From the IMG/VR virus record IMGVR_UViG_3300006201_000009: a DNA stretch of 64,000 nt, one strand, 5' to 3'. This document shows positions 1-64,000 of the stretch, one piece after another; positions within the stretch are counted from its first letter, which is position 1; every line of letters starts with the position of its first letter. A program made the position numbers and the translations under genes. The notes beneath the pieces were generated by a model, which was given only the letters and a program-made list of their open reading frames with translations, had not been told where the DNA came from and searched no databases. This DNA comes from a virus (Duplodnaviria; Heunggongvirae; Uroviricota; Caudoviricetes).

Positions 1-53
1 TATTCTTACGTTTGTGTACATCGCATGACGATGGTAGTTTTGAAATACTTTCA

Positions 54-1883
54 TTAGCCTTCTCCAGAAATGTGTCCATAAATCTCTTCTTCATCTTGCT
101 GATAAAGTTGAGGCGGTGGGAAGGGGAGTGCGCCAGCGTACTCTTCGTCATCCCAACCATATCGTTTATCGAGAGACTCTTCGTCAACAAAGAAGCGTCT
201 TGATGGTTTGTCATAATACAAACCGGCGGAACTGCCCTCGAAGCCAAGTAATCTATCTTTTAAGATGTCACATAAGACATCGAACTTAATTGGCTCTTTG
301 TACCAGCCGCCGCGCTTATTTGGAACGCCGCGCCTATCTTCTTGCGTAACTCTATACAAACTTAAAATTCTGTGGGCTAAATCGATAATTGCCGATATAC
401 CCTGAATGTCCATTTTGTTGAGCCTACGCATTTGCTCGATTTTGTGTGGATGCACAACCAAGAGAACCGCGACATTATATTTCTTTGCAAAATCTATGAG
501 CCGTGTAACAAATTCTTCTTGCTTTTGATACTTGTTCTGCTCGTTTGCTTCGAGGTTTACTGACGTCAAGTTGTCTATGATATGTAGCTTGCATCCATAT
601 TTTCTTGTGGAGTCTTCCATAGATTTTAGAATGGAGTCTACTTTGTGATCATAGCCGTCCTTGTAAATAAAGAGTTTGCCGCGATAATGTTCGTTCATTT
701 TCTTTTGTGCATCTGGTGTTACTTTCCAGTAAGTTGCTCCGTTGAAACTATATTCTCGAACGTTACGTTGACCGGCGAGAATGTAGTTAATCCAGTTTTT
801 ACTTTGGAAGTTTGGCAACTCACCAGAATAGAGAAACGCATTCTTATCTTCGTCTATCGCATTGCACACAAGTTGCGACAGGAACGAAGATTTGCCAGAA
901 CCGTTAACGCCCGTTACGATAGTGAATGTTCCGTAGAACAACTTCATTAAACGCTTATCGAGTTCTGGTATGCCTGTTTTTATTCCGTCAATTTGGTCGA
1001 GGTCTATGTTCGTAATGTCGGCAAAATCTGCGACGCTATCAACAGGAGAGTCTTTCGCGTTATGTATGAGTTCGAGAACCGCGTCTTTACCCTCATAGTA
1101 AAGAACATGATTGATATCTTTCATTGGGAACTTCTTATCTTGTTCCGCATCATAATGAAACGGAGGTATATCAATAAACTTTGTTCTCCAAGAACCGAGA
1201 CGGAAGACGCATTCTTTTTGCATTTTAATACCAGCTTCGTCGTTATCCGAACATATGATGATGTTATCGAATTGCTCGAGCCAGTCAAAGTTTTCCTCAA
1301 TCCAGCCATAATTGTTCGCGCCAAGTGGGACGGATACTGCATTTGTGAAGCCTGCTTCGATAGCAGCCATGCAATCAATTTCGCCCTCGCAAATCAATAG
1401 GGGAGAGGTTGTGTTTACTCTATTCATATTAAACAATAGTGGAGTGACGTCGGCGTCTTTCTGACACCAAGCCTTTATATCGCCACGTGTCTTATCGATT
1501 TTATGCGAAGGTCTGTACTTGACTGTACAGAGCACATCGTTTGTATCGTAATAATTAAAGACAATATTTCCGTGTGCGTCTTCTCTTACGTCAACCGCAT
1601 CTACCGTTTCTTTTGATATGTGCCGTTGAGCCAAATATGTATAGACGTGTTCTTTGTCGTTCAACGGTTCTTCTTTCGGGTATCTGTACTGATACTTTGT
1701 TCTTACGCCCTTTTCTCCAAAAGAGATAGGGATTTTGGCTTCCTCAAAAAGTTTTTGCAGTGCTTCGAGATATGTCATTCCCGTGTGTGTGTACGCATCG
1801 ATGATGTCTGTATTCCTCCCACAACCGAAACAGTGAAAACTGAACGTCTTTGGGTTATATATGAAACTCGGTGAGTCTTCCAA
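54..1883 (-). CDS. Bifunctional DNA primase-helicase (zinc-binding DnaG-like primase/Toprim at the N-terminus, DnaB/gp4-like P-loop helicase at the C-terminus)
   Basis: CHC-type zinc finger FHCFGCGRNTD; Toprim-like acidic residues; Walker A GTFTIVTGVNGSGKSSFLSQL; Walker B-like HIIDNL; 609 aa. Confidence 0.7.
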   Translation of the reverse strand: MEDSPSFIYNPKTFSFHCFGCGRNTDIIDAYTHTGMTYLEALQKLFEEAKIPISFGEKGVRTKYQYRYPKEEPLNDKEHVYTYLAQRHISKETVDAVDVREDAHGNIVFNYYDTNDVLCTVKYRPSHKIDKTRGDIKAWCQKDADVTPLLFNMNRVNTTSPLLICEGEIDCMAAIEAGFTNAVSVPLGANNYGWIEENFDWLEQFDNIIICSDNDEAGIKMQKECVFRLGSWRTKFIDIPPFHYDAEQDKKFPMKDINHVLYYEGKDAVLELIHNAKDSPVDSVADFADITNIDLDQIDGIKTGIPELDKRLMKLFYGTFTIVTGVNGSGKSSFLSQLVCNAIDEDKNAFLYSGELPNFQSKNWINYILAGQRNVREYSFNGATYWKVTPDAQKKMNEHYRGKLFIYKDGYDHKVDSILKSMEDSTRKYGCKLHIIDNLTSVNLEANEQNKYQKQEEFVTRLIDFAKKYNVAVLLVVHPHKIEQMRRLNKMDIQGISAIIDLAHRILSLYRVTQEDRRGVPNKRGGWYKEPIKFDVLCDILKDRLLGFEGSSAGLYYDKPSRRFFVDEESLDKRYGWDDEEYAGALPFPPPQLYQQDEEEIYGHISGEG

Positions 1884-2033
1884 ATGCCACGGGCATAGTG
1901 CTTTTTTATTTACAGCATCGTACTTTTCGAGGTTTAATAGGTTCGCAATTATTTCGGCGTTTCGTTCGCCGAGTTTTGTCTTTGCTTTTATGATTTGTTC
2001 TTTCTCGACAAGAATAAGCCTATACCTCCAATG

Positions 2034-2789
2034 TTATATTTTGCTCTCGCAATATTCGCGATGATTACACAAGTTCTCGCTAAAGAACTCGTCGCACGTC
2101 GGTGTGAAATCCCAACACTCACGGATTTCTTTCACCGTCTCTTTCGCCCAACTTAACGCTTCGTTTAAGTCGGCTTCGACGAACGGTATATCAATGGCTT
2201 TATTTTTCCTTATCAGCATAAAGCGAAGTGTATCTGGGTATCTACCATACTTTTGCTTCACATACAATGCGTAAAGATATAATTGCCTTGCGTATTCCGC
2301 TTGCTCGCGTTTATTTTTGAAAGAACTCTTGGATTTATAGTCTTGTATTATAAGTTTTCCATCTTTGTCTTCAAAAACTAAGTCGATTATTCCATTAAAA
2401 ATCCAATCATCAATTTCTAAATCGAATTGAGATTCGACTTCTAAAATTTTTCTGTCGTCATATCCTGCAAAATTCTTAAGATATTCAAGTCCTTGGTCGT
2501 AGTACAGCTTACGCATATCTTTGCAATATTTGGTGGAGGGGAACTTTTCGGGCACCGCCGCGTCAAATTCCCACTCATATATTCCAACCAAATCCCAAAG
2601 TGAAAGCTCACCTTTTGCGTACCTTTCCATAATGGAATGGACTTCAAGACCATAGGAACTGAAGCAATTTCCAATTCCTTTTTTGTGGTCTATGTATGTC
2701 AACTTGTAACCGTATTTACAAGTATGAAATGCCGACAACTTTGAAAAGCTATACCGTTCTTTTCTTGGCTCGCCGCTTACCAAGGGCAA
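2034..2789 (-). CDS. PD-(D/E)XK nuclease, Cas4/RecB-like exonuclease with Cys cluster
   Basis: IIDLVFEDKDGKLIIQDYKSK (D..E.K motif); C-terminal Cys cluster TCDEFFSENLCNHREYC plus an N-terminal Cys. Confidence 0.55.
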   Translation of the reverse strand: MPLVSGEPRKERYSFSKLSAFHTCKYGYKLTYIDHKKGIGNCFSSYGLEVHSIMERYAKGELSLWDLVGIYEWEFDAAVPEKFPSTKYCKDMRKLYYDQGLEYLKNFAGYDDRKILEVESQFDLEIDDWIFNGIIDLVFEDKDGKLIIQDYKSKSSFKNKREQAEYARQLYLYALYVKQKYGRYPDTLRFMLIRKNKAIDIPFVEADLNEALSWAKETVKEIRECWDFTPTCDEFFSENLCNHREYCESKI

Positions 2790-3175
2790 GCGTCCTCAGC
2801 CGCCGCGGTACTTGGTTCGTCTTGCGGCTTATCGTTCTTTTTAGCTTCTTTTGCGGGAGTGTTGCCGCCGGCTCTTTCGCTGCCTTCGATTTCTGCTTCG
2901 AGAATGAGGAAGCGGAAGAAGGATTTTTTGCCGTTCTCTGTATCCTTGCGCTCGTTCGTAAATTTCGATTTTGTGATGATGATGCGGTCTTCGCGTTTTA
3001 ATCCTTTGAGAGTATTGACCGCTTTGCCGATAACGCGAGGGAACCACGACGAGTTGACGTAGTTGCCGTCGCTGTCTTTTTCCGATGTTGTGATTTGCAG
3101 ATCGACATATTTACCGTTTTCGGACGGCGTTACTTTCCATACCTTTGCGTAGATTTTATTTTCGTTAAAAATCAT
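2777..3175 (-). CDS. Single-stranded DNA-binding protein-like (OB fold) with acidic C-terminal tail
   Basis: Size 132 aa, basic core, acidic C-terminus DEPSTAAAED, position next to the recombinase; weak. Confidence 0.3.
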   Translation of the reverse strand: MIFNENKIYAKVWKVTPSENGKYVDLQITTSEKDSDGNYVNSSWFPRVIGKAVNTLKGLKREDRIIITKSKFTNERKDTENGKKSFFRFLILEAEIEGSERAGGNTPAKEAKKNDKPQDEPSTAAAEDACPW

Positions 3176-3954
3176 TTTGTTTCTCCTTTTGGTTTGCCTG
3201 ACTTTTTATCGTCTTTGGATGCTTCGAGTTTCTTAAACTCTTCCATAACCGCCGCGCATATTTCAAGCGTCTTAATGCTTGAAGGGTTCGAGTTGCCGTC
3301 GTTGAGTTTTCCTACAACAGCCATAACATCTTCGCGGACAAATCCTTTCTTTATGAGCTCCGAGCCTTTGCTGACAACTTCTTTAACAGCTTTTGCAAGT
3401 TCTTCAGCCGCAGCTTTTTGTCCCTTTTCCAAATCGTAATTTTCGGCTTCTTTCTGCTTGCTTCTGTACTCGTCGGGATCGTCTTCAGTTGTTGCGAGTT
3501 GCAATGCTTTCATCAGATAATATCTGTTGCCGTATGTTGCGCCCGCGCCGAATGCTTGTGCCGCGTCTTCCATTTGCCCGATGTAAGCCCATCTGCATTC
3601 AAATTTATCGTTTGGGTCGTCTGTGTTAACCCACGTATAAACGACTTCTGCTTTTACGATGACTTCGTTAACGGGAACTGTATAGTCGATGATGATGTCC
3701 TTGCCTTTGTCATCTTTTCCTTTTTTCGTTTTAGGTTTTTGGTATGTATAGGGTTCTACGGTCAAAGTTCCTGGCACGATGGAAGGGTAGAGCATAACTC
3801 CGTACTTCTGCATACAAGCCGTAACTTTTGCTTGAATTTCCTCTTCGGGTACATACCTGTAGTTAAAGCCCGCTTTTGTTTTTTGAAGCACACCGGCAGC
3901 ATCGGCAATCTTCAAAATCTTTTGATGAATGTTTAACTTTTCTGTATCTGGCAT
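3172..3954 (-). CDS. ERF-family single-strand annealing protein (recombinase)
   Basis: N-terminal KILKIADAAGVLQKTKAGFNYRYVPEEEIQAKV...GVMLY pattern typical of ERF; 260 aa; adjacent nuclease and SSB-like genes. Confidence 0.5.
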   Translation of the reverse strand: MPDTEKLNIHQKILKIADAAGVLQKTKAGFNYRYVPEEEIQAKVTACMQKYGVMLYPSIVPGTLTVEPYTYQKPKTKKGKDDKGKDIIIDYTVPVNEVIVKAEVVYTWVNTDDPNDKFECRWAYIGQMEDAAQAFGAGATYGNRYYLMKALQLATTEDDPDEYRSKQKEAENYDLEKGQKAAAEELAKAVKEVVSKGSELIKKGFVREDVMAVVGKLNDGNSNPSSIKTLEICAAVMEEFKKLEASKDDKKSGKPKGETK

Positions 3955-3969
3955 TTTTGCCTCCTTAAA

Positions 3970-4290
3970 TTATTTTTTCTTGGTTTGGCGTTGTGCATTG
4001 GCAAGCAACTTTTTAAGGTTTGCGTGAGTATAACCGCTCGCCTTGGCAAGACACATAAGTAGTCCTTTTTCTTCGTCGAACTTTTCATCGTGTGCCTTTG
4101 AAATGTACTTCTTGTTGCCGACAATTAAGATGGTGGTAGGGTCGTTAAAGATAACCCTCATGTTTCTTGTCTTGTCGGCAAGGTCAAGTCCTATTACGCC
4201 AATGGGTACAGTGTAGCTTGGGGTTTTGAGGATTTCGTTGACAACGCATCTATCAAGATGGCGTCTGAAATTTTCCAACATTTCGTCCAT
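3970..4290 (-). CDS. Hypothetical protein
   Basis: ORF with RBS; no recognised motif. Confidence 0.3.
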   Translation of the reverse strand: MDEMLENFRRHLDRCVVNEILKTPSYTVPIGVIGLDLADKTRNMRVIFNDPTTILIVGNKKYISKAHDEKFDEEKGLLMCLAKASGYTHANLKKLLANAQRQTKKK

Positions 4291-4301
4291 AATTTATCTC
4301 C

Positions 4302-4874
4302 TTATTTTTTTGTTTCTTCAAATAGGTTTGATGCTAACAAATCAGCGACGCTGATTAACGTTACGAGTTTCGAGTTATCTTGTGCCTTGCTCAAGCTGTA
4401 ATCGCCGCCCTTGGTGGCGGAATCGAAGCCGCCCATGTGCCAACGTATAGCGAGTAATTCTTCAAGTGAAAGCTTTATGTACCACTGCAAAATGATGCAG
4501 CTCTTTTCACCGTGACCAAGTGGAACTCTCTCGTCAACTTCGTAGACTTCCTTGACAACCCAGTTGCCGTTTTCGTCTTTGACATTTCGTGTTCCGCGCT
4601 TATAGTAATTAACCTTGCAAAGGTCATGGAAGAGAGCGGTGATTGCAATTGTTTCTTTTGAATAGCCGAGTTGGTAGATGTCGTTCAGCCTTGCCAATTC
4701 TCTATGAACGTTTAGCGAGTGCTCGCACAAACCGCCTTCATAGTTTCCGTGAAATCTTGTGCTTGCTGGAGCAGTGAAGAAGTCGCTGTCTTCAAGCCAC
4801 TTCAATAAATCGTTTATACCGTCTCGCTTGATATCTTCTTTACAGATAGCGAGGAATGTTTCTTTGTTTGTCAT
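4302..4874 (-). CDS. HD-domain phosphohydrolase
   Basis: H...H...HD pattern (HSLNVH...ALFHDLCK); preceded by GTGTCTAAATATG motif and AAGGA RBS. Confidence 0.55.
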   Translation of the reverse strand: MTNKETFLAICKEDIKRDGINDLLKWLEDSDFFTAPASTRFHGNYEGGLCEHSLNVHRELARLNDIYQLGYSKETIAITALFHDLCKVNYYKRGTRNVKDENGNWVVKEVYEVDERVPLGHGEKSCIILQWYIKLSLEELLAIRWHMGGFDSATKGGDYSLSKAQDNSKLVTLISVADLLASNLFEETKK

Positions 4875-4916
4875 ATTGTTTCCTTGTGTCTAAATATGTT
4901 TTATAATGATAAAAAA

Positions 4917-5150
4917 TTATGTGTCAGATTTACTACATTCGCTACAGATCATCTTTCCAAGTTCGGCGTCGCCAAGAGGAGCTCCGCAACAAACGCATAT
5001 TTCCGACATATTACGAAGCTCAAGTTTTTGCTGTTGCCGCAATTTATGGTTAAGCTGTCGTCTTGCTGTTCTTTTCAGCGATGGGGTAACGCTATCAAGG
5101 CGAGCGTCCCATCCGGCGTCTCTCGCAGTAATCTTCTTTGTGCTACGCAT
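4917..5150 (-). CDS. Small zinc-ribbon protein
   Basis: CVCCGAPLGDAELGKMICSECS; start ATGCGTAG overlaps stop of upstream gene (translational coupling). Confidence 0.4.
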   Translation of the reverse strand: MRSTKKITARDAGWDARLDSVTPSLKRTARRQLNHKLRQQQKLELRNMSEICVCCGAPLGDAELGKMICSECSKSDT

Positions 5151-6144
5151 TTGAAAGTTCCTCTCTGATTCGCATAAGAATTTTTCCGAGCTTGTTTTTG
5201 CCCTCACCGTTGCATACACCCCATTCTCTGTCGTTCCAATCGTTACCCTCGATGAGTTGTACGGAACCAGTGGAGAGTAGTTTTTCTTTTAGGTCAGGAT
5301 GTTGCATAAACTTAGCGCGGCAAACCTCGAGCATGATGTCTTCTTTGACTTGCTCCCAGTCGGAACGAAGTTGGACGTGTCGCCCAAGTTTCTTTGCCGC
5401 CGACGGGTCGAGGTCGCAAAACTCGCTTGCTCTTTCGGGACACTTCATTGCGTGGAACGCCGCTTCATTATTCTTAAATGTAAGACCGAAACAGGTAACG
5501 TCTCTTTCGTAGAAGTTGCTTAGGTAGTAATTGTTTCCTCTGAACTCTGTGATGTCATTCATAATTTGTTCTCCGTTTATCCTTAAAAGAATTTCTCGAA
5601 CAATCTCGTCATATCCTTTCACATCGCCTTCAATGGAGCGGTAGGGGATGTTTCTGTCTTTGAGGAGCGAGATAACCGATGCACCAAGTGCGTCTGACTC
5701 AGCTTCAGTCTGCTTACGCCCAACGGGATTGTACGGCTTAACTCTCAGCAAGAGGTAGTTAAGGTTGTCGTATGTGTTGAACACATCCATTACGGCTTTG
5801 TTAAAGTTTTCTGTAAGTCGTTCGTCGTTGTTGTACATTACACTTAAAGGAAGCGGGCTGTCGGTAACGATAACATCAACCTTACCGGCGCAGCGGCTTA
5901 TCCTATAAGATTGCTCTCCAAATATGTAGGCTTGGTTGCGGAACGCTTCATCGTTTCGTTCCCAAACTTTATCTTTTGCATATTCGGTTATAAGTTCTGC
6001 ATTGATGCCTGCCATTTTAATGCAGGAGAATATGTATGCGGCTCCCGTGCTTTTGCCTGCGCCAGGAACGCCAAATAGATTAACTACCAACGTATTAGCC
6101 ATTTCGTGTACTCCAAACTTTGATAGCTTCTTCGCGTGAGTCAT
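5143..6144 (-). CDS. P-loop NTPase/kinase fused to NADAR (YbiA-like ADP-ribose/N-glycosidase) domain
   Basis: Walker A FGVPGAGKST at N-terminus; C-terminal NADAR-like signature EGNDWNDREWGVCNGEGKNKLGKILMRIREEL. Confidence 0.55.
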   Translation of the reverse strand: MTHAKKLSKFGVHEMANTLVVNLFGVPGAGKSTGAAYIFSCIKMAGINAELITEYAKDKVWERNDEAFRNQAYIFGEQSYRISRCAGKVDVIVTDSPLPLSVMYNNDERLTENFNKAVMDVFNTYDNLNYLLLRVKPYNPVGRKQTEAESDALGASVISLLKDRNIPYRSIEGDVKGYDEIVREILLRINGEQIMNDITEFRGNNYYLSNFYERDVTCFGLTFKNNEAAFHAMKCPERASEFCDLDPSAAKKLGRHVQLRSDWEQVKEDIMLEVCRAKFMQHPDLKEKLLSTGSVQLIEGNDWNDREWGVCNGEGKNKLGKILMRIREELSNA

Positions 6145-6343
6145 AAATTAAACGACCTAATGGTTCATCTGGTTCTGTTGCGATAGGACAGTGAACACCG
6201 TCGGCTTCCTCGTGAACTAACATATAGCCTAAGCCGCTCCACGGATCGTCTTCGTATTCGTCTGGATGGATATTGCCTTCGTCATCACAGACTACAATTC
6301 TTACTTCTCTGCCGCAAAAGGGACAGGTTAACTTTTTGTCCAT
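6095..6343 (-). CDS. Lar-like restriction-alleviation family small protein (CPFCG zinc ribbon)
   Basis: LTCPFCGREV...HCP; 82 aa; resemblance to Lar family is from memory. Confidence 0.3.
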   Translation of the reverse strand: MDKKLTCPFCGREVRIVVCDDEGNIHPDEYEDDPWSGLGYMLVHEEADGVHCPIATEPDEPLGRLIYDSREEAIKVWSTRNG

Positions 6344-6385
6344 ATTTTCACCTCAATAAAATATCAGTTTTATTCAGACTTTTAA

Positions 6386-6472
6386 TTAAAATCTTGGCGG
6401 TCTGTTGTCGCCATCTATGTATAGCAGGGCAAGCAAAGCCCCGCACATAAGACCTAACATAAAGTAAAGCAT
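6386..6472 (-). CDS. Possible 28-aa hydrophobic peptide (MLYFMLGLMCGALLALLYIDGDNRPPRF)
   Basis: ATG preceded by GGAGA RBS and by the GTGTCTAAATATG motif (variant); below the ORF-track size cutoff. Confidence 0.25.
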   Translation of the reverse strand: MLYFMLGLMCGALLALLYIDGDNRPPRF

Positions 6473-6735
6473 AATTCTCTCCGTTGTGTCTAAATATGTC
6501 GTATAATATTTATATTTATTACCGCACAAATGGCGGCACTTATCCTATTATGTGTCTAAATATGTTTTATAATACCATATGTAAAGGAAATTGTCAAGAG
6601 ATTTTCGGCAATTTCCTAAAAAATTTTTTACATTTTCGCCACTTTCAATTACGTTTTCAAAAGCGATAGTTTTTACCTTGCCTTTAATGCTCATTTATTA
6701 TATAATGTATATACAAATTTCAAATGAGGTGCCCT

Positions 6736-6927
6736 ATGACAGAGTTAAAACTAAATGAATTCCTTGACCGTGCCGACGATTTTATAAATAATGCGTCAAT
6801 GGGGGAGGATTTCTATTCCGTTAAAACCAATTCAGGCAAGGCTATAATTATAAGCGAAGACGAGTGGAAGATAATGACCGATGCAATGAGAGTTGCAATG
6901 GGATGCAAGCCTCAAAATTGCGATTGA
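6736..6927 (+). CDS. Phd/YefM-like antitoxin-fold protein (orphan; possible small regulator)
   Basis: LKLNEFLDRADDFINNASMGEDFYSVKTNSGKAIIISEDEWKIMTD resembles YefM/Phd N-terminus; GAGGTG RBS; only plus-strand gene in a promoter-rich intergenic region; no toxin downstream. Confidence 0.4.
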   Translation: MTELKLNEFLDRADDFINNASMGEDFYSVKTNSGKAIIISEDEWKIMTDAMRVAMGCKPQNCD

Positions 6928-7650
6928 TTATTTGTAGAGCCAAGGATAGCGTTTTTTATTTTCCTCGTATTGCTTAATGCGCATATCGGATTGCTGCCAA
7001 GGTGACTCTTGCCTATTCCAACTATAATTTACCTTCTCTTCGTCTAACGCTCTTATAGTTAGCAAGTTGCATATACGCAAAATTAAACGAGCCGGTTCTG
7101 TTGCAAACAAATTAGATGCACGTCCATAATTATCATATTTATATACGATATCATCTATTGTTATTGAGGCGTTCGGTTCACCAAAGAATAGTTCGGGTCT
7201 ATCAATATACGGTGGCTGCCAAGGATAATACCATATTAAATCATGCAATCCCAATTGTTGTTGGGCTGGTTGCTGATTGCCTAAAATTTTTGCAAAGGCA
7301 CAATCATCTTCATAGTTTTCGGCAATTGATTTACAAGCTTCTTTATATAGGCGCGAATGTTTTTGTAGCGCAGATATCTTTTCGCTTTCCGATCTCGTAT
7401 CAGGGATATCGTATTTAACAAATAGAGACTCAATAGTTTCCATTATTGAGTTGCCGTCTACTGTCATCGATTGACTAATCTCTTCTAAGTCAGACATGAC
7501 TTTGGAAAAGTTATTACACCAAAGTTCATCCTGGCGCTTTACGTTCGTTATTGTTTTTTCTCTATATGTGCGCTTGTCTTCTTTTTTCTTTGCGGAGTCA
7601 AAGAACCACACAACCAAGAAGACTATGAGCACGACAAGTGCTAATGTCAT
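6928..7650 (-). CDS. Membrane-anchored hypothetical protein
   Basis: N-terminal TM helix MTLALVVLIVFLVVWFF. Confidence 0.35.
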   Translation of the reverse strand: MTLALVVLIVFLVVWFFDSAKKKEDKRTYREKTITNVKRQDELWCNNFSKVMSDLEEISQSMTVDGNSIMETIESLFVKYDIPDTRSESEKISALQKHSRLYKEACKSIAENYEDDCAFAKILGNQQPAQQQLGLHDLIWYYPWQPPYIDRPELFFGEPNASITIDDIVYKYDNYGRASNLFATEPARLILRICNLLTIRALDEEKVNYSWNRQESPWQQSDMRIKQYEENKKRYPWLYK

Positions 7651-7739
7651 ATTAAATTCTCCTTTTGCTGTGCGGAGACTGTGTCCACCGCCAACGCATT
7701 TCCATTATATCATAATGGAGATAAGTAGTCAAGAGCCTG

Positions 7740-8065
7740 TGAGAAGGGTAAAAGTTCTCTATGTCCACCATTTGTCCACGCCGCCTAAGTAACAGTAGGT
7801 GAGCGTGGATGTTTTTTAATGTTAATATATGATTTAGTGTCGCTAATTGCGGCACTTTTTTTCTGTTGTGAGTGTCTAAATATGTTGCGTAGTGAAACCT
7901 AATCTTTTTGTTGAGTAAAACAAATTTATTAGGAAACACTTTCACTTATTTTCGCTAAATTCACAAGATATAGTTAAAACGGCATAGATAAACACAATAT
8001 ATAGTGTGGCATTGTCCACGCTTTTTCTTTTTGTCCACGTATTGTCCACTGGTTGTAGAGCGGGT
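7740..8065. promoter_or_regulatory. Cluster of TTGTCCAC direct repeats plus one inverted copy (GGTGGACAAAAA); candidate integrase arm-type/attP or operator sites
   Basis: ttgtccacgcc (7771), attgtccacgc (8010), ttgtccacgt (8031), attgtccactgg (8040), gggtggacaaaaa (8062). Confidence 0.35.
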
Positions 8066-8074
8066 GGACAAAAA

Positions 8075-8515
8075 TCATTTGTAAAGCTGGTACTTTTTGC
8101 TGATGAGATGAGCAATATCATCAGGGAGTGGACGAAAACCTATACAAGTGAGTGTTCTGCCGATGCCATTCTCATCAATTTCTTCTGGTTCAAGCTCGGT
8201 AAGACAACTGTCTTTAATGAGAAAGAAATCTTTGCCCTCAATCAGACCAAGTTCGTTTGCCATAGTAACAGCTTTCATAAGTTGGTTGCGGTTCTTTGCC
8301 TCGCAAATTGTTTTCGTGAAAATACCGCAAATCCATTCCTTGTACACGTCGGTATCTATGTCCGCTTTGTACGTGATTCCGCCTGTTCCAACCCATTGGC
8401 AATTTCCGTTGCGCATTGGGCTTGTGATAAATGCCATAGAGGCGTGGCAGCATTGCGCTGCCAACTTACCCGCTGACATATTCAAATCCTTTCTTGCAAT
8501 TATTAACTGTCTCAT
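8075..8515 (-). CDS. PTH2-family peptidyl-tRNA hydrolase-like protein
   Basis: MRQLIIARKDLNMSAGKLAAQCCHASMAF matches the PTH2 N-terminal signature (K..vR.DL.M..GK.aAQ..HA). Confidence 0.5.
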   Translation of the reverse strand: MRQLIIARKDLNMSAGKLAAQCCHASMAFITSPMRNGNCQWVGTGGITYKADIDTDVYKEWICGIFTKTICEAKNRNQLMKAVTMANELGLIEGKDFFLIKDSCLTELEPEEIDENGIGRTLTCIGFRPLPDDIAHLISKKYQLYK

Positions 8516-8525
8516 CTTTGTTCCT

Positions 8526-9824
8526 TTATGCCGCGGGCGGTGTTGCCATTATCTCTTCAAAGGCGTCAGCGGCTTCTTGTTGCATATGCTCTGTGGCTTT
8601 AACGTAGGTCTGGAGCGTCGTAACGATGCTTCTATGACCAAGTCTCTGCTGTACTGCTTTCGGGCTTACACCGTTCTCTATAAGGAGCGTAGCGTGCGAA
8701 TGACGAAGCGAGTGGAAGTCAAAAGGTGTTTCTATTAGTCCCTGAATGACGCGAGTCGCATACTTGAACGTGTCTGTTGTAGAGAAGATTCCATTCTCTT
8801 CAACGCATACGAAGTTAATATGAGGTTGAACCGTTTCAATACATTTTTGTACCGGCACAATTCTCGTAATCTCATTACCTTTCTCGTCAATCTCATTTAC
8901 TGCCACATAGGTGGTGTAATATTCTCTATAGAGTTGCTCGTTACTTTCTTGGCGTTGCTTTTCTTGGCGGAGAATATCTATAAGGTGGTCTCCAATCTTT
9001 ATCACTCTACACGAGTCATATTTTGGAGGAGCAAAATACCAAGCAGATTTCTCGTTGTTTCTGCGGTAGCGCAATGAAGTCTTTTCTTCCAAACCATAGT
9101 TGCGCTTAATGATCTGTTTGTCAACGTTCAAGGTTTTATTTTCAAAGTCAATGTCTTCCCACGTAACAGCGAACGCCTCTGATATTCTCAATCCGCAGTA
9201 CCACCCAAAGAGAAGGGGGATGTGGAAGCGGTTTCCAAAAGGGAACCGTTGCATTATTTTTTCAAATTCTTCGCGACTTATTACTTGCCTTGCACGTTTT
9301 CGCTTGCCATTAGTAGGGAACTTGATATAAGTGATAGGGTTGTCTCGAATATATTTCAAGGGAAATACTGCGTAATCAAGAGCAACCTTTAAGGTGGAAA
9401 GTATCCCAAAAACATAAGAAATGGAATATCCTTTCTTGCTTAATTCGTTTGCATAGTCTTGCAATACGGAAGGGTTCAAACTTTTAAGTTTGTACATTCC
9501 TATGTGTGGTTTAATGTGTTTCTTGATAAGGTTTTGATATGTCACGAGCGTATTATATTTTAAGTTTGTAACGCAATACTGTTCATACCAATAATCAAGG
9601 TAATCATTAACACCAATCTCGGAGGGTTCAAAGTGAAGTCCTGCCGTATTATACTCCGACATCGCCAAAGCACCTGCTTCCAAGGCTTCTTTTTTTGTTT
9701 TGAACCCAGCCTTGGATATGTGCTTTCTTTTGCCATCAACCCGAGCTGCCTCAAATCGGTATTCCCAGTTTGGTTTCTTGTCGGGCTTGTTTCTGTTCCT
9801 GTCTCTTACGTTAATTTTTGCCAT
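8526..9824 (-). CDS. int: Tyrosine integrase (phage integrase family)
   Basis: C-terminal catalytic region HSLRHSHATLLIENGVSPKAVQQRLGHRSIVTTLQTYVKATE (H-x-x-R ... Y); LRISEAFAVTWEDI (R box); adjacent excisionase. Confidence 0.75.
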   Translation of the reverse strand: MAKINVRDRNRNKPDKKPNWEYRFEAARVDGKRKHISKAGFKTKKEALEAGALAMSEYNTAGLHFEPSEIGVNDYLDYWYEQYCVTNLKYNTLVTYQNLIKKHIKPHIGMYKLKSLNPSVLQDYANELSKKGYSISYVFGILSTLKVALDYAVFPLKYIRDNPITYIKFPTNGKRKRARQVISREEFEKIMQRFPFGNRFHIPLLFGWYCGLRISEAFAVTWEDIDFENKTLNVDKQIIKRNYGLEEKTSLRYRRNNEKSAWYFAPPKYDSCRVIKIGDHLIDILRQEKQRQESNEQLYREYYTTYVAVNEIDEKGNEITRIVPVQKCIETVQPHINFVCVEENGIFSTTDTFKYATRVIQGLIETPFDFHSLRHSHATLLIENGVSPKAVQQRLGHRSIVTTLQTYVKATEHMQQEAADAFEEIMATPPAA

Positions 9825-10020
9825 CGTCGAGCTCCTTAATATTGGTAGGCTCTGTTAAGTCTTTTCCTTCATACTTTTGCAGGAAGATTTCCAAAGACTC
9901 TTTCCTAACCTTGAAGGAGCCGAGCTTGATGAATGGCAATAATTTCGCTTTTCTGAGTTTGTGGACGTAATCCACATTTGTCTTTAAGATTGCCGCTACT
10001 TCAGCTACTGTAAATAACAT
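9811..10020 (-). CDS. xis: Excisionase/HTH_17 (AlpA/Xis-like) DNA-binding protein
   Basis: MLFTVAEVAAILKTNVDYVHKLRKAKLLPFIKLG winged-HTH pattern; TAGGAGA RBS before internal ATG; overlaps int start. Confidence 0.55.
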   Translation of the reverse strand: MLFTVAEVAAILKTNVDYVHKLRKAKLLPFIKLGSFKVRKESLEIFLQKYEGKDLTEPTNIKELDDGKN

Positions 10021-10158
10021 ATTGTCTCCTATATTGATTTTATTATGTATAGGCTGAGTAGCGCAACGGTCGTCATCAAATTTCATCTTATTAACCTCTC
10101 GATATTTAATGACCTTTTAATCCGTTTAATCCTCGCCGCATATGGCGGCGCAATTATT

Positions 10159-10404
10159 TTATTTTGTTACGGGGAAGACGTGGTAGAAATCTACGCGCCT
10201 TTTGTTGATGTACGCATAGCTGTCTTTGCCCGTTATAACTTTGAGTTTTCTCTTGCGTGTGTTCCAAATTTCTGTAAAGGCGGAAACCGTAAGAGGTGTT
10301 CCAACGCCGATCTGTGCGCCGTTTTTCATAATGAATACGACATTTGTTATGGGCTCGAATGATACGTCGTCCAAGTTTACGTTCAGTTCTTCAAGTGATG
10401 CCAT
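10159..10404 (-). CDS. Hypothetical protein
   Basis: ORF preceded by AGGAG RBS and GTGTCTAAATATG-family motif. Confidence 0.35.
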   Translation of the reverse strand: MASLEELNVNLDDVSFEPITNVVFIMKNGAQIGVGTPLTVSAFTEIWNTRKRKLKVITGKDSYAYINKRRVDFYHVFPVTK

Positions 10405-10462
10405 GTAATCTCCTATATGTCTAAATATGTTTTATAATCGTTAAAAATATAAGACCGTAATC

Positions 10463-11374
10463 TTATATTTCGTTGTTTTCAAGTGTCTTAACAAACTCTA
10501 CGTATTGATCGCGGTAGTTAAAGGCATAGTTTAGTGTACAACCCATTATTGACGTAATTTTATTGATAAGGCTTTGCTCACTTTTATCGTTATAGATTTC
10601 AAGGAATAAAGCATTCTTGTGCAAATTACGGAAGATAATCGATGTCTTCATTGAGCGAGGGACGCTCATATTAAACCGCTTAATTATTTGGATTATTTGC
10701 CCGCCGTCGAGTTTCTCACAATTCGCATCGGTCGGTCTAAACAGGTAATCATCATTGCCCTTTAAGATTACCTTTCTGCCCGACGGTAAACCTTTATAAG
10801 ACTCTAAATCTGATAAGTAGTATATTGCCGCGAATGGCTGTCCGTAAATCTCAAATGAGCCTCCTCTACCAGAAATCTTATAACCATCAAGTCCGATAGG
10901 GGTGAGGTCTCGAACAGTAAGGTTTGCTATGTCTTCGGGTGTAAACCCAAGCCAGCCCAATACACACACCGCCTTAACTCTTACAAGGTCTTGTGTGGGG
11001 TTGTAACCTGTCAATACTTCATCGCCAACAGCATCTATAAATGACAGAAGTTCGTTGATGCCTCTAAAATAGCAAACGCTTTCCTGAGAAGCAATTACTT
11101 CATCGCGGCTCGGCACTTCGGAGTTGACGCCCACATACTCAAAAACGTTAAGCAAATACTCTTTGATTTTTTGATAGTGCGGACGAGATATGCTGTTACC
11201 CGCTTTTTGTACATAAAAAGCGTTGCATAATAGTTGCTTGCTTTTCAATGCCTCGGCGATTGGCGTGTTACCAACCAACTCGCTAAGATTGTCAAGGAAT
11301 CTAATAACGTCGCTTTTGCGTGAAGCGTTCGCGGAAGGGTAATACCTTTCCACAAATTCTTGTTGGTTTATCAT
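10463..11374 (-). CDS. Hypothetical protein (possible degenerate integrase-like fold)
   Basis: Driven by perfect sigma70 promoter TTGACT-17-TATAAT at ~11385-11415 (minus); weak R/K/Y-like spacing only. Confidence 0.3.
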   Translation of the reverse strand: MINQQEFVERYYPSANASRKSDVIRFLDNLSELVGNTPIAEALKSKQLLCNAFYVQKAGNSISRPHYQKIKEYLLNVFEYVGVNSEVPSRDEVIASQESVCYFRGINELLSFIDAVGDEVLTGYNPTQDLVRVKAVCVLGWLGFTPEDIANLTVRDLTPIGLDGYKISGRGGSFEIYGQPFAAIYYLSDLESYKGLPSGRKVILKGNDDYLFRPTDANCEKLDGGQIIQIIKRFNMSVPRSMKTSIIFRNLHKNALFLEIYNDKSEQSLINKITSIMGCTLNYAFNYRDQYVEFVKTLENNEI

Positions 11375-11384
11375 TGTCTTATAC

Positions 11385-11416
11385 CTCCATTTTATTATAC
11401 AACATTATTAGACATA
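11385..11416 (-). promoter_or_regulatory. Consensus sigma70 promoter (TTGACTTATGTCTAATAATGTTGTATAAT) for gene 10463-11374
   Basis: Reverse complement of plus sequence gives TTGACT, 17-nt spacer, TATAAT, then GGAGG and ATG. Confidence 0.6.
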
Positions 11417-11480
11417 AGTCAATGCCGTATAAGTTAAATTTTATGTATAAGATAGGAAAAATGGGGGAAGTTTGTCAGGC

Positions 11481-12062
11481 TTACTTTTTGTTCTCTAAAT
11501 TGCTTCCGTTAAAGATATTTGTAAACAATTCTGCCATCGCCGCCTTGAATGTGTTGTCATCGAAAGGATATTCCTTTTTCAATGTTTTTGCGTCTGCTTT
11601 GTTCGGCGCAACATTGGGTGTGGGCGACTTTTCTTTTGTCTTAACCATTGACAGCAAAGGATTGAAAAGTGAGAGGAGGAGTGCATATTTTTCTTCAACG
11701 CTCATCCTTACGTCGAACTCAATTTCATCGCCTATGCCGCCAATAAATTCGTCATACTGCTCGTCCATTTCGTCAGACGCCTCGGCTATTGCGCAAATAT
11801 GTATATCGTGCTTTGTAAACTTCACAAGGAAGCTGACTGACTGAACGTCAAAAGGGAGGTTGAGTGGATGTCCACATTCCTCGAAGTCGTACTGGAATGT
11901 TACGACTTTTTCATCCGCATCGGCGTGTAGCGTCATAATAAGGTTGGGGTCAAATACAGCATCGTCGCATACAAGCTGCTTGCCCTTTGAGTTTCTGTTT
12001 GTACTGAAAAGTTTCATCTCTGATGTTCTCCTAATTTGATAATTTTTTTTCGAGTTGGTCAA
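11481..12062 (-). CDS. Hypothetical protein
   Basis: ORF only. Confidence 0.3.
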   Translation of the reverse strand: MTNSKKNYQIRRTSEMKLFSTNRNSKGKQLVCDDAVFDPNLIMTLHADADEKVVTFQYDFEECGHPLNLPFDVQSVSFLVKFTKHDIHICAIAEASDEMDEQYDEFIGGIGDEIEFDVRMSVEEKYALLLSLFNPLLSMVKTKEKSPTPNVAPNKADAKTLKKEYPFDDNTFKAAMAELFTNIFNGSNLENKK

Positions 12063-13050
12063 TCTTTGAAACTATATCATCGATTGTATAGTTATTGCCT
12101 GCTACGATTTCGTGTATGTCAGTCTTTCCCAGAACGAACTCGCTCACGGACTCACGGGCTTTGTCAAACATCTGTTGATAAGTGCCCAGATATCTCATAG
12201 TGACGCGCTGGTCGCTATGGTTCAAAAGCCCTTGGATTTTCGTGATTGCGTTCATGTCGATACTTGACTTATCTACACAAGCAGCAATGTTGGCGAAGCT
12301 TTTACGCATTGTGTGTGAGCCTATTATAATTGGTAGGTTCAAAGCTTTGCCGGCGTCGGACAAAATCTTCCACCCATATTCCTCAAACATTTTGCCCTTC
12401 GTCTTATTACTTTTGAAGAGGTAATCGTCTAACTCGAAGTCCCAATTTATTGAGTCAAATAACTTCGTCGCCGCGTCTTTGACTGATTGGGTTATCAGGC
12501 AATTATTTATCTTCAAAGTTTTTTGTTCGACGATATACATTCTTTGACGAAATGTTCTATCGTCATTGAGCAAGTAACTTATCTTTAGCGATAGTAAGTC
12601 CGAGATACGCAATCCAAGGCTTACTCCGATTGTCCACAACGCCCAATCACGTATTTTGCCTTGCTCCAAAAAATAATTTTGGATTGACGCAAAGTCTTCA
12701 TATGAACGTATCGGGTCTGCCGGACGTGGTTTCCTTTTGCCGTCGGACTTAAATTCAGAGAATACTATGGGTTCCGCGGCTTCCATTTCGGCTTTTGTTC
12801 GACGCTTACGACGTGGTTTATTTTCAAGCTCGCAAATTTGCCGTTGTAGTTTATCTACGCGATCTTCTGCATCACGTCTCATGATACGTTCAACCGCAAG
12901 CTCTTCAACGAGCTGTTTGTTTTCCAGTTCAAGGCGATCTGCTCTTTCTGCGTCTGTTTCAAATGCCCTTGGAACGGGAAAGTTTAATACAACTGAGTCG
13001 CGGCTACAATCAGTTCGCATCGTCATCTCCCTCCATATATATTTTTTCAA
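12031..13050 (-). CDS. Tyrosine recombinase (second copy) with N-terminal coiled-coil
   Basis: GVSLGLRISDLL (R), GSHTMRKSFA (H-x-x-R), VTMRYLGTY (Y); N-terminal heptad-like region. Confidence 0.55.
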   Translation of the reverse strand: MKKYIWREMTMRTDCSRDSVVLNFPVPRAFETDAERADRLELENKQLVEELAVERIMRRDAEDRVDKLQRQICELENKPRRKRRTKAEMEAAEPIVFSEFKSDGKRKPRPADPIRSYEDFASIQNYFLEQGKIRDWALWTIGVSLGLRISDLLSLKISYLLNDDRTFRQRMYIVEQKTLKINNCLITQSVKDAATKLFDSINWDFELDDYLFKSNKTKGKMFEEYGWKILSDAGKALNLPIIIGSHTMRKSFANIAACVDKSSIDMNAITKIQGLLNHSDQRVTMRYLGTYQQMFDKARESVSEFVLGKTDIHEIVAGNNYTIDDIVSKIDQLEKKLSN

Positions 13051-13207
13051 ATGTATTTAATTGGGTAAAAATTGCCTTAAGCATTGGGCAATTCGTGCAA
13101 CCGTTAGGCTTATGTATGAGGCACTCATTGGTGCCATATAACCGACAAGCAGCCATCTGGTTGCCGTTATCGTCGATTACTATTTTAGTTAATGGTTCGT
13201 AGCTCAT
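13010..13207 (-). CDS. Small Cys-rich protein
   Basis: CxxxxC / CTNCP pattern, 65 aa. Confidence 0.25.
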   Translation of the reverse strand: MSYEPLTKIVIDDNGNQMAACRLYGTNECLIHKPNGCTNCPMLKAIFTQLNTFEKIYMEGDDDAN

Positions 13208-13208
13208 A

Positions 13209-13550
13209 TTAAACTCCTATACCGATAGAAATCATAAGTTTTCTGTTAATGTCGTCAATTTTACTTCTATTAACAACTTCGCCCAACTTTTTCTTAAGTC
13301 TCGTTTTGTCTACAACTCTGACCTGCTCACATAACACCGTAGAAACTTTAAGTATTCCTGCATCGCTTGGCGTCAGCGTAACGTGAGTTTCTATCGGTGT
13401 TTTATCTTGAGATGTGAGAGGGCAAATGATAGTAGTAGGGGAATGTTGGTTCCCTTGTTCATTCTGTACTATCAAAGCGGGGCGAATACCGGTTTGTTCC
13501 GAGCCTACCTGATTACTTAAATCGACTAAATATATTTCGCCTCGGTGCAT
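13209..13550 (-). CDS. mazF: MazF/PemK-family endoribonuclease toxin
   Basis: GEIYLVDLSNQVGSEQTGIRPALIVQNE...IICPLTSQ...VLCEQVRVVDKTRL is collinear with the MazF/PemK consensus. Confidence 0.65.
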   Translation of the reverse strand: MHRGEIYLVDLSNQVGSEQTGIRPALIVQNEQGNQHSPTTIICPLTSQDKTPIETHVTLTPSDAGILKVSTVLCEQVRVVDKTRLKKKLGEVVNRSKIDDINRKLMISIGIGV

Positions 13551-13564
13551 AATTGATACCGCCT

Positions 13565-13789
13565 CTAAATTTCTTCCAAGGTACTTGCCGCCTGTCGAAT
13601 GTCAGAGATTGCATCTTCTATTTTATCACTACAGTCTTCCGATGTACAATAAGCGTCGCCCCCTTGCAAATTTTCGGGTGTGTTCTCTCTTGCGTAGTCT
13701 TCGTCAAACTTTATATCGTCAAGCTCATCGGCACACCCATTGATTGTAGCTATGACTTTGTTAATTCGTTTTCTTCTCTCTCTGTTCAC
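13565..13789 (-). CDS. Putative cognate antitoxin of MazF (acidic, no recognisable MazE/AbrB fold)
   Basis: Immediately upstream (14-nt gap) and co-oriented with the mazF-like gene; 74 aa, acidic. Confidence 0.35.
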   Translation of the reverse strand: MNRERRKRINKVIATINGCADELDDIKFDEDYARENTPENLQGGDAYCTSEDCSDKIEDAISDIRQAASTLEEI

Positions 13790-13802
13790 ATCTCACGACT
13801 CC

Positions 13803-15014
13803 TTATATATTGTGTTTAAGTAAGAATTGATTGCTGATACACTTAAAGCTAATTTTGTTGTCGTGGTCTCGTATAACAACGCCTTCTCTAAGCGTATCGC
13901 ACAATGTGGACTTTCCGTCAGCATAAGCAATCATTTCATCGACAGTGGGGAGCAGCTTAAAGTTCGCGTTAATAATCGGAACCCACTTGATTCCAAAGTC
14001 GTGCATCACATCTGTTGCGACTGCGCTGTCCATTTTTACCCCGTCGATTACAAGGTTGAAGGCATAGAAATCAATTCCCTTGAGACCGTATTTATTTTTT
14101 TGAATTGCCTCGCCAATGGTTTCGCCCTGAAGAACGACAGTAGTTGCTTTATATTTTTCAAGTATCTGCATAAGCACGTTGCGGATGTCGTACTTATTGG
14201 CGATTTGGTGGTACACATTGTCGTCGTAGAAACACTTTTGGTTGATGTCGGCTTGGCGCACGTTCCGTGAACACACCGCGAAGTCATATTTTCTTTTCTT
14301 TTCTTTTCTCAACCCAAAGCTCGTAGAGGTGCCGTCCAGCTTTTCAGTGACGACCATTGGCTTGTCCTTGTATGTATCGAGAACGAAAGGCATATTTTGC
14401 AAACGTGTTTCGTCCGTTTTAACGATCCAGTCGGGGAAGTTTTTCGGTTTCTTTTTCGGTGCGAGAAGTTTATAAACGGTTTTTCTAAACCACTTGAACT
14501 TCATAAACCATAAAAATACTTTATTTTTGAAGAGTTTTTTGTGGCGTTGCTTAATTGCCGCCGCGGGGTCTTTGACCTGTTGCTTGGGAACATCATCTTC
14601 GACCTGTTTAATCTTAAGGATGTCGGTAACATCGTCACCGATGCCGTGTGTTTTTTCGTCATGGAGAACAGAGAGGGGGAAGATGATGCCTTGAGATATG
14701 ACGCCGCGCATTTTCATTGTCTTAATTTTATAATGTTTAGACTCAAGAAACGCGAAGTCAGGATTGTCGGAAGGCATAATGCTGTCAATTTCAACGTAGA
14801 TTGCAAGATCGCCAACCTTAAATTCATTCTTTTTTACGATACACTGCCAGCCGAGTATGCCGGCGAGCTCGATTTTGTCAGCTCCTTCGATGGGGCGGAG
14901 CCATGCAATTTGTTCGATGTGAGCAAGTTTTCTCATAATACACTCCAAATTATTTTTTGTGTTTGGAACGAAGCCATTGAATATGTTTTTTAATGCTGTC
15001 TTGACGACTGTCAT
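13803..15014 (-). CDS. ATP-dependent RNA ligase with N-terminal OB-like domain (Rnl5/DraRnl/NgrRnl-like)
   Basis: Nucleotidyltransferase motif I KLDGTS (VVTEKLDGTSTSF); N-terminal MRKLAHIEQIAWLRPIEGADKIELAGILGWQCIVKKNEFKVGDLAIYVEIDS resembles N-terminal domain of this Rnl class. Confidence 0.55.
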   Translation of the reverse strand: MTVVKTALKNIFNGFVPNTKNNLECIMRKLAHIEQIAWLRPIEGADKIELAGILGWQCIVKKNEFKVGDLAIYVEIDSIMPSDNPDFAFLESKHYKIKTMKMRGVISQGIIFPLSVLHDEKTHGIGDDVTDILKIKQVEDDVPKQQVKDPAAAIKQRHKKLFKNKVFLWFMKFKWFRKTVYKLLAPKKKPKNFPDWIVKTDETRLQNMPFVLDTYKDKPMVVTEKLDGTSTSFGLRKEKKRKYDFAVCSRNVRQADINQKCFYDDNVYHQIANKYDIRNVLMQILEKYKATTVVLQGETIGEAIQKNKYGLKGIDFYAFNLVIDGVKMDSAVATDVMHDFGIKWVPIINANFKLLPTVDEMIAYADGKSTLCDTLREGVVIRDHDNKISFKCISNQFLLKHNI

Positions 15015-15315
15015 TTTCTTTCGTTCCTATGCTTCTGTCAACCGCGACGAAAATTTTGAATGAACCAATTAACATTTCCGCTAATTGTTCATCGGTGAGA
15101 CTTTCAAGCCATTCGCGGTTGGTTAAAACGGGTTCGGTTTGAGCCTCTTGAATTTTTGAATTTGCTTGCTGTTCGGCACGCTGACGCTGAATTGTACGAT
15201 TGCTTTTACTCCAATCGTCACCGCCGTGATTGCGGCACGCTGGATCAAATGCTTTCTCGCCATAGTAAGGTTTTCTCTTTTCTTTACCGTGTTGAATTGC
15301 TTTGTCGAGGCTCAT
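14950..15315 (-). CDS. Hypothetical protein
   Basis: ORF only. Confidence 0.3.
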   Translation of the reverse strand: MSLDKAIQHGKEKRKPYYGEKAFDPACRNHGGDDWSKSNRTIQRQRAEQQANSKIQEAQTEPVLTNREWLESLTDEQLAEMLIGSFKIFVAVDRSIGTKENDSRQDSIKKHIQWLRSKHKK

Positions 15316-15328
15316 AATTATTCTCCGT

Positions 15329-16438
15329 TTAAGGTTTAGGTATGATTATTGTTGCAGAGTCACCGCTCATAACATCTGGCAGTTCTCCGTTCCATTTTGA
15401 TAGATATTCGATATACTTGAGATAATCAGAAATGACAGAAATTTCCTCAGCACTTTTGCCCGTGAAGTCGATAGTGTATTCAATGATTGTTTCTCCATCA
15501 TTGTCTGTAACTTCATTTTCAAGAATAGTAAACCCAAGCATACGAGCAACTTCGATAGACTTAAGTTTTGTTGCTCTCGCCTCTGACTGCGCTATTGTTA
15601 CTTGCGCAGCGGCATCACCTTCGGCGGCGGCTATCTTTGCTTCGGCGTTTAACTTTGCAACAGCGAGCGAAGCTTCCGCTTCAATCTTTGCTATTTGAGC
15701 TGCGGCTTCCGCTTCAATTTTGGCTTTCTCCGCCTCATATTGTGCTTGCAATTGTTGTTGTTCAGCAATCATTTTTTGTTCGACAGTTTGTTCAAAAGCA
15801 TCCGAAAAGTCGATGTTTGTCAGAACGGCGGTATTTATGGTTACGAAATAATTTTCCGATATAACAAGCTTAATTGCGTCTTCAACTTCTGGTGATATTG
15901 AAGCTCTGGTTTCAATAATTGTCATCGCCGAATAGTTTGATAGAACAGATTTGGCACGTTCAATCGATACGCTGCGAATTCTACTTGATAAAGCATCAAG
16001 AGAGCCGTAGGTTGTTGCAATTTCTTTGACTTTATCTGTATCGATTTGATATTGAACTGTCATTGTCAAGTCCATTGTTTGGGCATCTTTTGAATAGGCG
16101 GAATCTTGTATGTCGAGCGTTTGTACCTTGGTATCGTACTTTTCGTATTTTTCCGTGATCCAGAAATCGTAGTACGTCCCTGCTGTGTGTACGTCTTTTA
16201 TCTGTCCGAGATGCTTTACTACGGCAATTTCACCAGTATCTACTGTGTGAAAACTTCCAGGAATAAAGAATGTAAGCAATGCAAATGCAATGCCAAGACA
16301 TAGGCATCCCCATTTGCTAACTTTCCAGCCGATAGCGTCCTCGCCATCATACACTTTGTATGCGCTTATGCCGAATACTACCCAGCCAGCCACACAAAGA
16401 GCAGCAAATAAAAAACCAAGTGTTAATGCTATTGCCAT
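15329..16438 (-). CDS. SPFH/band-7 (prohibitin/flotillin-like) membrane protein with Ala-rich coiled-coil
   Basis: N-terminal TM segments; SPFH-like core (VVKHLGQIKDV...); long A/E/K coiled-coil AEQQQLQAQYEAEKAKIEAEAAAQIAKIEAEA. Confidence 0.5.
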   Translation of the reverse strand: MAIALTLGFLFAALCVAGWVVFGISAYKVYDGEDAIGWKVSKWGCLCLGIAFALLTFFIPGSFHTVDTGEIAVVKHLGQIKDVHTAGTYYDFWITEKYEKYDTKVQTLDIQDSAYSKDAQTMDLTMTVQYQIDTDKVKEIATTYGSLDALSSRIRSVSIERAKSVLSNYSAMTIIETRASISPEVEDAIKLVISENYFVTINTAVLTNIDFSDAFEQTVEQKMIAEQQQLQAQYEAEKAKIEAEAAAQIAKIEAEASLAVAKLNAEAKIAAAEGDAAAQVTIAQSEARATKLKSIEVARMLGFTILENEVTDNDGETIIEYTIDFTGKSAEEISVISDYLKYIEYLSKWNGELPDVMSGDSATIIIPKP

Positions 16439-16462
16439 TATTGTGTAAATCTCCTTAAAAAA

Positions 16463-17101
16463 TTAGTGCTTATTAAATACAACGGACTCGCCGCTCTTAA
16501 TGTTCCAACACTGCAAGCAATTCGTGCAATCGCCAGAGCATTCAGCCGCGCTTTCCGGTATAGATTTGTTTTCGCTTTCCTTAAACCGAACATACGCAAC
16601 AGGGAAGGAGTATGGATTTTCAACTTTGAAATCGTCACCCCAAGCGCTAAATACGATGTGCAGGTTATCGGGAATAGTGCCGCCATTTTGTATGTATTCG
16701 TTTACAAGTTCAAACTTTTTAGTAAACGCAAGGAAGGATGTGAGGGGAAGTTCATTGGCGACTTTAACGACGCCCTCAAAATATTCTTTATCTACGAAAT
16801 CGCCCGAAGCGTGCCAACGAAAGTAAGAATATGAAACCATTCCGTTGTTGATTGCGTGTTTAATTTCTTCAAAGTATGACGCAGGATCGTGAAAGTAAAG
16901 CTTGTAATTGTTTGTTAGATTGTCCTTTACGTTTTGAAAACGAAAGCGTCCCTTTGTGGCATAGCAATCTTTTGCGCATGGGCAATGTGGTCGGCAGGTT
17001 GTTATCGGCGGCAAGTTCACCGACGGTATCAACCCAAGTTTGCTGTTGGTAGTTGATATCTTTACTGGCATATAAATCTCCTTATTTGGCTCATTGTCCA
17101 A
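16463..17101 (-). CDS. Cys-rich putative Fe-S protein (DUF5131-like?)
   Basis: CRPHCPCAKDC and CSGDCTNCLQC clusters. Confidence 0.3.
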   Translation of the reverse strand: MDNEPNKEIYMPVKISTTNSKLGLIPSVNLPPITTCRPHCPCAKDCYATKGRFRFQNVKDNLTNNYKLYFHDPASYFEEIKHAINNGMVSYSYFRWHASGDFVDKEYFEGVVKVANELPLTSFLAFTKKFELVNEYIQNGGTIPDNLHIVFSAWGDDFKVENPYSFPVAYVRFKESENKSIPESAAECSGDCTNCLQCWNIKSGESVVFNKH

Positions 17102-17150
17102 AGAGAAGATTTATATTTAGTTAAGTCAGTCTCTTTGGACTGAGAAGTTG

Positions 17151-17906
17151 TTACTCTAACGTAGCGGGCATATTTCTCTTGTGCTCTGACGCTTGGTGCA
17201 TTTGCTCTATTTTTAGAGCGGTTTCGTAATCCGTGTTTGAAGTTCCACCCGTGATATACCCGTCAAGCGTTGAGTATGTAAAGCCGAAACTATCTTCGTC
17301 ACTCTTGCCGCATAATCCATCGGACGGTGTCTTAACGACATACTTTTTATCTAATCCGAACTCCTCAGCAAGCAGTTCGCCGAGAGCAATAACCTCGGTA
17401 CAGGTTAGATGGGCAATGGGGTTGAAGTCGTATGCGCTGTCGCCCCATTTGGTTGTCCAACCGATATAAGCCTCGCTTGCATTGCCTGTTCCAATAACCC
17501 TGTATCCAAGGGTTTGGGCAATGGCGTACAGCACTGTCATACGAATACGAGGAGGGATATTGGTAAGTGATTTTCTTGAGATATTAAATACCTTACCGTT
17601 ACAATAATCCGAGCCAGAACCTTCGTCTTCGACAACCTCGAGCAATGAGTCATAAACTTTTCCGATATTAACTACCTTGAAGTTTATCCCAAGGGTTTCA
17701 ACAATTTTGAGAGAGTCGTCAAGGTCGGATTGGTTGTGATTTGGCATAAGAACGCCAAGCACATTGTCCCCCCAAACTTTCTTCGCAAGCATTGCTACAA
17801 CGGTGCTATCTTTGCCGCCACTTATTCCAAGAACAACTCCGCGACATCTTGTAATTTCTTTGTACTGTTCAAGCCAGTCTAATATTTCTTTTAGTTTAGC
17901 TTCCAT
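17151..17906 (-). CDS. nadE: NH3-dependent NAD+ synthetase (PP-loop ATP pyrophosphatase)
   Basis: PP-loop SGGKDS in GVVLGISGGKDSTVVAMLA; size 251 aa. Confidence 0.65.
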   Translation of the reverse strand: MEAKLKEILDWLEQYKEITRCRGVVLGISGGKDSTVVAMLAKKVWGDNVLGVLMPNHNQSDLDDSLKIVETLGINFKVVNIGKVYDSLLEVVEDEGSGSDYCNGKVFNISRKSLTNIPPRIRMTVLYAIAQTLGYRVIGTGNASEAYIGWTTKWGDSAYDFNPIAHLTCTEVIALGELLAEEFGLDKKYVVKTPSDGLCGKSDEDSFGFTYSTLDGYITGGTSNTDYETALKIEQMHQASEHKRNMPATLE

Positions 17907-18367
17907 ATTTCAACCTTCCATTTATCGTCGGCAAATTCTTCTTCGATGATTTTTCTCACTATGTTCCAGTCGCCGCCACCCAGTCCGCAACCGATGCCAT
18001 AAGGGAAGCCAATAGTAAATTCTGTATCGGCAATCTCTATCGGAATAAGGGTTTTAAGTTGTTGGCAGCATAGCCTAAACATCTCATAGTTCGTATGGTT
18101 AATGCCACGCGGCAAGTAATGAAGCTGTGCGAACATATTAGCAATGTAGTGGGTCTTAGCCTCTGAAATTGCGCATATTTGAGCAACTCCCATTAGGTAT
18201 TCCAGTTTATTCTGCTCGCATAGCTGTTTATATTTTGAAAAGATATGGGGGTAAGTGGCGCGTATCTGTTTTGCGATGCCTGAACCCATAACTCCTTGAC
18301 AGTTTACTTGGTGGCAGATGATATTGCAGTTGCTTTTAAGCAAATCTCCGTTTTTATATGTGATCAT
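17891..18367 (-). CDS. Macro-domain protein (ADP-ribose binding/hydrolase)
   Basis: ITYKNGDLLKSNCNIICHQVNCQGVMGSGIAKQI matches the macrodomain N-terminal signature. Confidence 0.6.
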   Translation of the reverse strand: MITYKNGDLLKSNCNIICHQVNCQGVMGSGIAKQIRATYPHIFSKYKQLCEQNKLEYLMGVAQICAISEAKTHYIANMFAQLHYLPRGINHTNYEMFRLCCQQLKTLIPIEIADTEFTIGFPYGIGCGLGGGDWNIVRKIIEEEFADDKWKVEIWKLN

Positions 18368-19860
18368 TAAAATTTATCTCCATAAAGCCTTCTGCGGACA
18401 TCGGCAAGACTATATTCGAGCGTCATCTTGCCGTCGTTAAAGACCGTCTTTAGGGCATTGTCGGCACGATAAGTCTCTTTGAAGTCGTGTTCGTCTTCGC
18501 TTGTTAACGCGCCGTCAGCCCCCGTTAAAACGAGCACACAGCCTTTGTGAGACTTTTTGAACGAAGCCTCTTTGGGATTTTTGAAAATCATTATAGGCTT
18601 TCCGTCTTTATCTTCAGCATAAGTCGCCTTGATGGCAATTCCGAACGTATCTCTTGTGTAGGGGTTGAACGTCGGGATAGCAGCGTGTTCCTCGTAAGAC
18701 TCAAGGCATTGCATAGAGAAGCTACCAACACCGAGAGCAACATTGCTTGCTGCAAATCCGTTGTCAACCAATATCGTGTAAATTGCTTCTGCTCTTTGAG
18801 GCGTAATGCTATCGCCGTATATTGCCTTGATATGGGGGTTTAGAACCTTGTAGCCCTTTGAGTTGACTGTTCCACCGAACTGCTCCCAAAGGTGGAACAC
18901 GGTCTTTGTGACGACCTCAACGGGGTCGCCAGAGTCGCCGCGCACCAAGAGACATCCGTTATGCTCGAGGATTTCTTTCTTACACATTGGCAAGATGTTG
19001 TCTACCAAGTTCCAGTAATCGTAGCTGTCGCTCACCATACTGAAAGACGTATTAGGATAGATTTCTGTGAGCAGACGCTTAATCATTGTGATTTCGTCAC
19101 CGTCAACCGCGAAATTGCTGCACATTACAGAGTGCTCAGTTGACACAGAACCAAAGCCGACTTCCTCTTTTGAACAGTCGCAGTTATAATATCTTTCCAT
19201 ATAATCTACCGCAGGAACGGTGGCAGTGTTCACGAATGATAACAGCCAACCGGCGGAAGATTTATATGCACTACGTTTTGACTCTTGTCCTCTCATTGAG
19301 AAATCTCCAAGAGCTTTTCTACGAGGGATATTGTCGTCGCAACTTAAATCATAGAAGTGATCTACAATTTTCCTATATTTGTACCCGACATTTGCCGAAA
19401 TCATGGCGTGCCACATTTCGCAACTGATGACAGATTCGAGCGCGTTTGTAAGCCAAGCAAAATCGGGGTGAGTGTTGCTTATCTCGAACATAGGAACGCC
19501 GATTGGAACGAGAGTGCCTTCTGCGAGTGCCTTAATCTCAATGGGCAGATAGCCCAAGTCGTGTAGTTCTGCGATGCGCTCAATGCCGTACAACCCTTCA
19601 CCGAGTGTGTTGTTGAGGAGATGTTTGTATTCGCGTACAACGTCTTCCTTAGGACGGGAAAAGAAGAACTCGTTAAAGTCTTCGATAAGATATTCTTTGA
19701 TGAAAGACTGTAACCCAAACATTATAAGGTGTTTATCGTTCTTTAATCTGCTCATTCTTGGCACAAAATAGCTTACGACCTTCGTGATGCCTTTTGGATA
19801 TTGGTTCCAATGAACTTGTTTATAAAAATCGCTTTCTAAAAGCGGGTTAATTCTGTACAT
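18367..19860 (-). CDS. nadV: Nicotinamide phosphoribosyltransferase (NAMPT/NadV)
   Basis: ESDFYKQVHWNQYPKGITKVVSYFVPR N-terminal NAMPT signature; 497 aa. Confidence 0.65.
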   Translation of the reverse strand: MYRINPLLESDFYKQVHWNQYPKGITKVVSYFVPRMSRLKNDKHLIMFGLQSFIKEYLIEDFNEFFFSRPKEDVVREYKHLLNNTLGEGLYGIERIAELHDLGYLPIEIKALAEGTLVPIGVPMFEISNTHPDFAWLTNALESVISCEMWHAMISANVGYKYRKIVDHFYDLSCDDNIPRRKALGDFSMRGQESKRSAYKSSAGWLLSFVNTATVPAVDYMERYYNCDCSKEEVGFGSVSTEHSVMCSNFAVDGDEITMIKRLLTEIYPNTSFSMVSDSYDYWNLVDNILPMCKKEILEHNGCLLVRGDSGDPVEVVTKTVFHLWEQFGGTVNSKGYKVLNPHIKAIYGDSITPQRAEAIYTILVDNGFAASNVALGVGSFSMQCLESYEEHAAIPTFNPYTRDTFGIAIKATYAEDKDGKPIMIFKNPKEASFKKSHKGCVLVLTGADGALTSEDEHDFKETYRADNALKTVFNDGKMTLEYSLADVRRRLYGDKF

Positions 19861-20656
19861 TTAGTAAGCCCTCCCTGTAACACCTTGTGACTTTGAGTTT
19901 TGGATGTGATACGGTACAAATACTGTCGGTAGTGAACACTGCATCTATATGATCGAACACCTCACCCTTAAGAATGTTATTCTCGCAATGTGATACAACG
20001 AGGGTAATATGTTCGACACCGCGTTTTCTTAATTCTTTCGCCGCCGCAACGAATGTTCCACCGTAGCTACAAATGTCGTCACGAATGATAACGCTCTTTG
20101 TCCCTTCTACGAAGTTCATCAACTCATAGCTTTCAATACGACCATCCGTGTTGCGGTGTTTATTTCCGATAATGAAAGGGTTGTCTGTCGGCTCAAGATG
20201 ATAACGAGGAGCGTACTTCTTTGCAGCTCCGTTGTCAGGAAACATAATGGTTGCTTGCTCATCTTTGGGCGAAACCCTGAACGGTAAGTCACTTTCTTCC
20301 ACACGATCAATGAGTGCCATTGAAACATCGGAGTGGGGGTCGAGTACAAACACTTTGTTAAACTTCATAAGATTTATGAGTTCTGCAAAATATTTGAGGG
20401 TAAACAGTCTATTGCTGACGTTTCTGTCTTGCCGTGCATGAGGAATATACGGCATACAAAGATTTATGAGAAGTGTAGGGTGTTGCTGGCGAATGTGTCC
20501 TACAAGACTCCACAGGCAAAACAGCTCTGCGTCATTGTCGTAGCACCACGTAATATAGATAAAACCACGCGCCGCTGCAATTGGTGGAATAGGGCATTTA
20601 AGCGTTCCGTCGCCAAATGTTTCTTGTTTAATAATCGTGTCTTCGATTTTAATCAT
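19847..20656 (-). CDS. prs: Ribose-phosphate pyrophosphokinase (PRPP synthetase)
   Basis: PRPP-binding loop IIRDDICSYGGTFVAAAKEL; DPHSDVS motif; linked to nadV as in other phage NAD salvage modules. Confidence 0.6.
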   Translation of the reverse strand: MIKIEDTIIKQETFGDGTLKCPIPPIAAARGFIYITWCYDNDAELFCLWSLVGHIRQQHPTLLINLCMPYIPHARQDRNVSNRLFTLKYFAELINLMKFNKVFVLDPHSDVSMALIDRVEESDLPFRVSPKDEQATIMFPDNGAAKKYAPRYHLEPTDNPFIIGNKHRNTDGRIESYELMNFVEGTKSVIIRDDICSYGGTFVAAAKELRKRGVEHITLVVSHCENNILKGEVFDHIDAVFTTDSICTVSHPKLKVTRCYREGLLNVQN

Positions 20657-20677
20657 TGTGTTTCTCCGTTATATGTC

Positions 20678-21448
20678 TTAGTCTTCGGATACAGCGCCGA
20701 GTTCTAATAAAATTGGTACGAGTTCATCTTCCAAGAAAATGTCATACCACTCGTCGAATGCGTCCTTTGTTGCTTCGTTGAACTTGCTTGCTTCGATGTC
20801 TGGCTTTAGGTCATAACCGACGTCATACAAAGCACAATCGGATAATGTTCCTTCGCCGTTAAGATAACCGTGTTCTTGTGCCCAGCTATGCACAAATGCC
20901 CTTAACTCATCGTTTGAGTTAATAACTGCAATCTGGCAACTGTGCATAACTTCCAACGCGGCTTCGTGCTTCTCTTTTGTTAGCCCTGCGCATAAGTCGG
21001 CAAGAACAAGTATGTTTGCTTTGCTGAACAAGGTTACAAGGTTAAGAGCGTTAGATACGACGCAAATATCGGTACAGGTTCCGCATAGTTGAATTTCTTC
21101 TGGGAACTCGCACTTTGTTTTAATTGCAACGTACAGCGGTGTACCCGCTGAGAATGTGGTTTTGTTCACTTTAAGGATTGTTGCCTTAGGGTTGCGCTCT
21201 GCCGCCGCGTAGATTTCTGTATTGATGTTCCATCCCTCAGTTAAGGCGATGCAGTGGGGGACTGGTAGGTTCTTGCCCTCGCGAGTGTCGAGATAATCTT
21301 CCTCGTGTGTGTCTCTTGTAAAAACAATCAGACCTTCAAAGTTCGATACATAGTTAGCAACTTTATTAACGATTGCCTGTGCCATAGGATTAGCCAGCGA
21401 ACCGTCGATAAAATCGTTCTGCATATCGACAACAACTAAAACTTTCAT
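20678..21448 (-). CDS. pncA: Nicotinamidase / isochorismatase-family cysteine hydrolase (PncA-like)
   Basis: VVVDMQNDF, catalytic Cys context LCGTCTDICV. Confidence 0.6.
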   Translation of the reverse strand: MKVLVVVDMQNDFIDGSLANPMAQAIVNKVANYVSNFEGLIVFTRDTHEEDYLDTREGKNLPVPHCIALTEGWNINTEIYAAAERNPKATILKVNKTTFSAGTPLYVAIKTKCEFPEEIQLCGTCTDICVVSNALNLVTLFSKANILVLADLCAGLTKEKHEAALEVMHSCQIAVINSNDELRAFVHSWAQEHGYLNGEGTLSDCALYDVGYDLKPDIEASKFNEATKDAFDEWYDIFLEDELVPILLELGAVSED

Positions 21449-21602
21449 TGTTCCTCCTGAATTTTTATTTCTTGTAATACTTGCTCTTTTGTTTGTATGC
21501 GTCGAGCATATTCAAGCGCATCCTCGAATGAAGAAGCCTTGATATTTTCCGTCGAAAAGCTATTCTTGTCCAGCTCGTAGAAAGTTATTAAATAGTTTTC
21601 CA

Positions 21603-21842
21603 TTATTTTTGTCCTGTTAGAATGTATTTAAGTTTTGCTTGATCTTCCGGTGTATCCATAGAGGGTTGATAAACGTTGCCACCGTCAGGTGAATTGTAGT
21701 CCACATATAATTGACCATTTTCATACCAAGCGGCTTCGATTTCTTCATCGTCCTCGAAAACAAAAACATCATAAATGCGGTCAATTTGTTCTTTGGTTAA
21801 ATAGTTATTCAAATCGTTTGGTGTTATCATATACGCCTCCAT
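21603..21842 (-). CDS. Hypothetical acidic small protein
   Basis: ORF only. Confidence 0.3.
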   Translation of the reverse strand: MEAYMITPNDLNNYLTKEQIDRIYDVFVFEDDEEIEAAWYENGQLYVDYNSPDGGNVYQPSMDTPEDQAKLKYILTGQK

Positions 21843-21891
21843 GCGCGGAAAAGTTTTGCGACGAATAATTAGCTCATTCGTCGTTATTGAT

Positions 21892-21968
21892 TGGTCGGAG
21901 CGACAGGATTTGAACCTGCGACCTTATGATCCCAAATCATACGCACTACCAAACTGTGCTACGCCCCG
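21892..21968 (-). tRNA. tRNA-Pro (anticodon UGG), CCA encoded
   Basis: Acceptor CGGGGCG/CGCTCCG, D arm GCACAGTTTGGTAGTGC, loop TTTGGGA, T loop GGTTCAAATCC, CCA. Confidence 0.7.
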
Positions 21969-22097
21969 ATGGCGGGTTAACGTGACCCGAACGGCATATC
22001 CCATAATTTAGCGCCGAAATGTGGTGCAACATTGTACTTCTGTTACATAATCCAACATTTCATTTAGGGCTATGGAAATCATTTGCTCTAACCCTCG

Positions 22098-22174
22098 TTG
22101 GTCGGAGTGAGAGGACTCGAACCCCCAAATTGCTGATCCTAAGTCAGCCGCCTATGCCAATTCGGCTACACTCC
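22098..22174 (-). tRNA. tRNA, type I, anticodon-loop CTTAGGA (anticodon UAG; Leu-like anticodon but no long variable arm)
   Basis: Acceptor CGGAGTG/CACTCCG + CCA; T loop TTCGAGT; D loop AATTGGCATA shared with two neighbours. Confidence 0.5.
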
Positions 22175-22177
22175 GTT

Positions 22178-22254
22178 GTGGTGGGAGAAGAGAGACTTGA
22201 ACTCTCAGAACCCAGTGTTTGAGGCTGGTACGTATGCCAATTCCGTCATTCTCC
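22178..22254 (-). tRNA. tRNA, type I, anticodon loop CTCAAAC (anticodon CAA?)
   Basis: Acceptor GGGAGAA/TTCTCCC + CCA; T loop GTTCAAGTC; D loop AATTGGCATA. Confidence 0.45.
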
Positions 22255-22359
22255 CGCGTCCTGCACCTAAGCATTGCTTATATACATCCGCAAGTTCTCG
22301 TTAAGCTATTCCTTGTTTCAGCTATTCCCAATACCCTTAACGTGGCTGGGAGGTGCAAG

Positions 22360-22436
22360 TGGTCAGGACGGTGGGAGTTGAACCCACAAAACACGGGGTT
22401 TAAGCCCGATGTCTATGCCAATTCGACTACGTCCTG
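22360..22436 (-). tRNA. tRNA, type I, anticodon loop CTTAAAC (anticodon UAA?)
   Basis: Acceptor CAGGACG/CGTCCTG + CCA; T loop GGTTCAACTCC; D loop AATTGGCATA. Confidence 0.45.
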
Positions 22437-22602
22437 ATAAAGCTCTTTCCAATTCGCCCAAGATTTCTCTTGCTCACGAGCAGATGAGTAGGTCGGTGAT
22501 GTTACCTGACGTTTCTTGGTTGTGATGTTATGTGCAATCATCACAAGCGCCGGTGCTTCTGGAAAGAGTTGTTATGTCGTTCTTGCACTGAACGGACATA
22601 AG

Positions 22603-22677
22603 TGGAGCGGGTAGCGAGAATTGAACTCGCACCTTCTGCTTGGAAGGCAGACGTCGTAGCCTTTTGACTATGCCCGC
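22603..22677 (-). tRNA. tRNA-Gly (UCC)
   Basis: Acceptor GCGGGCA; anticodon stem TCTGC/GCAGA, loop CTTCCAA; T loop GTTCAATTC; CCA. Confidence 0.65.
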
Positions 22678-23037
22678 AAAAAAAACTAATGGTGTGCTGT
22701 TACGCTAAAGACTCCAAGGGCACATATAGCATTGCCAGCGAACAGGGACTTAGCATATTCCACTGGGTTAAGTCGCAGAGTTTTCCTTTCTTTGCAACCT
22801 TACTATATTACACACTACTTACAGCTCTCGAACATCATAGATATCAGACCCTCGGGCGTATTTCAACGCCGTCCAAACTGCACTATATTGATGCCGTACC
22901 ACTTTCGTTTCCCTGAGGTGAAGATGTGTAGTGTAAGTTCACATCACATCGTTTCTTGTATGCCCGTGTACTTTGTCATACTTCCTCTCGTCACTCTTTA
23001 GATGGTGGCTGCTTCTAAGCCCACATTCCATTAGTGA

Positions 23038-23120
23038 TGGTGGGAGAGGTTGGACTCGAACCAACGAAGCCGAAACGCCTGATTTACAGTCAGGTGCAAT
23101 TGCCGCTATGCGACTCTCCC
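23038..23120 (-). tRNA. tRNA-Tyr (GUA), type II with long variable arm
   Basis: Acceptor GGGAGAG/CTCTCCC, anticodon stem CCTGA/TCAGG loop CTGTAAA, variable arm ~13 nt, T loop GGTTCGAGTCC, CCA. Confidence 0.65.
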
Positions 23121-23166
23121 ATGTAGTAAGAGCATCCTACCTAAACATTGAACGAACCGCCCCAGG

Positions 23167-23200
23167 TGGACGGTGTTGGAGTCGAACCAACATCTCTCTT
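23167..23200 (-). other. tRNA 3'-half-like remnant (T arm + acceptor 3' strand + CCA) immediately after tRNA-Lys
   Basis: Minus strand reads ...GTTGGTTCGACTCCAACACCGTCCA with no 5' half. Confidence 0.4.
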
Positions 23201-23276
23201 TGGTACCCGCGGTGAGAATCGAACTCACGACCCTTTGATTAAAAGTCAAATGCTCTACCGACTGAGCTACGCGGAT
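23201..23276 (-). tRNA. tRNA-Lys (UUU)
   Basis: GCGTAGCTCAGTCGGTAGAGCA D arm; anticodon stem TTTGA/TCAAA loop CTTTTAA; T loop GTTCGATTC; CCA. Confidence 0.65.
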
Positions 23277-23550
23277 AAAAAACAAGACACACCGAGACCT
23301 TCTATGTACATAAAGTAGCCAAAAATGGCAGAGGGCAACCAACGTAACACCTATATCCGCTCCCAGTTGCTTTTGCGGAGGAGTATGCTATTTAAGCATA
23401 AATCATTTAGCTTTGCTAAAAGTCATCTAACAACGGTTAGAACGTGGAAAACTCGCCAGCGAGCAGTCCTCAACTATACTGTTAATCTTCGTAAAGTTGC
23501 TGTGTGTGTCTTTAATAATGCGATGTTAAAAGGAGTGTACTTAATCGCAT

Positions 23551-23624
23551 TGGCAGGGACGGATGGGCTCGAACCATCACTGCGGGAGTCAAAGTCCCGT
23601 GCGCTACCGTTACGCTACGTCCCT
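23551..23624 (-). tRNA. tRNA-Gln (UUG)
   Basis: Acceptor AGGGACG/CGTCCCT; anticodon stem CGGGA/TCCCG loop CTTTGAC; T loop GGTTCGAGCCC; CCA. Confidence 0.6.
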
Positions 23625-23898
23625 ATAAAGGCTTTAAGGTCAGCCAACCGCACATACTTAACCCGAAAAATACTCAGGGTTGGATATTTGCTCCCCGAAG
23701 GTTTTACTCGATACTCAAACACACAAAGGGAATTTTCACTCGTCTCGTGAAATTCGTTATCGAATCGGATTTTCATGAGCTCGCGTAGTGAGCTTCTAAA
23801 AATCTGATTTGATGGAAGGGCGTTGTGATACATTTGCTATAAGCAAGTGCCTAACAGTATGTATAAAAGTTAGCATTGCTGTTTGAGTATCGGAGTAG

Positions 23899-23978
23899 TG
23901 GTGGAGCTGTTGGGATTTGAACCCAAGTCCTACGAATTCACTTTGGTTTTAATCGTAGTCGAAACCTTTCTCAGCCCC
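23899..23978 (-). ncRNA. tRNA-like RNA with canonical acceptor stem, T arm and CCA but aberrant D/anticodon region
   Basis: GGGGCTG...TTGGGTTCAAATCCCAA CAGCTCC A CCA; central part folds as an 5-bp stem (TACGA/TCGTA) with a 17-nt loop rather than a cloverleaf. Confidence 0.4.
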
Positions 23979-23979
23979 A

Positions 23980-24055
23980 TGGTTGGCAAGGATGGAATCG
24001 AACCATCGGCAACTGGTTTATAAGACCAGCCCCATCACCACTTGGGTACTTGCCA
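23980..24055 (-). tRNA. tRNA with anticodon UAU (Ile-like, AUA-decoding)
   Basis: Acceptor TGGCAAG/CTTGCCA, U8A9, D stem CCCA/TGGG loop AGTGGTGA, anticodon stem CTGGT/ACCAG loop CTTATAA, T loop TTCGATT, A73, CCA. Confidence 0.6.
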
Positions 24056-24060
24056 ATATG

Positions 24061-24136
24061 TGGAGCTGGATGTCGGACTTGAACCGACAACCTATCGCTT
24101 ACAAGGCGATTGCTCTGCCAATTGAGCTAATCCAGC
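24061..24136 (-). tRNA. tRNA-Thr (UGU)
   Basis: GCTGGATTAGCTCAATTGGCAGAGC; anticodon stem ATCGC/GCGAT loop CTTGTAA; T loop GGTTCAAGTCC; CCA. Confidence 0.65.
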
Positions 24137-24138
24137 GT

Positions 24139-24216
24139 TGGTCACCGCAGAGGGGGTCGAACCCTCAAACTCCACCGTGAAAGGGTGGTGACTTTAGCCA
24201 TTTTGTCTATGCGGCG
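24139..24216 (-). tRNA. tRNA-Glu (UUC)
   Basis: Anticodon stem CCACC/GGTGG loop CTTTCAC; T loop GGTTCGACCCC; CCA; acceptor with one G-U. Confidence 0.55.
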
Positions 24217-24368
24217 ATAAAAATATATAGGCTGTTCCTCAAACTCCATTTAACGTATCGTTATTTTCCGGCGCCCCAGTCAATAACTTTATCCATCCTT
24301 TCCCCGTTTCAATGCGGGTGTCTGCTTTACACTTCACTTCGCGGTTAGTACGGCACCTATATATTTTT

Positions 24369-24515
24369 TGGTGACTCGAACAGGAATTGAACCTGTACAT
24401 CTATCCCGTTTCTCGGCTACATACTGCAATGCAGGGATGTCGCGAACATCGCCGTAACCTACGCTTTAAGGCTTACTGTTCCCTCAGGGGTGTTCTATCA
24501 TTGAACTATCGAGCC
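24369..24515 (-). ncRNA. 147-nt tRNA-like RNA: canonical acceptor, U8A9, D arm, T arm and CCA, with ~70 extra nt replacing/inside the anticodon-variable region
   Basis: 5' GGCTCGA-TA-GTTC-AATGATA-GAAC ... 3' ACAGG-TTCAATT-CCTGT-TCGAGTC-A-CCA; 7-bp acceptor pairing (one G-U); internal small hairpins (CCCTGAGGG, GCGATGTTCGC, CTGCATTGCAG). Confidence 0.45.
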
Positions 24516-24518
24516 AAA

Positions 24519-24608
24519 TGGCGGAGGGTGTAGGACTCGAACCTACGCTCCGAATGAACGGAGAACGGCTTAGCAAGCCGCGGCAGTACCAACTATGCTT
24601 AACCCTCC
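24519..24608 (-). tRNA. tRNA-Ser (GCU), type II
   Basis: Acceptor GGAGGGT/ACCCTCC; anticodon stem GCGGC/GCCGT loop TTGCTAA; variable arm CTCCG-TTCATT-CGGAG; T loop GGTTCGAGTCC; CCA. Confidence 0.65.
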
Positions 24609-24622
24609 AAGCGGGAGCATCG

Positions 24623-24886
24623 CTACTCCCAATATGGATATATTTCAGCATCCGACACGTCTCCGTGAGACCATTTTACTGCCTTTCCGGCGTGAACAAT
24701 GGGCTCATCTTCTTTGTCATCGAATGATTGTTGTACCTTTTGCGTTGCGGCTTCTTCATTTTTTGCAAACACAACTCGTTGTCCATATATTCTGCCGCCG
24801 TCAAAGTAGGTTCCAGAGTAGGGAACTGTGAATTTCTTTAATCCTTTAATCATAAAACACCTATTCTGTATTGAAATTTTCGCCAT
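24623..24886 (-). CDS. Hypothetical protein
   Basis: ORF only. Confidence 0.3.
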   Translation of the reverse strand: MAKISIQNRCFMIKGLKKFTVPYSGTYFDGGRIYGQRVVFAKNEEAATQKVQQSFDDKEDEPIVHAGKAVKWSHGDVSDAEIYPYWE

Positions 24887-25133
24887 TCGCAGATATAAAG
24901 GTTGTAACAGCTTTTGCTATGTCATTTTTTTCACCTTTGATAACGAGAGTAAGTTCAGTTTGATACGATTGCTTGCACTTAACTATTGCTATATTAAATC
25001 GCGAATGATTTCGTATGAACCATTCCAGTGCGTGACGAACAGGGACATACAGGTATTCGCCAAATGAACACGTGCGGTCATATTTATGCACGGAATTTAT
25101 GTGAAGCACTTTCTTTCTTTTCATATTGACCAC
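24861..25133 (-). CDS. Hypothetical protein
   Basis: ORF only. Confidence 0.3.
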   Translation of the reverse strand: MVNMKRKKVLHINSVHKYDRTCSFGEYLYVPVRHALEWFIRNHSRFNIAIVKCKQSYQTELTLVIKGEKNDIAKAVTTFISANGENFNTE

Positions 25134-25156
25134 CTTTTTTGAATAAAAGAGTACTT

Positions 25157-25378
25157 TTATTTAAGGTTACGCAAGATTGTTTTCTTGTCTATGTCACACA
25201 TCTCGCAAAGTTCATCAAACCAGTCAGACGAAAAGAATTTTTTCAGCTCTTTCATATTGAAGTCCTTGCATTCCGTGGCTTGTCCGTTCCGTAATGCTCG
25301 GAAATCTGAGATTGCTTGTAGCAATACTGCGGCAATCAATCTGCGAATGGTTGTTTGATCAACATACTGTGTGCTCAT
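25157..25378 (-). CDS. Hypothetical protein
   Basis: ORF only. Confidence 0.3.
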   Translation of the reverse strand: MSTQYVDQTTIRRLIAAVLLQAISDFRALRNGQATECKDFNMKELKKFFSSDWFDELCEMCDIDKKTILRNLK

Positions 25379-25402
25379 ATTTATGTATCCTTATAAATTT
25401 TT

Positions 25403-25491
25403 TGGCGGAAGCGGTGAGATTTGAACTCACGAACCCTTGCGGATTGCCAGTTTTCAAGACTGGTGCAATAAACCAAGCTCTGCCACACTTC
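25403..25491 (-). tRNA. tRNA-Ser (UGA), type II
   Basis: Acceptor GGAAGTG/CGCTTCC; anticodon stem CCAGT/ACTGG loop CTTGAAA; long variable arm; T loop GGTTCAAATCTC; CCA. Confidence 0.6.
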
Positions 25492-25502
25492 CATAGTAGG
25501 GT

Positions 25503-25974
25503 TTAACCCCACACGACGGCGCATAAACTTGCAAGTCGCGCTCTATATTCAAAGTCTTTCGGTAAAAAATTGCCGTACAAGAGCTTCATTTCCGAAATCA
25601 AAGCCTCTTCGCTTTCATAAGCTTGCTCAAACAGCGACGCATACCTCGGTAAACACATCAAAACCCAATCATCGTTCTCAACATCAACACCTATTTCGTT
25701 AATGTCTTTGATAAGAGGGGTAAAATCACCGTAAATATCGTTTCCGTATGACCATTTGTGACAGATTACACCTTGTTCCCAATTTTCTTTGAGATAATAT
25801 TGGCTATCGTCGCAAATGTATTGTCTAATGGCGTCGTATATATCTTCGCCTTCGTCGGGTTCAAGCTCAATGCCGTCTTTTTCTTTAATATATTCGCGGA
25901 ATTTTTCCACGTCGATTTCCTGAATTTTGACCGCAAGCCCTTTATCGCTCACGGCATAGCTGTGTGTACTCATA
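25503..25974 (-). CDS. Hypothetical acidic protein
   Basis: AAGGAG RBS before MSTHSY start; longer ORF-track version overlaps tRNA-Trp and is rejected. Confidence 0.4.
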
Positions 25975-25988
25975 ATTGCTCCTTTTTT

Positions 25989-26062
25989 TGGCAAGGGTGG
26001 GGCGAATTGAACGCCCATCAATGGTTTTGGAGACCACCGTCCTACCATTAAACGACACCCTT
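25989..26062 (-). tRNA. tRNA-Trp (CCA)
   Basis: A1-U72 acceptor AAGGGTG/CACCCTT; anticodon stem GTGGT/ACCAT loop CTCCAAA; T loop GCGTTCAATTCGC; CCA. Confidence 0.6.
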
Positions 26063-26066
26063 AAAG

Positions 26067-26849
26067 TTAGTCATCAATTACAATGCAGTTTATTTGCTTT
26101 GAGTAAGCCGTACAAGCGTCAAGTGCTATGATGCCGTCAGCGTAAAAAGGGGAGAAGTCTGCATCATCGCCGTACTCACTCTTAATTTTTCCTACGAGCT
26201 TATGCCCGAATGATGTGTTCCAATGTCCGCAGACAATGGTTTTGTTCGGTATCGTTGCTCCACACTCAACTGCAAGAGACATCCCGTTTTCCCAGCGAGC
26301 CTCAGCCCATTCTTCGTCCGTCGCTTCTTTCAAGTTTTTAACGTAATATCCTTCTTGTGGATCAACGCCACAAGGCACCCAGCCGTGAACGAATACATAA
26401 TGCTCTGTCTCATAATAATTCAACATCTTTGGTATGATTATGCGAACGAGGGGAGTAGCGGCGGTAGCTCTTGATACCGCTAAAATATCATCGTACAGGT
26501 CTCTCATTTTCTTTCCCGTTAATTGAAACGCCGTATCGAGGGTTTTGTTGCTTGCATGATGCGAATATGCAATAGCAAACGGGTCGCCTTCATCCATATC
26601 TTTTATCATATCCAGCGTTAAATCTTCGTGATTGCCGCGAATGAGTATGACCTTATCCTTTTTGAGCAAAGATAGGATATAATCCTGCATCTTGCGTGCT
26701 TCCTTACCGCGATCCATTAAATCACCGCAAATAATAACCTTGTGTTCAGGATTGTTTTCGTCAAATCCTTGCTCAAGCAGCGCATTGTGCAATAAGGCGA
26801 AGAACCCGTGAGGGTCTGCTGTTACAAAATATTTCATATAATTCCTCAC
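26067..26849 (-). CDS. Calcineurin-like metallophosphoesterase (Ser/Thr phosphatase/ApaH-like)
   Basis: ADPHG, GDLMDRG, GNHE motifs. Confidence 0.6.
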   Translation of the reverse strand: MRNYMKYFVTADPHGFFALLHNALLEQGFDENNPEHKVIICGDLMDRGKEARKMQDYILSLLKKDKVILIRGNHEDLTLDMIKDMDEGDPFAIAYSHHASNKTLDTAFQLTGKKMRDLYDDILAVSRATAATPLVRIIIPKMLNYYETEHYVFVHGWVPCGVDPQEGYYVKNLKEATDEEWAEARWENGMSLAVECGATIPNKTIVCGHWNTSFGHKLVGKIKSEYGDDADFSPFYADGIIALDACTAYSKQINCIVIDD

Positions 26850-27346
26850 GTTTCAAAAATCAGTATCGGTTGATAGTTTATTCTCTCAACGCTGACGCAC
26901 TTCGTGGTTGCTGTATCGTGATATTTTTCATCGTTATGGATGTGTCCATAGTAATTAAAATACGGCGTTGTTTCGCTCAACTGAAGGGGAGCGTGCGACA
27001 ACAGAAAGAAGTTGTTATAAAGTATCGGAAATTTTGACACGTATGAGAAACCAGCCTCACGATAAAATTCATCTGACCAATTATCGTGGTTGCCCTTAAT
27101 GAGAATTTTCTTACCATTAAGTTGTTTGATGATTTCTCTGCAACGCTCTTTACGTCCAAGCATAAAATCCCCGAGGTGTATTATTGTGTCTTGTTGTGTA
27201 ACCACGGCATTCCAATTTTTTATTAAAGCCTTGTCCATATCCTCGACTGAGCGGAATGGGCGGTTGCAATAGCGGATAACATTCTCATGTCCGAAGTGCG
27301 TGTCGGCAATAATAAATATTTTCATATCAGTTGCTCCTTGAACCAC
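26846..27346 (-). CDS. Small metallophosphoesterase
   Basis: ADTHFGH, LGDF, GNHDNW motifs; 166 aa. Confidence 0.55.
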   Translation of the reverse strand: MVQGATDMKIFIIADTHFGHENVIRYCNRPFRSVEDMDKALIKNWNAVVTQQDTIIHLGDFMLGRKERCREIIKQLNGKKILIKGNHDNWSDEFYREAGFSYVSKFPILYNNFFLLSHAPLQLSETTPYFNYYGHIHNDEKYHDTATTKCVSVERINYQPILIFET

Positions 27347-28146
27347 TGACGCAGTACGTCAACTTTAATTTGCTCCAACTTTGCGTAAGCAGTTCCGTCA
27401 CAATCCGTGCCATGTTCGTCAATGTATTTGTTCTTCAATGCCGCGTTTTCGTCGTCCAATTCTTTTGCAATTTTCAGCGCGTCTGCAAGCGGAATAGTAT
27501 TGAGTTTGGCTTCCGTCATTAAAATGAGTGTTTGCTCGTCATGTGATGTAAGGCAATCTGTAAACGGCATACCGGATAGGTAGTTCTTCATAAATTCGTT
27601 GATGCGAATGATGTGATGAAGTTGCTTTCCGTCATACCCGTACTTGTCGATTTTATGTTTAATAGTAGGGTAGGGGTGGCATAGAGCCTTGTACTTTTCA
27701 TAGCTCATACCAGCCATTGTTTTAAGTGTTTGCGAAGGATGGCAGTGAGTCAACTCTTCAGCAAGGCGCCGCAATTTTCTCCAATGCTTTACATATTTGT
27801 CCGCGACAATGAAATATTTTGTAAAAAGTATTTCAACGAAGTTCACGTTCTGCTTCTTAAAAGTCTCAAACATGATTCGCATATCTTTCAGATCGATGTG
27901 TTCTTTATTGGCGCGCTCACAAGTGGTGGAGATTGGAGACTTACCGCGGCAAAAATCATCAAAAGAAGGAAGAACAATAACCTTCGTATCAACGTCACTT
28001 TGATACTGTTCGCTATACACATCGAGATTGTAGTTCTGGCTTCCTTGCAAGAAAACTCCAAAAACTTCGTTTCCCATAAGGCAGGCTTCTTTGTAGTGTT
28101 GTTGCACTTTTGCGTTGATGAGATTATTACGTTCTTTTTTGTCCAT
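27322..28146 (-). CDS. Pol-beta-superfamily nucleotidyltransferase
   Basis: GS...DxD motif FLQGSQNYNLDVYSEQYQSDVD; start taken at internal MDKKERNN preceded by AAGAGG. Confidence 0.45.
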   Translation of the reverse strand: MDKKERNNLINAKVQQHYKEACLMGNEVFGVFLQGSQNYNLDVYSEQYQSDVDTKVIVLPSFDDFCRGKSPISTTCERANKEHIDLKDMRIMFETFKKQNVNFVEILFTKYFIVADKYVKHWRKLRRLAEELTHCHPSQTLKTMAGMSYEKYKALCHPYPTIKHKIDKYGYDGKQLHHIIRINEFMKNYLSGMPFTDCLTSHDEQTLILMTEAKLNTIPLADALKIAKELDDENAALKNKYIDEHGTDCDGTAYAKLEQIKVDVLRQWFKEQLI

Positions 28147-28156
28147 TGATTGCCTC

Positions 28157-28819
28157 TTAAAGTCCTGTTTGTTCTGTATGGAAGCAGAGCGGCTGACCTG
28201 TTGTTTTGTCGATACCTTCACCAATAACTCGTATATACTTATCGTGCTTCGTGCTTGTCTGCTCAATGTAGACCGTGCCCTTAAAATTCTTAATAAGCGT
28301 AGTTGTCCACGGTTTTTCGGTGTGATAATCGAATTGCGGGTTGTAATTTAATACCTCGGACAAAAGGAAAACGCCAACCATACCAGCATCAGCACAGAAT
28401 TTGCCAAGCTCCCTATTCGTCTTGTCCTCAAAGGTGGTGCAGCTCCAATCACCGTAGATTGTGCTGTTGGTGAGGTATGTGGTGAGACCAAGTTTTTCCA
28501 TTTCATCCCCGTATGAGCAGATATACCAGTCATCAGGGTGAGCTTTATCCCACGCATCGTAAGCTTCACGCATTTTGTCGTACTGAGGGCGGAATTCATT
28601 CTTCATAATGTCAGCAATTTGCTCAGCCGTTAACCCTTCAGCTGCGAGGTCTTTGTCGTTGTAGCTTTTCCTGCTCATATAATCGTCCCACTTGGGTTCG
28701 TCGGTTGTGTCGCGATCCTTGGTAATATAACAAGGGTCTGTTATAATGATATCTCCGTCAAATGACATTAATTTGAGACGTTCTCTGACCATAATTTTCT
28801 CCTTACGCGCCGGCAACAT
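28157..28819 (-). CDS. Hypothetical protein (ITDPCY motif)
   Basis: ORF; no confident family. Confidence 0.3.
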   Translation of the reverse strand: MLPARKEKIMVRERLKLMSFDGDIIITDPCYITKDRDTTDEPKWDDYMSRKSYNDKDLAAEGLTAEQIADIMKNEFRPQYDKMREAYDAWDKAHPDDWYICSYGDEMEKLGLTTYLTNSTIYGDWSCTTFEDKTNRELGKFCADAGMVGVFLLSEVLNYNPQFDYHTEKPWTTTLIKNFKGTVYIEQTSTKHDKYIRVIGEGIDKTTGQPLCFHTEQTGL

Positions 28820-29699
28820 CGCACTGATGAAAAGTGTCTAATAATTTCGACAACTCGTCTGGCAATGCCGCGCTATATTTTGTGTGAAGGAACACATCCA
28901 TATGTACGTTAATAAGCCAATAAATCAATGCTCTCTGTTTGATATGTAGGGGAATGGTTTCTTCGTATCCAATGGCGAAGTAGCTTCCCACATTTTGATG
29001 GTTGTAGAAGTGAGCAATCTCGCTCGGTTCGCCGCGGCTATTCTTAAAGCCTTTCACGAATTTTTTCCCAATATCGTGTAGACTTGCCGCAATAAGCAAC
29101 GTAATTGCAACTCCTTTGTGTGAACTTCTGTTTTTCTGCAATTTTGCGGCTTCCGTCATAACTTTCAAAGTGTGTTCTTTGACTGTGTTGTTATGATGAG
29201 GATTGTCGTGTTCGCAATCGAGCCAATTTTCATAATCGCTGTGCTTATAAGATTCGTCGTTTACCTTAAACTCAATTTCATCCCAGCCCTCATCGTAATA
29301 GGGTGGCTGAAAATTAAGAAGCATACGCTTAATGACACTTTCGCCTACATTACGATTTCTGCTACAGTCCCTCGCTACGCAAGTTTCGTATCTTGCCCAT
29401 ACTACGCAGGCGATTTTCTTGCAAGGTATTTTGAGACTCGATAAGAGATGTTTGCGCTTTTTGCGACTGATGTTGGTTGCATCATATACAACATTCTTGC
29501 TGCTTTTAAGTGCGGCGATAGTGCGGCGCTGCATTTCCTCAAATATTTTAGAAGGGTTGTCCTGAATAGCTTCGTCGCCATAGAACTCTTTTCTTATCGC
29601 GTCGGAGGATAAAATAATTGTATTGTCGTTGGTGAGTTGTTTTGCAACCTCGGTTTTGCCGGAGCCAGGCAATCCTATAAGCATAGTGAATTTAACCAT
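28803..29699 (-). CDS. P-loop polynucleotide-kinase-like domain fused to HD phosphohydrolase (HD-Pnk-like)
   Basis: Walker A LIGLPGSGKTEVAKQL; C-terminal HD motif LLIAASLHDIGKKF; GGAGAGG RBS before MVKFTMLIG start. Confidence 0.5.
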   Translation of the reverse strand: MVKFTMLIGLPGSGKTEVAKQLTNDNTIILSSDAIRKEFYGDEAIQDNPSKIFEEMQRRTIAALKSSKNVVYDATNISRKKRKHLLSSLKIPCKKIACVVWARYETCVARDCSRNRNVGESVIKRMLLNFQPPYYDEGWDEIEFKVNDESYKHSDYENWLDCEHDNPHHNNTVKEHTLKVMTEAAKLQKNRSSHKGVAITLLIAASLHDIGKKFVKGFKNSRGEPSEIAHFYNHQNVGSYFAIGYEETIPLHIKQRALIYWLINVHMDVFLHTKYSAALPDELSKLLDTFHQCDVAGA

Positions 29700-30054
29700 A
29701 GACGACCTCTCCAAAAATCGCATACTGGATAATTGCGTCTGCATCTTCGGCATCGATTTCACCTGCATCGATTTTTCCTTCGTAAAGAATATCAAGCCCA
29801 CGCTCTTCGGCAATCTTTGTTAATCCGGCTATAAACTTTTCAAGATTAAGTTCATACCATTTGTCTTCATCGGAATCGTGAAGCCTAAGTGTGCCGCCGC
29901 GAGAAATCTGATCGCTTGCATATTCTCCGAGATGATCTCCAACAACTTCGGCGCAATCACACCAGTAAGAAATCCCGCCATCTAATGCGGTGCTCATTAT
30001 ATCGTCAATGCACTGATTGTCGTATTCAACTTCATAAGTAATGGTAAGTTTCAT
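29692..30054 (-). CDS. Hypothetical acidic protein
   Basis: Start MKLTITYE preceded by GAGG RBS and GTGTCTAAATATG motif; longer ORF-track version would translate the motif. Confidence 0.35.
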   Translation of the reverse strand: MKLTITYEVEYDNQCIDDIMSTALDGGISYWCDCAEVVGDHLGEYASDQISRGGTLRLHDSDEDKWYELNLEKFIAGLTKIAEERGLDILYEGKIDAGEIDAEDADAIIQYAIFGEVVYG

Positions 30055-30079
30055 GTTGCGCCTCGTGTCTAAATATGTT

Positions 30080-30694
30080 TTATTTTTGTTTAATTTTATC
30101 GCCAAAGAGTTGTTTGGCTTTCTTTATGTAAAACTTGCTCAAATCATCGTCGCTCATTTCGTTGTCGAAGAATTCATCGATACAAGCGGGGTCTTGACCT
30201 TGCATAGCGGGAGGCATATCACTGTACCACTCATGGATATATGCAGCATAGATCAAAATATCTTCAGGCTCATAACAATCAAGACCAACAAGAGGGGAGA
30301 TACCGCCGTCCGTAAGGACGTTGTCAAGTTCATCCCAGTTAATTTCCCAAAATTCATCGTTCTCGTTGAGTGCTTCCTGCCAATGGCTCACCAATTCATC
30401 TACGACTTTTATTGGTAATGCTTTAACAATTTCTTCGACTTCTTCTCCAAAATATTCCTTGGCTTGCGTTATCACGTCTTCTCTGTGATACTCCGCATCG
30501 ACCTCTCTTGAGATTATTTCGCGATTGTCATAAATGAACTGAACAAGTGCATCTTCAAAATCATAGTAGGGCTGATCTTTTAAGTGTGAAACCGCAGGAT
30601 TCTTATCGATAAATTCGGCAACCTTTTGCCTTATCGAGTTATCGCCACACTCGTCCCAAAATTTGTCGTTTCTCATATGGTCTCCTATTAACAA
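30080..30694 (-). CDS. Hypothetical acidic protein
   Basis: ORF only. Confidence 0.3.
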   Translation of the reverse strand: MLIGDHMRNDKFWDECGDNSIRQKVAEFIDKNPAVSHLKDQPYYDFEDALVQFIYDNREIISREVDAEYHREDVITQAKEYFGEEVEEIVKALPIKVVDELVSHWQEALNENDEFWEINWDELDNVLTDGGISPLVGLDCYEPEDILIYAAYIHEWYSDMPPAMQGQDPACIDEFFDNEMSDDDLSKFYIKKAKQLFGDKIKQK

Positions 30695-30741
30695 CGAGTT
30701 TATTTATAAGCACCATTCGGTGCTGATTTTTTGATTTTAGA

Positions 30742-31464
30742 TTAAATACAAAAGCCGAAAGCGACGCCGACACTGTAGTTGGCACTGAGGTAATTGCTGA
30801 AACCGGTGCTGGAGACATAGCAGAAGGAGCTGCTATTATTGTAATACGGAGAGCGAAGCCACTTCTCATTGTTAAACGTTCTATTTTCAGTCAGTACAAA
30901 ATACTCATACTGCTCATTCTCGCCAAGGCGGGAGTATTCAATCTCTCCACGGATTTCAACTTCGCTGAACAAGAAGCATTTATCTGTGGTGCTGACTATC
31001 TCTTGACTTCCGCCACCCGCAGAGGTGCGCTTAATAACAGGCTTAATGGCGTTGCGAAGTGTTTCGGGTAGCAGTCGCAAAATCCTTTCCATGCGAACAG
31101 TTCTCATTTCGCTGTCTTTCCAGCTCGTAGTGTTGGTACGTTCCGCGTTCATTCTGAAAAGACCGTCCATTTCCAAGATGCCGAAGGTTGCTTTCGCATT
31201 ACCTTCACGCTCTGCAAGTTTATCCTTGTCAGTATCAAGCAAAATCATTTTGACTTTTTCGCCCGTATAAAGCTCGATTATTTTGTAATCGCCAACGCCG
31301 AATCTTTCCGTAATATCGTCGTTGTTGTTGATATAATCGACGAGCTCTTCGAGGGAGCAGTCAATTTCCTGCGGCACGTGGGTTCTCGTCTTTTTGAAGA
31401 CCTTACAATTATGGCAATGGGGTTCCTTACCGAACATTTCACAGAAACTGCATTTTGCTTCCAT
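30742..31464 (-). CDS. Hypothetical protein with N-terminal zinc-ribbon
   Basis: CSFCEMFGKEPHCHNC. Confidence 0.3.
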   Translation of the reverse strand: MEAKCSFCEMFGKEPHCHNCKVFKKTRTHVPQEIDCSLEELVDYINNNDDITERFGVGDYKIIELYTGEKVKMILLDTDKDKLAEREGNAKATFGILEMDGLFRMNAERTNTTSWKDSEMRTVRMERILRLLPETLRNAIKPVIKRTSAGGGSQEIVSTTDKCFLFSEVEIRGEIEYSRLGENEQYEYFVLTENRTFNNEKWLRSPYYNNSSSFCYVSSTGFSNYLSANYSVGVAFGFCI

Positions 31465-31469
31465 ATGTA

Positions 31470-31925
31470 TTACCTCTTAATATTTTTTATCGCCTCAGTG
31501 GCGAGCTTGTCGCATTCATTATTGAATGCGTTATCGGAATGACCTTTAACTTTGATGAACCTAACCTTATGCTTCTTGGTAAGTTCGATAAGTTTGAGCC
31601 ACAAATCTTTGTTTTGTACTGGCTTTCTGCCACTTGTTCTCCAGGCGGAATTCTGCCAGTTTGTAATCCAGTTTTGGTTGAATGCGTTTACAACGTAGGC
31701 AGAGTCGCTATACAATGTTACTCGACTTGGTGTTTTTAATGCGAGAAGGGCATTTATAACGGCGGCTAACTCCATTCTATTGTTGGTAGTTTCGGCTTCA
31801 CTGCCACTTAACCGTTTAGAGTGTGTGCCGCACATTAAGATAGCACCCCATCCGCCCACACCAGGGTTTCCTGAGCAAGCTCCGTCTGTGTAAATTGTTA
31901 CATCATACATATTGCATTCCTCCAA
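31470..31925 (-). CDS. rnhA: Ribonuclease HI
   Basis: IYTDGACSGNPGVGGWGAIL...TNNRMELAAV...DSAYV...KGHSDNAFNNECDKLA is collinear with RNase HI catalytic DEDD residues. Confidence 0.7.
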   Translation of the reverse strand: MEECNMYDVTIYTDGACSGNPGVGGWGAILMCGTHSKRLSGSEAETTNNRMELAAVINALLALKTPSRVTLYSDSAYVVNAFNQNWITNWQNSAWRTSGRKPVQNKDLWLKLIELTKKHKVRFIKVKGHSDNAFNNECDKLATEAIKNIKR

Positions 31926-32474
31926 AAATATTTGCCGTTACAATCCATGTAAGAAATTGTTGATCATGAAGAGTCACTGAAGTCCGCCACGATGGAAGTT
32001 CTGTAAGTTCGTTAATCATAAATTTGATATTTTGTCAAGAAAGTTTCAATTGAAAGTGGGAAAATAAATTTATTTTCTTGCCGAATTACATTTGTTGTTG
32101 GCTCTTTCTGTGTCGAATTCCTCACCATATTGGTTTCAGGAGCAGGTGATTGCGCATTTGCTGCCTCTGGCAGGCACCGTCTCTCTGACATTTTGGCACT
32201 TTAGATTTAACCTAAAGCTCTATCCGAAGATAGACATAACGATTGTAATGTGAAGCTCAAATACGAGAAAGGGGCGGCGGCAAGCTCCAGAGGAGAGCCG
32301 CCGTTTACGAATCTAACTTTTATCATAAATTAAACTCAAGTTCGCAGAAATTGGTTTAATTTATTATCAAAGTTGGATTTGTATGTGGGATTGTCTTGTT
32401 ACATCCGATATAACCAGATGCCCAATGCTATGTATTAAATTGGAATTTCTATTTAAGCTTCATTTGCTTTTGTC
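31926..32474 (-). ncRNA. ~550-nt non-coding region downstream of RT containing structured repeat element A (candidate ncRNA)
   Basis: No ORF >=60 aa; contains conserved element at 32186-32260 with covarying hairpins. Confidence 0.3.
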
Positions 32475-33623
32475 TTAACCGGCGCGGAGAACCTCTTTGA
32501 TGGTTGCTTCCACGTCTTTGTGAAATTTCTCACTGTACGACTTGATTATCGTTTCGATTGTTTCTCCCTCGACCATTTTGTAATAGGAGATAAGCCCTTG
32601 TAGGTGTTGGGTATCTTCCAGTGACCACGTGTTGCCGTTTTGCTCATCGTTCATAAACGAGAACAGCATTGCCTTAAAGACTTTCTTTTTGGAGTGTCCA
32701 ATCGTGATTTGGTTGTCGTTGTTAAGCATAACGCCTAAATTCCAGTTACGCCCCGCCGAACTTCCGTATCTCGTTTTATTGGTGTTAAGAGTAAACGGAG
32801 CGTGGAATTTATTATTTACAATATCTAATACCGCGTTCTGCACATCGCCCCAGTTGAACGACAAGTCACTCGAAAGGATGATGTCGTCCGCATATCTTGT
32901 GTAAATGAGATGGGGAGTATGTTCTCTCGACATTTTTGCAATAGCGTGGTCAACCGGTATCATAAACAGATTGGTAAGAGTAGGGCTTATCGGGGTTCCT
33001 TGCGGCAAACCGTTATTCAAGTAACACAACGACAATGCTTTCGTTAATTCTTCGCGACCATCTTCACGTGCAAGTATCTCATTGTAGGGGAAGATAAGAG
33101 AAAGTTGCGCAAGAATAAATTCAGGCTTGGAACTTCCGAAGAAATCGTGGAAGTCGAGTTTGAGAAACCAGCGCGACTTATTACGTTGATGTCTCTTAAC
33201 CGCGTCGATTGTACTTCTGCCTTTAACGTAAGCAAACGCTGCGGTGTGATAACTCGCAAAAAGTTGCTTCTCAAATAAAAATTTGAGTTCTTTCAATGCA
33301 CCCATCAATTCATCGAGAGGCGCATTTATTTGGCGCAAGCCGCCGCTTCTTTTGGGAATTTTGAAACTCCTATACAAAGTGGACTTATCCTCGGTGTTGA
33401 TGAGGTCAATATGCCTTTCGTTGAACTTATGAAGAGCGGTTATCATTGCGTCTATATTAACGCGATCCAAAAGACGTTGCGGGGTTCTTTCGCGATAGAC
33501 GGTCTTCGTGTCGTGGGTGTTTTCCATTTGACGCGCAAATGCGGCTTCGTTCATTCCGTTCAAAATGTCGTCAAATGATACTTGGTACATTTTTTCAGGT
33601 ACCGGTGCTGTTATGTATGGCAT
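32475..33623 (-). CDS. Reverse transcriptase (stand-alone RT, retron/UG-DRT-like size; no maturase or endonuclease domains)
   Basis: RT motifs FKIPKRSGGLRQINAP (1/2), LDFHDFFGS (A/3), GLPQGTPISPTLTNLFM (4), YTRYADDIIL (YADD, 5); 382 aa. Confidence 0.75.
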   Translation of the reverse strand: MPYITAPVPEKMYQVSFDDILNGMNEAAFARQMENTHDTKTVYRERTPQRLLDRVNIDAMITALHKFNERHIDLINTEDKSTLYRSFKIPKRSGGLRQINAPLDELMGALKELKFLFEKQLFASYHTAAFAYVKGRSTIDAVKRHQRNKSRWFLKLDFHDFFGSSKPEFILAQLSLIFPYNEILAREDGREELTKALSLCYLNNGLPQGTPISPTLTNLFMIPVDHAIAKMSREHTPHLIYTRYADDIILSSDLSFNWGDVQNAVLDIVNNKFHAPFTLNTNKTRYGSSAGRNWNLGVMLNNDNQITIGHSKKKVFKAMLFSFMNDEQNGNTWSLEDTQHLQGLISYYKMVEGETIETIIKSYSEKFHKDVEATIKEVLRAG

Positions 33624-33934
33624 TTGTGTGCCTCCTAATAAACTGATTTTTGTGAAACGGGCTTCTGAAGGTGACCATGGGTCTCGTTGTTGATGTAGAT
33701 TACCGGTCAGTTTCGTGGAGAAACTCGTAGGATTTCTTAAATGTTGGGGTGATTTTGGGAGTTTTGATAAGGTTACGAATAGCTGATTTGGTGCTTTCGG
33801 CTACTCGCACGCCGATGACGTTCGGCGAGCATCTCGGGATGGAGGTGCTGGCGTCCTTCGTCGCCCTGACATTTTGGCACTCTGGATATAATCCAAAGCC
33901 TTATCCGAAGATAAGCATTGCTTTATTAGTTGTT
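33624..33934 (-). ncRNA. ~310-nt structured non-coding region upstream of RT containing repeat element B (candidate RT-associated ncRNA)
   Basis: No ORF; GC-rich hairpins (gccgatgacgttcggc) and UUCG-hairpin element. Confidence 0.3.
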
Positions 33935-34609
33935 TTAATATGCGTCTACTTCAAAATTGAACGCATCGATTGTTACAATCTTTTTCAGTTCGTTCTTACG
34001 GATGAAGTTCATAAAATTTGCTACACCGTATGAGCAAACAATTCGGACGGTCGGTGCAATGCCCATTTCTACGTGACACGCCGTCATAGGAGTGGACTCT
34101 TGCGCTTCTTCGTGAGAAAATTCCATTCCCTTAATGAAGTTGTCCACGCTTTTCGGATCGCGCCAATCCGCAGCATAATGCTGAGCATCTTCGAGCCTTG
34201 TCCTAAAATCAAACATTGCTTTGATGGACATATTCGGCTTATTTTTTGTCGCAATCGTTCTACGCAGGTCGATATTGTCAACGCAGAGAAAGACATAGCC
34301 ATTGAGCTTGGTCTTTTCCGACCAGCCGTCGTTGCAAATTTGGATGTCGTTCTTCGCTTCGGGATTGATTGCAAGAAGCATATCCCTTACGGCTTCCGTC
34401 TTTAATCGCTTAATGTCGGCATTTACAAACATCTGGTTCGCAAGGTTATGTGCCGATACAACGTCGAAGTCGTACAAAGATATCTTGGTAAGTCCAAGAC
34501 GAATGAGGAGTTCTGCTACCGTCGAGCCGACCGAGCCGCAGCCAATAATATGGCAACGGTTCGTAACCTTAATCGGGTCGAAGTAGTCCTGAGATTTTAC
34601 AAGATTCAT
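33935..34609 (-). CDS. Minimal E1-like ThiF/MoeB-family adenylyltransferase
   Basis: Rossmann GxGxxG IIGCGSVGSTVAELLIRLG followed by LYDFDVV; 224 aa; operon with JAB and Ubl-like genes. Confidence 0.6.
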   Translation of the reverse strand: MNLVKSQDYFDPIKVTNRCHIIGCGSVGSTVAELLIRLGLTKISLYDFDVVSAHNLANQMFVNADIKRLKTEAVRDMLLAINPEAKNDIQICNDGWSEKTKLNGYVFLCVDNIDLRRTIATKNKPNMSIKAMFDFRTRLEDAQHYAADWRDPKSVDNFIKGMEFSHEEAQESTPMTACHVEMGIAPTVRIVCSYGVANFMNFIRKNELKKIVTIDAFNFEVDAY

Positions 34610-34611
34610 AT

Positions 34612-35550
34612 TTATCTACCTCCGTATCGTCCGTAGCCGTACACACCACTATAATAGTCATCGTCAAGCGGGTCAGGGGCGTCATCGTCAAGAGCACTCA
34701 GTTGACGCGCTTCTTGCTTAGCTCCAATCTTCGGAGATTTTGTAGTTGTAGCGGGCGTCGTTTGCGCTGCCGCTGTGTTTCCATACGAACCGCCGTAATG
34801 GGAACCTCCGCCGTAATTGCCACCGCTATATCCACCGCTGTTATAGCTGTATGTCTTTTCCTTAACGAGCTCTTTTGCTTCGTCGAGGAACTTCGTAAGC
34901 CAGCCAGCGGACTCGTGAAGAATGTTGATTTCGTCCGTTGAGTAAAGCGCATTATTCTGTAAATCGTACACTTCACCGCTTATGTCGCCCTTTTTGTTAA
35001 AGATAAGGAAAATGTAGAAGTAATCGGACTTAGCCGACGGCATTCCGAAGTTGTTCAAAATATTTCTGCGGTAAGTCATATCAACGGTTGACGGGGTAAC
35101 GCCCATATTCACATGGGAATGTCCATGGAAACGGAGAGCGTTGAACGTGTTGTTATCGAGACCGTCAAGCCACTCTTCATAAGCCTTTTGGTCGGAAGTT
35201 ACAGTTGAACCTGTAACTTCGTGGGGGAAAACAAGGATATCCTCAATGAGGAACGTGTCGGGAGCGGTTCTCTTTACAACTCCGTGCCACTCAACCTCGG
35301 TAGAGTAGGAGTGGACGAGTGCAAAAATCTTTATCCACGCTGTTTCTGTAAAGATAATGTTTGCTTTACGATCGTCTTTTACTTCTTTGAGCTTGAAGTT
35401 GAGGGTTACGCCCTCGGATTGGTCGCCCTGAAATTTTTTCTTTTTGAGCTGGCGACTTTCTTCGATGAGTTGCGCCTGAGCGCTACGCAGAAATTCATTG
35501 ACTTCTGCTTCGGTAGGGAATATTTTTTTAGCCATTTTCAGCACCCTCAT
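34612..35550 (-). CDS. JAB/JAMM-family metallo-isopeptidase with Gly/Tyr/Ser-rich low-complexity C-terminal tail
   Basis: JAMM motif E...HGHSHVNMGVTPSTVD (HxHx7SxxD); C-terminal GGYSGGNYGGGSHYGGSYG...YYSGVYGYGRYGGR. Confidence 0.65.
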   Translation of the reverse strand: MRVLKMAKKIFPTEAEVNEFLRSAQAQLIEESRQLKKKKFQGDQSEGVTLNFKLKEVKDDRKANIIFTETAWIKIFALVHSYSTEVEWHGVVKRTAPDTFLIEDILVFPHEVTGSTVTSDQKAYEEWLDGLDNNTFNALRFHGHSHVNMGVTPSTVDMTYRRNILNNFGMPSAKSDYFYIFLIFNKKGDISGEVYDLQNNALYSTDEINILHESAGWLTKFLDEAKELVKEKTYSYNSGGYSGGNYGGGSHYGGSYGNTAAAQTTPATTTKSPKIGAKQEARQLSALDDDAPDPLDDDYYSGVYGYGRYGGR

Positions 35551-36913
35551 TTTGTCTATTCTCTCTTATATAAGCAAGAAATTCGTGAAGTGTCATCTCT
35601 TTCCCGTTATCAGCAAGTATGCACTTACGTGGCGTGTCAAATGTATTGCGTACATCGTCTACAAACTCTCTGATGACAGTAGAATCACCAAAGTTAATGT
35701 TTTTAACGGCGGCAATGGTTTGTTCGATAGCCATATCCCAATTACCTTGTTCCATATAAGAATTGATGTATCCCTCGTTACCACCAAGACAAGCGTGATG
35801 ATACAGGTGCGGATGGGGCAAATGGGTGTTGTTAAATTGTCCAGAAACGTAGCCTCTTCGAGCATTAAGACTTGAAAGGTTAACCAACCTGAACATACCT
35901 TCAACCCTAAAGACGCCCTTGTTTTCGGCAAACACCCCATAAAAGACATCTTTGATATCTTTACTTGCGCCACCGATTGCTGAATGTTGATTGTTATATA
36001 AGCGCAAGAATGCGTCGGCATCAAAATACTCTATCGTTTCGACAACAGAGAAGTCCATTACGTTGCCATCGGTGCCTTGCGAGGTATTACAAATTGTGAT
36101 CTGCCTATGCGACATAAAGAACTTGTAAACGCTGTCGTCTGCACTATTTCCTTGTGCTTGAAGTGCTTCTAAATTGATGCTGCTTTGATTGATCTTATTG
36201 AGCAAGCTTGTGATTTCCGCTTGATAACGTTCGATTGAACTGTGATATTCGTCGCATTGTCTTTTTAGAAGTGATATCTGCCTCGTGCGATAGCCGTCAT
36301 TCCAGCCGATAAGTACCTTTCTAAACCGAGATGACTTAAAATCATACGGCGCACATAAATTATCTATGATTGTCCTAAACGCATCCTCGTTTTTGTCGTT
36401 GATAGCTTTGAACAGATTTTTTTCGTCGTTACTTATGCCCTCGGTGAAATACCACGGAAGAATTCTGAACATTATGGAACAGAACATATCCATCCATTTT
36501 TCCGAAGAAGAATTTCTCACAAAGACGATAGTGCTTCTTAAAGCCATATTGGAATAAACGCGGGTTTCCGATGCACCGGAAAGATAGGGGGCGACAGGAT
36601 ATGGAGGCGTATCCAGCGCAACCCAACCCTCTTCGTTAATTGTAGGTAGCTGTGCGCCACGGGGTGCGGTTAAAATATAGAGTTCGATGCCATATTCTTT
36701 GGCGCGATAAGCATACTCGTTTCCGTTGGTACGCTCGTAAAACTGATCGGTTTCACACTTGATGGTTTTAATCGTTTCTATATCGCCCTGATGGTGTTTC
36801 AGGGCGATGAAACGTAAAACTGCTCCAAGCGTAAAACTACCCAAAGGGGAGTTATTATTGCCAAAGAAAGCGTTAGCATCAGAACTCGTGATGATAGTAT
36901 TCACGTAGTTCAT
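35528..36913 (-). CDS. Large protein with possible C-terminal E2/UBC-like element (HPH...C)
   Basis: THLPHPHLYHHACLGGNEGY resembles the UBC HPN-x(6-8)-Cys active-site context; position between Ubl-like and JAB genes. Confidence 0.3.
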   Translation of the reverse strand: MNYVNTIITSSDANAFFGNNNSPLGSFTLGAVLRFIALKHHQGDIETIKTIKCETDQFYERTNGNEYAYRAKEYGIELYILTAPRGAQLPTINEEGWVALDTPPYPVAPYLSGASETRVYSNMALRSTIVFVRNSSSEKWMDMFCSIMFRILPWYFTEGISNDEKNLFKAINDKNEDAFRTIIDNLCAPYDFKSSRFRKVLIGWNDGYRTRQISLLKRQCDEYHSSIERYQAEITSLLNKINQSSINLEALQAQGNSADDSVYKFFMSHRQITICNTSQGTDGNVMDFSVVETIEYFDADAFLRLYNNQHSAIGGASKDIKDVFYGVFAENKGVFRVEGMFRLVNLSSLNARRGYVSGQFNNTHLPHPHLYHHACLGGNEGYINSYMEQGNWDMAIEQTIAAVKNINFGDSTVIREFVDDVRNTFDTPRKCILADNGKEMTLHEFLAYIRENRQNEGAENG

Positions 36914-36938
36914 ATCCTGTACGCTCCTTTATGTATTC

Positions 36939-37175
36939 TTATCTTGCGCCGTCGGCTTTAACGATGCTGTTCAAGTTGACGGTTGCGCCGTCTGCCACGC
37001 CGAGCTGCTCGAAAGTCGAGTTCAAATCCGTTATCGTAAGAATGCTTCCGTTGAGGTTGACCATTGCGCCGGCAACGCCTGCATCCGCCTGTTCAAATAC
37101 CTGAGCGGGGGTCTTCGTTACTTCCGTGATAACTTCCTGGCGCATCGTGTTGGTTTTTACAAGAACTTTAATCAT
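36939..37175 (-). CDS. Small beta-grasp/ubiquitin-like candidate (78 aa)
   Basis: Size, predicted beta-rich fold, position at head of E2-JAB-E1 operon; ends ...VKADGAR (no terminal GG). Confidence 0.3.
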   Translation of the reverse strand: MIKVLVKTNTMRQEVITEVTKTPAQVFEQADAGVAGAMVNLNGSILTITDLNSTFEQLGVADGATVNLNSIVKADGAR

Positions 37176-37306
37176 AATGATTTCTCCTTAATTTTGATTT
37201 TTTGTGGATGTGGGTGACCGGTCACTGGCTCGCCGTACCTATCTGTCCTTTAAGTGAGCAACCCACAGGGGAATGGGGCGCGTTTCAGCGCCCCGCCGTC
37301 TGTTTG

Positions 37307-37708
37307 TTACGCTACGGTGATGCCGTCGATGAGCTTCTTGCGCTTGTCGGCAACCGCTTTCGCCGCTTCGGAAACACTCTTTTCGAGCTGTTCAAGGTAG
37401 GCAATCACGCCGCCGAACTCTTCCGCAACGAACTTCTTCGCTTCGTCGGTATTGAGATGAGGGGGGAGCATCTTGGTGATGGTTGCGCATCCTTCTGCGC
37501 CTTCGCCGCGCCCTTCGCCGCTGAACGTCACGCCGAACGGAGCAACGCTGGGTTTACCCTCGATGTAGTCTACGCCGAAAAGCGTTTTCTTGGTTTCTTT
37601 GTCCACGATAGTCAACGCTGCGGGGTTGTACTTCTTAAGAAGTGCGATGTCCGATACCTTGATGGTGGACGTGAGTGCATAAGCATCTCCGGTGATTGTG
37701 AGTTTCAT
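37307..37708 (-). CDS. Hypothetical protein
   Basis: AGGAGA RBS; upstream operator-like inverted repeat GTGTCTAAT...ATTAGACAC. Confidence 0.35.
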   Translation of the reverse strand: MKLTITGDAYALTSTIKVSDIALLKKYNPAALTIVDKETKKTLFGVDYIEGKPSVAPFGVTFSGEGRGEGAEGCATITKMLPPHLNTDEAKKFVAEEFGGVIAYLEQLEKSVSEAAKAVADKRKKLIDGITVA

Positions 37709-38166
37709 TACTTGACTCTCCTTTTGAAAAAATATTTTTTATCTCAACATTGAGTTGGATACAAACTATGTGTCTAATACATTGCCCCTCACTACATTAG
37801 ACACTTTTATAAACAATAGTAACGGAGAAACGAGAAGTTCGAGGGAACTTATTCGTTTTTGCAAATTACATTACCTATTCTGTATTGCGCTCCTTTATAG
37901 TTCTCGGTGTGCAAGTCAATAGGAACTTGCAACCAAAGCCCTGCTTCTCAGGACTAATAGCGACCTGTAAGTTATTCGCTCACTCCGCATCAATCTTAGT
38001 GTCGGGATCACACTTCGACTTGATTACGCATCCGTTCCATTTTGGATTATCTAATTGCCCTCTATGCCTACCGCAGGAAGAGGAGAGTGGGGCGGAGCCC
38101 GCTTCGGACGCTACGCTTTCAATTACAATGGCGTAGTCTTTTCTGATGACCGATATTTTATATATC

Positions 38167-39711
38167 TTAACCCTTAACGGCTTGCTCTACGAGAGCGTAA
38201 CGTTCGCTGTTAAGTTGTTCAAGCAAGCACTCAAACGGGTCGGTGGAATTGCTGAGAACCATTTTGACAATGGCGGGACTGAAACCGCTTACCAGAGCAA
38301 CGCCGAGTTCGTTTTCTTTTACGGGGATAGTTCCCGTGCGGCTGCAAATATTCCAGAAAACCAAGCGGGGGAGTTTGTAGCCGAGCTCTGCATAACGCTT
38401 TGCGATAACAGAGAAAAGCTTTTCGTCAACCCTCGCATATCCATATCCTGATCGACGAGAAGATACCGCACAGGAATCAAATTCCATATCGGAGAGGATA
38501 AGGATATTTGCGGGCAGTTCACTCTGCTTCATGTGTGCTTTTATCGCAGTTGTTAATATTAAGTCAAACACAGCTTCGATGTTTGTGTTTGCAACTTCAT
38601 TATGGGTGCGAGCAATGCCTATTTTATCGCGAAGCGATTTGCCGCTCGCGAGGTTGACGAGTTGCGGATGTTCGCTGAACGTGATGTACTTATCTTTGAA
38701 CTGCCCCGAACTTCTTTCGGCAAAGTAAATTGCCAAAGCGTTGGCGACATCGAGGCAAGAAACGCCCGTACCACCAACCGTCGAAGTCATACTGCCAGAC
38801 CCGTCGGCTACGCAGATCGTGTTGCCGTTTTCTTTGACGTAATCGGGAAGTGCCTTCCACATTTCTTCAAGGGCGGTATCCTTGTCCAAAAGACCGCCCC
38901 AGCTTCCTTTGCTGTATTTGTGAACGATATCGTGAGGGAAGAGGACACCCGCATTGATTTTTGTTTCACCCCTTTCGAGCTTGGAAAGATACTCTCTACG
39001 GCGTTCTTCGTCGTTGCGCAAGAAAGCTTTGTTGTAGATAAGGTTCGCTCTCGACGGAACCGCTGCGTATTCGATCGCCGACCACTCACGGTTGCTCATC
39101 TTAACTTCTACTACGTTCGTATAAGAGCGCAGAGCGGAGAGCATTTTACGATACTGTCTCTCAGTGATGCCGAGCTGACCGATAAGCAGTTTTGCATAGC
39201 GGCGAGTTTCTGCGGAAGAAGCATTTGCGGACGGCATCCATTTTGCACACAGCGAAATCGGTTGTTTGCGACCATAATTGCTCATATCACTGTCCAGCTG
39301 CTCTTTGATGATTGCCACAACCTCGTTGTGAAGCGCGGTGTCGAGCAGAACGATGAGATTATCCCATCGAGTGTATTCGGGGATGAGCTTGAGAAGTTTC
39401 AACGCAACGGCAGGTTCTTCCTGAATAAGATATTCCATACCGATACGGAACAATCTGCGTTCACCAAGACCGCCACGAACATCGCCGGCATAGAACAGCC
39501 ACTTGATAGCGAGCAATTTATCTTCGTAATATGCCTTTGCAAATCTCGCTCTGATATTTGCAGGAACCTCGTTACGTAACGAAGACACCGCAAAGTTGAT
39601 GTCGAGCAAAGCCTTGCCCGAAGTACGATACCCAACCGCGCCGTTTTCGGTACGCGATTCGTTGAAGTCTTCGCCGAGCGTGCGTTTGAGATTGTCCATA
39701 AAGTTGTTCAT
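38167..39711 (-). CDS. rsr: Ro60/Rsr-like protein (TROVE-like N-terminal region + vWA domain with MIDAS)
   Basis: vWA MIDAS CVADGSGSM; ~515 aa; GGAGG RBS before MNNFMDNL; the 611-aa ORF-track version is an artefactual extension across two tRNA-like genes. Confidence 0.5.
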   Translation of the reverse strand: MNNFMDNLKRTLGEDFNESRTENGAVGYRTSGKALLDINFAVSSLRNEVPANIRARFAKAYYEDKLLAIKWLFYAGDVRGGLGERRLFRIGMEYLIQEEPAVALKLLKLIPEYTRWDNLIVLLDTALHNEVVAIIKEQLDSDMSNYGRKQPISLCAKWMPSANASSAETRRYAKLLIGQLGITERQYRKMLSALRSYTNVVEVKMSNREWSAIEYAAVPSRANLIYNKAFLRNDEERRREYLSKLERGETKINAGVLFPHDIVHKYSKGSWGGLLDKDTALEEMWKALPDYVKENGNTICVADGSGSMTSTVGGTGVSCLDVANALAIYFAERSSGQFKDKYITFSEHPQLVNLASGKSLRDKIGIARTHNEVANTNIEAVFDLILTTAIKAHMKQSELPANILILSDMEFDSCAVSSRRSGYGYARVDEKLFSVIAKRYAELGYKLPRLVFWNICSRTGTIPVKENELGVALVSGFSPAIVKMVLSNSTDPFECLLEQLNSERYALVEQAVKG

Positions 39712-39831
39712 AGTTACCTCCAATGAATTAAAATATGAGATTTTAACTCCAAGACGGGATTCAAAAAGAGATTTCAAGTCCTTGTTTTGTAACGTTGCTG
39801 TTACCGTCTTTGAGTTGATGGTACGAAAGAA

Positions 39832-39950
39832 TGGGAGCGGTGGGACTCGAACCCACGACCACGAGCTTAAAAGGCTATTCAGTAAAATTGCTGTGAGAGA
39901 TTTTACAAACCTCGTAGTGATACGTGCTCTACCAACTGAGCTACGCTCCC
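39832..39950 (-). ncRNA. Y-RNA-like tRNA mimic 1 (acceptor + D arm + T arm; anticodon arm replaced by 8-bp stem with 41-nt loop)
   Basis: GGGAGCG-TA-GCTCAGTTGGTAGAGC ... GTGGG-TTCGAGT-CCCAC-CGCTCCC-A; no CCA. Confidence 0.55.
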
Positions 39951-39956
39951 AAATGA

Positions 39957-40073
39957 TGGAGATGGTAGGACTCGAACCTACAACCTTCGGCACCCTATGC
40001 AAAAGTAAAGTTGCTGTATGAGCCTAACAAGACTCGTCTTTAACGACGCTCTATCCAGTTGAGCTACATCTCC
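39957..40073 (-). ncRNA. Y-RNA-like tRNA mimic 2
   Basis: GGAGATG-TA-GCTCAACTGGATAGAGC ... GTAGG-TTCGAGT-CCTAC-CATCTCC-A; expanded central region; no CCA. Confidence 0.55.
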
Positions 40074-40491
40074 ATAAAAGGTAGGGAAGGGAAGAAAGTG
40101 GTTTTTGTGAGGAAAGTATCAATTTCTTCTTTTAGCTGTAAACGTGTTTGCTGTGTGCGAACCCTACCCATTTCGCAATAACAACACATTCTTCCCTTAA
40201 CACAAGGCACAAAATATAGATGTTAAATTTACCATAAAAATTTGATCTAAATAATTGCTGTATGTGCCTTTACTATATATAGTTTTACAGGCGATAACTA
40301 TAAACGCCAGCAGCCATCCAATGTTTTAAGCCCACGGGTTGCCATGACAGGCTCTCATCAGCCGACGCTACTGATGAGCAAATGTAAGTACAAGACGCTT
40401 TAAGTTTGCGGGAGTTGAACCCGCTCAAATTCTTTTACAGGAGAATATTTTTTACCGTTTATATGTAAGTTGTTGTAAGCGTCTTTCAACA

Positions 40492-40677
40492 TTAGTTATT
40501 TAATATACATAAATTTTTAACAGGTTCGACATCAAGCCTGTGTGAATGATCGTTTTCTCGATATCCGACGGCAAGCACTTCGTCATTTTTAACAACAAAA
40601 GCAAGAATAATAAATACGCCGCGCATATCTCGATAATCTTCTTGACAGGCTCTCAATTTGGGGAATAATTGTTCCAT
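40492..40677 (-). CDS. Hypothetical small protein
   Basis: ORF only. Confidence 0.25.
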   Translation of the reverse strand: MEQLFPKLRACQEDYRDMRGVFIILAFVVKNDEVLAVGYRENDHSHRLDVEPVKNLCILNN

Positions 40678-40689
40678 AAAAGACTCCTT

Positions 40690-40887
40690 TTATTGAGTGT
40701 TGTTGCACAAAGCGAGGAACTGAGGTTTAACTTTGTCTTGGAGCTCTTTTTGAACGGCTTCCGAGGCGAGTTCATGAGTGAACACAGAGCGACCGAGTTG
40801 CTTTTCAATAAACTCGTGTAGCTCTCCAAAATTAGTCATAAGAAATCCCGTGTAAGCCGATACAATAAGTTTTTCTTCTTGTGTCAT
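40690..40887 (-). CDS. Hypothetical small protein
   Basis: ORF only. Confidence 0.3.
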   Translation of the reverse strand: MTQEEKLIVSAYTGFLMTNFGELHEFIEKQLGRSVFTHELASEAVQKELQDKVKPQFLALCNNTQ

Positions 40888-40896
40888 ATTACTCCT

Positions 40897-41541
40897 TTAT
40901 TGCTCCGTATTCGCAAGTACTATTACTTCCTTGCCGATGTCATCATTCTCAAACGATGTTCCGGCTTGACAGTAAAAATTGCCAATACGGTCTTCGTGCA
41001 CTTTGACTTTTCTTACTTTCGATATTGCAAAGTCGCATTCGTCGGTGTAGCTATATCCGGCGACAACAAGATTTTTATCGTATTTTTGTAAAGCTTTAAT
41101 AAGCTCTCCGACAGTCATTCGTTTGGGTTTTTGAGTAAACTTTTTAGGAATATGGGCAAGTGCTTCTTCGTATGTTGCAAATGCAAGCCCTGCGCTTAAA
41201 ATGCCTTTATCAATGTGATCGTCGCACCAATACAACTTTTTGACTTGATATTTCCCGAACCATCTTCCTGGCGTATAATAAGCACACCCGAGGCGAGGAA
41301 AATCATTGCAGTCAATGATGCCCCAATGCTTAATTTTTTCAAAGTTTATCGTTGTTCTGCCTACGCCATAGTAAAACCAGCGATTTGCATTATATGCGTA
41401 ATATCCAAGGGCAATAGCATTTTTATCTTCGGACACTATAACAACTACGCTGGCGCTGCCGCACTTTTCCTCGTCGGGCGGTGGCAACTTGTCGTTGACA
41501 TCAAACCATTGAATGTTTTTGCGATTTTCTAACTCTTGCAT
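40897..41541 (-). CDS. Hypothetical protein
   Basis: ORF only. Confidence 0.3.
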   Translation of the reverse strand: MQELENRKNIQWFDVNDKLPPPDEEKCGSASVVVIVSEDKNAIALGYYAYNANRWFYYGVGRTTINFEKIKHWGIIDCNDFPRLGCAYYTPGRWFGKYQVKKLYWCDDHIDKGILSAGLAFATYEEALAHIPKKFTQKPKRMTVGELIKALQKYDKNLVVAGYSYTDECDFAISKVRKVKVHEDRIGNFYCQAGTSFENDDIGKEVIVLANTEQ

Positions 41542-41553
41542 AAAACCTCTTTT

Positions 41554-41775
41554 TTATCGATTGAGAGCACCGGAATTCTGCAACCGAGTAATATAAGTCA
41601 AAGAAAGCCTTGCTATCTTAGCGGTACAGTCGTTGGTATATTTGAATGGCAAGAGTGGGCAGTTGTTACAACGCGGTTCGCTAAGTGTTGCGCAGTTAAG
41701 CAATATATTGTAAATCAATTCATCAGGAATATCTGCGCAAATTGACATACAGTGCTCTATTAAATTCTGTGCCAT
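41554..41775 (-). CDS. Small Cys-rich protein
   Basis: CxxxC / CNNCP. Confidence 0.25.
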   Translation of the reverse strand: MAQNLIEHCMSICADIPDELIYNILLNCATLSEPRCNNCPLLPFKYTNDCTAKIARLSLTYITRLQNSGALNR

Positions 41776-42053
41776 AACAATCTCCTTATGGATTTTATAT
41801 TTCCCAAACGCGGTAAGGATTGAAAGTTACGAAGCTCGTCGCAGACTGAGCTGAGTAACGGAGTGTGGAGGCGCTCGCGCCTCCTTTTCAATCCATGTTA
41901 TTTTGCGTAAATGATGATGAAGACAGAACTGGGCGGTAGCCCGTGATGTCTTCATGATGGTTTACGTCAAAATGAGACAACGTTTTGTTACATTCGGTAA
42001 GACCAAATGCCCAAAAATGATATGTATTTGGAATAACCGTTTGGGTACATACG

Positions 42054-42395
42054 TTACGCCGGCACAGCCAGCAGTTGGTTCATCGTTTCGATGTCCGTAA
42101 ACACAATTCCTTTATTCGGAACTGTAACGCATTCTTTTTTGATAGCCACCCAACGACCTGTCGGTATGGGTTTGTCGCGTTCATCACGCCGTGCTTCAAC
42201 AACAAGCACTGCGTCCTTGAACTTTTCTTTGCATTCGGCACAAGGTTCGAGGCTCGTACACATATGTTGTGGTGCTTCGCCGTCGTAGTTCGCGCCGAGT
42301 AAAGCAATTTCGCCCGTTTCTTTCCCGCAATAGAAGCAGGTCGATAGGGTGGGATTTAAGCCGTACTTTGCGTGTAACCTTATACTATTAGACAT
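42054..42395 (-). CDS. Hypothetical zinc-ribbon protein
   Basis: CFYCG...CAEC; preceded by AAAGGAG RBS and GTGTCTAAATATG motif. Confidence 0.35.
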   Translation of the reverse strand: MSNSIRLHAKYGLNPTLSTCFYCGKETGEIALLGANYDGEAPQHMCTSLEPCAECKEKFKDAVLVVEARRDERDKPIPTGRWVAIKKECVTVPNKGIVFTDIETMNQLLAVPA

Positions 42396-42895
42396 AATCC
42401 TAACTCCTTTGTGTCTAAATATGTTTTATGCAATTCACAATCCTGTGTAACGTAGAAGGTGATCTCAGAAGGTTCCGGAGAAGCTTGGATACGGGAAAAA
42501 TTCGCAAGTTACCGTAACGAGAGGTCATTGAGAATAAGGAACTTAAAGAAATGTTACTTATCGTCTGCAATTATTAACTCGAAATGGTGAGGCGACCTGC
42601 TCCAAAGACCTTGGTTGTTCAGCCCGATGTCCAACGGCGGTGCCGTCGTCCCGCGGAGCTGCCTGCGGCGCCTGTCCGTCTCCCTGACATTTTGATACTT
42701 TGAGTTTTACCCAAAGCCCAAACCGTTAGGTAAGGAATACGATTGTGAAGTCCGCCAGCCACTCGGTAGGCAAAGGGGGATACCTACCGAGGGAGGTGTT
42801 TGTGAGGTATAAGACCTGTGCTGGCGGTGCGAAAGTGTCTAAATATGTCGTAAAAGCCTTAAAAAATTTAAGCACCTCGCAGGTGTCATTGGTGA

Positions 42896-42930
42896 TTGAC
42901 AAGACGATTATAAAACATATTTAGACATAA
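42896..42930 (-). promoter_or_regulatory. Consensus sigma70 promoter TTGACTTATGTCTAAATATGTTTTATAAT (leftward)
   Basis: Reverse complement of plus 42896-42930; paired with inverted partial copy at 42838-42858. Confidence 0.55.
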
Positions 42931-42973
42931 GTCAAGCGTTTTTACAAACTTTTTTTGATTTTTTTGAATTTTT

Positions 42974-43384
42974 TTATTCGTTCAAGAAGGTAAGCTGATT
43001 TGTCTGTGCTTTCTTCTTTTCACGATAGCGGCGATTATATTCCGCTTTCTTTGCTTTTGCCTTTTGTTCGGCGGAAAGCACTTCGGATTCGGGTGCTGCG
43101 CCGACGGGGGCAGGGGCGGTTCTGTGAACGGGCTGTTCGATTGCTCTTTGCGAGCGTGTCGTCAGCTCATACGACCTGATTTCGTCAAGTAACGCATACT
43201 TGGTGCGTTGGATGCGGCAGTAGATCGCATCATCCTTATGCACGACGAATTCCACGCCGGTGCAGTTAAGTTTGACTTTTGCCGAGCCGTTCTTGTCGAT
43301 TTTCGAGAGCAGTTTGTCGCAATGCTTTAACGCTTTCGATTTTTTGCCGATGGTTTCGGCGGTCACGATATCCATAATGTACAC
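42974..43384 (-). CDS. Hypothetical protein with basic C-terminus
   Basis: ORF only. Confidence 0.3.
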   Translation of the reverse strand: MYIMDIVTAETIGKKSKALKHCDKLLSKIDKNGSAKVKLNCTGVEFVVHKDDAIYCRIQRTKYALLDEIRSYELTTRSQRAIEQPVHRTAPAPVGAAPESEVLSAEQKAKAKKAEYNRRYREKKKAQTNQLTFLNE

Positions 43385-43433
43385 TCCTTATGAGAATAAA
43401 AAAGGCACCGCAAGGGTGCCGTTAGGTTTGTAT

Positions 43434-43841
43434 TTACTTTTTGGGTGATGCGGGTATCCAAGCGTCTTGGAATGTCATTGATACAGAAACATCACCTGTA
43501 GTCAGTGGACACGCTTCAAACGTATTCGCATATTTTAGCAACTCGCAAAATTTGTCAATCATATCAACAACGAATAGGCTTGATGTGATTTCCAAGCAAA
43601 GAGTTGTGCCCACAAGTTCGTCTGGACGAATTGTAATTTTCGCATCGCTATCGCAAAGCAAAGCTATTTCAGAGATTTCTCTTACCGCTTTTTCAACAAG
43701 CGGATAACGCTCTGCGTTTTTTATGAGATAGGCGGTGCGGGGCATATGATCTACATAGTAGTCGAGCAGTTCGTCAATTTTGTCTTTCACGCTATACCTC
43801 CTTATATGTTTTAAGATGATTGGCGGCAAGCGTGCAAGCAA
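43434..43841 (-). CDS. Hypothetical protein
   Basis: ORF only. Confidence 0.3.
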   Translation of the reverse strand: MLARLPPIILKHIRRYSVKDKIDELLDYYVDHMPRTAYLIKNAERYPLVEKAVREISEIALLCDSDAKITIRPDELVGTTLCLEITSSLFVVDMIDKFCELLKYANTFEACPLTTGDVSVSMTFQDAWIPASPKK

Positions 43842-44054
43842 CCAGCTAACGCAATCATCTATTTGATTTTTTTGCGGTAACTGTAAGTTGCCAAAAACAT
43901 ATCTTGCGAGATGTGATTATAAAAAAGGACGGGGGTTTACGATACCCCCAAAACGCAATGAAATGTTTTTCGTTTAAGCGAAAAACACACCACCACCCGT
44001 AGAAACGGGCATATAGCAAACCACCACGAATGCTATACTATAAAAAGTATATCA

Positions 44055-44363
44055 TCATGTGTCTGATTTGTCAAGATGTTTTTGAATAGTCACGCCATAC
44101 TTTTCTTCAACGGCACCTATACACAATTGTGTTATATTGAGCCCCGTATCGGATAGAAGTTTTTCAAGCACGGATTTGTTTTCAATAGGTATGCGCAATT
44201 TTGGCTCATATATCAAACCACGCGAGCGTTCGCGCTGTTTACGCTTCTGCTCTCTTATTTTATCGGGATGATTTGCCCGATATCGTTTTTGCGACGCATA
44301 GCCGCCTTCTTTGGTGGAAGAAAAGCCAGCCTTTGATGTTTTTTTATTGCTATCGTCCGCCAT
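44055..44363 (-). CDS. Hypothetical basic protein (possible DNA-binding)
   Basis: ORF; K/R-rich N-terminus. Confidence 0.25.
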   Translation of the reverse strand: MADDSNKKTSKAGFSSTKEGGYASQKRYRANHPDKIREQKRKQRERSRGLIYEPKLRIPIENKSVLEKLLSDTGLNITQLCIGAVEEKYGVTIQKHLDKSDT

Positions 44364-44529
44364 AATATACCTCGCTTAATATGTTATGTATATTATAGCA
44401 TAGCGCGACGTGAAAATCAATCGCAATCACGATTCGGTTTCGTTTTTTTACAATATTAGCGCATATCAGGGGCGTCATGTATCGCAATGACGCCCTATTA
44501 GTACGCTTACTTGACGTGATTAGCCGTGA

Positions 44530-45318
44530 TTAGTTGGACGCAGTTTCGTCTTTGTAACCCTTGTATCCGTCTACGCCGTATTTGCTGTTCGTTATGAGGC
44601 GATAGCAGATATCGACGAGTATGCGACGGAAGAACGCATCGTTCGATACGCGAACCGTGAGCATATTTTTGTTGGACTTTTTGCCGTACAAATCGTCGAG
44701 ATATGCCACGTCGTAGTTGTTACATTTGTAGGTCGGCGTATCGCCTTCGTGAGGCAGAATTTCGTCGATGACAGTTTGCAAAAGTTTGCATACCTGCGTA
44801 TTGCTGGTCGGTGTTTTGCCGAGTTTGATTTCGCGAGCCTTTTCTTTAAGGAAGTACGATTTCGCGATTTTGTCTACGTCCGCGCCCAACTCTTTGGCGG
44901 CACGCAAACACATCAACTGATTGAAACAACTCGCGGTGAGTTCCCAATGCGTATCGAGTTTTGCGTGAGAACAGAACGCAAGCAAGTCAATCTGACGCTT
45001 GCGGGTGTCGGGATTGATTGCGATAACGCGAGGATTGTCCTTATCGTCGCTGCGCTTTTCCTTATGCGCCAAAGTTTCGTAACTGTACGCCTTGATGATT
45101 TCGACGATGGGGTTTTCTTTGCCCGCATACTCGCTATACATAGCGATTGCCGCCGCTTTTGCGTAGTCCTTTTCCGCTTTGTCAAGCGCACCCATTGCCG
45201 CATTGTACGCCACGAGGTCTACGGGGTTCTTGCCGAGAGCGTCATTTGCCGCCTTAATCGCAACGTCATACGCTTCTTTTGCGATTTCGCAGGGGGTCTT
45301 CTTTGCTTCGTTTGCCAT
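44530..45318 (-). CDS. Hypothetical protein
   Basis: AGGAG RBS before MANEAKK; the longer 347-aa ORF is rejected. Confidence 0.35.
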   Translation of the reverse strand: MANEAKKTPCEIAKEAYDVAIKAANDALGKNPVDLVAYNAAMGALDKAEKDYAKAAAIAMYSEYAGKENPIVEIIKAYSYETLAHKEKRSDDKDNPRVIAINPDTRKRQIDLLAFCSHAKLDTHWELTASCFNQLMCLRAAKELGADVDKIAKSYFLKEKAREIKLGKTPTSNTQVCKLLQTVIDEILPHEGDTPTYKCNNYDVAYLDDLYGKKSNKNMLTVRVSNDAFFRRILVDICYRLITNSKYGVDGYKGYKDETASN

Positions 45319-46654
45319 AATGTTACACTCCTTGAATGTATGTATTTTTTTGAGCAATCGGTTGAGTATCCACGCCCGCCACGAGGAGGCTTGCTCATTG
45401 GGCGCATCGCCCCACATAACGTGGGGCATAAGGAGGAGAAAAATGAAAGAAGGGCAGAGATTATGCGGGTTTGTGCAAGTTGTCCAATAAAAAGGACACG
45501 AACCGTTCGAGGCATTTTTCGCCCCGTTTTGCGTAATGCGCCGCAATCTCGGACACTTGTGCCAGTGATACATTATCGGCTAAACACAACGCTGCCGAGC
45601 GTTCGGGCATCTCAAAGAGATACTTTTCCATAAACACCTCAAAGCGATTTTTATGTGGGTACGTCCACAAGCGTTAGGCAATTAGCAAAATCACACTCGC
45701 CACGGGAAGGCTTGCCTTTGAGTGCATAAAGAACGCCCCGCGCAATACTGCGCGAAGCGTTCCCATATTACAGCGTATTGCTACGCTAATTGTAAAGTTT
45801 TGATAATTCACGCTATTCAAAATCCGTTTCAGACGTACACCGAATACACGCTAACACCCCTTGGGGCATAGTCGCATACATACTCGCACGACGGGATTAC
45901 CTTCGATTTGACAAACATAACGCCGTTTGTCTTACCCACTTGGGGCAAGTAACGCTATGCTGGCGCACCATTGTACGAAAGTCGTAATAATGACATCACG
46001 CATAGACACACGTTGCACAAGCCGAGTTTAGGTTTGATGCCATACCTGTTGCCATTTTCACTATCTGACGCGCAAAGGGGCTTAATTCCGCGATTGCTTA
46101 ACCGACGCATTTTTGATTTGGCTGAATGTACAGCCTTATGCTTGCGCATATGCCACTCATCACTATACCCTGATGGTGAATAGGTCGAGCGCAAAAAGCA
46201 CTCAATGTTAGGCAAGTTCGCCGATATTACTATCGCCCACGCTACACCACGCGGAGGTTTGCCTATGTAGCGCAACACCAATGTGTGGACGTCCCTATTA
46301 AAGGGAACGCCCCACATAATTGAAAGTTAAACAAGTTTGTGTCTTGACTGTCCGCAAGTCATAGTTGTTGTAATGAACGCTATGCCGTCCACCCTTACGG
46401 GGCGCGTTTGGCACGCGACGCCCCATAGGTAATTAGTCCCTATGGTAACTGTTTTATATACGGTCGTGATGTGATGCACGACATAAAACCTAATTAAACG
46501 TAACGCAAGAGGTTTGTTTGCGTTGTGTCCGCTCACTTAAAGAGTAGCGGGGGGCGGGGTGTCCGTCCGTGTGGGCGGTTGCCGTGTCCGCTCACTTAAA
46601 GAGTAGCGGGGGGCGGGGTGTCCGTGTCATACGCTCGCGGGCGCACGGCAAACA

Positions 46655-46692
46655 CGGCAAAAAGAAAACCCCCGCGGGGGCGGGGGTTTAGG
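46655..46692 (-). terminator. Rho-independent terminator (GC hairpin CCCCCGC/GCGGGGG followed by U-tract on minus strand)
   Basis: aaaacccccgcgggggcgggggttt; on minus strand hairpin then TTTTCTTTTTG, just after the stop of 46705-47454. Confidence 0.55.
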
Positions 46693-46704
46693 TGGTTGCG
46701 GTGG

Positions 46705-47454
46705 TTATGCGTTAGCGGGTTGCGCTTGCTTGTATGTGGTGTATTTGCGTTGTATCGCTTGTAAATGCTCTTGTAGCGTTTTGCGGTGTATTTTCAAAAT
46801 GTCCGCTATTTGGTGTACGCTTTTACCGCTCAGCCGATAGCGTAAAATTTGCGCTTGTCGGCTTGTCAAATTTAACGCTTTAATCGTTGCGGTTACTTGC
46901 TTAAAGTCCGTTGCCGTTGGCATATCCCATTCGGCGGGTATTTCGTAGTAAAGCGTGTTGCCGTCCGCGCCGATTTCGTCCACATATACCCGCTTGTAGT
47001 CGTGTTGACGCTCGCCCATAATATAGCGGTTTACGGCTCTAAAACACGCCCGCAAAATGGTTGCGGGGTTGCCGTCCTTGTCTGTCTGTCCGTCCGCTGT
47101 CGCGTCTTGTAACGTCTTGCCGATATAGTCGCATAAAAACGCGCTCGCCGTTTGCGCTATGTCGTAGCCGTCCGACAACGGCGCGCCCGTCTTTTTGTTT
47201 TCGGTGATGTCCGCGACAAGTCCGCAATATAACGAGTATATAAAAGGCTGTCCGCCTTTTTGGTAGCAAGTTTTTAACGCTCTAATCGCTATACGCTCGC
47301 CCATTGTTTGCACGCTGTCCGCCGTGATAATTTCGGCGGGGTTTGCCGTGTCCGTTATGGGCGCGGGCGGGGTTTGCTTGCGGTTGCGCTTGCTTGCGGT
47401 TGCGGGGTTTGCTTGCCTTGCCGTCTTCGGCTGTTTGGTGTTGGTGGTTTTCAT
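46705..47454 (-). CDS. ECF-like sigma factor (region 2/region 4 with C-terminal HTH), high-GC gene
   Basis: C-terminal LTSRQAQILRYRLSGKSVHQIADILKIHRKTLQEHLQAIQRK (sigma region 4/LuxR-type HTH); GC content much higher than rest of phage. Confidence 0.45.
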   Translation of the reverse strand: MKTTNTKQPKTARQANPATASKRNRKQTPPAPITDTANPAEIITADSVQTMGERIAIRALKTCYQKGGQPFIYSLYCGLVADITENKKTGAPLSDGYDIAQTASAFLCDYIGKTLQDATADGQTDKDGNPATILRACFRAVNRYIMGERQHDYKRVYVDEIGADGNTLYYEIPAEWDMPTATDFKQVTATIKALNLTSRQAQILRYRLSGKSVHQIADILKIHRKTLQEHLQAIQRKYTTYKQAQPANA

Positions 47455-48467
47455 TTTTGTTTGTCCTTTGCCCTATATTTTGTTGACAACGGCGGGCGGG
47501 TGTTGTCGTGGTATAGTATAAAGGGCGGGCGGGGTGTTGTCAATGATTTTTGGCAAAATTTTTTCAAAAATATTTTTTCAAAACCTATTGACAACGGCGC
47601 GAAAAAGTGCCACCGCGTGGGGGTGCGCGTGCGCGTGTTATGCGCGGTTATTTCGTCGCGTGTGTGTGCGTGTCGCGTGGGTGTGGGTTTGCCCGCTGTC
47701 CGTGTCCGTCCGTCCGCTTGTCGGCGGTTTTGGCGGTTTGGTGTGGGCGTCCGTTTGGCTGTCGGCTGTCCGTGTGTGGGTGTGTTTGGTGTGGTGGTGT
47801 GGTGGTGTGGGTATGCGGGCGCGTGTTTTCCTTTACGGCTCACGGAATAACCGAAAACGCGCAACGGCTCACGGCTTGCGGGGGTCCGTGTGCTTGCGGT
47901 TGCGCTTGCCGTCCGTGTCCGTGTCGGCTGTTTTCGTCCGTCCGTCAAATATTATCTTTTTAACGTTGATAATATCGCCGTATAGTCGGGGGGTATTTTA
48001 CACGAAAACGGCAACCGAAAAACGGCGAACAGTGTGTGTCCGCTCACCATCACTCCCACAAACATTTCCCCGAACACCGACACCTCTTACCTCGGTGGAT
48101 CGTTTCGGAAACTTTCCCAATAGTGGGGGAGAATTTAGAAACGGGAATCTTGGCATTTTTTCTTGATCCATACAATCAATTTGTAAATTCTCCCGCACAG
48201 TAGGCATCTTTTCCGAAGACCTGCCAAATTCACAAAATAGGGCACATTTTACATGGCTCCGAACTGCACCCTTATTTGTGCCCGCAGCTGCTTTAGTAAC
48301 GGAGAGCTTCTTATATTATATATAGTAACAGTAAGCTCCCTTATATATAGCTTATAGTAACAGTAAGCTTACAGCGTATGCTCTCTTAGTTCAGAGTATA
48401 AAAGAAAAAAAATAAATAAAAAAAAGAAAGAAAACCTAAAATTTTTTTATTTTTTTTCGTAAAAACA

Positions 48468-48496
48468 CTTGACTTATGTCTAAATATGTTTTATAA
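48468..48496 (+). promoter_or_regulatory. Consensus sigma70 promoter TTGACTTATGTCTAAATATGTTTTATAAT heading the plus-strand gene block
   Basis: TTGACT, 17 nt, TATAAT exact; followed by ~300-nt leader before first plus gene. Confidence 0.6.
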
Positions 48497-48810
48497 TTAA
48501 AGGGTAATCTGAAGTGAATGAGATAATAAAGATATTCGCCTGATTGAAACCCATAGCCCCTCGGGCTGCAATCGACAAGAGTGCAATTACCCAGAGCTGC
48601 CTTGTTCCTATTGCTAACTGCGAGCGTCGTAAGCGGCGTCACAGCGAGCAGCCTATTAGGAAAAGTGGTAGCAAAATTGCTACTTTATTATCTCTTTCTT
48701 TTTAAGGGCACCAAATTCCGCCCCTACCATACGGGATAATTTTTTCGATTTGCAACCCCCAGGGTTGCATTTTTGATTTTTACCCCCTATAATTGGGGTT
48801 TGGAGGACGA

Positions 48811-50136
48811 ATGAAAGTTAAAGTTTGCGATGCTTTATGCGGCGCAGGCAAGACGGTATCTTGCATCAATATGATGAACTCCGACACGGAGCACAAATAT
48901 ATATTTGTAACGCCGTATCTCAACGAAGTAGACCGTATTAAAAATGCTTGTACGGACAGGGGGTTCGTATCCCCCGAAAAAACTTACGACAGCCACTTTT
49001 CAAAGATACGAGATTTACCTAAGTTGCTCGCGGCTGGCAAGAATATAGTCAGCACTCACGCACTCTTCTCATGTTATACGGATGAGATCAAAGACTTGAT
49101 CCGAGAACAAGGATACATACTTGTTCTTGATGAGGTAATAGATTTGTTCCAGCCGGTAGATATAGACCGCGGCGATATTGACTTCCTTAAACGCAACAAG
49201 ATTGCCAGAGAGGAAGGGGATAATATCATCTGGGAAGACGATGACTATAATGGTGTAGCGTTCAGCGAAGTGATGAGGTTGTCAAAGTCCAGAGATATGG
49301 TCAACTACGACGGATCGTTCTACTTCTGGGCGTTACCGATAGATGTGTTTAACTGTTTCTCTGGTGTGTACGTGCTAACTTATCTGTTTGAATACCAGCT
49401 CCTAAAATACTTTTTTGAAGTGAACGGTGTTGAGTATGAACTCATAGGCACGACCAAGAAGAACGGTACGTATCAATTCTGCCCGTTGGACGAAATGAAT
49501 AGGGCGCAGGATTTACGGGAAAAGATACATATCAATATGAGCGAACGCTTTAACGAAATAGGATATGAAAACTTCTCTCTCTCGTCCGGTTGGTTCGAGC
49601 GAGCTGAAAGAGAAGAAGGGCAGCCCAAGTTGGCTGTTTTACAAAACAACTTATACAACATATTTAGACACAAGGGAGTGGGTACAAACGATAAAATGTG
49701 GACGACACTCAACAAGTACAGAAAGTATTTGAAGGGCAAGGGATACGCAAACAACTTCCTGACGTTCAATCGCCGCGCATCAAATGACTACGTTGAAAAA
49801 CATCATTTAGCATATTGTCTCAACGTGTATATGATGCCTTGGATGAAGAACTATCTGGTGAGACTCGGCATCGATGACATCAACCAAGATATGTATGCGC
49901 TGTCGGTTCTTATTCAATGGATATTCAGGTCTGGGATACGGAACGGAGAGGAAATCTGGGTGTACGTGCCGAGCGGACGCATGAGGTATCTGCTTAAAAC
50001 TTGGCTTGATAATCTTGCCGAGGGTAACGATCTTAAAGAAATTAAATTCAGTATGAAGAACTTAAATAGGCTTGGTGTGGCTGCCTACCAAATGAAAAAA
50101 GCAGCGAGGACTAAAAATAAGGAGGCTAACAAATAA
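48811..50136 (+). CDS. P-loop NTPase (Walker A GAGKT, Walker B-like VLDEV); function unassigned
   Basis: CDALCGAGKTVSC; YILVLDEVIDL; GGAGG RBS before MKVKV. Confidence 0.4.
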   Translation: MKVKVCDALCGAGKTVSCINMMNSDTEHKYIFVTPYLNEVDRIKNACTDRGFVSPEKTYDSHFSKIRDLPKLLAAGKNIVSTHALFSCYTDEIKDLIREQGYILVLDEVIDLFQPVDIDRGDIDFLKRNKIAREEGDNIIWEDDDYNGVAFSEVMRLSKSRDMVNYDGSFYFWALPIDVFNCFSGVYVLTYLFEYQLLKYFFEVNGVEYELIGTTKKNGTYQFCPLDEMNRAQDLREKIHINMSERFNEIGYENFSLSSGWFERAEREEGQPKLAVLQNNLYNIFRHKGVGTNDKMWTTLNKYRKYLKGKGYANNFLTFNRRASNDYVEKHHLAYCLNVYMMPWMKNYLVRLGIDDINQDMYALSVLIQWIFRSGIRNGEEIWVYVPSGRMRYLLKTWLDNLAEGNDLKEIKFSMKNLNRLGVAAYQMKKAARTKNKEANK

Positions 50137-50324
50137 TGAAGACTTGCGAAAACTGCTATTGGGCTGACAAATGCCCCGATGCCGGTAAGCGCTGTGAATA
50201 TTACGATCCGATTATCGGCGGAGAAAACATTGTACGCAGAGAGTATGAAGAAGCGTTGACGGAGCGCGTCGAAGAATACAACGACCTCGTGCGCGAACAA
50301 CAAGACGATTATTACGGAGATTAA
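50136..50324 (+). CDS. Small Cys-rich protein
   Basis: CENCYWADKCPDAGKRC. Confidence 0.3.
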   Translation: MKTCENCYWADKCPDAGKRCEYYDPIIGGENIVRREYEEALTERVEEYNDLVREQQDDYYGD

Positions 50325-53126
50325 ATGAAGACAAGGTCAATAAGGATATTATCACTGGAATCTAAGGACATATACGCCGCGATGAATTTGGTAAACGGAG
50401 ACGGGCGCGGCTATAACATAAGGAACAAAGACGGAGCCATTTCGCTACGCAAATTCGAGAACACGCTCGATTGGAGCTTGGACACAATCAAACTGCAAGA
50501 AGAATACGAAAAGGCTGTTCGGCGCAGAGACTTCTACTTTATGGTAAACAAGCGGAAGTACACACAGGTTATCATCAATGTAAAATTCTCTTATTCATAT
50601 AAGGAGTTTAACAAAGTCGGGAAGAACGTGTTTGTGCGCGACGGATATGACTTCAGAGAATGCGTATTTACGGATGGAGTTTGCATTAAAGACGGTTTGC
50701 TTATAGGCATTCAAACAAACGTAGAAGTATTGAACGCAGCACCGAAGGATTTAATCCCGTCATACTTTACATACGCAGACGGTTGCTATCAACAGACAGG
50801 CGCAATACCTGTCATAAAAAATAAGGCGGACTTGCGGCAAGAACTTTACGAGAACGGTTTTATGTGCGACGGTGTTAAGTACGTGAGATACAAGAGAAGT
50901 GCGGGTAGCAGCAGAGTCGGTAAGTGCTTGTTCGTAAATGAGATTGTAGCAAAAAGAATGGCTCGTTGGGATAGGTGCGGATTAAGTATTCGCGACAACG
51001 CGCCGATAGACCTCGCTTCCTACGAAGCGTATATCGCATTACCTATGAGCAGCATTATAGACACAATGATTATTGAGCCAGAAAACATTCTCATTGTTGA
51101 CGATTTTGAAAGTACATTCAAAGACAGGGTTATTGCCGTAGAAGAAAAAGACGGAAGACTCACCGCCAGCGAAAAAGATGTCGAAGTATCTAACAATATC
51201 TGGGACGGAGAGTCGTTGCTTGACATAAGTATGTTCGGCAAATATGCGAGCAAAGGTATGGTCTTGCTGAGAAACCGTTTCTTTAAGACGTGCGCGTTCA
51301 ATGCAAATATACAAAAATGGTTTGCAGACAACGGTGTTACGAGCGTTGATCAGCTTAATGGCTTCACACTTGCTACGGATATTTCGCAAGTAAAATTGAT
51401 AACCACTCCGAGCAGCGTTAAGTATTTGAAGTTCGGCAGTATGGAAGACTGGCTTGCAAACATAGAACACACATTCGGCGTTGTTAAATATGAAAAGGAA
51501 ACTCACTTCTTTGATGGGCGAATGGTGCAATGTCACTACCAGCTTTTGAACACATTGCAATTAGCATATAAAGACGTAGAAGAACTTTTGAAACCGTCAT
51601 TGGATTATGTTGGCTCTATACGACAAGACCCCGCCGTGCTTCGTTATCATATCGGTTACGCATTCAAAAATGAAGGCGAAGATGAAGAGATAAGCTCGCT
51701 GACAACGAAGAACGAAATTATATTCAAGTTGCTTGGTATCAACGACAAGTTCAGTTGCACAAAAATCTATAAAGAGTTCCGCGATGCGATTGTTAAAGGG
51801 TTCTTCCGTAATTTGAAACGTGGACACATTTTACTCAATGGCAATTATTCAACGTTGCTCGGAAACGGATTAGAGTTGTTGAAGCAAGCAATTGGAACAT
51901 TCGATGGGTCGAGTGAAATCGGCGTAGGGAATATACATAGCCACAGGTTCGATTATGGTAAGACTGTTCTGGGTTCACGTAGTCCTCACGTTACGATGGG
52001 TAACATACTACTCTCAACTAACGTTGCAAATGCGGACATCGACACTTATTTCAATATGACCAACGAAATCGTTTATATCAATTCGATAGGCGAGAATATT
52101 TTGCAAAGGTTATCCGGCGCAGATATGGACAGCGACACAATGTTGTTGACCGATAATGAGTTGTTGATCAAGACGGCACAAAAGAATTATAATGTTTACT
52201 TGGTTCCTACGAACTGTGTGAGCGCACAAAAGACAAAACGCAGATACAACTCCAAGGACAAAGCAGACCTCGACGTTAGAACGAGCGTCAATAAAATTGG
52301 CGAGATAGTAAATCTTTCGCAACAATTAAATAGTTTGTATTGGGAGCGTCTTAATGGTGGAACGAGCATTGATTCAAACAAAGAGTTGTACTGGGATATT
52401 TGCAAATTGGATGTACTGTCAGGCGTAGAAATTGACAAGGCTAAGAAAGAGTTTACTATAGACAGCGGAAAGGAAATCGACATTCTTAAGCGCAAATATC
52501 ACTTGGAGGAAGATGGTAAAACTTTGAAGCCAATGTTCTTCAAGATGATTACGACCGAAAATGGATACGCACTTCCGCCAGATACGATGTACAGATATTT
52601 TGAAACGCCAATGGATTATTTACAGAAGATTATATCTTCGGCAAACTACCGCCAAGCACGCTTAACCAATAAAGACATCATTCCTTTAATGGACATCATT
52701 AAAAAGCCGAGTGGGAAAAGCGGGGCATACAACACCGTTCGGGATAAAATTATCGAGATGATTAAATTTTATAAGACGCGCATCTCAGAAACGTACATTG
52801 GGTATGACGACAAAGATAAGATAGGCAAGCAGCTTGCACGCGAAATAGCAATGCAATTAAAGCAAGAATGTGAAAATGCCATAAGCAAAATGTCATCGCA
52901 CGAATATCTCATGTATCTGGTTCTTAAGGAAGTAGAAAAAAAGGAAAATCGCTCGATTAAAAATTTAATGTTTGAGATTATGTTCGGTAAGCCGGATGAG
53001 ACATTTATGAAGATGGTCGCAGCGAGTAGGGAGTGTGTGTATATGCTCGTTGAAGACGCAGAGGGAGACGAAAAATATTATGATTTTTCCTTCAAAAGAG
53101 CCGCGTCATCCGAGGAATTTTCGTAA
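50325..53126 (+). CDS. Large hypothetical protein (933 aa)
   Basis: Long ORF; no confident polymerase/structural motifs recognised by eye. Confidence 0.4.
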   Translation: MKTRSIRILSLESKDIYAAMNLVNGDGRGYNIRNKDGAISLRKFENTLDWSLDTIKLQEEYEKAVRRRDFYFMVNKRKYTQVIINVKFSYSYKEFNKVGKNVFVRDGYDFRECVFTDGVCIKDGLLIGIQTNVEVLNAAPKDLIPSYFTYADGCYQQTGAIPVIKNKADLRQELYENGFMCDGVKYVRYKRSAGSSRVGKCLFVNEIVAKRMARWDRCGLSIRDNAPIDLASYEAYIALPMSSIIDTMIIEPENILIVDDFESTFKDRVIAVEEKDGRLTASEKDVEVSNNIWDGESLLDISMFGKYASKGMVLLRNRFFKTCAFNANIQKWFADNGVTSVDQLNGFTLATDISQVKLITTPSSVKYLKFGSMEDWLANIEHTFGVVKYEKETHFFDGRMVQCHYQLLNTLQLAYKDVEELLKPSLDYVGSIRQDPAVLRYHIGYAFKNEGEDEEISSLTTKNEIIFKLLGINDKFSCTKIYKEFRDAIVKGFFRNLKRGHILLNGNYSTLLGNGLELLKQAIGTFDGSSEIGVGNIHSHRFDYGKTVLGSRSPHVTMGNILLSTNVANADIDTYFNMTNEIVYINSIGENILQRLSGADMDSDTMLLTDNELLIKTAQKNYNVYLVPTNCVSAQKTKRRYNSKDKADLDVRTSVNKIGEIVNLSQQLNSLYWERLNGGTSIDSNKELYWDICKLDVLSGVEIDKAKKEFTIDSGKEIDILKRKYHLEEDGKTLKPMFFKMITTENGYALPPDTMYRYFETPMDYLQKIISSANYRQARLTNKDIIPLMDIIKKPSGKSGAYNTVRDKIIEMIKFYKTRISETYIGYDDKDKIGKQLAREIAMQLKQECENAISKMSSHEYLMYLVLKEVEKKENRSIKNLMFEIMFGKPDETFMKMVAASRECVYMLVEDAEGDEKYYDFSFKRAASSEEFS

Positions 53127-53304
53127 AAAACTTACAAAAATAAGCCAATAAAATACACCGTCAAAAAAACGCGGTGTTAAAAAACGCCCTACTATACGAC
53201 ATATTTAGACACATAAAAATTAAAAAATTGTTGTCGTATAGGAAAGAGAACAAAACACAACTCCCTATGGGAGTTACCAGATAAGATTAAGGAGGGATAA
53301 GGAC

Positions 53305-54534
53305 TTGAGTGATATCGACCAAGAACTGCAAAAGTACGGTCTTAGCAGAGAACAATACGAGCTCTGCTTGAAAGATATTAAAGACAAAATCAATGGTTCA
53401 AACGATATGGATTGGGCGGAAATCGTTGCCAAATACGAAATCGATTGTCATAGTGACACGCTGAGGAAAGCGAGTCAAACAATATTCGGCGGTAAGTTCG
53501 TAGCTGACTACTTTGCCGAAAAGAAATCGGTTGACAATGCGGGCGATGGCTATCTCGCACAGCTACGCCTTGAAAAAGAAGAAGTACGAAGAGAGCGCCA
53601 AAAACTCAGTGACGAGAAGCTTGAATACAATCGGTGGTTGAGAGAACAAGCAAGGGATGAATTGATCTGCGAAAAAATTTGCGGAGCCGTCAGAGAGTTA
53701 GAGCCGCTGCCGCTACCATCACCTATACCTTACAATCATCAAGAAACGGTTGGTGTGTTGTGCTTCGGAGATACGCATTATGGCACAGAGTTTACAATCA
53801 AAGGTTTGTACGGAGACATTGTGAACGCATATAGTCCGGAAATCTTTGAACAGCGTATGGACGAGTTGCTTGCACAGACAATAGCAAAAGTACAAAGAGA
53901 AGGCTTTACAAAAATTAAAGTCTATTCGCTTGGGGATGAGCTTGATGGTTGTCTACGTGCGTCTCAGCTTATGAAATTGAGGTACGGAGTCGTTGAAGCA
54001 ACAATCAAATATGCAGACTACATTTGCAGATGGCTCGCAAAACTTACCGAATACGTTTGCGTTGACTTTCAAATGGTGGGAGGAAATCATACCGAGTTGC
54101 GTATGTTGAACCAACCAAAAGGAACATTCAAAGACGATAATATGAGCGAGATTATCCGCAACTTCATTAAGACAAGATTGCAAGATAATCAAAACTTCAA
54201 AATGGGAGAGAATACGAGCGGCTTGATCTACGACGAAGTGATGGGATATAGCGTGCTTGCAATACACGGTGAAGTTAAAAATCTTGCCACGGCAATACAT
54301 AACTTCGGTAACTTGTACCACACGAATATCGATATTCTTATCGGCGGACATATGCACCATTCCCATACGGAAACGGTCGGAGTAAATCGCGACGTTATCA
54401 GTATTCCGTCAGTCATCGGCATTGATGATTATTCGGTACAACTTGGGAAGGCTTCAAACGCCGGTGCAACGTTCTTACTCATTGAAAGCGGTAAAGGAAT
54501 TGTGGAACAAACCACATTCAAGTTTTCAATATAA
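53305..54534 (+). CDS. Metallophosphoesterase-domain protein (Mre11/SbcD-like fold?), TTG start
   Basis: GDTHYG, GDELDG, GGNHTE, GGHMHH motifs; AAGGAGGG RBS. Confidence 0.5.
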   Translation: MSDIDQELQKYGLSREQYELCLKDIKDKINGSNDMDWAEIVAKYEIDCHSDTLRKASQTIFGGKFVADYFAEKKSVDNAGDGYLAQLRLEKEEVRRERQKLSDEKLEYNRWLREQARDELICEKICGAVRELEPLPLPSPIPYNHQETVGVLCFGDTHYGTEFTIKGLYGDIVNAYSPEIFEQRMDELLAQTIAKVQREGFTKIKVYSLGDELDGCLRASQLMKLRYGVVEATIKYADYICRWLAKLTEYVCVDFQMVGGNHTELRMLNQPKGTFKDDNMSEIIRNFIKTRLQDNQNFKMGENTSGLIYDEVMGYSVLAIHGEVKNLATAIHNFGNLYHTNIDILIGGHMHHSHTETVGVNRDVISIPSVIGIDDYSVQLGKASNAGATFLLIESGKGIVEQTTFKFSI

Positions 54535-54556
54535 CTGATTAAAGGAATACAAGGAA

Positions 54557-54835
54557 ATGATAAACAGAAAACAATTCGGCAGAAGGTTTGCCGAGACATA
54601 CGGTATTACATATCAAGATGCGGAGCAGATATGCAGAAACGCATTTGAATTACTCGGTAAGTTGCTTTACGAAGAAAAACAAGATGTTGTCATACATGGC
54701 TTCGGTGCATTTAAGCACAAGAAAGCAAAGCAAAAAAATGTAAGACATCCAGGCACGGGTGAGATGATAACGACACCCGAAAGAGATTTCGTAAAGTTCA
54801 CTCCGTCAGAGTTGCTTGATATAAAAGAAGATTAA
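54557..54835 (+). CDS. hup: HU/IHF-family DNA-binding protein
   Basis: FGAFKHKKAKQKNVRHPGTGEMITTPERDFVKF (arm region), 92 aa. Confidence 0.6.
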   Translation: MINRKQFGRRFAETYGITYQDAEQICRNAFELLGKLLYEEKQDVVIHGFGAFKHKKAKQKNVRHPGTGEMITTPERDFVKFTPSELLDIKED

Positions 54836-54854
54836 ACATTATTAGGAGGGGCGG

Positions 54855-55847
54855 ATGAAGAAGCTTGATGCAGTGACGCAAGAGCAGTGGAATGAAGTCT
54901 GCGAGTTTAATAGAAACCTTGTCGAATCTTTTTTAAGTGATTCCGTAGAGCTTTCTCCTAAATCAAGAAAAGCCTATGAGTCGAACTTAAAAATTTGGTT
55001 CGTATGGGTTAAAGATAATCTCAAAAACAAAAAGCAGATTGATATTAAACCACTTGAATATAAAAAGTTTCAAAACTGGATGGTTAACAGAGGTTGTTCG
55101 TCGTCAGATACGAATAATAAAAGGGCGGCAATATCTTCGCTCAATGGTTATATAGAAATATATTATCACGACGATTATCCAACATTCAGGAACTTCATAA
55201 ACAAATCCATCAAAAGACCGCCAAAGAATATAGTGCGGGAGAAAATTCCTCTTACAAAAGAGGAATTTCGTCATTTAGTGGATGTTTTGAAAGAGCGCGG
55301 CGAATATCAAATGGTCGCGTATATACTATTTACTTTTGATGCGGGGTGCCGCAGAGAAGAAAGTAGACAACTTACAAAAGATACAGTTAACTTTGAACCG
55401 ATAATCAAAACCCGTCTTACAAAAGGTGAGAACGGCGAAGACATTGAGAACGAAATAAAGATGTATTACACGAAACCAATTCGTTGCAAAGGCGGCAAAA
55501 TAAGACGTCTCGCATTTGGCGAAGAGGCAATGGAAGCTATGAAGAAGTGGCTTGATGTTCGTGGAGAGGATGATTGCCCCTTTATGTTTGTAACGAAATA
55601 TGGTGGGCAGGTAAGGCAGATTGGGGAAACCACTTTTAATAATTGGTTTACTACTAAAATAACTCCCATCGTAGGCAGACCGGTTCATCCACACACTTTG
55701 CGTTCCAGCCGAGCGACACAAGCAGTTGTCGAAGATGGTAAGGATGTAGAGTCGGTCAGACAGTTACTTGGGCATGAAGATTCAAGTACAACAATTAACT
55801 TCTACGTCGTAAGAGAAGATGATGACGAGGTAGATGATTTGTTCTAA
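54855..55847 (+). CDS. Tyrosine recombinase (third copy; XerC/D-like with N-terminal SAM-like domain)
   Basis: FDAGCRREESRQL (R), HPHTLRSSRATQ (H-x-x-R), LLGHEDSSTTINFYV (H...Y). Confidence 0.6.
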   Translation: MKKLDAVTQEQWNEVCEFNRNLVESFLSDSVELSPKSRKAYESNLKIWFVWVKDNLKNKKQIDIKPLEYKKFQNWMVNRGCSSSDTNNKRAAISSLNGYIEIYYHDDYPTFRNFINKSIKRPPKNIVREKIPLTKEEFRHLVDVLKERGEYQMVAYILFTFDAGCRREESRQLTKDTVNFEPIIKTRLTKGENGEDIENEIKMYYTKPIRCKGGKIRRLAFGEEAMEAMKKWLDVRGEDDCPFMFVTKYGGQVRQIGETTFNNWFTTKITPIVGRPVHPHTLRSSRATQAVVEDGKDVESVRQLLGHEDSSTTINFYVVREDDDEVDDLF

Positions 55848-55874
55848 GGACAATAAGGAATACGAGGAGGGAAT

Positions 55875-56987
55875 ATGTCAGAACAAAATGCAGGACGCCC
55901 CCTCGGGGGTAATATGCTGGAGCAGACAAAGATTTTGTCAAAGGCTCCCATAAAGATAAATAGCAATTTTCAAATGCCAAAGATAAGAGTGCAAGAGAGC
56001 AATTCGTCTCGCGAGTATGTCTGCACTTGCTGTGGCAAAAGCTACCAAAGGCAAGATGGGAACTTTCTAAAAGCGGGAAGTTCTATTCTATGGCAAGGCA
56101 ACAACGGATATATGCCAATATGTAAAAGCTGTGCCGAGACCATATTCAATGCGCTTGTTGACTTTTATAGCGGAAACGAGGAACACGCGCTACATCATTG
56201 GTGCGGGATTTTTGATTACCCATATGATTTAGAGGCGTCATCTATGACGGCTGTTCACGTTCAGCCTGGAAGATCGAGAGTTTCTCTATATCCATCTAAG
56301 CTCAATACAAAACAAGTACGCAGCCGTGGGACGAGCTATCTTGATACTGTTCGCAATGAGGCGGGTGAGGCTACACGTATTCATACGGTTAATGACATAG
56401 TTTTATCAGAAACCAATAAAGATGGGTTTATTGTAACGAAGCCTATGATAAAGAAATGGGGATACGGGCATAAACCAGAGGAATACGAATGGCTCGAAGA
56501 GCAAGAAGAAGATTGGCGTTCGCGTGTCGAATGTAAAAGCAAGGCGCAAGAGGAGCTGATAAGAACTATATGCTTATCGCAACTTAATATCCAAAAAGCT
56601 CAACAAGGCGGCGGCAAAGTAGCCGAAGCAATGAAAGCCTTCCAAGATTTGCTTGCCTCGTGTAATTTGCAACCGCGTCAAAATGCAAATGATGATCTCG
56701 CCGAACAAAACACGTTTGGTACTCTTATCAAGCAATTTGAGCAAGAAAAACCATTACCACAAGCAGAGCCGGAATGGGAAGACGTTGACGGCATCAAGAA
56801 ATATATCGATACATTTTTCTTTGGGCACCTTTGCCATTTGGTTGATATTAAAAACGATAACGAAGAACAGTATAGGCGCGAGATGGAGAAATACACAGTT
56901 AAGCCGCCCGAATACGACGGGGAAGAAGATGCGGTCGATATATCCTTGCTTGAAAAGTATAGCAACAAAGGAGATAAGAAGGAATGA
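55875..56987 (+). CDS. Possible terminase small subunit / DNA-binding protein (zinc ribbon)
   Basis: Position immediately upstream of TerL with overlapping stop/start; CTCCGK...CKSC. Confidence 0.3.
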   Translation: MSEQNAGRPLGGNMLEQTKILSKAPIKINSNFQMPKIRVQESNSSREYVCTCCGKSYQRQDGNFLKAGSSILWQGNNGYMPICKSCAETIFNALVDFYSGNEEHALHHWCGIFDYPYDLEASSMTAVHVQPGRSRVSLYPSKLNTKQVRSRGTSYLDTVRNEAGEATRIHTVNDIVLSETNKDGFIVTKPMIKKWGYGHKPEEYEWLEEQEEDWRSRVECKSKAQEELIRTICLSQLNIQKAQQGGGKVAEAMKAFQDLLASCNLQPRQNANDDLAEQNTFGTLIKQFEQEKPLPQAEPEWEDVDGIKKYIDTFFFGHLCHLVDIKNDNEEQYRREMEKYTVKPPEYDGEEDAVDISLLEKYSNKGDKKE

Positions 56988-58762
56988 GCGTAGCGACCGA
57001 AAGACAGACAGACGCAGAGATTAAAAGAGAAAAACAGAAGCGAATGATGGAAGGGGTTGCTACTTGGGCATCGTTCTATCGGGCAAATCCGCATAGGTTT
57101 GCACGCGATTATCTTGGTTTGAAGTTGAAAAAATTCCAACAGATAATACTGAACGAAATGTTCAGAAAGGTCAACTCGATTTATCTTGCAAGTCGTGGTG
57201 GTGGTAAATCATTTTTACTTTCGATATTTTGTGTTTGCTATTGTATTCTATTTCCAGGTACGACTATTTGTCTTGCGTCGAAAACACGTGGACAAGCAAT
57301 CGAAATTATAGATAAGATACAAACAATACTTATGCCTATGTCTGCAAATTTGCGGATGGAGATAGGGGAAGTAAAATCAAACCAAGCGGAGTCATTCGTC
57401 GGGTTTAGGAACGGATCGATAATCAAAGTTGTTACTGCCGCAGACTCGGCAAGACATAATAGGGCTACAATACTCATAGTGGACGAATATCGTATGGTGG
57501 ACAAAAACACTATTGATACAGTCCTCCGTAAATTCTTAACGTCGCCAAGACATCCAGGGTTTATGGATAAGCCGGAATATGCAAATTATCCGATTGAGAG
57601 AACAAAAGAACTTTATGCAAGTAGTTGTTGGTATGAGGCTCACTGGAGCTACAAACACGTTCAATCTTACGTCGTCCAAATGATGCGCGGCAGAAGTTAC
57701 TTCTGTTGCTCAATGCCATATCAGCTTGCCATTAAAGAGAATTTACTTGATAAAGAGAGGGTCGAAGACGAAATGTCGGAAGCCGACTTTAACGAAGTTC
57801 AGTTCCATATGGAAATGTGTGCTTTGTTCTGGTCGCAGGCAAGCAGCGGGTTGTACAGTTTTGATGAGATAGATAAGAACCGGCTCATTCAACATCCATT
57901 CTATCCGAGCTATATAATTGGCAAACATCAAGACAAACAGTTGCGCATACCTCCAAAACGAGAGGGCGAAAAACGTATTTTATCTGCCGATATAGCGTTG
58001 ATGGCTTCTGGGAAAAACAAGAACGACGCTACGTCGATCTTTATCAACCAGATGTTACCAACATCGTCGGGTAGGTATATTAACAACATTGTCTATACTG
58101 AAAACAACGAGGGCTTGCGAACTGAGGCGCAGGCTCTTGTCATACGTAAGTTATTCGCAGAGTTTGATTGCGATTACTTGGTTATCGATAGAACGGGGCT
58201 TGGTCTTGGCGTTGTCGATGCGCTAATGGGCGATATATACGATCAAGCGACAGGCGACACATATGGAGCATTGTCTTGTTGTAATGATGAAGAAATAGCA
58301 AAACGTTGCGCCGTACCGAATGCACCCAAAATGATTTGGGCAGTTAAGGGCGCTCCAGAGTTTAACTCCTCTTGTGCGCTTGGATTACGCGAGGCATTGA
58401 AACAAGGGCAAGTTAGGCTCTTGGTTTCGGAGTTTGATGCGGACGAGTTCCTGCACAATATTATCAAGGGATATGCTTCGTTGCAGACGCCCGAATCTTT
58501 ACAATTTAAGCTACCTTATATACATACCACATTACTCGTAAACGAGCTTGTAAATTTGGAATACGAAACAAAGAATAATGTAATCAGAGTCAAAGAAAAA
58601 TCTGGTATGCGAAAGGATAGATATAGTAGCTTAAGCTACAATATTTTTGTAGCGAAAGCCATAGAGAGAGAAATTGCACTCTCTGCAAAAAACAATACAG
58701 AAAACTTGGTGCTAAAATTCAGGGCGCCAAAAATAAGCAGAAACTATAGAGGAGGAAGGTAA
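56984..58762 (+). CDS. terL: Terminase large subunit
   Basis: Walker A-like LASRGGGKSFLLS; Walker B ATILIVDEYRMV; C-terminal RNase H-like nuclease LVIDRTGLGLGVVDAL. Confidence 0.7.
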   Translation: MSVATERQTDAEIKREKQKRMMEGVATWASFYRANPHRFARDYLGLKLKKFQQIILNEMFRKVNSIYLASRGGGKSFLLSIFCVCYCILFPGTTICLASKTRGQAIEIIDKIQTILMPMSANLRMEIGEVKSNQAESFVGFRNGSIIKVVTAADSARHNRATILIVDEYRMVDKNTIDTVLRKFLTSPRHPGFMDKPEYANYPIERTKELYASSCWYEAHWSYKHVQSYVVQMMRGRSYFCCSMPYQLAIKENLLDKERVEDEMSEADFNEVQFHMEMCALFWSQASSGLYSFDEIDKNRLIQHPFYPSYIIGKHQDKQLRIPPKREGEKRILSADIALMASGKNKNDATSIFINQMLPTSSGRYINNIVYTENNEGLRTEAQALVIRKLFAEFDCDYLVIDRTGLGLGVVDALMGDIYDQATGDTYGALSCCNDEEIAKRCAVPNAPKMIWAVKGAPEFNSSCALGLREALKQGQVRLLVSEFDADEFLHNIIKGYASLQTPESLQFKLPYIHTTLLVNELVNLEYETKNNVIRVKEKSGMRKDRYSSLSYNIFVAKAIEREIALSAKNNTENLVLKFRAPKISRNYRGGR

Positions 58763-60285
58763 TGGCGAAAGAAAATGACAATCGCGGTCGCAGAAACAAC
58801 AATAGACCAAACAATCGAAGAAACAATCAGAACCGCAACAGCCAGCAAAGAATGGTTGAAATGCCGTTGTATTTTGCGAAAGCGTTAATGCGTCAAATTA
58901 CATATAACCCTCAGAATGCTTCTTCAAAAAAATCACGCTCGTATTCTGTTTACACCAAAGAGAACATCATCAAGTGGTTGCAATCACCAACGAGTTCATC
59001 CAACGAAAAGAGTTTGCGCGACGCATCGAACTATATGTATTTGTCTTCGATGCACTACAACAGGTTGTTGAATTATTATGCCGGACTTTATACCGGTGCT
59101 TACGTTATTTCCCCGCTGGGATTTAATGGTGAAGCCGTAAAAGATAATTTCGTTAAGCAGTATAGAAAGGTTTCAAAAGCGATAGAGCTTATGAATATAC
59201 CAACTATCCTAAGAGAGGAAATTCTCATCGCCTTACGTGACGGGGCGTTCTATGGCGTTTTGCTTAGCGACAACAACTCTGCTTTCATCCAGCAAATAGA
59301 CCCCGATTATTGTAGAATCACATCAATATGCGATGGAAGTTTCTTATATAAGGTTGATATGACCAAAATTGCAAGCAAGCTCGAATTTTATCCAGCGGAA
59401 TTTACGAAGATGTATAACAATTACATCGCTACGGGTGACCAATGGCAAGAGGTTCCAGTTGAGATTTCTGTTTGTATCAAGGCAGATAGCACCTTAATCG
59501 ATTATACAATACCGCCGTTTGCGGCAGTAATGCCGTCGCTTTACACAATCGCCAATACGGAAGCACTCCAAGAGACCGCGACAGAATTAAAGAATTACAA
59601 GATGCTTGCGGGTAAAGTGCCAGTAGATGATAAAGGCAACCAGTTAATGCCAGACGATGTTGTGCAGAAGTATTATGCGCATATAGCGAATGCGCTTGGC
59701 GACAATGTTGGTCTCGCTTTGTCTCCGTTTGAATTTGAAACATTTAGTTTTGAGAATAAAAGCGGTGTGGCGGATGTAGATGATCTTTCTAATGCTGTGG
59801 CAAACTTCTGGTCAACGGCTGGTACATCTGGTTTGCTGCACGGAAGAGAGAACGATACAAGCGGTGTAGCGAAGTTGGCTATTAAAAATGATGAGACATA
59901 CGTTCTCGGAATAGTACAACAAGTCGAGAAAGTGATCAACAGATACTTGAAGGTAGGATTTTCAGGTACAACGAAATTTAAGATTACCATTTTACCTATT
60001 ACAGTATTTAACAAAGAGGAGCATTTGAAATATTACAAGGAAGCGGTTGCGTTTGGCATAGGCAAGTCACAATATGCTGCCACGCTCGGCATTCCACAGT
60101 GTGATATTGAGGGGCTTTCATATATCGAAAGTGAAATTATACCTTTCGATAAATTGCGTCCATTGAAAACTTCATACACGTCGGGCGGCGGTGATGACGA
60201 AGCCGGTAGACCCAAGAGTTCAGACAATGATTTGGGTGACGCGGGCGAAGCAACACGCGACGACGATACAAATGCAAATAGGTGA
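58762..60285 (+). CDS. Portal protein (candidate)
   Basis: Size 507 aa and position directly after TerL; basic N-terminus, acidic C-terminus. Confidence 0.45.
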   Translation: MAKENDNRGRRNNNRPNNRRNNQNRNSQQRMVEMPLYFAKALMRQITYNPQNASSKKSRSYSVYTKENIIKWLQSPTSSSNEKSLRDASNYMYLSSMHYNRLLNYYAGLYTGAYVISPLGFNGEAVKDNFVKQYRKVSKAIELMNIPTILREEILIALRDGAFYGVLLSDNNSAFIQQIDPDYCRITSICDGSFLYKVDMTKIASKLEFYPAEFTKMYNNYIATGDQWQEVPVEISVCIKADSTLIDYTIPPFAAVMPSLYTIANTEALQETATELKNYKMLAGKVPVDDKGNQLMPDDVVQKYYAHIANALGDNVGLALSPFEFETFSFENKSGVADVDDLSNAVANFWSTAGTSGLLHGRENDTSGVAKLAIKNDETYVLGIVQQVEKVINRYLKVGFSGTTKFKITILPITVFNKEEHLKYYKEAVAFGIGKSQYAATLGIPQCDIEGLSYIESEIIPFDKLRPLKTSYTSGGGDDEAGRPKSSDNDLGDAGEATRDDDTNANR

Positions 60286-60509
60286 GGTGGAGTATGAACA
60301 CAAAATTCATAAAATTATTTGATGAAAGAATCGCCAACGCTTTAAGTGATGGCGGTTTTTCATATATAGAGGAAAAAGTTAACGGCAATCAGACAGTTTA
60401 TTGTTTTGAAGAGTCTCCAGAACTTATAGAGGCAATCCGCGGCTTCTGTGGGGAGAAAAATTATCAAGAGGCAATAATTGTCGTTCAAGATGGCTCGTTA
60501 TTTTTCTGA
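60282..60509 (+). CDS. Hypothetical small protein
   Basis: ORF only. Confidence 0.3.
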   Translation: MRWSMNTKFIKLFDERIANALSDGGFSYIEEKVNGNQTVYCFEESPELIEAIRGFCGEKNYQEAIIVVQDGSLFF

Positions 60510-60522
60510 GGAGGATAGGCTA

Positions 60523-62136
60523 ATGGAAAAGAAACTTATAGAAATTACGTTCAAAGCTAAGATTAAGCCTGTCAAACCTATCAACGACCAACTGACACTG
60601 TGTAAGTGTTATGTAATGGCGCTTGGTAAAAATGTCAACAAGACAATCATCTCGAAAGAAGCTGTCGATGATGCTTTGCCTACGTTATTTAACATTCCGG
60701 TTGTAGGACATTTATATATGGACGAAGACGGCGTTATCCGTCTCGGCGGTCACGATATAATACTTGAGAAAGATGCCGACGGTAAATATAAATTCACATC
60801 GGTTACTGTTCCGTATGGTACAGTTCCACAGCAAGACAATGTCCACTATGAAGAAGTGGAAGAAGCAGACGGTACTAAAAACACCTATTTGGTTGCAGAC
60901 ATAATTCTTTGGACGGGCAGATACCCTGAATTGCTTGACGCACGTTACGATGAGGATATCTATTTTGCTCAAAGTATGGAGATTTTGCCTTCTGATACAA
61001 AGAAGACACCAGAGGGATTGGAAGTAAACAAATTCCAATTCTCCGCATTATGTTTGCTTGGTAAGAGCGATGATGCAACCAAGAACGTGGTGCCATGTTT
61101 TAAGTCTGCGAGGGTTGAGCCATATAAATTCTCCGACGAGGGAAATTGGCTTGAGCTGTTTACGGAATTTAAGGAACAGTTGGCAAAAAGTTATTCGGCG
61201 GTTGACGTCGTGAAAGGAGGAAAAAAAGCATTGAACACTGAAACTATCAAAAAGATTTTACTCGAATTCGGTTTAGCCGAAGACACTGTTTTATCTTTTG
61301 AAGTTGCGGAAGAGATGACGGAAGATGAATTAAGGGAGAAAATCAAGGAACTTTATTCCCAAGACAATCAAGCAGATACATCGGCGGAGGGTGGAGAACC
61401 CGAAGATAATGATGTGGCTACCGGCGAGGACGCTGGTGCTAACGAACCTGCACAAGAACCAGAGACATTCACAGAAAATGGCGAAAACTCTACAGGAGAA
61501 CCCGCTACTAATGAACCTTTGAAGTTCTCGGTTGAGCTTACTTATGAGGAAAAACGCGATGCTTTATATAAAGCTCTCGGAGCTTATGAGATGCACGACG
61601 AAAAATCCTACATATGGTATTGTCTTGTTGATTTCGATGACACTTATGTCTACTCTTGTTTCCATTTTGCCGGCGTCGATATTGCAGAAGAAAGAGGAAT
61701 GATAAGAATTCCCTATGCTTTTGCTGATGATAAAGCCGTACTTGATATGGCACGCAACGAAAAAGTAAGACAGGTTTGGCTGACTAAGGCAGACGAAGAT
61801 AAACTCACGGCGGATAAGGCGCAACTTGCGGAACTTGTGCAGTACAAAGCCGATAGACTGGAAGAAGACAAAAGACAATCATATGCCGCAGTTATTTCGG
61901 AGTTCTCCGATCTTGGAGAAATTGACGAATATAAGGCGGTGGTTAAAGACGCTATGACGTTTGAAAGCGTTGAGGCTTTAACCGAAAAACTTTATGCGAT
62001 TCGCGGAAAGAATGCGGGGAATATCGAAAAGAAATCCCTTGACAAAGTGCGCATTCCCGTTGGATTTGAAGCAAAATCAAAGCAGAGCGAGTATGACGAA
62101 TTCATGTCGAAATATCTTGCTCCAAATAAAAAATAA
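60523..62136 (+). CDS. Candidate prohead protease/scaffold fusion
   Basis: Position between portal and capsid; acidic low-complexity central region; GAGGAGG RBS. Confidence 0.35.
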   Translation: MEKKLIEITFKAKIKPVKPINDQLTLCKCYVMALGKNVNKTIISKEAVDDALPTLFNIPVVGHLYMDEDGVIRLGGHDIILEKDADGKYKFTSVTVPYGTVPQQDNVHYEEVEEADGTKNTYLVADIILWTGRYPELLDARYDEDIYFAQSMEILPSDTKKTPEGLEVNKFQFSALCLLGKSDDATKNVVPCFKSARVEPYKFSDEGNWLELFTEFKEQLAKSYSAVDVVKGGKKALNTETIKKILLEFGLAEDTVLSFEVAEEMTEDELREKIKELYSQDNQADTSAEGGEPEDNDVATGEDAGANEPAQEPETFTENGENSTGEPATNEPLKFSVELTYEEKRDALYKALGAYEMHDEKSYIWYCLVDFDDTYVYSCFHFAGVDIAEERGMIRIPYAFADDKAVLDMARNEKVRQVWLTKADEDKLTADKAQLAELVQYKADRLEEDKRQSYAAVISEFSDLGEIDEYKAVVKDAMTFESVEALTEKLYAIRGKNAGNIEKKSLDKVRIPVGFEAKSKQSEYDEFMSKYLAPNKK

Positions 62137-62160
62137 ATTAAGGAATAAGGAGAAACAAAT

Positions 62161-62640
62161 ATGTACGCTTATGTAAGAACCGATAATATGTCGGGAACAG
62201 TTGTTGCTAAAGACCTCGCTTCTGCAAAATTCTACAAAGGCAGCGAAGAGGCAGAAATCGAAAACGGAAACATCGTTACGCTCGGCGATTATCTTGAAGG
62301 AGAAAGAGAACTCAGAAAGGCTACGGCGCCTACCGCCACTACAAAACTTCGCGACTTGTATCTTGTCGCAACTCCAGAGGTTGTTAAGGACAAGACCTAC
62401 TACGGCTTGGGCGAATTTACCAACAAAAAGGGCGAAGCAATCCGTTGCTACCGTTTGACTTCCGGCGATATCTTCTCGGTATCCAAAGAAGCACTCGACG
62501 GCGAAGCGGCTGTGGGTTCGGTTGTCGAAGCGCAGGCTGGCACGAAGCTTAAGGTCGTGAAAACTGCAACAAGCGGCTCTACCACGGTCGGCAAAGTCAT
62601 GGCTATCGAAGGCAATTATTTTGTTATCGAAGTAGCCTAA
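62161..62640 (+). CDS. Head-associated protein (decoration/unknown)
   Basis: AAGGAG RBS; position. Confidence 0.3.
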   Translation: MYAYVRTDNMSGTVVAKDLASAKFYKGSEEAEIENGNIVTLGDYLEGERELRKATAPTATTKLRDLYLVATPEVVKDKTYYGLGEFTNKKGEAIRCYRLTSGDIFSVSKEALDGEAAVGSVVEAQAGTKLKVVKTATSGSTTVGKVMAIEGNYFVIEVA

Positions 62641-62675
62641 GAAAAAATTAAAATAAGGAAAGGAGAAAACATATA

Positions 62676-63671
62676 ATGGAACTTTTACAAGTTATGATTG
62701 ATGCCGTTAAAGGTACATATCAAGAAAATTATACCAAGGGTCAAACTTCCGACGCCATCCGTAATGCGCTTATCGAGGCGAACGGCGGCTCGAACAAAAT
62801 CAACATCAAGAACTTCTATCGCGGAAGTCAGGTTTATGCGCTTATCGAGGAACTCATTCCTACGATAATCGACGAAGGGTTCAAAGACGAAGACGTTATC
62901 TTCTCGCTTGTGGACTACAGAAATATCGCGGACGGCGACGAACAGGAGTTCGAGGTTGAAGGTAATTCTCTGTTCGCCGTTGCGGACGCGGCTGCCGGCA
63001 TCAAGGGCGTGAGACGTCAAAGAATTGACGAGTCGCAAAAAGTGACCGTTAAAACTTCTATGAAGATTGCTCGCGTGTACGAGGAACTGAATCGCTTGCT
63101 TGCGGGACGTATCTCGTTCGATACCTTCGTTGACCGTCTTGCAAAATCTTTCAAACAGCAAATCCTTGCGGACGCTTACAAGGCTATCGACGCTATCGCA
63201 ACGGATACCGTTGGTCTTAACGCAGACTACGTAGTGGCAGCCAACGTGGCGGGCGCAGAGGACAAGCTTTTGGAACTCATTGCGCACATCGAGGCGGCTA
63301 CCGGTAAAACCGCCCGCATTTACGGAACGAAGGCGGCTCTTCGCAAGGTTCCCAATGCGGTTGTGTCCGACGAAGCAAAGAGTGACCTTTACAATATGGG
63401 CTACTTCGGCAAGTTTAACGGCAACGAAATGATTGCGTTAAGACAGGTTCACAAACCTGGAACTACCAAGTTCGCTATGAACGACAGCAAACTCTTCATT
63501 ATCGCAGGCGGCGATAAACCCGTTAAGGTGGTTAACGAAGGCGAAGGTCTCATGATTGAGGGCGAAGCTACGGATAACCAAGACTTGACGAAAGAGTATG
63601 TTTACGGTCAGCCTATGGGCGTCGGCGTAGCGTGCGCGGAAGCTATGGGCGTATTCACGTTCAGCGCCTAA
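62676..63671 (+). CDS. Major capsid protein (candidate)
   Basis: 331 aa, strong RBS AAGGAGA, position after protease/scaffold. Confidence 0.45.
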   Translation: MELLQVMIDAVKGTYQENYTKGQTSDAIRNALIEANGGSNKINIKNFYRGSQVYALIEELIPTIIDEGFKDEDVIFSLVDYRNIADGDEQEFEVEGNSLFAVADAAAGIKGVRRQRIDESQKVTVKTSMKIARVYEELNRLLAGRISFDTFVDRLAKSFKQQILADAYKAIDAIATDTVGLNADYVVAANVAGAEDKLLELIAHIEAATGKTARIYGTKAALRKVPNAVVSDEAKSDLYNMGYFGKFNGNEMIALRQVHKPGTTKFAMNDSKLFIIAGGDKPVKVVNEGEGLMIEGEATDNQDLTKEYVYGQPMGVGVACAEAMGVFTFSA

Positions 63672-63754
63672 TCTGAACGATAAAATAAGTGGGCAGGCGT
63701 GTATTAGTATGCGCTTGCCCATTTTTAATTTTGAAAAATAAGGAGAACAAGGGA

Positions 63755-64000
63755 ATGTCAGAAGAAACAAAAAACACTAAAACACAGCCAAGACCAGTAA
63801 AGATCGAGGACGGCGTTTCTATAAAAGTTAAGAGCGGATTCTACGGCGTGTTATGCTACAAAAATCCAAGAAGCCAAGAGACTTTTGTTTGGGAACATAT
63901 CGGCGATATACAATTCATGTCGATGTCAGACCTCAAAACTATGAAGGCACAAGACGTAGGCTATTTCAAAAACCAGTGGATAGTTATCGTCGGCGTGTCG
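63755..64000 (+). CDS. Hypothetical structural protein (5' partial, continues past window)
   Basis: AAGGAGAACAAGGGAATG start; runs off window end. Confidence 0.3.
   Translation, partial: MSEETKNTKTQPRPVKIEDGVSIKVKSGFYGVLCYKNPRSQETFVWEHIGDIQFMSMSDLKTMKAQDVGYFKNQWIVIVGVS

Follow-up and report, generated by a model that had tools for sequence, protein, structure and literature searches.

The stretch of DNA analysed here, called the window in the following, comprises 64,000 nucleotides of the IMG/VR record IMGVR_UViG_3300006201_000009 and is syntenic at the protein level with the late region of SPbeta, the shared proteins being YonV, YonO, YonJ, YonN, YomM, YonG, YonF, YonE, YonD, and YonC. On the plus strand, a YonV-like gene (48811-50136) is followed in order by the genes for a 62-aa protein, an RNA polymerase, a YonJ-like exonuclease, a YonN/HU-like protein, a YomM-like recombinase, and a YonG-like protein, and then by those for terminase, portal, and YonD- and YonC-like proteins. 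The RNA polymerase is of the YonO type, and a tblastn search with it matched YonO as well as genes annotated as 'RNA-dependent RNA polymerase'. The minus-strand block carries replication genes, genes of nucleotide and NAD metabolism, 14 tRNAs, and an integrase with an Xis-like protein. No match in the phage collection was obtained by megablast with a 10-kb portion of the window; judged by protein similarity and gene order, the window is a distant SPbeta-like prophage. Since it encodes an integrase together with an Xis-like protein, and since its relatives sit in contigs of 0.3-0.9 Mb, one of which adjoins the host gene secA, we regard it as part of a temperate prophage, only a portion of which is covered by the window.

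A repeated element in two contexts

The preliminary description of this DNA had reported a core sequence that recurs in two contexts, namely in the spacers of sigma-A promoters and directly before ribosome-binding sites. This is the case for 13 copies, with small corrections to their coordinates. Read in the sense of the genes, the element is a 22-mer, ATTATAAAACATATTTAGACAC, for whose 13 copies in the window 0.1 would be expected by chance. With the pattern GTGTCTAAATATG and at most 1 mismatch, 12 matches were obtained in the window, while dinucleotide-preserving shuffles gave a mean of 0.10 and a maximum of 2 matches, and none of 100 shuffles reached 12. Furthermore, the pattern TATANNMCATATTTAGACAC was found in IMG/VR almost exclusively on contigs of this phage family; a 14-nt exact scan of the same collection gave only chance single matches, so that the longer pattern was needed. 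The repeat is specific to this phage family and does not arise by chance. The core, CATATTTAGACAC, is invariant across the copies, and the TATA upstream of it is kept less strictly; it is this core of 13-14 nt, rather than the TATA portion, that constitutes the invariant part of the element. The copies, together with the promoters and the 2 genes that matter most for their interpretation, are as follows.

4886-4907, minus strand: gene-sense copy, ending 11 nt ahead of the ATG of the HD-phosphohydrolase gene 4302-4874
6486-6507, minus strand: gene-sense copy, ending 13 nt ahead of the ATG (6472) of ORF 6386-6472, which encodes a hydrophobic, toxin-like peptide of 28 aa
6552-6573, minus strand: copy lying over -10 to about +11 of the sigma-A promoter TTGACA-17-TATTAT (6597->6569, TG-extended); promoter and copy are both kept in a relative (L228)
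7872-7893, minus strand: gene-sense copy within a 424-bp intergenic region, with a GC-rich hairpin (7836-7856) after it
10417-10438, minus strand: copy that ends in GACAT, directly after the repressor-like gene and an AT-rich hairpin and 12 nt before the ATG of an operon for an 81-aa protein, an Xis-like protein, integrase, and PTH2
10463-11374, minus strand: gene for the candidate motif-binding protein, 303 aa, with a tyrosine-recombinase fold predicted from an AlphaFold2 model and a structure search
11394-11422, minus strand: sigma-A promoter TTGACT-17-TATAAT with a reversed, degenerate copy (4/22 mismatches) in its spacer, driving gene 10463-11374
30065-30086, minus strand: gene-sense copy, 10 nt ahead of the ATG of 29692-30054
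42411-42432, minus strand: gene-sense copy, 15 nt ahead of the ATG of 42054-42395; the same module is present in a relative (L137)
42835-42856, minus strand: gene-sense copy, located 3' of a short terminator hairpin (42873-42885) and 5' of a non-coding RNA that is structured and about 390 nt long
42907-42935, minus strand: sigma-A promoter TTGACT-17-TATAAT whose spacer is filled by a reversed copy; a homologous module is present in L137
48469-48497, plus strand: sigma-A promoter TTGACT-17-TATAAT whose spacer is filled by a reversed copy, heading a leader and the operon of the YonV-like protein, the 62-aa protein, and the RNA polymerase
49650-49671, plus strand: gene-sense copy located 5' of the RNA polymerase gene, in a linker of the YonV-like ORF that is poorly conserved
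50325-53126, plus strand: gene for the YonO-type single-chain two-barrel RNA polymerase, 933 aa, with a DMDSD motif
53191-53212, plus strand: gene-sense copy, lying between the RNA polymerase stop codon (64 nt upstream) and the late operon (92 nt downstream), which begins with the YonJ-like exonuclease gene

Three of the copies (class A: 11394-11415, 42907-42928, and 48476-48497) are reversed and exactly fill the 17-bp spacers of consensus sigma-A promoters. All 3 of these TTGACT-17-TATAAT promoters had been predicted and are real, each scoring 11/12 (TTGACA-like -35, 17-bp spacer, TATAAT-like -10), but their positions had to be corrected to 11422->11394 (minus), 42935->42907 (minus), and 48469->48497 (plus). 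With the copy over the -10/+1 region of the promoter at 6569, the number of copies that overlap strong host-type sigma-A promoters rises to 4, 3 of them being placed between -35 and -10. The motif is the only element common to the motif-bearing sigma-A promoters, and 4 other strong sigma-A promoters are devoid of it. Class A copies are not transcribed from their own promoters.

The remaining 10 copies (class B: 4886, 6486, 6552, 7872, 10417, 30065, 42411, 42835, 49650, and 53191) are without exception oriented in the sense of their flanking genes (10/10), 8 of them in the minus-strand block and 2 in the plus-strand block. At six copies, the core lies 10-24 nt ahead of a start codon. For five genes (starts 4874, 6472, 10404, 30054, and 42395), the core had been placed just upstream of the Shine-Dalgarno sequence, in agreement with our finding that it ends 10-15 nt before the start, with the Shine-Dalgarno sequence within 0-3 nt. 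Equally borne out were a copy within the coding sequence 48811-50136, another upstream of 53305 (92 nt before it), and an inverted pair of copies at 42835/42907. Some copies are located ahead of genes for a non-coding RNA or tRNAs and not ahead of an ORF. Except for the copy at 6552, sigma-A promoters upstream of the gene-sense copies are absent or unconserved, and the 31 kb between 42907 and 11394 contain no strong sigma-A promoter. The motif-bearing 5' UTRs and leaders are unstructured (z-scores of -1.0 to +1.1), and an Rfam search returned no matching family.

Conservation and joint variation among relatives

A search based on the polymerase yielded 20 viral and 22 metagenomic loci related to the window. 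In relatives with a polymerase 65-92% identical to that of the window, the same core occurs in three syntenic positions, namely in the sigma-A promoter of the polymerase operon (in reversed orientation), within the YonV-like gene (where it corresponds to the copy at 49650), and 80-110 nt past the polymerase stop codon. The arrangement found at 48469-48497 recurs in all relatives, including two (L126 and L236) in which matching variant motifs take the place of the window version. The orthologue of the 4886 site is kept at 22/22 positions in L012 and L228, with both flanks completely diverged, and, as a consequence of this divergence, no -35 is conserved at this site.

At least 3 variant motifs (ACACTTTTAGACAAC, ACACTCTTGTAG, and CCACTTGTGGA) replace the window version (variant 1) in relatives, which brings the putative operator to at least 4 versions at orthologous sites. 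These variants were found by comparing the post-polymerase site with the polymerase-operon promoter; a de novo search for k-mer motifs in distant relatives gave noisy results. In L126, the variant CACACTTTTAGACAAC is present after the polymerase gene and, reversed, in the spacer of a TTGACA-17-TATAAT promoter ahead of the operon, and in L236, ACACTCTTGTA is present at both the post-polymerase site and the operon-promoter spacer. For variant 4, GGACACTTGTGGATGG stands at the post-polymerase site (L131) and ACCACTTGTGGACTG at the orthologue of the 4886 site (L258), these two loci being assumed to represent one phage because they come from a shared sample.

This coordinated change at promoter-embedded and gene-proximal sites argues for a single co-evolving DNA-binding factor that serves both classes of copies, and, since one such factor serves both, chance and a purely host-sigma explanation are excluded. 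The joint changes in L126 and L236 also support the earlier proposal of a phage-encoded regulator that acts on DNA.

A candidate repressor and its known counterparts

The 303-aa protein encoded by 10463-11374 belongs to no Pfam, PHROG, or NCBIfam family; its gene was not mentioned in the preliminary description, although it is the one most relevant to the motif. An AlphaFold2 model with a pLDDT of 90 was built with 40 homologues, and its best match in the PDB was the SroF-Sar complex of phi3T (9rgl, E 2.5e-6), with further matches to the SroF-DNA complex of phi3T (9rd5, E 7.2e-6) and to YopR/MrpR of SPbeta (8bj6, E 8.7e-5); XerA, Cre, and lambda Int rank below SroF/YopR in the same search. Foldseek TM-scores are modest (0.41-0.45), the moderate value of about 0.4 being attributable to the domain arrangement, and sequence identity to SroF/YopR amounts to 11-14%. 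By hhalign, nothing was found between the 303-aa protein and MrpR, and neither BLAST nor hhalign revealed MrpR homologues within the window. In a by-eye reading of the family alignment, box I corresponds to GWxGF[ST]xxEI, with the catalytic arginine apparently missing.

The gene is embedded in a conserved module. Ahead of it lie a recombinase-family gene, a gene for a 178-aa protein, and the motif-bearing promoter; after it come a hairpin, a class B copy, the gene for the 81-aa protein, and those for Xis and integrase. As the promoter of the repressor-like gene (11394) itself carries a motif copy, autoregulation is suggested. The module recurs in L260, L262, and L259, where the repressor homologues are 72, 49, and 46% identical, respectively, and the variant-1 core is kept after the gene. 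Covariation of motif and repressor is therefore coarse, since homologues of 46-49% identity still lie beside an unchanged motif. In the variant-4 locus L258, the repressor homologue is 33% identical (hhalign E 9e-42), compared to 42-85% for five neighbours, three of which reach 67-85%; on the basis of these identities, the divergence follows the pattern of an immunity cassette. When IMG/VR was scanned with a profile for homologues of the repressor, a single locus was obtained.

Other proteins encoded in the window were also considered as the binding factor. The product of 46705-47454 had been put forward as a phage sigma factor, but only a C-terminal LuxR/GerE helix-turn-helix was detected in it and no sigma region 2. 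This LuxR-type protein cannot be the binding factor, because its recognition helix is wholly different (HRKTLQEHLQAIQRK in the window, ARGNVNTYRQRIKAK in L230, and TESTVKTYQYRIREK in L124) among three phages with an identical motif. The recombinases encoded by 8526-9824, 54855-55847, and 12031-13020 were rejected as well, their catalytic residues being retained.

The closest counterpart among characterized systems is found in SPbeta, where the SPbeta repeated element (SPBRE) has been established by ChAP-seq and EMSA as the operator of MrpR/YopR, a master repressor with a catalytically dead tyrosine-recombinase fold (PMC10516654). SroF of phi3T, which is the same protein as MrpR/YopR, clamps a 24-bp asymmetric operator as a monomer and does so at many sites (bioRxiv 10.1101/2025.11.27.690993); the long, asymmetric, multi-copy motif of 20-22 bp fits this type of monomer binding. 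Our own derivation of SPBRE from the SPbeta genome shows it to form the spacers of TAGACA-17-TATAAT promoters (yonP-yonO, yorE, yorM, yorZ, and yosX) and to stand immediately ahead of the ribosome-binding sites for yopM, yopV, and yonX, with all copies in the sense of the genes. The resemblance extends to several levels: both elements are long, asymmetric, and present in multiple copies in an SPbeta-type prophage with a YonO-type polymerase, both occupy sigma-A spacers, including that of the polymerase-operon promoter, as well as positions directly before ribosome-binding sites, and SroF and YopR are the best structural matches, at the level of a predicted fold, for a protein encoded in the window. 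Moreover, as with SPBRE at yonT, one copy in the window lies ahead of a small toxin-like peptide. However, the element differs from the SPBRE consensus, ACAAATACAAATAATATGTATA, with which it shares only AATATGT beside the -10 (TATAAT) at a shift of 1 nt, and the window lacks an MrpR homologue that is detectable by sequence. Further differences are that the promoter-embedded copies of the window are inverted relative to the gene-proximal ones, whereas SPbeta copies have a single orientation, that, unlike in SPbeta, copies are also found inside the polymerase operon and beyond it, and that most gene-proximal copies are without an adjacent sigma-A promoter.

A second point of reference is mycobacteriophage L5, in which monomeric repressor sites are located in promoters and short intergenic spaces and act in an orientation-dependent manner (PMC9283540). 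As for gp71 of this Cluster A phage, the sites in the window are numerous, asymmetric, and distributed over promoters and short intergenic spaces, they show a striking agreement between their orientation and the direction of transcription (PMC9283540), and the motif variants differ among related phages. However, gp71 combines a helix-turn-helix with a stoperator domain, whereas an integrase fold is predicted for the candidate of the window. L5 also belongs to phages of another host phylum, the promoter-embedded copies of the window are inverted, and a block of elongation is, for the window, something that we infer.

The operator reading, its rivals, and its implications

Fold similarity and gene context point to the 303-aa protein as the most likely binding factor. 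With a fair measure of reserve, we consider it probable that the element is the operator of a prophage master repressor, and as such an analogue of SPBRE, and that this repressor is most likely the integrase-fold protein encoded by 10463-11374. Since the phage is temperate, its consensus sigma-A promoters need operators, which this reading would supply. Besides the modest TM-scores and the coarse covariation noted above, further observations speak against it: most gene-sense copies are without a recognisable sigma-A promoter, a pattern that would also suit phage-polymerase promoters; class A copies are inverted relative to class B copies, unlike the situation in SPbeta; and the 4 strong sigma-A promoters mentioned above do without the motif.

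Foremost among the alternatives, and in our judgement unlikely, is that the element serves as the promoter of the YonO-type phage RNA polymerase, with the gene-sense copies starting middle and late transcripts within the core and the reversed copies letting the polymerase occlude early host-type promoters or fire divergently. The phage does encode its own polymerase, and a motif of 20-22 bp that is asymmetric, multi-copy, in the sense of the genes at 10/10 sites, and placed ahead of Shine-Dalgarno sequences, a non-coding RNA, or tRNAs resembles known phage-polymerase promoters (T7-type, P23-45 two-barrel, and the single mapped YonO promoter of SPbeta), which are conserved, about 20 bp long, in sense orientation, and immediately upstream of genes. 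Other two-barrel phage polymerases indeed use strongly conserved multi-copy motifs (bioRxiv 10.1101/2022.12.01.518664). Furthermore, one window copy occupies the post-polymerase slot, whose syntenic counterpart in SPbeta contains the sole mapped YonO start site (PMC5467207), and phage-polymerase promoters at the class B copies would neatly account for the small number of sigma-A promoters serving the 31-kb middle region. The published YonO start site (position 2225998 of B. subtilis 168; PMC5467207) was bracketed by primer positions on the SPbeta sequence, and alignment and k-mer footprinting around it among YonO relatives were uninformative.

However, the motif variant does not follow the phylogeny of the polymerase. 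The polymerases of L125 (variant 1) and L131 (variant 4) are 77% identical, whereas those of the window and L125, both of which are associated with variant 1, are 65% identical, and the 16/319 positions that are invariant among variant-1 polymerases and differ in L131 are scattered, with no cluster. Polymerase recognition would also mean that a temperate phage had no operator at its consensus sigma-A promoters, would require antisense firing at 42907 and 11394, and would have to account for copies that overlap host promoters in operator-like positions; in the homologous architecture of SPbeta, it is the repressor that is found at the polymerase-operon promoter. In addition, a separate element at the late operon, TATA(T)GGrGAGA (53237-53249), is a better candidate for a late promoter or leader. 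Many relatives, with polymerases of 40-100% identity, keep it 110-160 nt past the polymerase gene, and it is often followed by a stem that pairs GGAGAGA with TCTCC; no conservation of TATAGGrGAGA was seen in the SPbeta clade. Being single-copy in the window, TATAGGrGAGA was rejected as the repeated element itself.

Ranked second among the alternatives, and unlikely as well, is another phage DNA-binding regulator, be it an activator or a repressor, for instance the 329-aa protein encoded by 12031-13020 or a protein encoded beyond the window, which is only part of the prophage. The 329-aa protein has a Phage_integrase domain, is encoded just upstream of the promoter at 11394, is 67-71% conserved in relatives, and has homologues beside YonV-YonO operons in distant prophages. 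However, as it keeps all catalytic residues (R, HxxR, H, and Y), it looks like an active recombinase by prediction, its divergence pattern in a three-way comparison is the same as that of its neighbours, and it is the 303-aa protein that specifically matches SroF/YopR.

At least as doubtful is a dual function, in which the 22-bp element would be both the operator of the repressor and the promoter of the YonO-type polymerase, so that the two proteins would compete at every site. Inverted copies within host-type promoters would then let the phage polymerase shut off early transcription.

An action of the element in RNA, as a 5' leader element with the function of a translational operator, a translational enhancer, or a processing site, is very improbable. 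It would be compatible with the position of the core 10-24 nt before the start codon at six copies, which would be transcribed from any upstream promoter. However, the reversed class A copies, which are untranscribed by their promoters, vary jointly with the leader copies, which makes a role at the RNA level very unlikely. The translational repressor or RNA leader raised in the preliminary description is unlikely for the same reason, and also because copies lie ahead of a non-coding RNA or tRNAs, the leaders and 5' UTRs are unstructured, and the Rfam search gave no family. Least probable of all is that every copy is a host sigma-A promoter using the palindromic ATTATA/TATAAT end as -10 in either direction: four copies do overlap good sigma-A promoters, but the gene-sense -10 candidates (TATAAA, TATACG, TATACA, and CATAAA) lack a T at -7, there is no common -35 (the sequences ahead of the 4886 orthologues are unrelated), and it is the 13-14-nt core, not the TATA part, that is invariant.

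If the element is the operator of the master repressor, the following scheme can be proposed. By analogy with SroF/MrpR, the repressor would clamp each asymmetric 22-mer as a monomer, and its occupation of the class A spacers would block initiation by sigma-A RNA polymerase; at the promoter 6569, covering of the -10/+1 region would have the same effect. The polymerase operon, as the gateway to late expression, would be silenced via the 48469 promoter, and the long leftward operon and the 28-aa toxin-like peptide (6386-6472) would be silenced as well, while the repressor would restrain its own gene through the degenerate copy at 11394. The remaining class B copies, which are found in short intergenic gaps and in the YonV-like gene, may stop read-through transcription in the manner of L5 stoperators or serve as extra operators. 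We infer that the 303-aa protein binds the element and that gene-proximal copies block elongation, and some copies are probably stoperator-like.

The system would most likely be one of the SPBRE/MrpR(SroF) type, already known from Bacillus SPbeta, which is encountered here in a very distant, uncultivated SPbeta-like lineage. If this assignment is correct, the lysogeny switch of the MrpR/SroF type is not confined to Bacillus SPbeta phages but also occurs in a widespread family of uncultivated prophages from gut and other metagenomes, with similarity to the Bacillus repressors at the fold level only. No definition of a YonO promoter was found in the searchable literature, a gap on which the polymerase-promoter reading bears, and, should the dual reading prove true, the element would represent the first promoter consensus for a YonO-family polymerase. 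The copies provide defined sites at which both stoperator-type control by an integrase-fold repressor and promoter recognition by YonO-type polymerases can be tested. The promoter-less gene-sense copies suggest that repressors of this class may exert a stoperator-like control of elongation, which is undescribed for SPbeta. Moreover, with at least 4 versions of the putative operator at orthologous sites alongside strongly diverged alleles of the candidate repressor, the family would offer natural specificity variants that are useful for understanding how the integrase fold reads DNA and how heteroimmunity evolves.

Conserved elements after the RNA polymerase gene

Downstream of the gene for the YonO-type RNA polymerase, the following features were identified:

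53237-53249 (+): element TATAGGAAAGAGA, present as a single copy in the window
53192-53200 and 53233-53241 (+): inverted repeat CTATACGAC / GTCGTATAG, flanking the post-polymerase copy of the 22-bp motif on both sides

The single-copy element belongs to a family with the consensus TATA(T)GGrGAGA, which is kept in 12 of the 28 relatives compared (polymerase identity 40-100%), lies 110-160 nt past the RNA polymerase gene, and often has the stem GGAGAGA:TCTCC on its 3' side. We regard it as a candidate for a late promoter, or for a 5' leader, that serves the YonO-type polymerase. At the inverted repeat around the motif copy, a related locus recovered with the window polymerase (L125) carries a compensating pair, ACGCC / GGCGT.

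Structured RNAs and tRNAs

42440-42835 (-): GC-rich, strongly structured non-coding region of ~390 nt, bounded by two motif copies
21892-26062 (-): cluster of 14 tRNA genes
23899-23978 (-): short Rfam tmRNA match (69 bits) within the tRNA cluster
39832-40073 (-): 2 unusually long (~118 nt) tRNA-like Rfam matches, immediately 5' of the following gene
38167-39711 (-): gene for a DUF2828/DUF7788 protein, adjoining these two matches

The ~390-nt region folds with a minimum free energy of -124 kcal/mol (z = -3.0) and matched no Rfam family; blocks of it, CTTATACCTCAC and GGGCTTTGGGT.A.ACTCAAAGT among them, are kept in another related locus (L137). The long tRNA-like matches may represent an RNA partner of the DUF2828/DUF7788 protein. 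Furthermore, a sub-threshold match to the F. prausnitzii HDV-like ribozyme (31 bits, E = 0.008; gathering score, 44) was found in the early region, at 46208-46273 (-).

Small proteins, accessory genes and a repeat in a relative

6386-6472 (-): gene for a 28-aa hydrophobic peptide, MLYFMLGLMCGALLALLYIDGDNRPPRF, with two copies of the motif and a strong sigma-A promoter upstream of it
6736-6927 (+): gene for a 63-aa protein, the sole plus-strand gene inside the minus-strand block
13209-13550, 12031-13020, 18367-19860 and 5143-6102 (all -): toxin, recombinase and NAD-related genes

The peptide looks toxin-like, and the 63-aa protein, judged by eye, looks similar to Phd/YefM antitoxins. The window also encodes a MazF/PemK toxin, a reverse-transcriptase domain protein and NAD-related proteins (NAMPT, NAD synthase, NADAR, Macro and isochorismatase), as well as a third tyrosine-recombinase-family protein (12031-13020, -) with a coiled-coil N-terminus.

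The relative L130 (IMGVR_UViG_3300045988_171386; polymerase identity 48%) carries a different repeated element of its own, TAATAACTATAAAAATAAT, located 5-25 nt 5' of ribosome-binding sites and oriented sense to the genes (for example at 266, 660, 1022, 1779, 5888 and 13247). One copy lies immediately 5' of a homologue of the 12031-13020 recombinase-family gene.

Control region and possible leader of the polymerase operon

48312-48369 (+): 2 direct repeats of TATAGTAACAGTAAGCT, spaced 32 bp, within the control region from which the early genes and the polymerase operon diverge
48498-48769 (+): leader or non-coding RNA of ~270 nt, with the sigma-A promoter (48469-48497) on its 5' side and a strong terminator on its 3' side

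Another regulator may bind the direct repeats, or they may be an origin. The strong terminator (48751-48769, +) precedes the YonV-like/RNA polymerase operon; therefore, expression of the polymerase may require read-through or antitermination.

Follow-up and report, generated by a model that had tools for sequence, protein, structure and literature searches.

A Pth2-type peptidyl-tRNA hydrolase gene beside the integrase gene of a temperate phage of gut Clostridia

A PTH2-family gene lies between the integrase gene and a probable attP

The DNA analysed here, a stretch of 64,000 nucleotides that we refer to as the window, belongs to a temperate phage of gut Clostridia. Genes for portal, terminase-like, and other structural proteins begin at about 48.8 kb on the plus strand, a primase-helicase gene is located at 54-1883, and ERF and PD-(D/E)XK recombination genes are also present. 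Accessory genes include an NAD-salvage cluster (NadE, Macro, NAMPT, PRPP-synthetase-like, and nicotinamidase-like proteins), AAA_28-NADAR, MazF (13209-13550), and an SPFH protein. A megablast search of positions 6000-12000 against 50,697 INPHARED phage records returned no match, and we therefore consider the phage absent from INPHARED. The closest relatives were found in gut and rumen Clostridia, where a contig of a Christensenella MAG (L011) encodes a primase-helicase fragment at 96% identity and a PTH2 at 72% identity.

The gene of interest encodes a 146-residue protein of the PTH2 family (Table 1). Judged by its sequence and conservation, this open reading frame is a real, well-conserved gene for a peptidyl-tRNA hydrolase of the Pth2 type. 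Codon analysis of relatives by the NG86 method gave a dN/dS of approximately 0.03-0.05 for the core of PTH2, and the frame is thus under strong purifying selection. Since selection acts on the PTH2 frame, the plus-strand open reading frames that overlap it are not the gene, and the strength of selection on the core indicates that PTH2 does something useful.

A gene for a tyrosine integrase lies directly upstream on the same strand, with 10 nt between its stop codon and the start of PTH2, and is itself overlapped at its start by a gene for an excisionase-like HTH_17 protein. We looked for a minus-strand promoter-like site in the gap between int and PTH2 and saw none. A Shine-Dalgarno-like motif precedes the PTH2 start codon and overlaps the integrase stop codon by its final base, a placement which suggests that PTH2 is probably transcribed together with int, with its translation initiated independently.

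Directly after the PTH2 stop codon there is a series of GTGGACA/TGTCCAC heptamers in two clusters (8013-8070 and 7682-7779), with a core region of approximately 230 bp between them. The heptamer occurs 17 times in the 64-kb window compared to 4.7 copies expected by chance, and seven of the 17 copies fall within this short region, which we interpret as a probable attP with arm-type integrase sites. Because phage genes continue beyond attP, the window represents the non-integrated form of the phage. PTH2 thus occupies the position of a terminal cargo gene, with int on one side and attP on the other, and this placement is its most distinctive local feature.

Table 1. Position of PTH2, of its neighbours, and of the tRNA and putative RNA-repair genes in the window.
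Feature	Position	Strand	Description
Probable attP	7682-8070		Seven GTGGACA/TGTCCAC heptamers, putative arm-type sites; directly after the PTH2 stop codon
PTH2-family peptidyl-tRNA hydrolase gene	8075-8515	minus	146 aa, ATG to TGA; stop codon 8075-8077
Shine-Dalgarno-like AAGGAA	8521-8526	minus	5 nt before the PTH2 ATG; covers the last base of the integrase stop codon; read from the sequence
Tyrosine integrase gene	8526-9824	minus	432 aa; Arm-DNA-bind_4, SAM-like, and catalytic domains; directly upstream of PTH2
HTH_17 protein gene, excisionase-like	9811-10086	minus	Overlaps the integrase start; conserved in L009 and L014
RNA ligase gene	13803-15014	minus	PHA02142 OB domain and RNA_ligase; putative tRNA-repair gene; syntenic with PTH2 in L009
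14 tRNA genes	21892-26062	minus	Array 13 kb from PTH2
tmRNA-like tRNA-like domain	23899-23978		80 nt; within the tRNA array
Two metallophosphoesterase genes	26067-27346	minus	Adjoin the tRNA array
P-loop kinase gene (AAA_33/KTI12)	28803-29813	minus	Weak C-terminal HD-domain match

PTH2 is the last phage gene in related integrated prophages

The same layout was found in the integrated state. In L009, a 225-kb bacterial contig, genes follow each other as they do in the window (GP88, SPFH, RNA ligase, MazF, integrase, a 304-aa protein, HTH_17, integrase, PTH2), and PTH2 is followed by GTGGACA repeats at the junction between prophage and host. Beyond the junction lie host genes for a TRAM/uracil-5 methyltransferase, a class Ib aminoacyl-tRNA synthetase, and threonine synthase. 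This matching order of genes, repeats, and then host genes confirms the attP layout in the window, and by analogy with L009 the predicted attB for the phage would be the 3' end of a gene for a uracil-5 methyltransferase of the TRAM/RumA type. Direct similarity to the L009 junction is 69% and covers 120 nt only (window positions 7933-8049).

The pairing of int with PTH2 is common to L009 and to four relatives at 90% identity (L001-L004), in which the pair is kept and followed by an IS110 element. In two further loci, L013 and L017, a tRNA-Pro gene, a typical attB, lies 340 bp past PTH2 on the opposite strand. PTH2 is the last phage gene before host DNA in all three related integrated prophages (L009, L013, and L017), and three IMG/VR prophage contigs (L073, L075, and L077) start exactly at PTH2. 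An integrase gene lies within 6 kb of PTH2 in 15 of 66 loci.

These positions at the att end, in the window as in the integrated prophages, suggest a possible role in lysogenic conversion, with the prophage expressing PTH2 to the advantage of the lysogen. The lysogen might, for instance, better tolerate translation stress or ribosome antibiotics that induce drop-off (macrolides, lincosamides), or PTH2 might interfere with superinfecting phages. Prophage-end genes are frequently active during lysogeny, and overproduction of Pth lowers the macrolide sensitivity of E. coli. The abundance of the clade in genomes of gut and rumen Clostridia, including at least 13 species-level genomes of Faecalibacterium, points the same way. 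However, we detected no promoter belonging to PTH2 itself, and int, with which it appears to be transcribed, is usually not expressed in a stable lysogen. There are also homologues deep in tRNA arrays or in early-gene clusters, away from prophage ends, and PADLOC defence-system models did not match the PTH2 protein at E ≤ 1e-3. We consider lysogenic conversion an unlikely primary role on this evidence.

Profile and predicted fold place the protein in the PTH2 family

An earlier note on this DNA, made from the sequence alone, had assigned the protein to the archaeal/eukaryotic type of Pth2 and not to bacterial Pth on the basis of its N-terminal signature, and had suggested a Pfam search. Pfam PF01981 (PTH2) matched across the whole profile (positions 1-115 of 115) with E = 3.2e-20 and 72.9 bits, compared to a gathering cutoff of 23. 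In a sequence search of the PDB, all seven matches were Pth2/Bit1 chains (1rlk, 1xty, 24bt, 1wn2, 1rzw, 1q7s, and 2zv3), of which 1rlk and 1xty were the best at E of about 2e-7. The strongest local match, to Pth2 chains only, covered the first 30 residues, RQLIIARKDLNMSAGKLAAQCCHAS, in line with the signature that had been noticed. Similarity to bacterial Pth1 was not found in the Pfam scan, the NCBIfam scan, or the PDB sequence search. PHROG 1866, which is annotated as unknown function, was also matched.

An AlphaFold2 model built from 20 homologues reached moderate confidence (pLDDT 74, pTM 0.66), with one of the five models good. Foldseek searches of the PDB with this model gave 14 significant matches, all of them Pth2/Bit1 structures (E 6e-7 to 9e-4, target TM 0.52-0.73), while the first match outside these 14 appeared at E = 0.5. 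Among the predicted viral structures in BFVD, the model matched proteins of phages, giant viruses, and poxviruses that carry the name peptidyl-tRNA hydrolase. The earlier assignment would have failed had the protein lacked a PTH2 fold; instead, the profile match, the structural matches confined to Pth2, and the active-site residues described below agree on membership of the PTH2 family.

The relationship to archaeal Pth2 is a distant one. Scores fell below the cutoffs of both NCBIfam equivalog models for archaeal Pth2, with 60.2 bits against a cutoff of 126 for NF003314 and 46.7 against 82 for TIGR00283. By these models, the protein is a divergent member of PTH2 and does not qualify as an ortholog-level equivalog of archaeal Pth2.

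Catalytic-aligned residues are conserved alongside clade-specific changes

Mutagenesis by Fromant et al. in 2005 reportedly found Lys18 and Asp86 to be essential in Sulfolobus solfataricus Pth2, and we take these two residues to be its catalytic pair. In a HMMER alignment to 1xty, the S. solfataricus structure, Lys17, Asp102, and Thr106 of the phage protein correspond to Lys18, Asp86, and Thr90. Lys17 and Asp102 are conserved in 100% of 119 close relatives. A second alignment reached further, including relatives at 33-45% identity, Pth2 of the jumbo phage XacN1, and gp80 of mycobacteriophage Sandalphon; here, Asp102 was invariant, and Lys17 and Thr106, the latter part of a conserved D-x-x-x-T motif, were at least 90% conserved. 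From the Sulfolobus pair and this pattern of conservation, Lys17 and Asp102 are the likely catalytic residues.

Three features set the clade apart. The canonical D-x-G-x-T-Q motif reads D-S-C-L-T-E in this protein, such that Asp and Thr are kept while Gly is replaced by Cys104 and Gln by Glu. Cys104 is invariant across the clade, whereas the jumbo-phage and mycobacteriophage enzymes retain Gly. An insertion of about nine residues (PEEVDENGVGR) follows the T-E-L motif at residues ~110-120 and is near-invariant in the clade. Lastly, a loop after helix 1 (residues 32-57) has column entropies of 2-3.6 bits among the 119 relatives, compared to less than 0.3 at most other positions, and its length varies between roughly 20 and 80 residues among more distant cluster representatives.

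We considered two explanations for the variability of this loop that found no support. Positive selection was dropped because the loop dN/dS by NG86 stayed below 1 throughout, reaching about 0.5 at most (0.1-0.5 for the Faecalibacterium sequences), in a comparison of loop and core in which dS was saturated in several pairs. Hypervariability driven by a diversity-generating retroelement (DGR) was dropped as well, as the window holds no second copy of 8331-8440 and the loops of relatives differ by indels. A reverse transcriptase is encoded nearby in the window, and the repeats that flank it are non-coding and unrelated to the loop, with mismatches that lack adenine specificity. The loop appears to be fast-evolving or relaxed, and simple relaxed constraint is compatible with the data.

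The replacement of Gly by Cys beside the catalytic-aligned Asp, together with the two insertions, means that the substrate or mechanism could differ from that of canonical Pth2. A hydrolase with the Pth2 fold may thus have taken on another substrate or site of action, with specificity provided by Cys104, the PEEVDENGVGR insertion, and the variable loop. Candidate substrates would be peptidyl-tRNA on the split 50S subunit (RQC-type release), cleaved tRNA fragments that carry a peptide, or other ester adducts at RNA 3' ends. The clade-wide invariance of Cys104 and near-invariance of the insertion, the variation of the loop in both sequence and length, and the scores under the archaeal equivalog cutoffs are all consistent with such a change, as is the proposal that cleaved peptidyl-tRNAs on jammed ribosomes are the substrate of phage PTH2 (Iyer et al., PMC7824862). 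Nonetheless, the overall fold and the Lys and Asp aligned with the catalytic pair are canonical, the loop dN/dS is compatible with relaxed constraint, and no partner gene is consistently linked to PTH2 across the homologous loci. We judge a changed substrate to be improbable, a little more so than lysogenic conversion.

The clade is abundant in phages and prophages of gut and rumen Clostridia

The clade is very large, and very abundant in phages and prophages of gut and rumen Clostridia. At E ≤ 1e-3, a word-indexed search returned 4,169 cluster representatives. Identity was 68-99% among the best 120, all of which carried PF01981, and JGI or NCBI had already given some of them the name 'PTH2 family peptidyl-tRNA hydrolase'. 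An exhaustive search of representatives at 50% identity gave 730 at E ≤ 1e-3. Among genomes sampled at one per species, members were found in Christensenella, Faecalibacterium, Butyrivibrio, Lachnospiraceae, Lawsonibacter, and others.

The surroundings of the homologues are variable and resemble those of mobile elements, with genes for integrases, Fic, ToxN, HipA, MqsA-like proteins, and restriction-modification. RNA ligase and Thg1-like 3'-5' polymerase genes neighbour PTH2 in five loci each and a metallophosphatase gene in four. In L049, PTH2 lies within an array of 34 tRNA genes, and in L022, it lies between two blocks of a 25-tRNA array. Six further loci of the 58 have arrays of 4-10 tRNA genes within 10 kb of PTH2, and the remaining 50 have no tRNA array within that distance. 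In the PTH2-containing operon of L057, Pfam matches were mostly to DUFs. One apparent neighbour family, present in 19 loci, proved to be the antisense open reading frame of PTH2 itself in high-GC Faecalibacterium DNA, an artefact of greedy ORF calling.

PTH2 may help maintain the tRNA pool of the phage

The earlier note had described the phage as one with many tRNAs, in keeping with the array of 14 tRNA genes in the window, and had suggested that the hydrolase could recycle tRNA. The array is the pool that the hydrolase would keep available, a functional link that we infer. The two metallophosphoesterases and the P-loop kinase with its HD-domain match, encoded beside the array, are candidate RNA end-healing enzymes. 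Two unannotated open reading frames lie between the metallophosphoesterase and kinase genes, within the block 26067-29813.

The explanation that we favour, and consider somewhat probable, is that PTH2 is an active esterase of the Pth2 type and an accessory gene that forms part of a set of phage genes for tRNA maintenance; its enzymatic activity, substrate, expression timing, and physiological benefit are predictions from this setting. Where an N-blocked aminoacyl or peptidyl group is esterified to tRNA, Pth2 would hydrolyse that bond and return free tRNA to the pool. Beside the 14 phage tRNAs, the RNA ligase, the kinase-HD protein, and the phosphoesterases, it would help to keep tRNA usable by clearing the peptidyl-tRNA that builds up when infection or induction disturbs translation. 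Potential sources of this peptidyl-tRNA are host attack on tRNA or mRNA, the MazF-type RNase of the phage itself, and ribosome stalling or drop-off. A role in tRNA recycling fits because homologues adjoin tRNA arrays and genes for RNA ligase, Thg1-like proteins, and phosphoesterases, and because the window itself encodes an RNA ligase, a kinase-HD protein, and metallophosphatases.

Several observations count against this explanation. The sub-equivalog NCBIfam scores, the Gly to Cys replacement with two insertions, and the moderate confidence of the structural model all weaken the case for a canonical enzyme. The array lies at some distance from PTH2 in the window (Table 1), and most homologous loci have none nearby. 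Lysogenic-conversion genes that the prophage expresses also typically lie between int and attP, which would point to a host-benefit or defence role over one in the lytic cycle. Finally, the host presumably has an essential Pth1 already.

The suggestion in the earlier note that the substrate could be N-acetyl-aminoacyl-tRNA produced by host GNAT toxins fared less well than the general idea of recycling, which the context of tRNA arrays and RNA-repair genes supports. In this scenario, toxins of the TacT, AtaT, or ItaT type would be triggered on infection, and Pth2 would deacylate their products and restore translation as a form of counter-defence. N-acetylated aminoacyl-tRNA is a routine substrate in Pth2 assays. 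Functions of the counter-defence type are plentiful in the genome (the NAD-salvage cluster, Macro, NADAR, RNA ligase), and ToxN, Fic, and HipA genes lie nearby in related phages. The scenario is possible because bacterial Pth1 reverses TacT-induced acetylation (PMC9241777). The Pth1 of the host would already supply the activity. Among annotated neighbours in the loci examined, a limited sample, there was no GNAT toxin or DUF1778 antitoxin; our literature search found neither a GNAT tRNA-acetylating toxin that acts as an anti-phage effector nor a phage Pth that counters one, and the PADLOC result gave no support. We therefore regard an antidote function as unlikely.

The converse possibility is that PTH2 is itself a toxin, deacylating aminoacyl-tRNA as an effector of host shut-off or abortive infection. 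The TIGR00283 model is named 'aminoacyl-tRNA hydrolase', MazF is encoded in the accessory region of the window, and ToxN, HipA, and Fic are encoded in those of relatives. However, Pth2 enzymes require an N-blocked substrate, and PTH2 is found alone in very varied contexts. The window has no small antitoxin-like open reading frame adjacent to PTH2, which is bounded closely by the end of int and the attP repeats. With no partner gene and no PADLOC match, a toxin is a very improbable reading, far more so than any of the others considered here. An anti-phage defence protein of a known type was likewise dropped for want of a PADLOC match.

A last possibility combines several of these features. PTH2 could be a specialised conflict protein, with Cys104, the extra hairpin, and the fast-evolving loop fitted to one particular host attack on charged tRNA, and with the position between int and attP meaning that it is delivered and expressed when the phage decides between lysis and lysogeny, or else in the lysogen, as a conversion factor. 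The attack could consist of acylation or blocking of the 3' end, or it could leave peptidyl-tRNA on stalled or split ribosomes after cleavage of tRNA or mRNA. We hold this to be as doubtful as an antidote to GNAT toxins.

Implications and comparison with known Pth2 and Pth1 systems

The tRNA arrays and RNA-repair enzymes of phages have come to be viewed as a response to host defences directed at tRNA. A phage Pth2 would add to that response at the acyl end of the tRNA instead of the anticodon loop. The clade is widespread in phages and prophages of Faecalibacterium, Christensenella, and Lachnospiraceae, and PTH2 next to attP is a candidate lysogenic-conversion gene in these abundant gut commensals. 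Current concepts are unchanged by this gene, since annotations of viral Pth2 already exist for mycobacteriophages, jumbo phages, and giant viruses.

The phage protein shares its Pfam family with archaeal Pth2 (S. solfataricus 1XTY, T. acidophilum Ta0108 1RLK, A. fulgidus AF2095 3ERJ, and M. jannaschii MJ0051 2ZV3) and with human PTRH2/Bit1 (1Q7S). They also have in common an alpha/beta fold (Foldseek E ~1e-6, target TM ~0.7, for the predicted phage structure) and the N-terminal signature R-x-D-L-x-M-x-x-G-K-x-A-A-Q-x-x-H-A. Identity to these proteins is 21-26%, and the phage protein is about 30 residues longer, owing to the variable insertion at 32-57 and the conserved nine-residue insertion after T-E-L. 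Where it has D-x-C-x-T-E, archaeal Pth2 and Bit1 have D-x-G-x-T-Q. The cellular proteins are encoded by housekeeping genes, whereas PTH2 is a gene of a bacterial virus. Archaeal Pth2 reportedly complements an E. coli pth(ts) strain (Rosas-Sandoval 2002). Bacterial Pth1, which presumably catalyses the same reaction on the same substrates, is unrelated in both fold and sequence and has a catalytic site of His, Asp, and Asn.

Pth2 proteins of large phages (XacN1, Xoo-sp13, Atu_ph07, RsoM2USA, RaK2, and phiN3) belong to the same family and are likewise annotated as peptidyl-tRNA hydrolases, as in RaK2 (PMC3622015), and their genomes, like the window, carry tRNA and RNA-repair genes. They are approximately 30-33% identical to the protein described here, but keep the canonical D-N-G and lack the second insertion. 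They also come from virulent jumbo phages of Proteobacteria, while PTH2 belongs to a temperate phage of Clostridia and lies beside int and attP. The jumbo-phage protein has been considered a likely ribosome-rescue or tRNA-recycling factor (Iyer et al., PMC7824862).

Mycobacteriophage Pth2 (cluster C, such as Myrna, and gp80 of Sandalphon) is associated with tRNA arrays, as is PTH2 in L049, L022, and the phage in the window. In the tRNA arrays of cluster C, PTH2 is a near-core gene that stands alongside tmRNA and release-factor genes (PMC5966550). These proteins are about 31% identical to ours, shorter (about 114 aa), and retain the canonical Gly, and they differ in host phylum and genome position. 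Among predicted viral structures, PTH2 annotations were also found for Myrna, phiN3, CcrBL9, giant viruses, and fowlpox. Our literature search found no experimental study of any phage or viral Pth2. Virus-encoded Pth2 is thus already widely annotated; particular to this case are the arrangement of int, PTH2, and attP in a temperate phage, the very large clade in Clostridia phages, the replacement of Gly by Cys, the conserved insertion, and the fast-evolving loop.

Probable attachment site and recombination genes near PTH2

The gap between PTH2, the Pth2-type peptidyl-tRNA hydrolase gene, and the next gene is occupied by a region of GTGGACA/TGTCCAC repeats that probably represents attP. The same repeats are found at the prophage/host junction of an integrated relative on a 225-kb bacterial contig (L009), where they adjoin a TRAM/uracil-5 methyltransferase gene at its 3' end. 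Between PTH2 and the att repeats of L009 we also observed two copies of a unit of ~70 nt (8480-8860), each of which contains a hairpin and, on the other strand, a short and highly basic reading frame (...KGTIRIRR...).

Features of the window
Feature	Position	Strand	Remarks
Probable attP	7682-8070		seven GTGGACA/TGTCCAC arm-type repeats in two clusters, ~230-bp core between
AAA_28-NADAR fusion	5143-6144	-	separate from the NAD-salvage cluster
Conserved 303-aa protein	10463-11374	-	upstream of xis-int; without assigned function
Second tyrosine recombinase (339 aa)	12031-13050	-	upstream of xis-int
MazF/PemK toxin (113 aa) with preceding acidic 74-aa ORF	13209-13789	-	phage-encoded
RNA ligase	13803-15014		
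NAD-salvage and ADP-ribose cluster	17151-21448	-	
tmRNA-like tRNA-like domain (80 nt)	23899-23978	-	within the tRNA array
Two metallophosphoesterases and P-loop kinase (AAA_33/KTI12)	26067-29813	-	directly adjoin the tRNA array
Reverse transcriptase (RVT_1)	32475-33623	-	inside element 32167-33918
DUF2828/DUF7788 'RNA-binding protein' (phrog_850; 611 aa)	38167-40073, including tRNA-like matches	-	

Upstream of the excisionase-like and integrase genes (xis-int), the second recombinase and the 303-aa protein gene are both syntenic in L009, with second integrase, resolvase or invertase as candidate roles. The MazF/PemK module, in which the acidic ORF is a possible antitoxin, is kept together with the RNA ligase and the second recombinase in L009 and in another prophage relative, L017. 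In close relatives, the accessory region of int-PTH2 carries ToxN, Fic/RelB and HipA/HTH modules and an IS110 element (L001 7576-8094 and 15577-17661; L006 15383-15955).

tRNA-related genes around PTH2 homologues and in the window

On two MAG contigs of Lachnospiraceae type, the PTH2 homologue is embedded in an array of 34 tRNAs (L049 5145-10933) or has blocks of a 25-tRNA array on both sides (L022 8622-20160). On two IMG/VR contigs, one of them 172 kb, an amber-suppressor tRNA (anticodon CTA), labelled 'Pyl' by ARAGORN, is located ~300 bp upstream of the homologue (L078 4918-4991; L079 9647-9720), and these contigs may represent phages that use TAG recoding. At Butyrivibrio loci, a Thg1-like gene (tRNA-His guanylyltransferase or 3'-5' polymerase) adjoins the homologue or follows within 2 kb downstream (for example, L012 11898-12653 and L046 10439-10876; five loci overall).

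In the window, the metallophosphoesterases, the P-loop kinase, which has a weak C-terminal match to an HD domain, and the RNA ligase together constitute a candidate set for heal-and-seal repair of RNA. The 80-nt element scored 69.4 bits against Rfam tmRNA (gathering score 47), a match in which only the model's two termini are aligned. The element includes an acceptor stem bearing G3:U70 and a T-arm, and its CCA is encoded; the mRNA-like part is absent, and ARAGORN made no call for it. It could be a mini-tmRNA, a decoy for SmpB or AlaRS, or a gene remnant.

The NAD-salvage cluster encodes NAD synthase, a Macro domain, NAMPT, and PRPP-synthetase-like and isochorismatase/nicotinamidase-like proteins; together with AAA_28-NADAR, such genes are typical counter-measures against NAD-depleting or ADP-ribosylating defences.

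A hairpin-rich repeat of ~60 nt flanks RVT_1 on either side (32167-32237 and 33848-33918; 77% identity between copies). Since both copies are non-coding and their mismatches are not adenine-specific, a classical DGR TR/VR pair was rejected.

Two tRNA-like Rfam matches of ~118 nt each (39832-39950 and 39957-40073) lie on the 5' side of the gene for the 611-aa protein, an arrangement that resembles Ro60/Rsr-type proteins with YrlA-like, tRNA-mimicking Y RNAs.

What the first reader, a model, noticed from the sequence alone, without database searches (positions are those of the whole stretch)
13803..15014. Distributed RNA/tRNA repair toolkit co-occurring with a large tRNA array
The phage encodes six such enzymes: an Rnl5-like ATP-dependent RNA ligase (KLDGTS) at 13803-15014; a kinase-HD fusion resembling HD-Pnk at 28803-29699; a kinase-NADAR fusion at 5143-6144; a Pol-beta nucleotidyltransferase at 27322-28146; two metallophosphoesterases at 26067-27346; and an HD hydrolase at 4302-4874. 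Together with at least 14 tRNAs and a PTH2-like peptidyl-tRNA hydrolase, this looks like a counter-measure set against host anticodon nucleases or tRNA-targeting toxins. The kinase-NADAR fusion in particular is an uncommon architecture.
Basis: partly seen in the sequence, partly recalled or inferred. Interest (0 to 1): 0.6.

Follow-up and report, generated by a model that had tools for sequence, protein, structure and literature searches.

The report
Phage RNA end-repair genes beside tRNAs
A temperate gut phage related to Bacillus phage SPbeta carries a real three-enzyme RNA break-repair set (kinase-phosphoesterase, nucleotide adder, sealing ligase) next to 14 tRNA genes, a kind of counter-defence kit already described for large phages; two of the six listed enzymes probably belong to a separate NAD/ADP-ribose kit.

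Summary
All listed genes exist at, or within a few codons of, the stated coordinates. There are 14 tRNAs, and the PTH2 hydrolase lies at 8075-8515.

Three enzymes form a real module. The ligase is a full-length Rnl5 (NgrRnl E 2e-42). The kinase-HD has polynucleotide-kinase signatures and a complete HD metal site, but its domain order is the reverse of Runella HD-Pnk. The Pol-beta enzyme is a divergent RlaP-like nucleotidyltransferase, not a CCA-adding enzyme. In 80 other viral loci carrying the kinase-HD, the nucleotidyltransferase lies within 2 kb in 49 and an Rnl5 in 13, often as one cassette: Rnl5, then NTase, then Pnk-HD. In this window the cassette is split by the tRNA array and an NAD module.

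The two metallophosphoesterases are plausible accessories. The 190-aa HD protein is unresolved. It fits the adjacent NARP1-like NAD/ADP-ribose module better.

The concept is already published for large phages, so this is a new member of a known kind.

The parts
13803..14936 (-). Rnl5-family ATP-dependent RNA ligase: N-terminal OB domain, an insert of about 50 aa, then the nucleotidyltransferase domain. The ORF runs to 15014; the likely start is Met27.
   Evidence: Pfam PF21189 and PF09414. NgrRnl 5cot E 2e-42 over both domains, with KLDG, LQGE, REGVV and FK motifs aligned. TIGR02306 at 138.8 bits, just under its cut-off of 151. phrog_968 RNA ligase, E 4.5e-74.
28803..29699 (-). Pnk-HD: an N-terminal 5'-OH polynucleotide-kinase-like P-loop domain fused to a C-terminal HD phosphoesterase. 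Predicted to heal both ends of an RNA break.
   Evidence: AAA_33/KTI12 plus HD. PDB hits to PSTK, CthPnkp kinase 4gp7 and Pnkp1. TIGR04075 Pnkp and TIGR02692 CCA-enzyme HD region. Invariant GxxGxGK, SSD..R, DATN, H169, H176, H208-D209, H230, H234, H266, H291/D294.
28157..28819 (-). 220-aa ORF of unknown function between Pnk-HD and the NTase, overlapping both. It shares only an ITDPCY motif with a DUF4241-like neighbour in L005.
   Evidence: No Pfam, PHROG or PADLOC hit. Weak motif match only. No homologue in the 80 Pnk-HD loci.
27322..28146 (-). Divergent RlaP-like Pol-beta nucleotidyltransferase. Predicted to add 1-2 nucleotides to RNA 3'-OH ends.
   Evidence: phrog_388. 2885 homologues, of which 2 of 25 sampled hit PF10127 RlaP at up to 6.5e-6. 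Invariant G35, S36, D51, D53. AF2 pLDDT 94. Foldseek best matches are ANT(4') and Hailong HalB, TM about 0.4. Within 2 kb of Pnk-HD in 49 of 80 viral loci.
26846..27346 (-). Small metallophosphoesterase, YfcE/PdeM-like.
   Evidence: Metallophos and Metallophos_2. phrog_547, E 5.9e-51. TIGR04123 PdeM, E 2.2e-10. Homologue within 10 kb of Pnk-HD in 10 of 80 loci, and upstream of Rnl5 in L076 and L078.
26067..26849 (-). Lambda-phosphatase/PrpA-like metallophosphoesterase, the same superfamily branch as the Pnkp phosphatase domain.
   Evidence: Metallophos. phrog_246 NinI-like and phrog_8238. PDB hits to lambda PPase 1g5b (E 2.4e-4) and CthPnkp phosphatase 4j6o (E 0.07). Directly follows the NTase in L041.
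21892..26062 (-). Array of 14 tRNA genes: Pro, Leu x3, Gly, Tyr, Lys, Gln, Ile, Thr, Glu, Ser x2, Trp. Ten of the 14 have U at the wobble position.
   Evidence: ARAGORN and Rfam tRNA model. An equivalent array lies between the NTase/MPE genes and the NAD module in L041 and L005.
23899..23978 (-). 80-nt tmRNA-like element with only the tRNA-like domain: GGGGCUG...CAGCUCCACCA, a G3:U70 pair, a T arm and an encoded CCA, but no tag reading frame or pseudoknots.
   Evidence: Rfam RF00023 at 69.4 bits against a gathering score of 47. Fold and sequence. Not called by ARAGORN. Absent from 7 related loci.
8075..8515 (-). PTH2-type peptidyl-tRNA hydrolase, just downstream of an integrase gene.
   Evidence: PF01981 E 3.2e-20, 72.9 bits against a cut-off of 23. 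First located with phmmer. No homologue within 10 kb of Pnk-HD in any of 80 loci.
5143..6102 (-). Fusion of an AAA_28 nucleotide-kinase-like domain with a NADAR domain. It probably belongs to NAD/ADP-ribose chemistry rather than polynucleotide end healing.
   Evidence: Pfam. YbiA 2b3w, E 2.4e-17. AF2 pLDDT 83.6. Kinase fold closest to thymidylate and adenylate kinases and NadR. Fusion rare. In L001 it lies between an MPE, Thg1 and an RlaP-like NTase.
4302..4874 (-). 190-aa HD-domain phosphohydrolase; substrate unresolved.
   Evidence: PF01966 E 2.1e-6. phrog_28876. Only non-significant YhaM similarity. Within 10 kb of Pnk-HD in 7 of 80 loci.
17151..21448 (-). NAD module: NadE, Macro, Namat/NAMPT-like, Adps/Prs-like and an isochorismatase-type amidase. 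It lies between the tRNA array and the ligase.
   Evidence: Pfam. NCBIfam. Adps-like protein 34% identical over 97% of its length to the SPbetaL1 protein, whose enzyme was characterised in 10.1101/2024.02.11.579819. Same block in L007, L009, L041, L066 and L071.
13209..13550 (-). MazF/PemK-family endoribonuclease toxin immediately downstream of the ligase. A candidate antitoxin ORF lies at 13565-13789.
   Evidence: PF02452 E 1.9e-31. Ligase-MazF adjacency kept in L009 at 71-75% identity. The antitoxin ORF has no family hit.
39832..40073 (-). Two tandem tRNA-like RNAs of about 118 nt. They have acceptor, D and T arms, but the anticodon region is replaced by a hairpin followed by an invariant ACAGCAA.
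   Evidence: Rfam tRNA 51.7 and 50.6 bits; YrlA only 28.7 bits, below its gathering score of 69. 11 of 16 stem pairs covary. Own model finds copies upstream of the protein gene in 23 of 29 loci. 33 of 36 distinct copies carry ACAGCAA.
38167..39711 (-). DUF2828 helical domain plus a DUF7788 vWA-like domain with a DGSGS MIDAS motif. Candidate protein partner of the tRNA-like RNAs.
   Evidence: Pfam. ATG start with a GGAGG ribosome-binding site. Invariant D303, S305, S307. No Ro60/TROVE hit with a profile against PDB. Homologue within 10 kb of Pnk-HD in 26 of 80 loci.

Best explanation
The window is the accessory, counter-defence arm of a temperate gut phage related to SPbeta. It encodes a classical '5'-phosphate' RNA healing-and-sealing pathway.

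1. **Healing.** Pnk-HD phosphorylates the 5'-OH end and opens or removes the 2',3'-cyclic or 3'-phosphate left by metal-independent ribonucleases.
2. **Filling.** The RlaP-like nucleotidyltransferase can add back one or two nucleotides to the 3'-OH if the nuclease also trimmed the end.
3. **Sealing.** The Rnl5 ligase closes the resulting 3'-OH/5'-PO4 nick.

In many other phages these genes form one cassette. Here the cassette is split: Pnk-HD, NTase and two metallophosphoesterases form an overlapping operon abutting a 14-tRNA array, and the ligase sits 13 kb away beyond an NAD-reconstitution module.

The tRNA array replaces tRNAs that cannot be saved, and PTH2 frees peptidyl-tRNA. The kinase-NADAR fusion, Macro and the NARP1-like genes form a second, parallel kit against NAD depletion and ADP-ribosylation.

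What is shown: family and domain assignments, conserved catalytic residues, and gene linkage. What is inferred: the substrates (tRNA or other RNA), the direction of the conflict, and every enzymatic activity.
For: - Rnl5 membership by full-length alignment with conserved motifs.
- Polynucleotide-kinase-type relatives and signature residues in Pnk-HD, with a complete HD metal site.
- The HD region is most like the HD domain of CCA-adding enzymes.
- The NTase has a Pol-beta fold and reaches PF10127 RlaP through its homologues. RlaP enzymes add 1-2 NMP to damaged RNA 3' ends and are proposed as the antidote to trimming nucleases such as RloC (PMC12776372).
- Gene linkage in 80 viral loci: NTase within 2 kb in 49 (18 of 37 clusters at 70% identity); Rnl5 within 2 kb in 13 (5 of 37). 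The co-directional order Rnl5, NTase, Pnk-HD recurs in L060, L064, L065, L067, L071, L075, L076 and L078.
- Window genes 26067-29699 overlap end to end on one strand and abut tRNA-Trp.
- The same layout holds in the closest relatives L041 and L009, and in L005 and L007.
- 20 of the 80 loci carry 5 or more tRNAs within 10 kb.
- The published framework for large phages is the same logic (PMC7824862; PMC9503650).
Against: - No activity was measured.
- Characterised Rnl5 enzymes seal nicks in duplexes whose 3'-OH strand is RNA. Their physiological role is called uncharted, and the only phenotype is radiation sensitivity and delayed genome reassembly (PMC5397189). Repair of tRNA anticodon loops is therefore not established for this family.
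- The window NTase itself does not hit PF10127 at E 0.1 or better, and its nearest solved folds have TM of only about 0.4.
- In one locus Pnk-HD is next to an ATP-dependent DNA ligase (L008).
- In the window the ligase is 13 kb from its partners.
- Linkage of the metallophosphoesterases, the 190-aa HD protein, PTH2 and kinase-NADAR to the module is weak: 0-10 of 80 loci.
- Many of the 80 loci are close relatives, and counts fall after dereplication.
Confidence: 0.6

Rival explanations
1. The ligase, Pnk-HD and NTase repair DNA or RNA-DNA junctions rather than tRNA. Examples are ribonucleotide-terminated nicks, primer junctions, or damage from restriction and radiation. Their closeness to the tRNA array would then be incidental clustering of accessory genes.
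For: - Loss of DraRnl delays genome reassembly after irradiation, and the authors leave open DNA repair, RNA repair or both (PMC5397189).
- Runella HD-Pnk is described as a DNA/RNA end-healing enzyme (PMC6097658).
- Pnk-HD lies next to an ATP-dependent DNA ligase in L008.
- RNase H, a retron-type RT, ERF and a PD-(D/E)XK nuclease are encoded in the same arm.
Against: - Characterised RlaP enzymes accepted only RNA among cellular macromolecules (PMC12776372).
- The kinase is closest to tRNA and RNA kinases (PSTK, Pnkp), and the HD domain to that of the CCA enzyme.
- The operon abuts tRNA genes here and in L041 and L005, and 20 of 80 loci have 5 or more tRNAs nearby.
Confidence: 0.2
2. All six enzymes plus the tRNAs and PTH2 form one integrated tRNA-repair toolkit. 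In this reading the kinase-NADAR fusion and the 190-aa HD protein act as polynucleotide end-healing enzymes.
For: - In a 219-kb contig the kinase-NADAR fusion lies between a metallophosphoesterase, Thg1 and an RlaP-like NTase (L001).
- An AAA_28 kinase lies within 2 kb of Pnk-HD in L061 and L093.
- A stand-alone AAA_28 kinase and a Macro protein lie within 10 kb of an Rnl5 in L011.
- NADAR has been predicted to process ADP-ribose by-products of NAD-dependent RNA repair (PMC9503650).
Against: - The kinase fold is closest to thymidylate and adenylate kinases and NadR. It matches no polynucleotide-kinase family in Pfam, PHROGs or NCBIfam. Sequence searches of the PDB returned only non-significant P-loop matches to nucleotide kinases, and the fold search placed nucleotide kinases first.
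- No KptA/Tpt1 was found in the proteins scanned.
- NADAR lies within 10 kb of Pnk-HD in only 1 of 80 loci, and the 190-aa HD protein in 7 of 80.
- In the window these two genes are about 9 kb from the ligase (about 22-23 kb from Pnk-HD), beyond two integrase genes.
Confidence: 0.12
3. The repair enzymes mainly manage damage caused by the phage's own MazF endoribonuclease. They would reverse or limit cuts that leave 2',3'-cyclic phosphate and 5'-OH ends, rather than countering host nucleases.
For: - MazF lies directly downstream of the ligase, and this adjacency is kept in L009.
- From general knowledge, MazF products are the substrates an end-healing enzyme needs, and RtcB has been reported to reverse MazF cleavage in E. 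coli. This was not checked here.
Against: - MazF is near Pnk-HD in only 1 of 80 loci, and none of the 13 loci with the Rnl5/Pnk-HD cassette has it.
- The candidate antitoxin has no family support.
- The toxin-antitoxin pair sits next to an integrase gene, as an addiction or exclusion module would.
Confidence: 0.08

Closest known systems
Phage RNA-repair and tRNA-provisioning systems as catalogued for jumbo and large phages (Burroughs and Aravind 2016, cited from PMC7824862; Iyer et al. 2021, PMC7824862; Iyer et al. 2022, PMC9503650)
   Same: The component list matches: ATP-dependent RNA ligase, polynucleotide kinase, HD or calcineurin-like phosphoesterases, RlaP nucleotidyltransferase, tRNA arrays and PTH2. 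It sits alongside Macro, NADAR and NAD salvage genes in early or accessory regions.
   Different: This phage is a temperate SPbeta-like relative, apparently mid-sized (related contigs 76-190 kb), rather than a jumbo phage. The sealing enzyme is Rnl5 rather than Rnl1, Rnl2 or RtcB. The phosphatase is HD fused C-terminal to the kinase rather than HAD. The module is split by the tRNA array and the NAD genes.
Runella slithyformis HD-Pnk with its adjacent ATP-dependent ligase (Munir and Shuman 2017, as described in PMC6097658)
   Same: A single polypeptide combines an HD phosphoesterase with a P-loop 5'-OH polynucleotide kinase. In relatives it is genetically linked to an ATP-dependent ligase.
   Different: The domain order is reversed here (kinase, then HD). 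The partner ligase is Rnl5. No Tpt1 or methyltransferase-HIT partner was found.
Bacteriophage T4 Pnkp plus Rnl1, which reverses PrrC cleavage of tRNA-Lys (as summarised in PMC12776372)
   Same: The logic is the same: heal a 2',3'-cyclic phosphate/5'-OH break and seal it with an ATP-dependent ligase, so that translation continues during infection.
   Different: The enzyme families differ at every step: HD versus HAD phosphatase, and Rnl5 nick-sealing ligase versus Rnl1. This window adds a nucleotide-adding step and a 14-tRNA array.
RlaP (PF10127) nucleotidyltransferases of Pseudomonas, encoded in RtcB-RtcA operons (PMC12776372)
   Same: Pol-beta fold with a GS...DxD active site, and genomic association with RNA ligases and end-healing enzymes.
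   Different: The window protein does not itself reach the PF10127 model. It belongs to a large sister group of 2885 homologues and partners a 5'-phosphate ligase rather than RtcB.
NARP1 (Adps plus Namat) of SPbetaL1 and Bas63, and phage AdfN NADAR proteins (10.1101/2024.02.11.579819; PMC11825919)
   Same: An adjacent Prs-like and NAMPT-like gene pair in an SPbeta relative, and a phage NADAR domain.
   Different: The pair is embedded here with NadE, Macro and an amidase. The NADAR is fused to a nucleotide-kinase-like domain, an arrangement not seen in any of 691 matching phage isolate records.

Membership tests
Rnl5 RNA ligases (DraRnl/NgrRnl) | N-terminal OB domain preceding the nucleotidyltransferase domain | tested here: met
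   PF21189 at residues 30-114 and PF09414 at 219-392. Both halves align to NgrRnl 5cot. An extra linker of about 50 aa lies between them.
Rnl5 RNA ligases (DraRnl/NgrRnl) | Motif I lysine (KxDG) and motifs III, IV and V of covalent nucleotidyltransferases | tested here: met
   KLDG aligns to the KLDG of NgrRnl; LQGE, REGVV and FK are conserved in the same alignment.
Rnl5 RNA ligases (DraRnl/NgrRnl) | Reaches the curated equivalog model TIGR02306 | tested here: not met
   138.8 bits against a cut-off of 151.15. The match is split in two by the linker insert. I read this as a near miss rather than exclusion.
Rnl5 RNA ligases (DraRnl/NgrRnl) | Mn-dependent sealing of nicks whose 3'-OH strand is RNA | not testable with these tools
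   This is a biochemical property (PMC4408790, PMC5397189).
HD-Pnk end-healing enzymes (Runella type) | HD phosphoesterase domain with a complete metal-binding set | tested here: met
   Invariant H169, H176, H208-D209, H230, H234, H266 and H291/D294 in 22 homologues. The Pfam HD hit for the window protein alone is below the cut-off.
HD-Pnk end-healing enzymes (Runella type) | P-loop 5'-OH polynucleotide kinase domain | tested here: met
   Best relatives are PSTK, the CthPnkp kinase and Pnkp1, plus TIGR04075. Invariant GxxGxGK, SSD..R and DATN. Activity was not tested.
HD-Pnk end-healing enzymes (Runella type) | Domain order: N-terminal HD, C-terminal kinase | tested here: not met
   The kinase occupies residues about 5-135 and HD about 165-295. 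The Runella order is HD then Pnk (PMC6097658).
HD-Pnk end-healing enzymes (Runella type) | Gene adjacent to an ATP-dependent ligase | tested here: inconclusive
   Not adjacent in the window (13.8 kb apart). Adjacent to Rnl5 in 13 of 80 viral loci, or 5 of 37 clusters.
RlaP nucleotidyltransferases (PF10127) | Pol-beta fold with the GS...DxD catalytic signature | tested here: met
   Invariant G35, S36, D51, D53. Foldseek probability 1.0 to ANT(4') and HalB.
RlaP nucleotidyltransferases (PF10127) | Match to the PF10127 model | tested here: not met
   The window protein has no hit at E 0.1 or better. Two of 25 homologues hit, the best at 6.5e-6, and P0213 carries PF10127.
RlaP nucleotidyltransferases (PF10127) | Neighbourhood association with RNA ligases or end-healing genes | tested here: met
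   Within 2 kb of Pnk-HD in 49 of 80 loci, and between Rnl5 and Pnk-HD in at least 8 loci.
Polynucleotide kinases (for the kinase of the kinase-NADAR fusion) | Sequence or fold membership in a 5'-OH polynucleotide kinase family | tested here: not met
   AAA_28 only. phrog_2107, annotated thymidylate kinase. No polynucleotide-kinase hit. Fold closest to thymidylate and adenylate kinases and NadR, TM normalised to target 0.55-0.64.
NADAR | Match to PF08719 above the gathering score | tested here: met
   93.3 bits against 35.1. YbiA 2b3w, E 2.4e-17. Catalytic residues were not checked individually.
NARP1 (Adps plus Namat) | Adjacent Prs-like and NAMPT-like genes in a phage | tested here: met
   19847-20656 and 18367-19860 overlap by 14 nt. 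The Adps-like protein is 34% identical to its SPbetaL1 counterpart. Placement inside the Adps clade and substrate specificity were not tested.
PTH2 peptidyl-tRNA hydrolase | Match to PF01981 above the gathering score | tested here: met
   72.9 bits against 23, covering the whole model.
Ro60/Y-RNA (YrlA) ribonucleoprotein | RNA matches the YrlA covariance model | tested here: not met
   28.7 bits against a gathering score of 69. The match spans the junction of two tandem copies, so the arm order differs from YrlA.
Ro60/Y-RNA (YrlA) ribonucleoprotein | Protein has a TROVE domain followed by vWA | tested here: inconclusive
   A vWA-like DUF7788 domain with a MIDAS motif is present. No TROVE or Ro60 hit by Pfam or by a profile against PDB.

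The most novel reading that the evidence does not exclude
The window may encode a layered translation-protection system wider than any described for a temperate phage. It would contain two elements with no described counterpart.

1. A family of about 115-130-nt RNAs that keep tRNA acceptor, D and T arms but replace the anticodon region with a covarying hairpin followed by an invariant ACAGCAA. They occur in arrays of 1-4 upstream of a DUF2828-vWA protein in 23 of 29 viral loci. They could form a Ro/Y-RNA-like particle, act as a decoy for tRNA nucleases, or scaffold RNA repair.
2. An 80-nt tmRNA-like RNA without a tag template. Together with PTH2 it could free stalled ribosomes without tagging the peptide.

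In the same reading, the kinase-NADAR fusion would be a new bifunctional enzyme linking removal of ADP-ribose from nucleic acid to its phosphorylation.
Probability: 0.3. Interest if true: 0.75.

Novelty: new member of a known kind. Interest (0 to 1): 0.42.

Why it matters
Rnl5 ligases are biochemically and structurally well studied, but their natural role is still called uncharted (PMC5397189). This work shows that in hundreds of gut-phage contigs an Rnl5 gene is cassette-linked to an end-healing Pnk-HD and an RlaP-like nucleotide adder, and here to a tRNA array. That gives a concrete, testable setting for the role: reversal of ribonuclease damage during infection. It also adds a compact three-enzyme system from temperate gut phages to the short list of candidate RNA-repair pathways. 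The window also shows that counter-measures against tRNA cleavage and against NAD depletion travel together in one accessory arm. The practical lesson for annotation is that kinase-plus-X fusions should not be pooled as polynucleotide kinases without checking the kinase family.

Tried and rejected
- **Near-identical phage in GenBank:** none by megablast. Only distant protein-level relatives were found among SPbeta-like phages.
- **NTase as a CCA-adding enzyme, suggested by the tRNA array:** rejected. No PolyA_pol or CCA family hit. The fold is closest to ANT(4') and HalB; a tRNA-processing-enzyme complex entry (3wfq) appears only at rank 34 with probability 0.07.
- **NTase as part of a known defence system:** no PADLOC hit.
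- **Kinase of kinase-NADAR as a polynucleotide kinase:** rejected. The profile hits to designer PPR proteins are repeat artefacts.
- **ORF 29692-30105 as the cREC phosphoesterase found at the same position in L005:** no similarity.
- **DUF2828 protein as a Ro60/TROVE homologue:** not detectable by sequence or profile, so it is kept only as a hypothesis.
- **tRNA-like RNAs as YrlA:** below threshold, with a different arm order.
- **Conservation of the tag-less tmRNA-like element:** not found in 7 related loci.
- **Burroughs and Aravind 2016:** could not be read. Its content is cited only through later papers.
- **Consensus fold of the RNA insert:** failed because the insert aligns poorly. The hairpin was seen in single-sequence folds only.


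Full report
**What the window is.** Genes run on the minus strand from 1 to about 47,950 and on the plus strand from 48,793. A terminase-like protein (56984-58762) is 44% identical to those of SPbeta, phi3T and the SPbetaL phages. There is no nucleotide-level match to any phage isolate. The closest protein relatives come from metagenome assemblies (ENA, Logan, IMG/VR), several on contigs of 76-190 kb. Two tyrosine integrases, ERF, a PD-(D/E)XK nuclease and a primase-helicase are present. I read the window as the accessory arm of a temperate SPbeta-like phage of a gut Firmicute. The host is inferred, not shown.

**Check of the observation.**
- The ligase ORF (13803-15014) has an N-terminal PHA02142 OB domain and an RNA_ligase domain.
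- The kinase-HD (28803-29699) has an AAA_33/KTI12-type kinase and an HD domain.
- The kinase-NADAR (5143-6144) has AAA_28 and NADAR.
- The Pol-beta enzyme (27322-28146) has no Pfam hit but matches phrog_388 'nucleotidyltransferase'.
- The two metallophosphoesterases (26067-26849 and 26846-27346) and the HD protein (4302-4874) are confirmed.
- ARAGORN finds exactly 14 tRNAs at 21892-26062, and Rfam agrees.

Minor corrections: the ligase probably starts at Met27 (14936), where the alignment to NgrRnl begins. The kinase-NADAR probably starts at 6102.

**The ligase.** It aligns over both domains to Naegleria gruberi RNA ligase (E 2e-42). KLDG lies on the adenylylated-lysine motif, and LQGE, REGVV and FK are conserved. 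A linker of about 50 aa separates the two domains, which is probably why the DRB0094 equivalog model scores 138.8 bits against a cut-off of 151.

One caveat matters. Characterised Rnl5 enzymes seal nicks in duplexes with an RNA 3'-OH strand. Their physiological role is described as uncharted, and the only phenotype reported is radiation sensitivity (PMC5397189).

**The kinase-HD.**
- The kinase half is closest to L-seryl-tRNA(Sec) kinase, the kinase domain of Clostridium thermocellum Pnkp, and Pnkp1. It also matches the bacterial Pnkp model.
- Twenty-two homologues down to 41% identity keep GxxGxGK, SSD..R and DATN. They also keep a full HD set: H169, H176, H208-D209, H230, H234, H266, H291/D294.
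- The HD half is most like the HD region of CCA-adding enzymes.
- The architecture is common: 844 homologues, nearly all full length.
- The order is kinase then HD, the reverse of Runella HD-Pnk (PMC6097658). It works like HD-Pnk, but I do not file it as a member of that family.

**The nucleotidyltransferase.**
- It has 2885 homologues with invariant G35, S36, D51 and D53.
- The model is confident (pLDDT 94).
- The best solved matches are kanamycin nucleotidyltransferase and Hailong HalB, at TM about 0.4. The only tRNA-processing entry in the list (3wfq, 'tRNA processing enzyme complex 1') ranks 34th with probability 0.07.
- Two of 25 homologues reach PF10127 RlaP.
- RlaP enzymes add one or two nucleotides to damaged RNA 3' ends. 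They are proposed to undo trimming by nucleases such as RloC (PMC12776372).

I call it a divergent RlaP-like enzyme.

**Linkage.** I fetched 80 viral loci encoding Pnk-HD relatives at 36-53% identity. I searched each locus for relatives of the window proteins and for tRNAs.

| Feature | Raw loci (of 80) | Clusters at 70% Pnk-HD identity (of 37) |
|---|---|---|
| NTase within 2 kb of Pnk-HD | 49 | 18 |
| Rnl5 within 2 kb of Pnk-HD | 13 | 5 |
| 5 or more tRNAs within 10 kb | 20 | not computed |
| Small metallophosphoesterase (MPE2) within 10 kb | 10 | 8 |
| Lambda-phosphatase-like MPE1 within 10 kb | 7 | 7 |
| 190-aa HD protein within 10 kb | 7 | 4 |
| AAA_28 kinase within 10 kb | 4 | 4 |
| NADAR within 10 kb | 1 | 1 |
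| PTH2 within 10 kb | 0 | not computed |

- Eight loci show the co-directional order Rnl5, NTase, Pnk-HD. Five show Rnl5 directly followed by Pnk-HD.
- Three of the six enzymes are therefore a real module, and the others are not demonstrably part of it.
- In the window, genes 26067-29699 overlap end to end and abut tRNA-Trp.
- The closest relative keeps the same order. L041 and L009 are two parts of one 76-kb contig. The order is MPE, Pnk-HD, NTase, MPE, tRNA array, NAD module, Band_7, Rnl5, MazF, integrase.
- L071 has the compact cassette directly joined to the NAD module. The window layout therefore looks like a cassette split by insertions.

**The kinase-NADAR fusion.**
- No phage isolate record covers 80% or more of it.
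- Of the top 120 clusters in the large protein collection, 7 carry both Pfam domains and two more align over about 94% of the fusion with only NADAR recorded. The rest are stand-alone kinases of about 185 aa at 60-78% identity.
- The predicted structure (pLDDT 83.6) places the kinase nearest thymidylate and adenylate kinases and NadR.
- A profile search of solved structures finds no polynucleotide kinase.
- NADAR proteins of phages remove ADP-ribose from guanine in DNA and defeat DarTG1 (PMC11825919). NADARs also act on guanine-modified RNA but not on RNA phosphate ends (PMC11833690).
- The window carries NadE, Macro, a NAMPT-like protein, a Prs-like protein and an amidase in a row. The Prs-like protein is 34% identical to the SPbetaL1 enzyme shown to be Adps of the NARP1 pathway.

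I therefore assign the fusion to the NAD/ADP-ribose kit. Some doubt remains. In L001 it sits between a metallophosphoesterase, Thg1 and an RlaP-like NTase. In L061 and L093 a stand-alone AAA_28 kinase lies within 2 kb of Pnk-HD.

**The other enzymes.** The 260-aa metallophosphoesterase is of the lambda-phosphatase type, the branch that also holds the Pnkp phosphatase domain. The 166-aa one is YfcE/PdeM-like. The 190-aa HD protein has only non-significant similarity to YhaM.

**Comparison with what is known.** The same parts list is published as a general adaptation of large phages against tRNA-cleaving defences. It comprises an RNA ligase, a polynucleotide kinase, HAD, calcineurin-like or HD phosphatases, RlaP, Thg1, tRNA arrays and PTH2. 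It appears alongside Macro, NADAR and NAD salvage genes (PMC7824862; PMC9503650). This finding is therefore a new member of a known kind. Its particular features are the Rnl5 sealing enzyme, the kinase-then-HD fusion, a divergent RlaP branch, a temperate SPbeta-like host phage, and the split arrangement.

**Seen in passing.**
- **tRNA-like RNAs.** Two tandem RNAs of about 118 nt at 39832-40073 score as tRNA in their acceptor, D and T arms but have a 54-59-nt insert in place of the anticodon arm.
  - They lie just upstream of a DUF2828 plus vWA-like protein, whose true start is 39711.
  - A model built from 11 copies finds such RNAs upstream of the protein gene in 23 of 29 related viral loci, in arrays of 1-4.
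  - Stems covary, and 33 of 36 distinct copies carry ACAGCAA right after a hairpin.
  - They are not YrlA, and the protein shows no detectable Ro60 relationship.
- **Tag-less tmRNA-like element.** An 80-nt RNA at 23899-23978 has only the tRNA-like domain of tmRNA, with G3:U70 and an encoded CCA. It was not found in seven related loci.
- **MazF toxin.** It follows the ligase directly.
- **Retron-type RT.** It lies at 32475-33623 beside a ThiF-like protein.

Noticed in passing
window 39832-39950(-) and 39957-40073(-); also L012-L040, within about 2.2 kb upstream of position 3001: A family of about 103-130-nt tRNA-like RNAs. They keep acceptor, D and T arms, with covarying stems. The anticodon region is replaced by a hairpin followed by an invariant ACAGCAA (33 of 36 distinct copies). 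They occur in arrays of 1-4 upstream of a DUF2828-vWA gene in 23 of 29 viral loci. There is no Rfam family for them other than tRNA; YrlA scores below threshold.
   Followed up: partly
window 38167-39711(-): The DUF2828 plus DUF7788 (vWA-like, DGSGS MIDAS motif) protein. The listed ORF start at 40002 is wrong: the real start is the ATG at 39711, preceded by GGAGG. I suspected a Ro60-like protein, but no TROVE or Ro60 similarity was detectable by sequence or profile.
   Followed up: partly
window 23899-23978(-): An 80-nt RNA matching the tmRNA model (69.4 bits) that has only the tRNA-like domain: GGGGCUG...CAGCUCCACCA, G3:U70, and an encoded CCA. It has no tag reading frame. It sits inside the tRNA array, was not called by ARAGORN, and was not found in 7 related loci.
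   Followed up: partly
window 13209-13550(-), with a candidate antitoxin at 13565-13789(-): A MazF/PemK endoribonuclease toxin immediately downstream of the Rnl5 ligase and upstream of an integrase-like gene. The arrangement is kept in L009 at 71-75% identity.
   Followed up: partly
This is a NARP1-like NAD reconstitution set, conserved in L007, L009, L041, L066 and L071.
   Followed up: partly
window 32475-36913(-): A retron-type reverse transcriptase (PADLOC RT_II-A, E 1.5e-53), with a gap of about 310 nt upstream. Next to it are a ThiF/E1-like protein and two unknown proteins of 312 and 461 aa. The block is conserved in L005, L006, L007 and L041. No msr/msd RNA was looked for.
   Followed up: no
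window 8526-9824(-) and 12031-13050(-): Two tyrosine recombinase genes about 2 kb apart, with an HTH protein (9811-10086), PTH2 and unknown ORFs around them. Contig L009 ends just after the homologue of the second one. This could be the phage integration module or a nested mobile element.
   Followed up: no
L001 10001-13050 (219-kb ENA contig): In an unrelated large viral contig a kinase-NADAR fusion (48% identical) is followed by a Thg1-family 3'-5' polymerase and an RlaP-like NTase (41% identical), and is preceded by a metallophosphoesterase. This is the only context that ties the fusion to RNA repair.
   Followed up: partly
window 15329-16438(-) and 16463-17101(-): A Band_7/SPFH protein and a GP88-family protein lie between the NAD module and the ligase. 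The order is kept in L007 and L009. Their function here is unknown.
   Followed up: no
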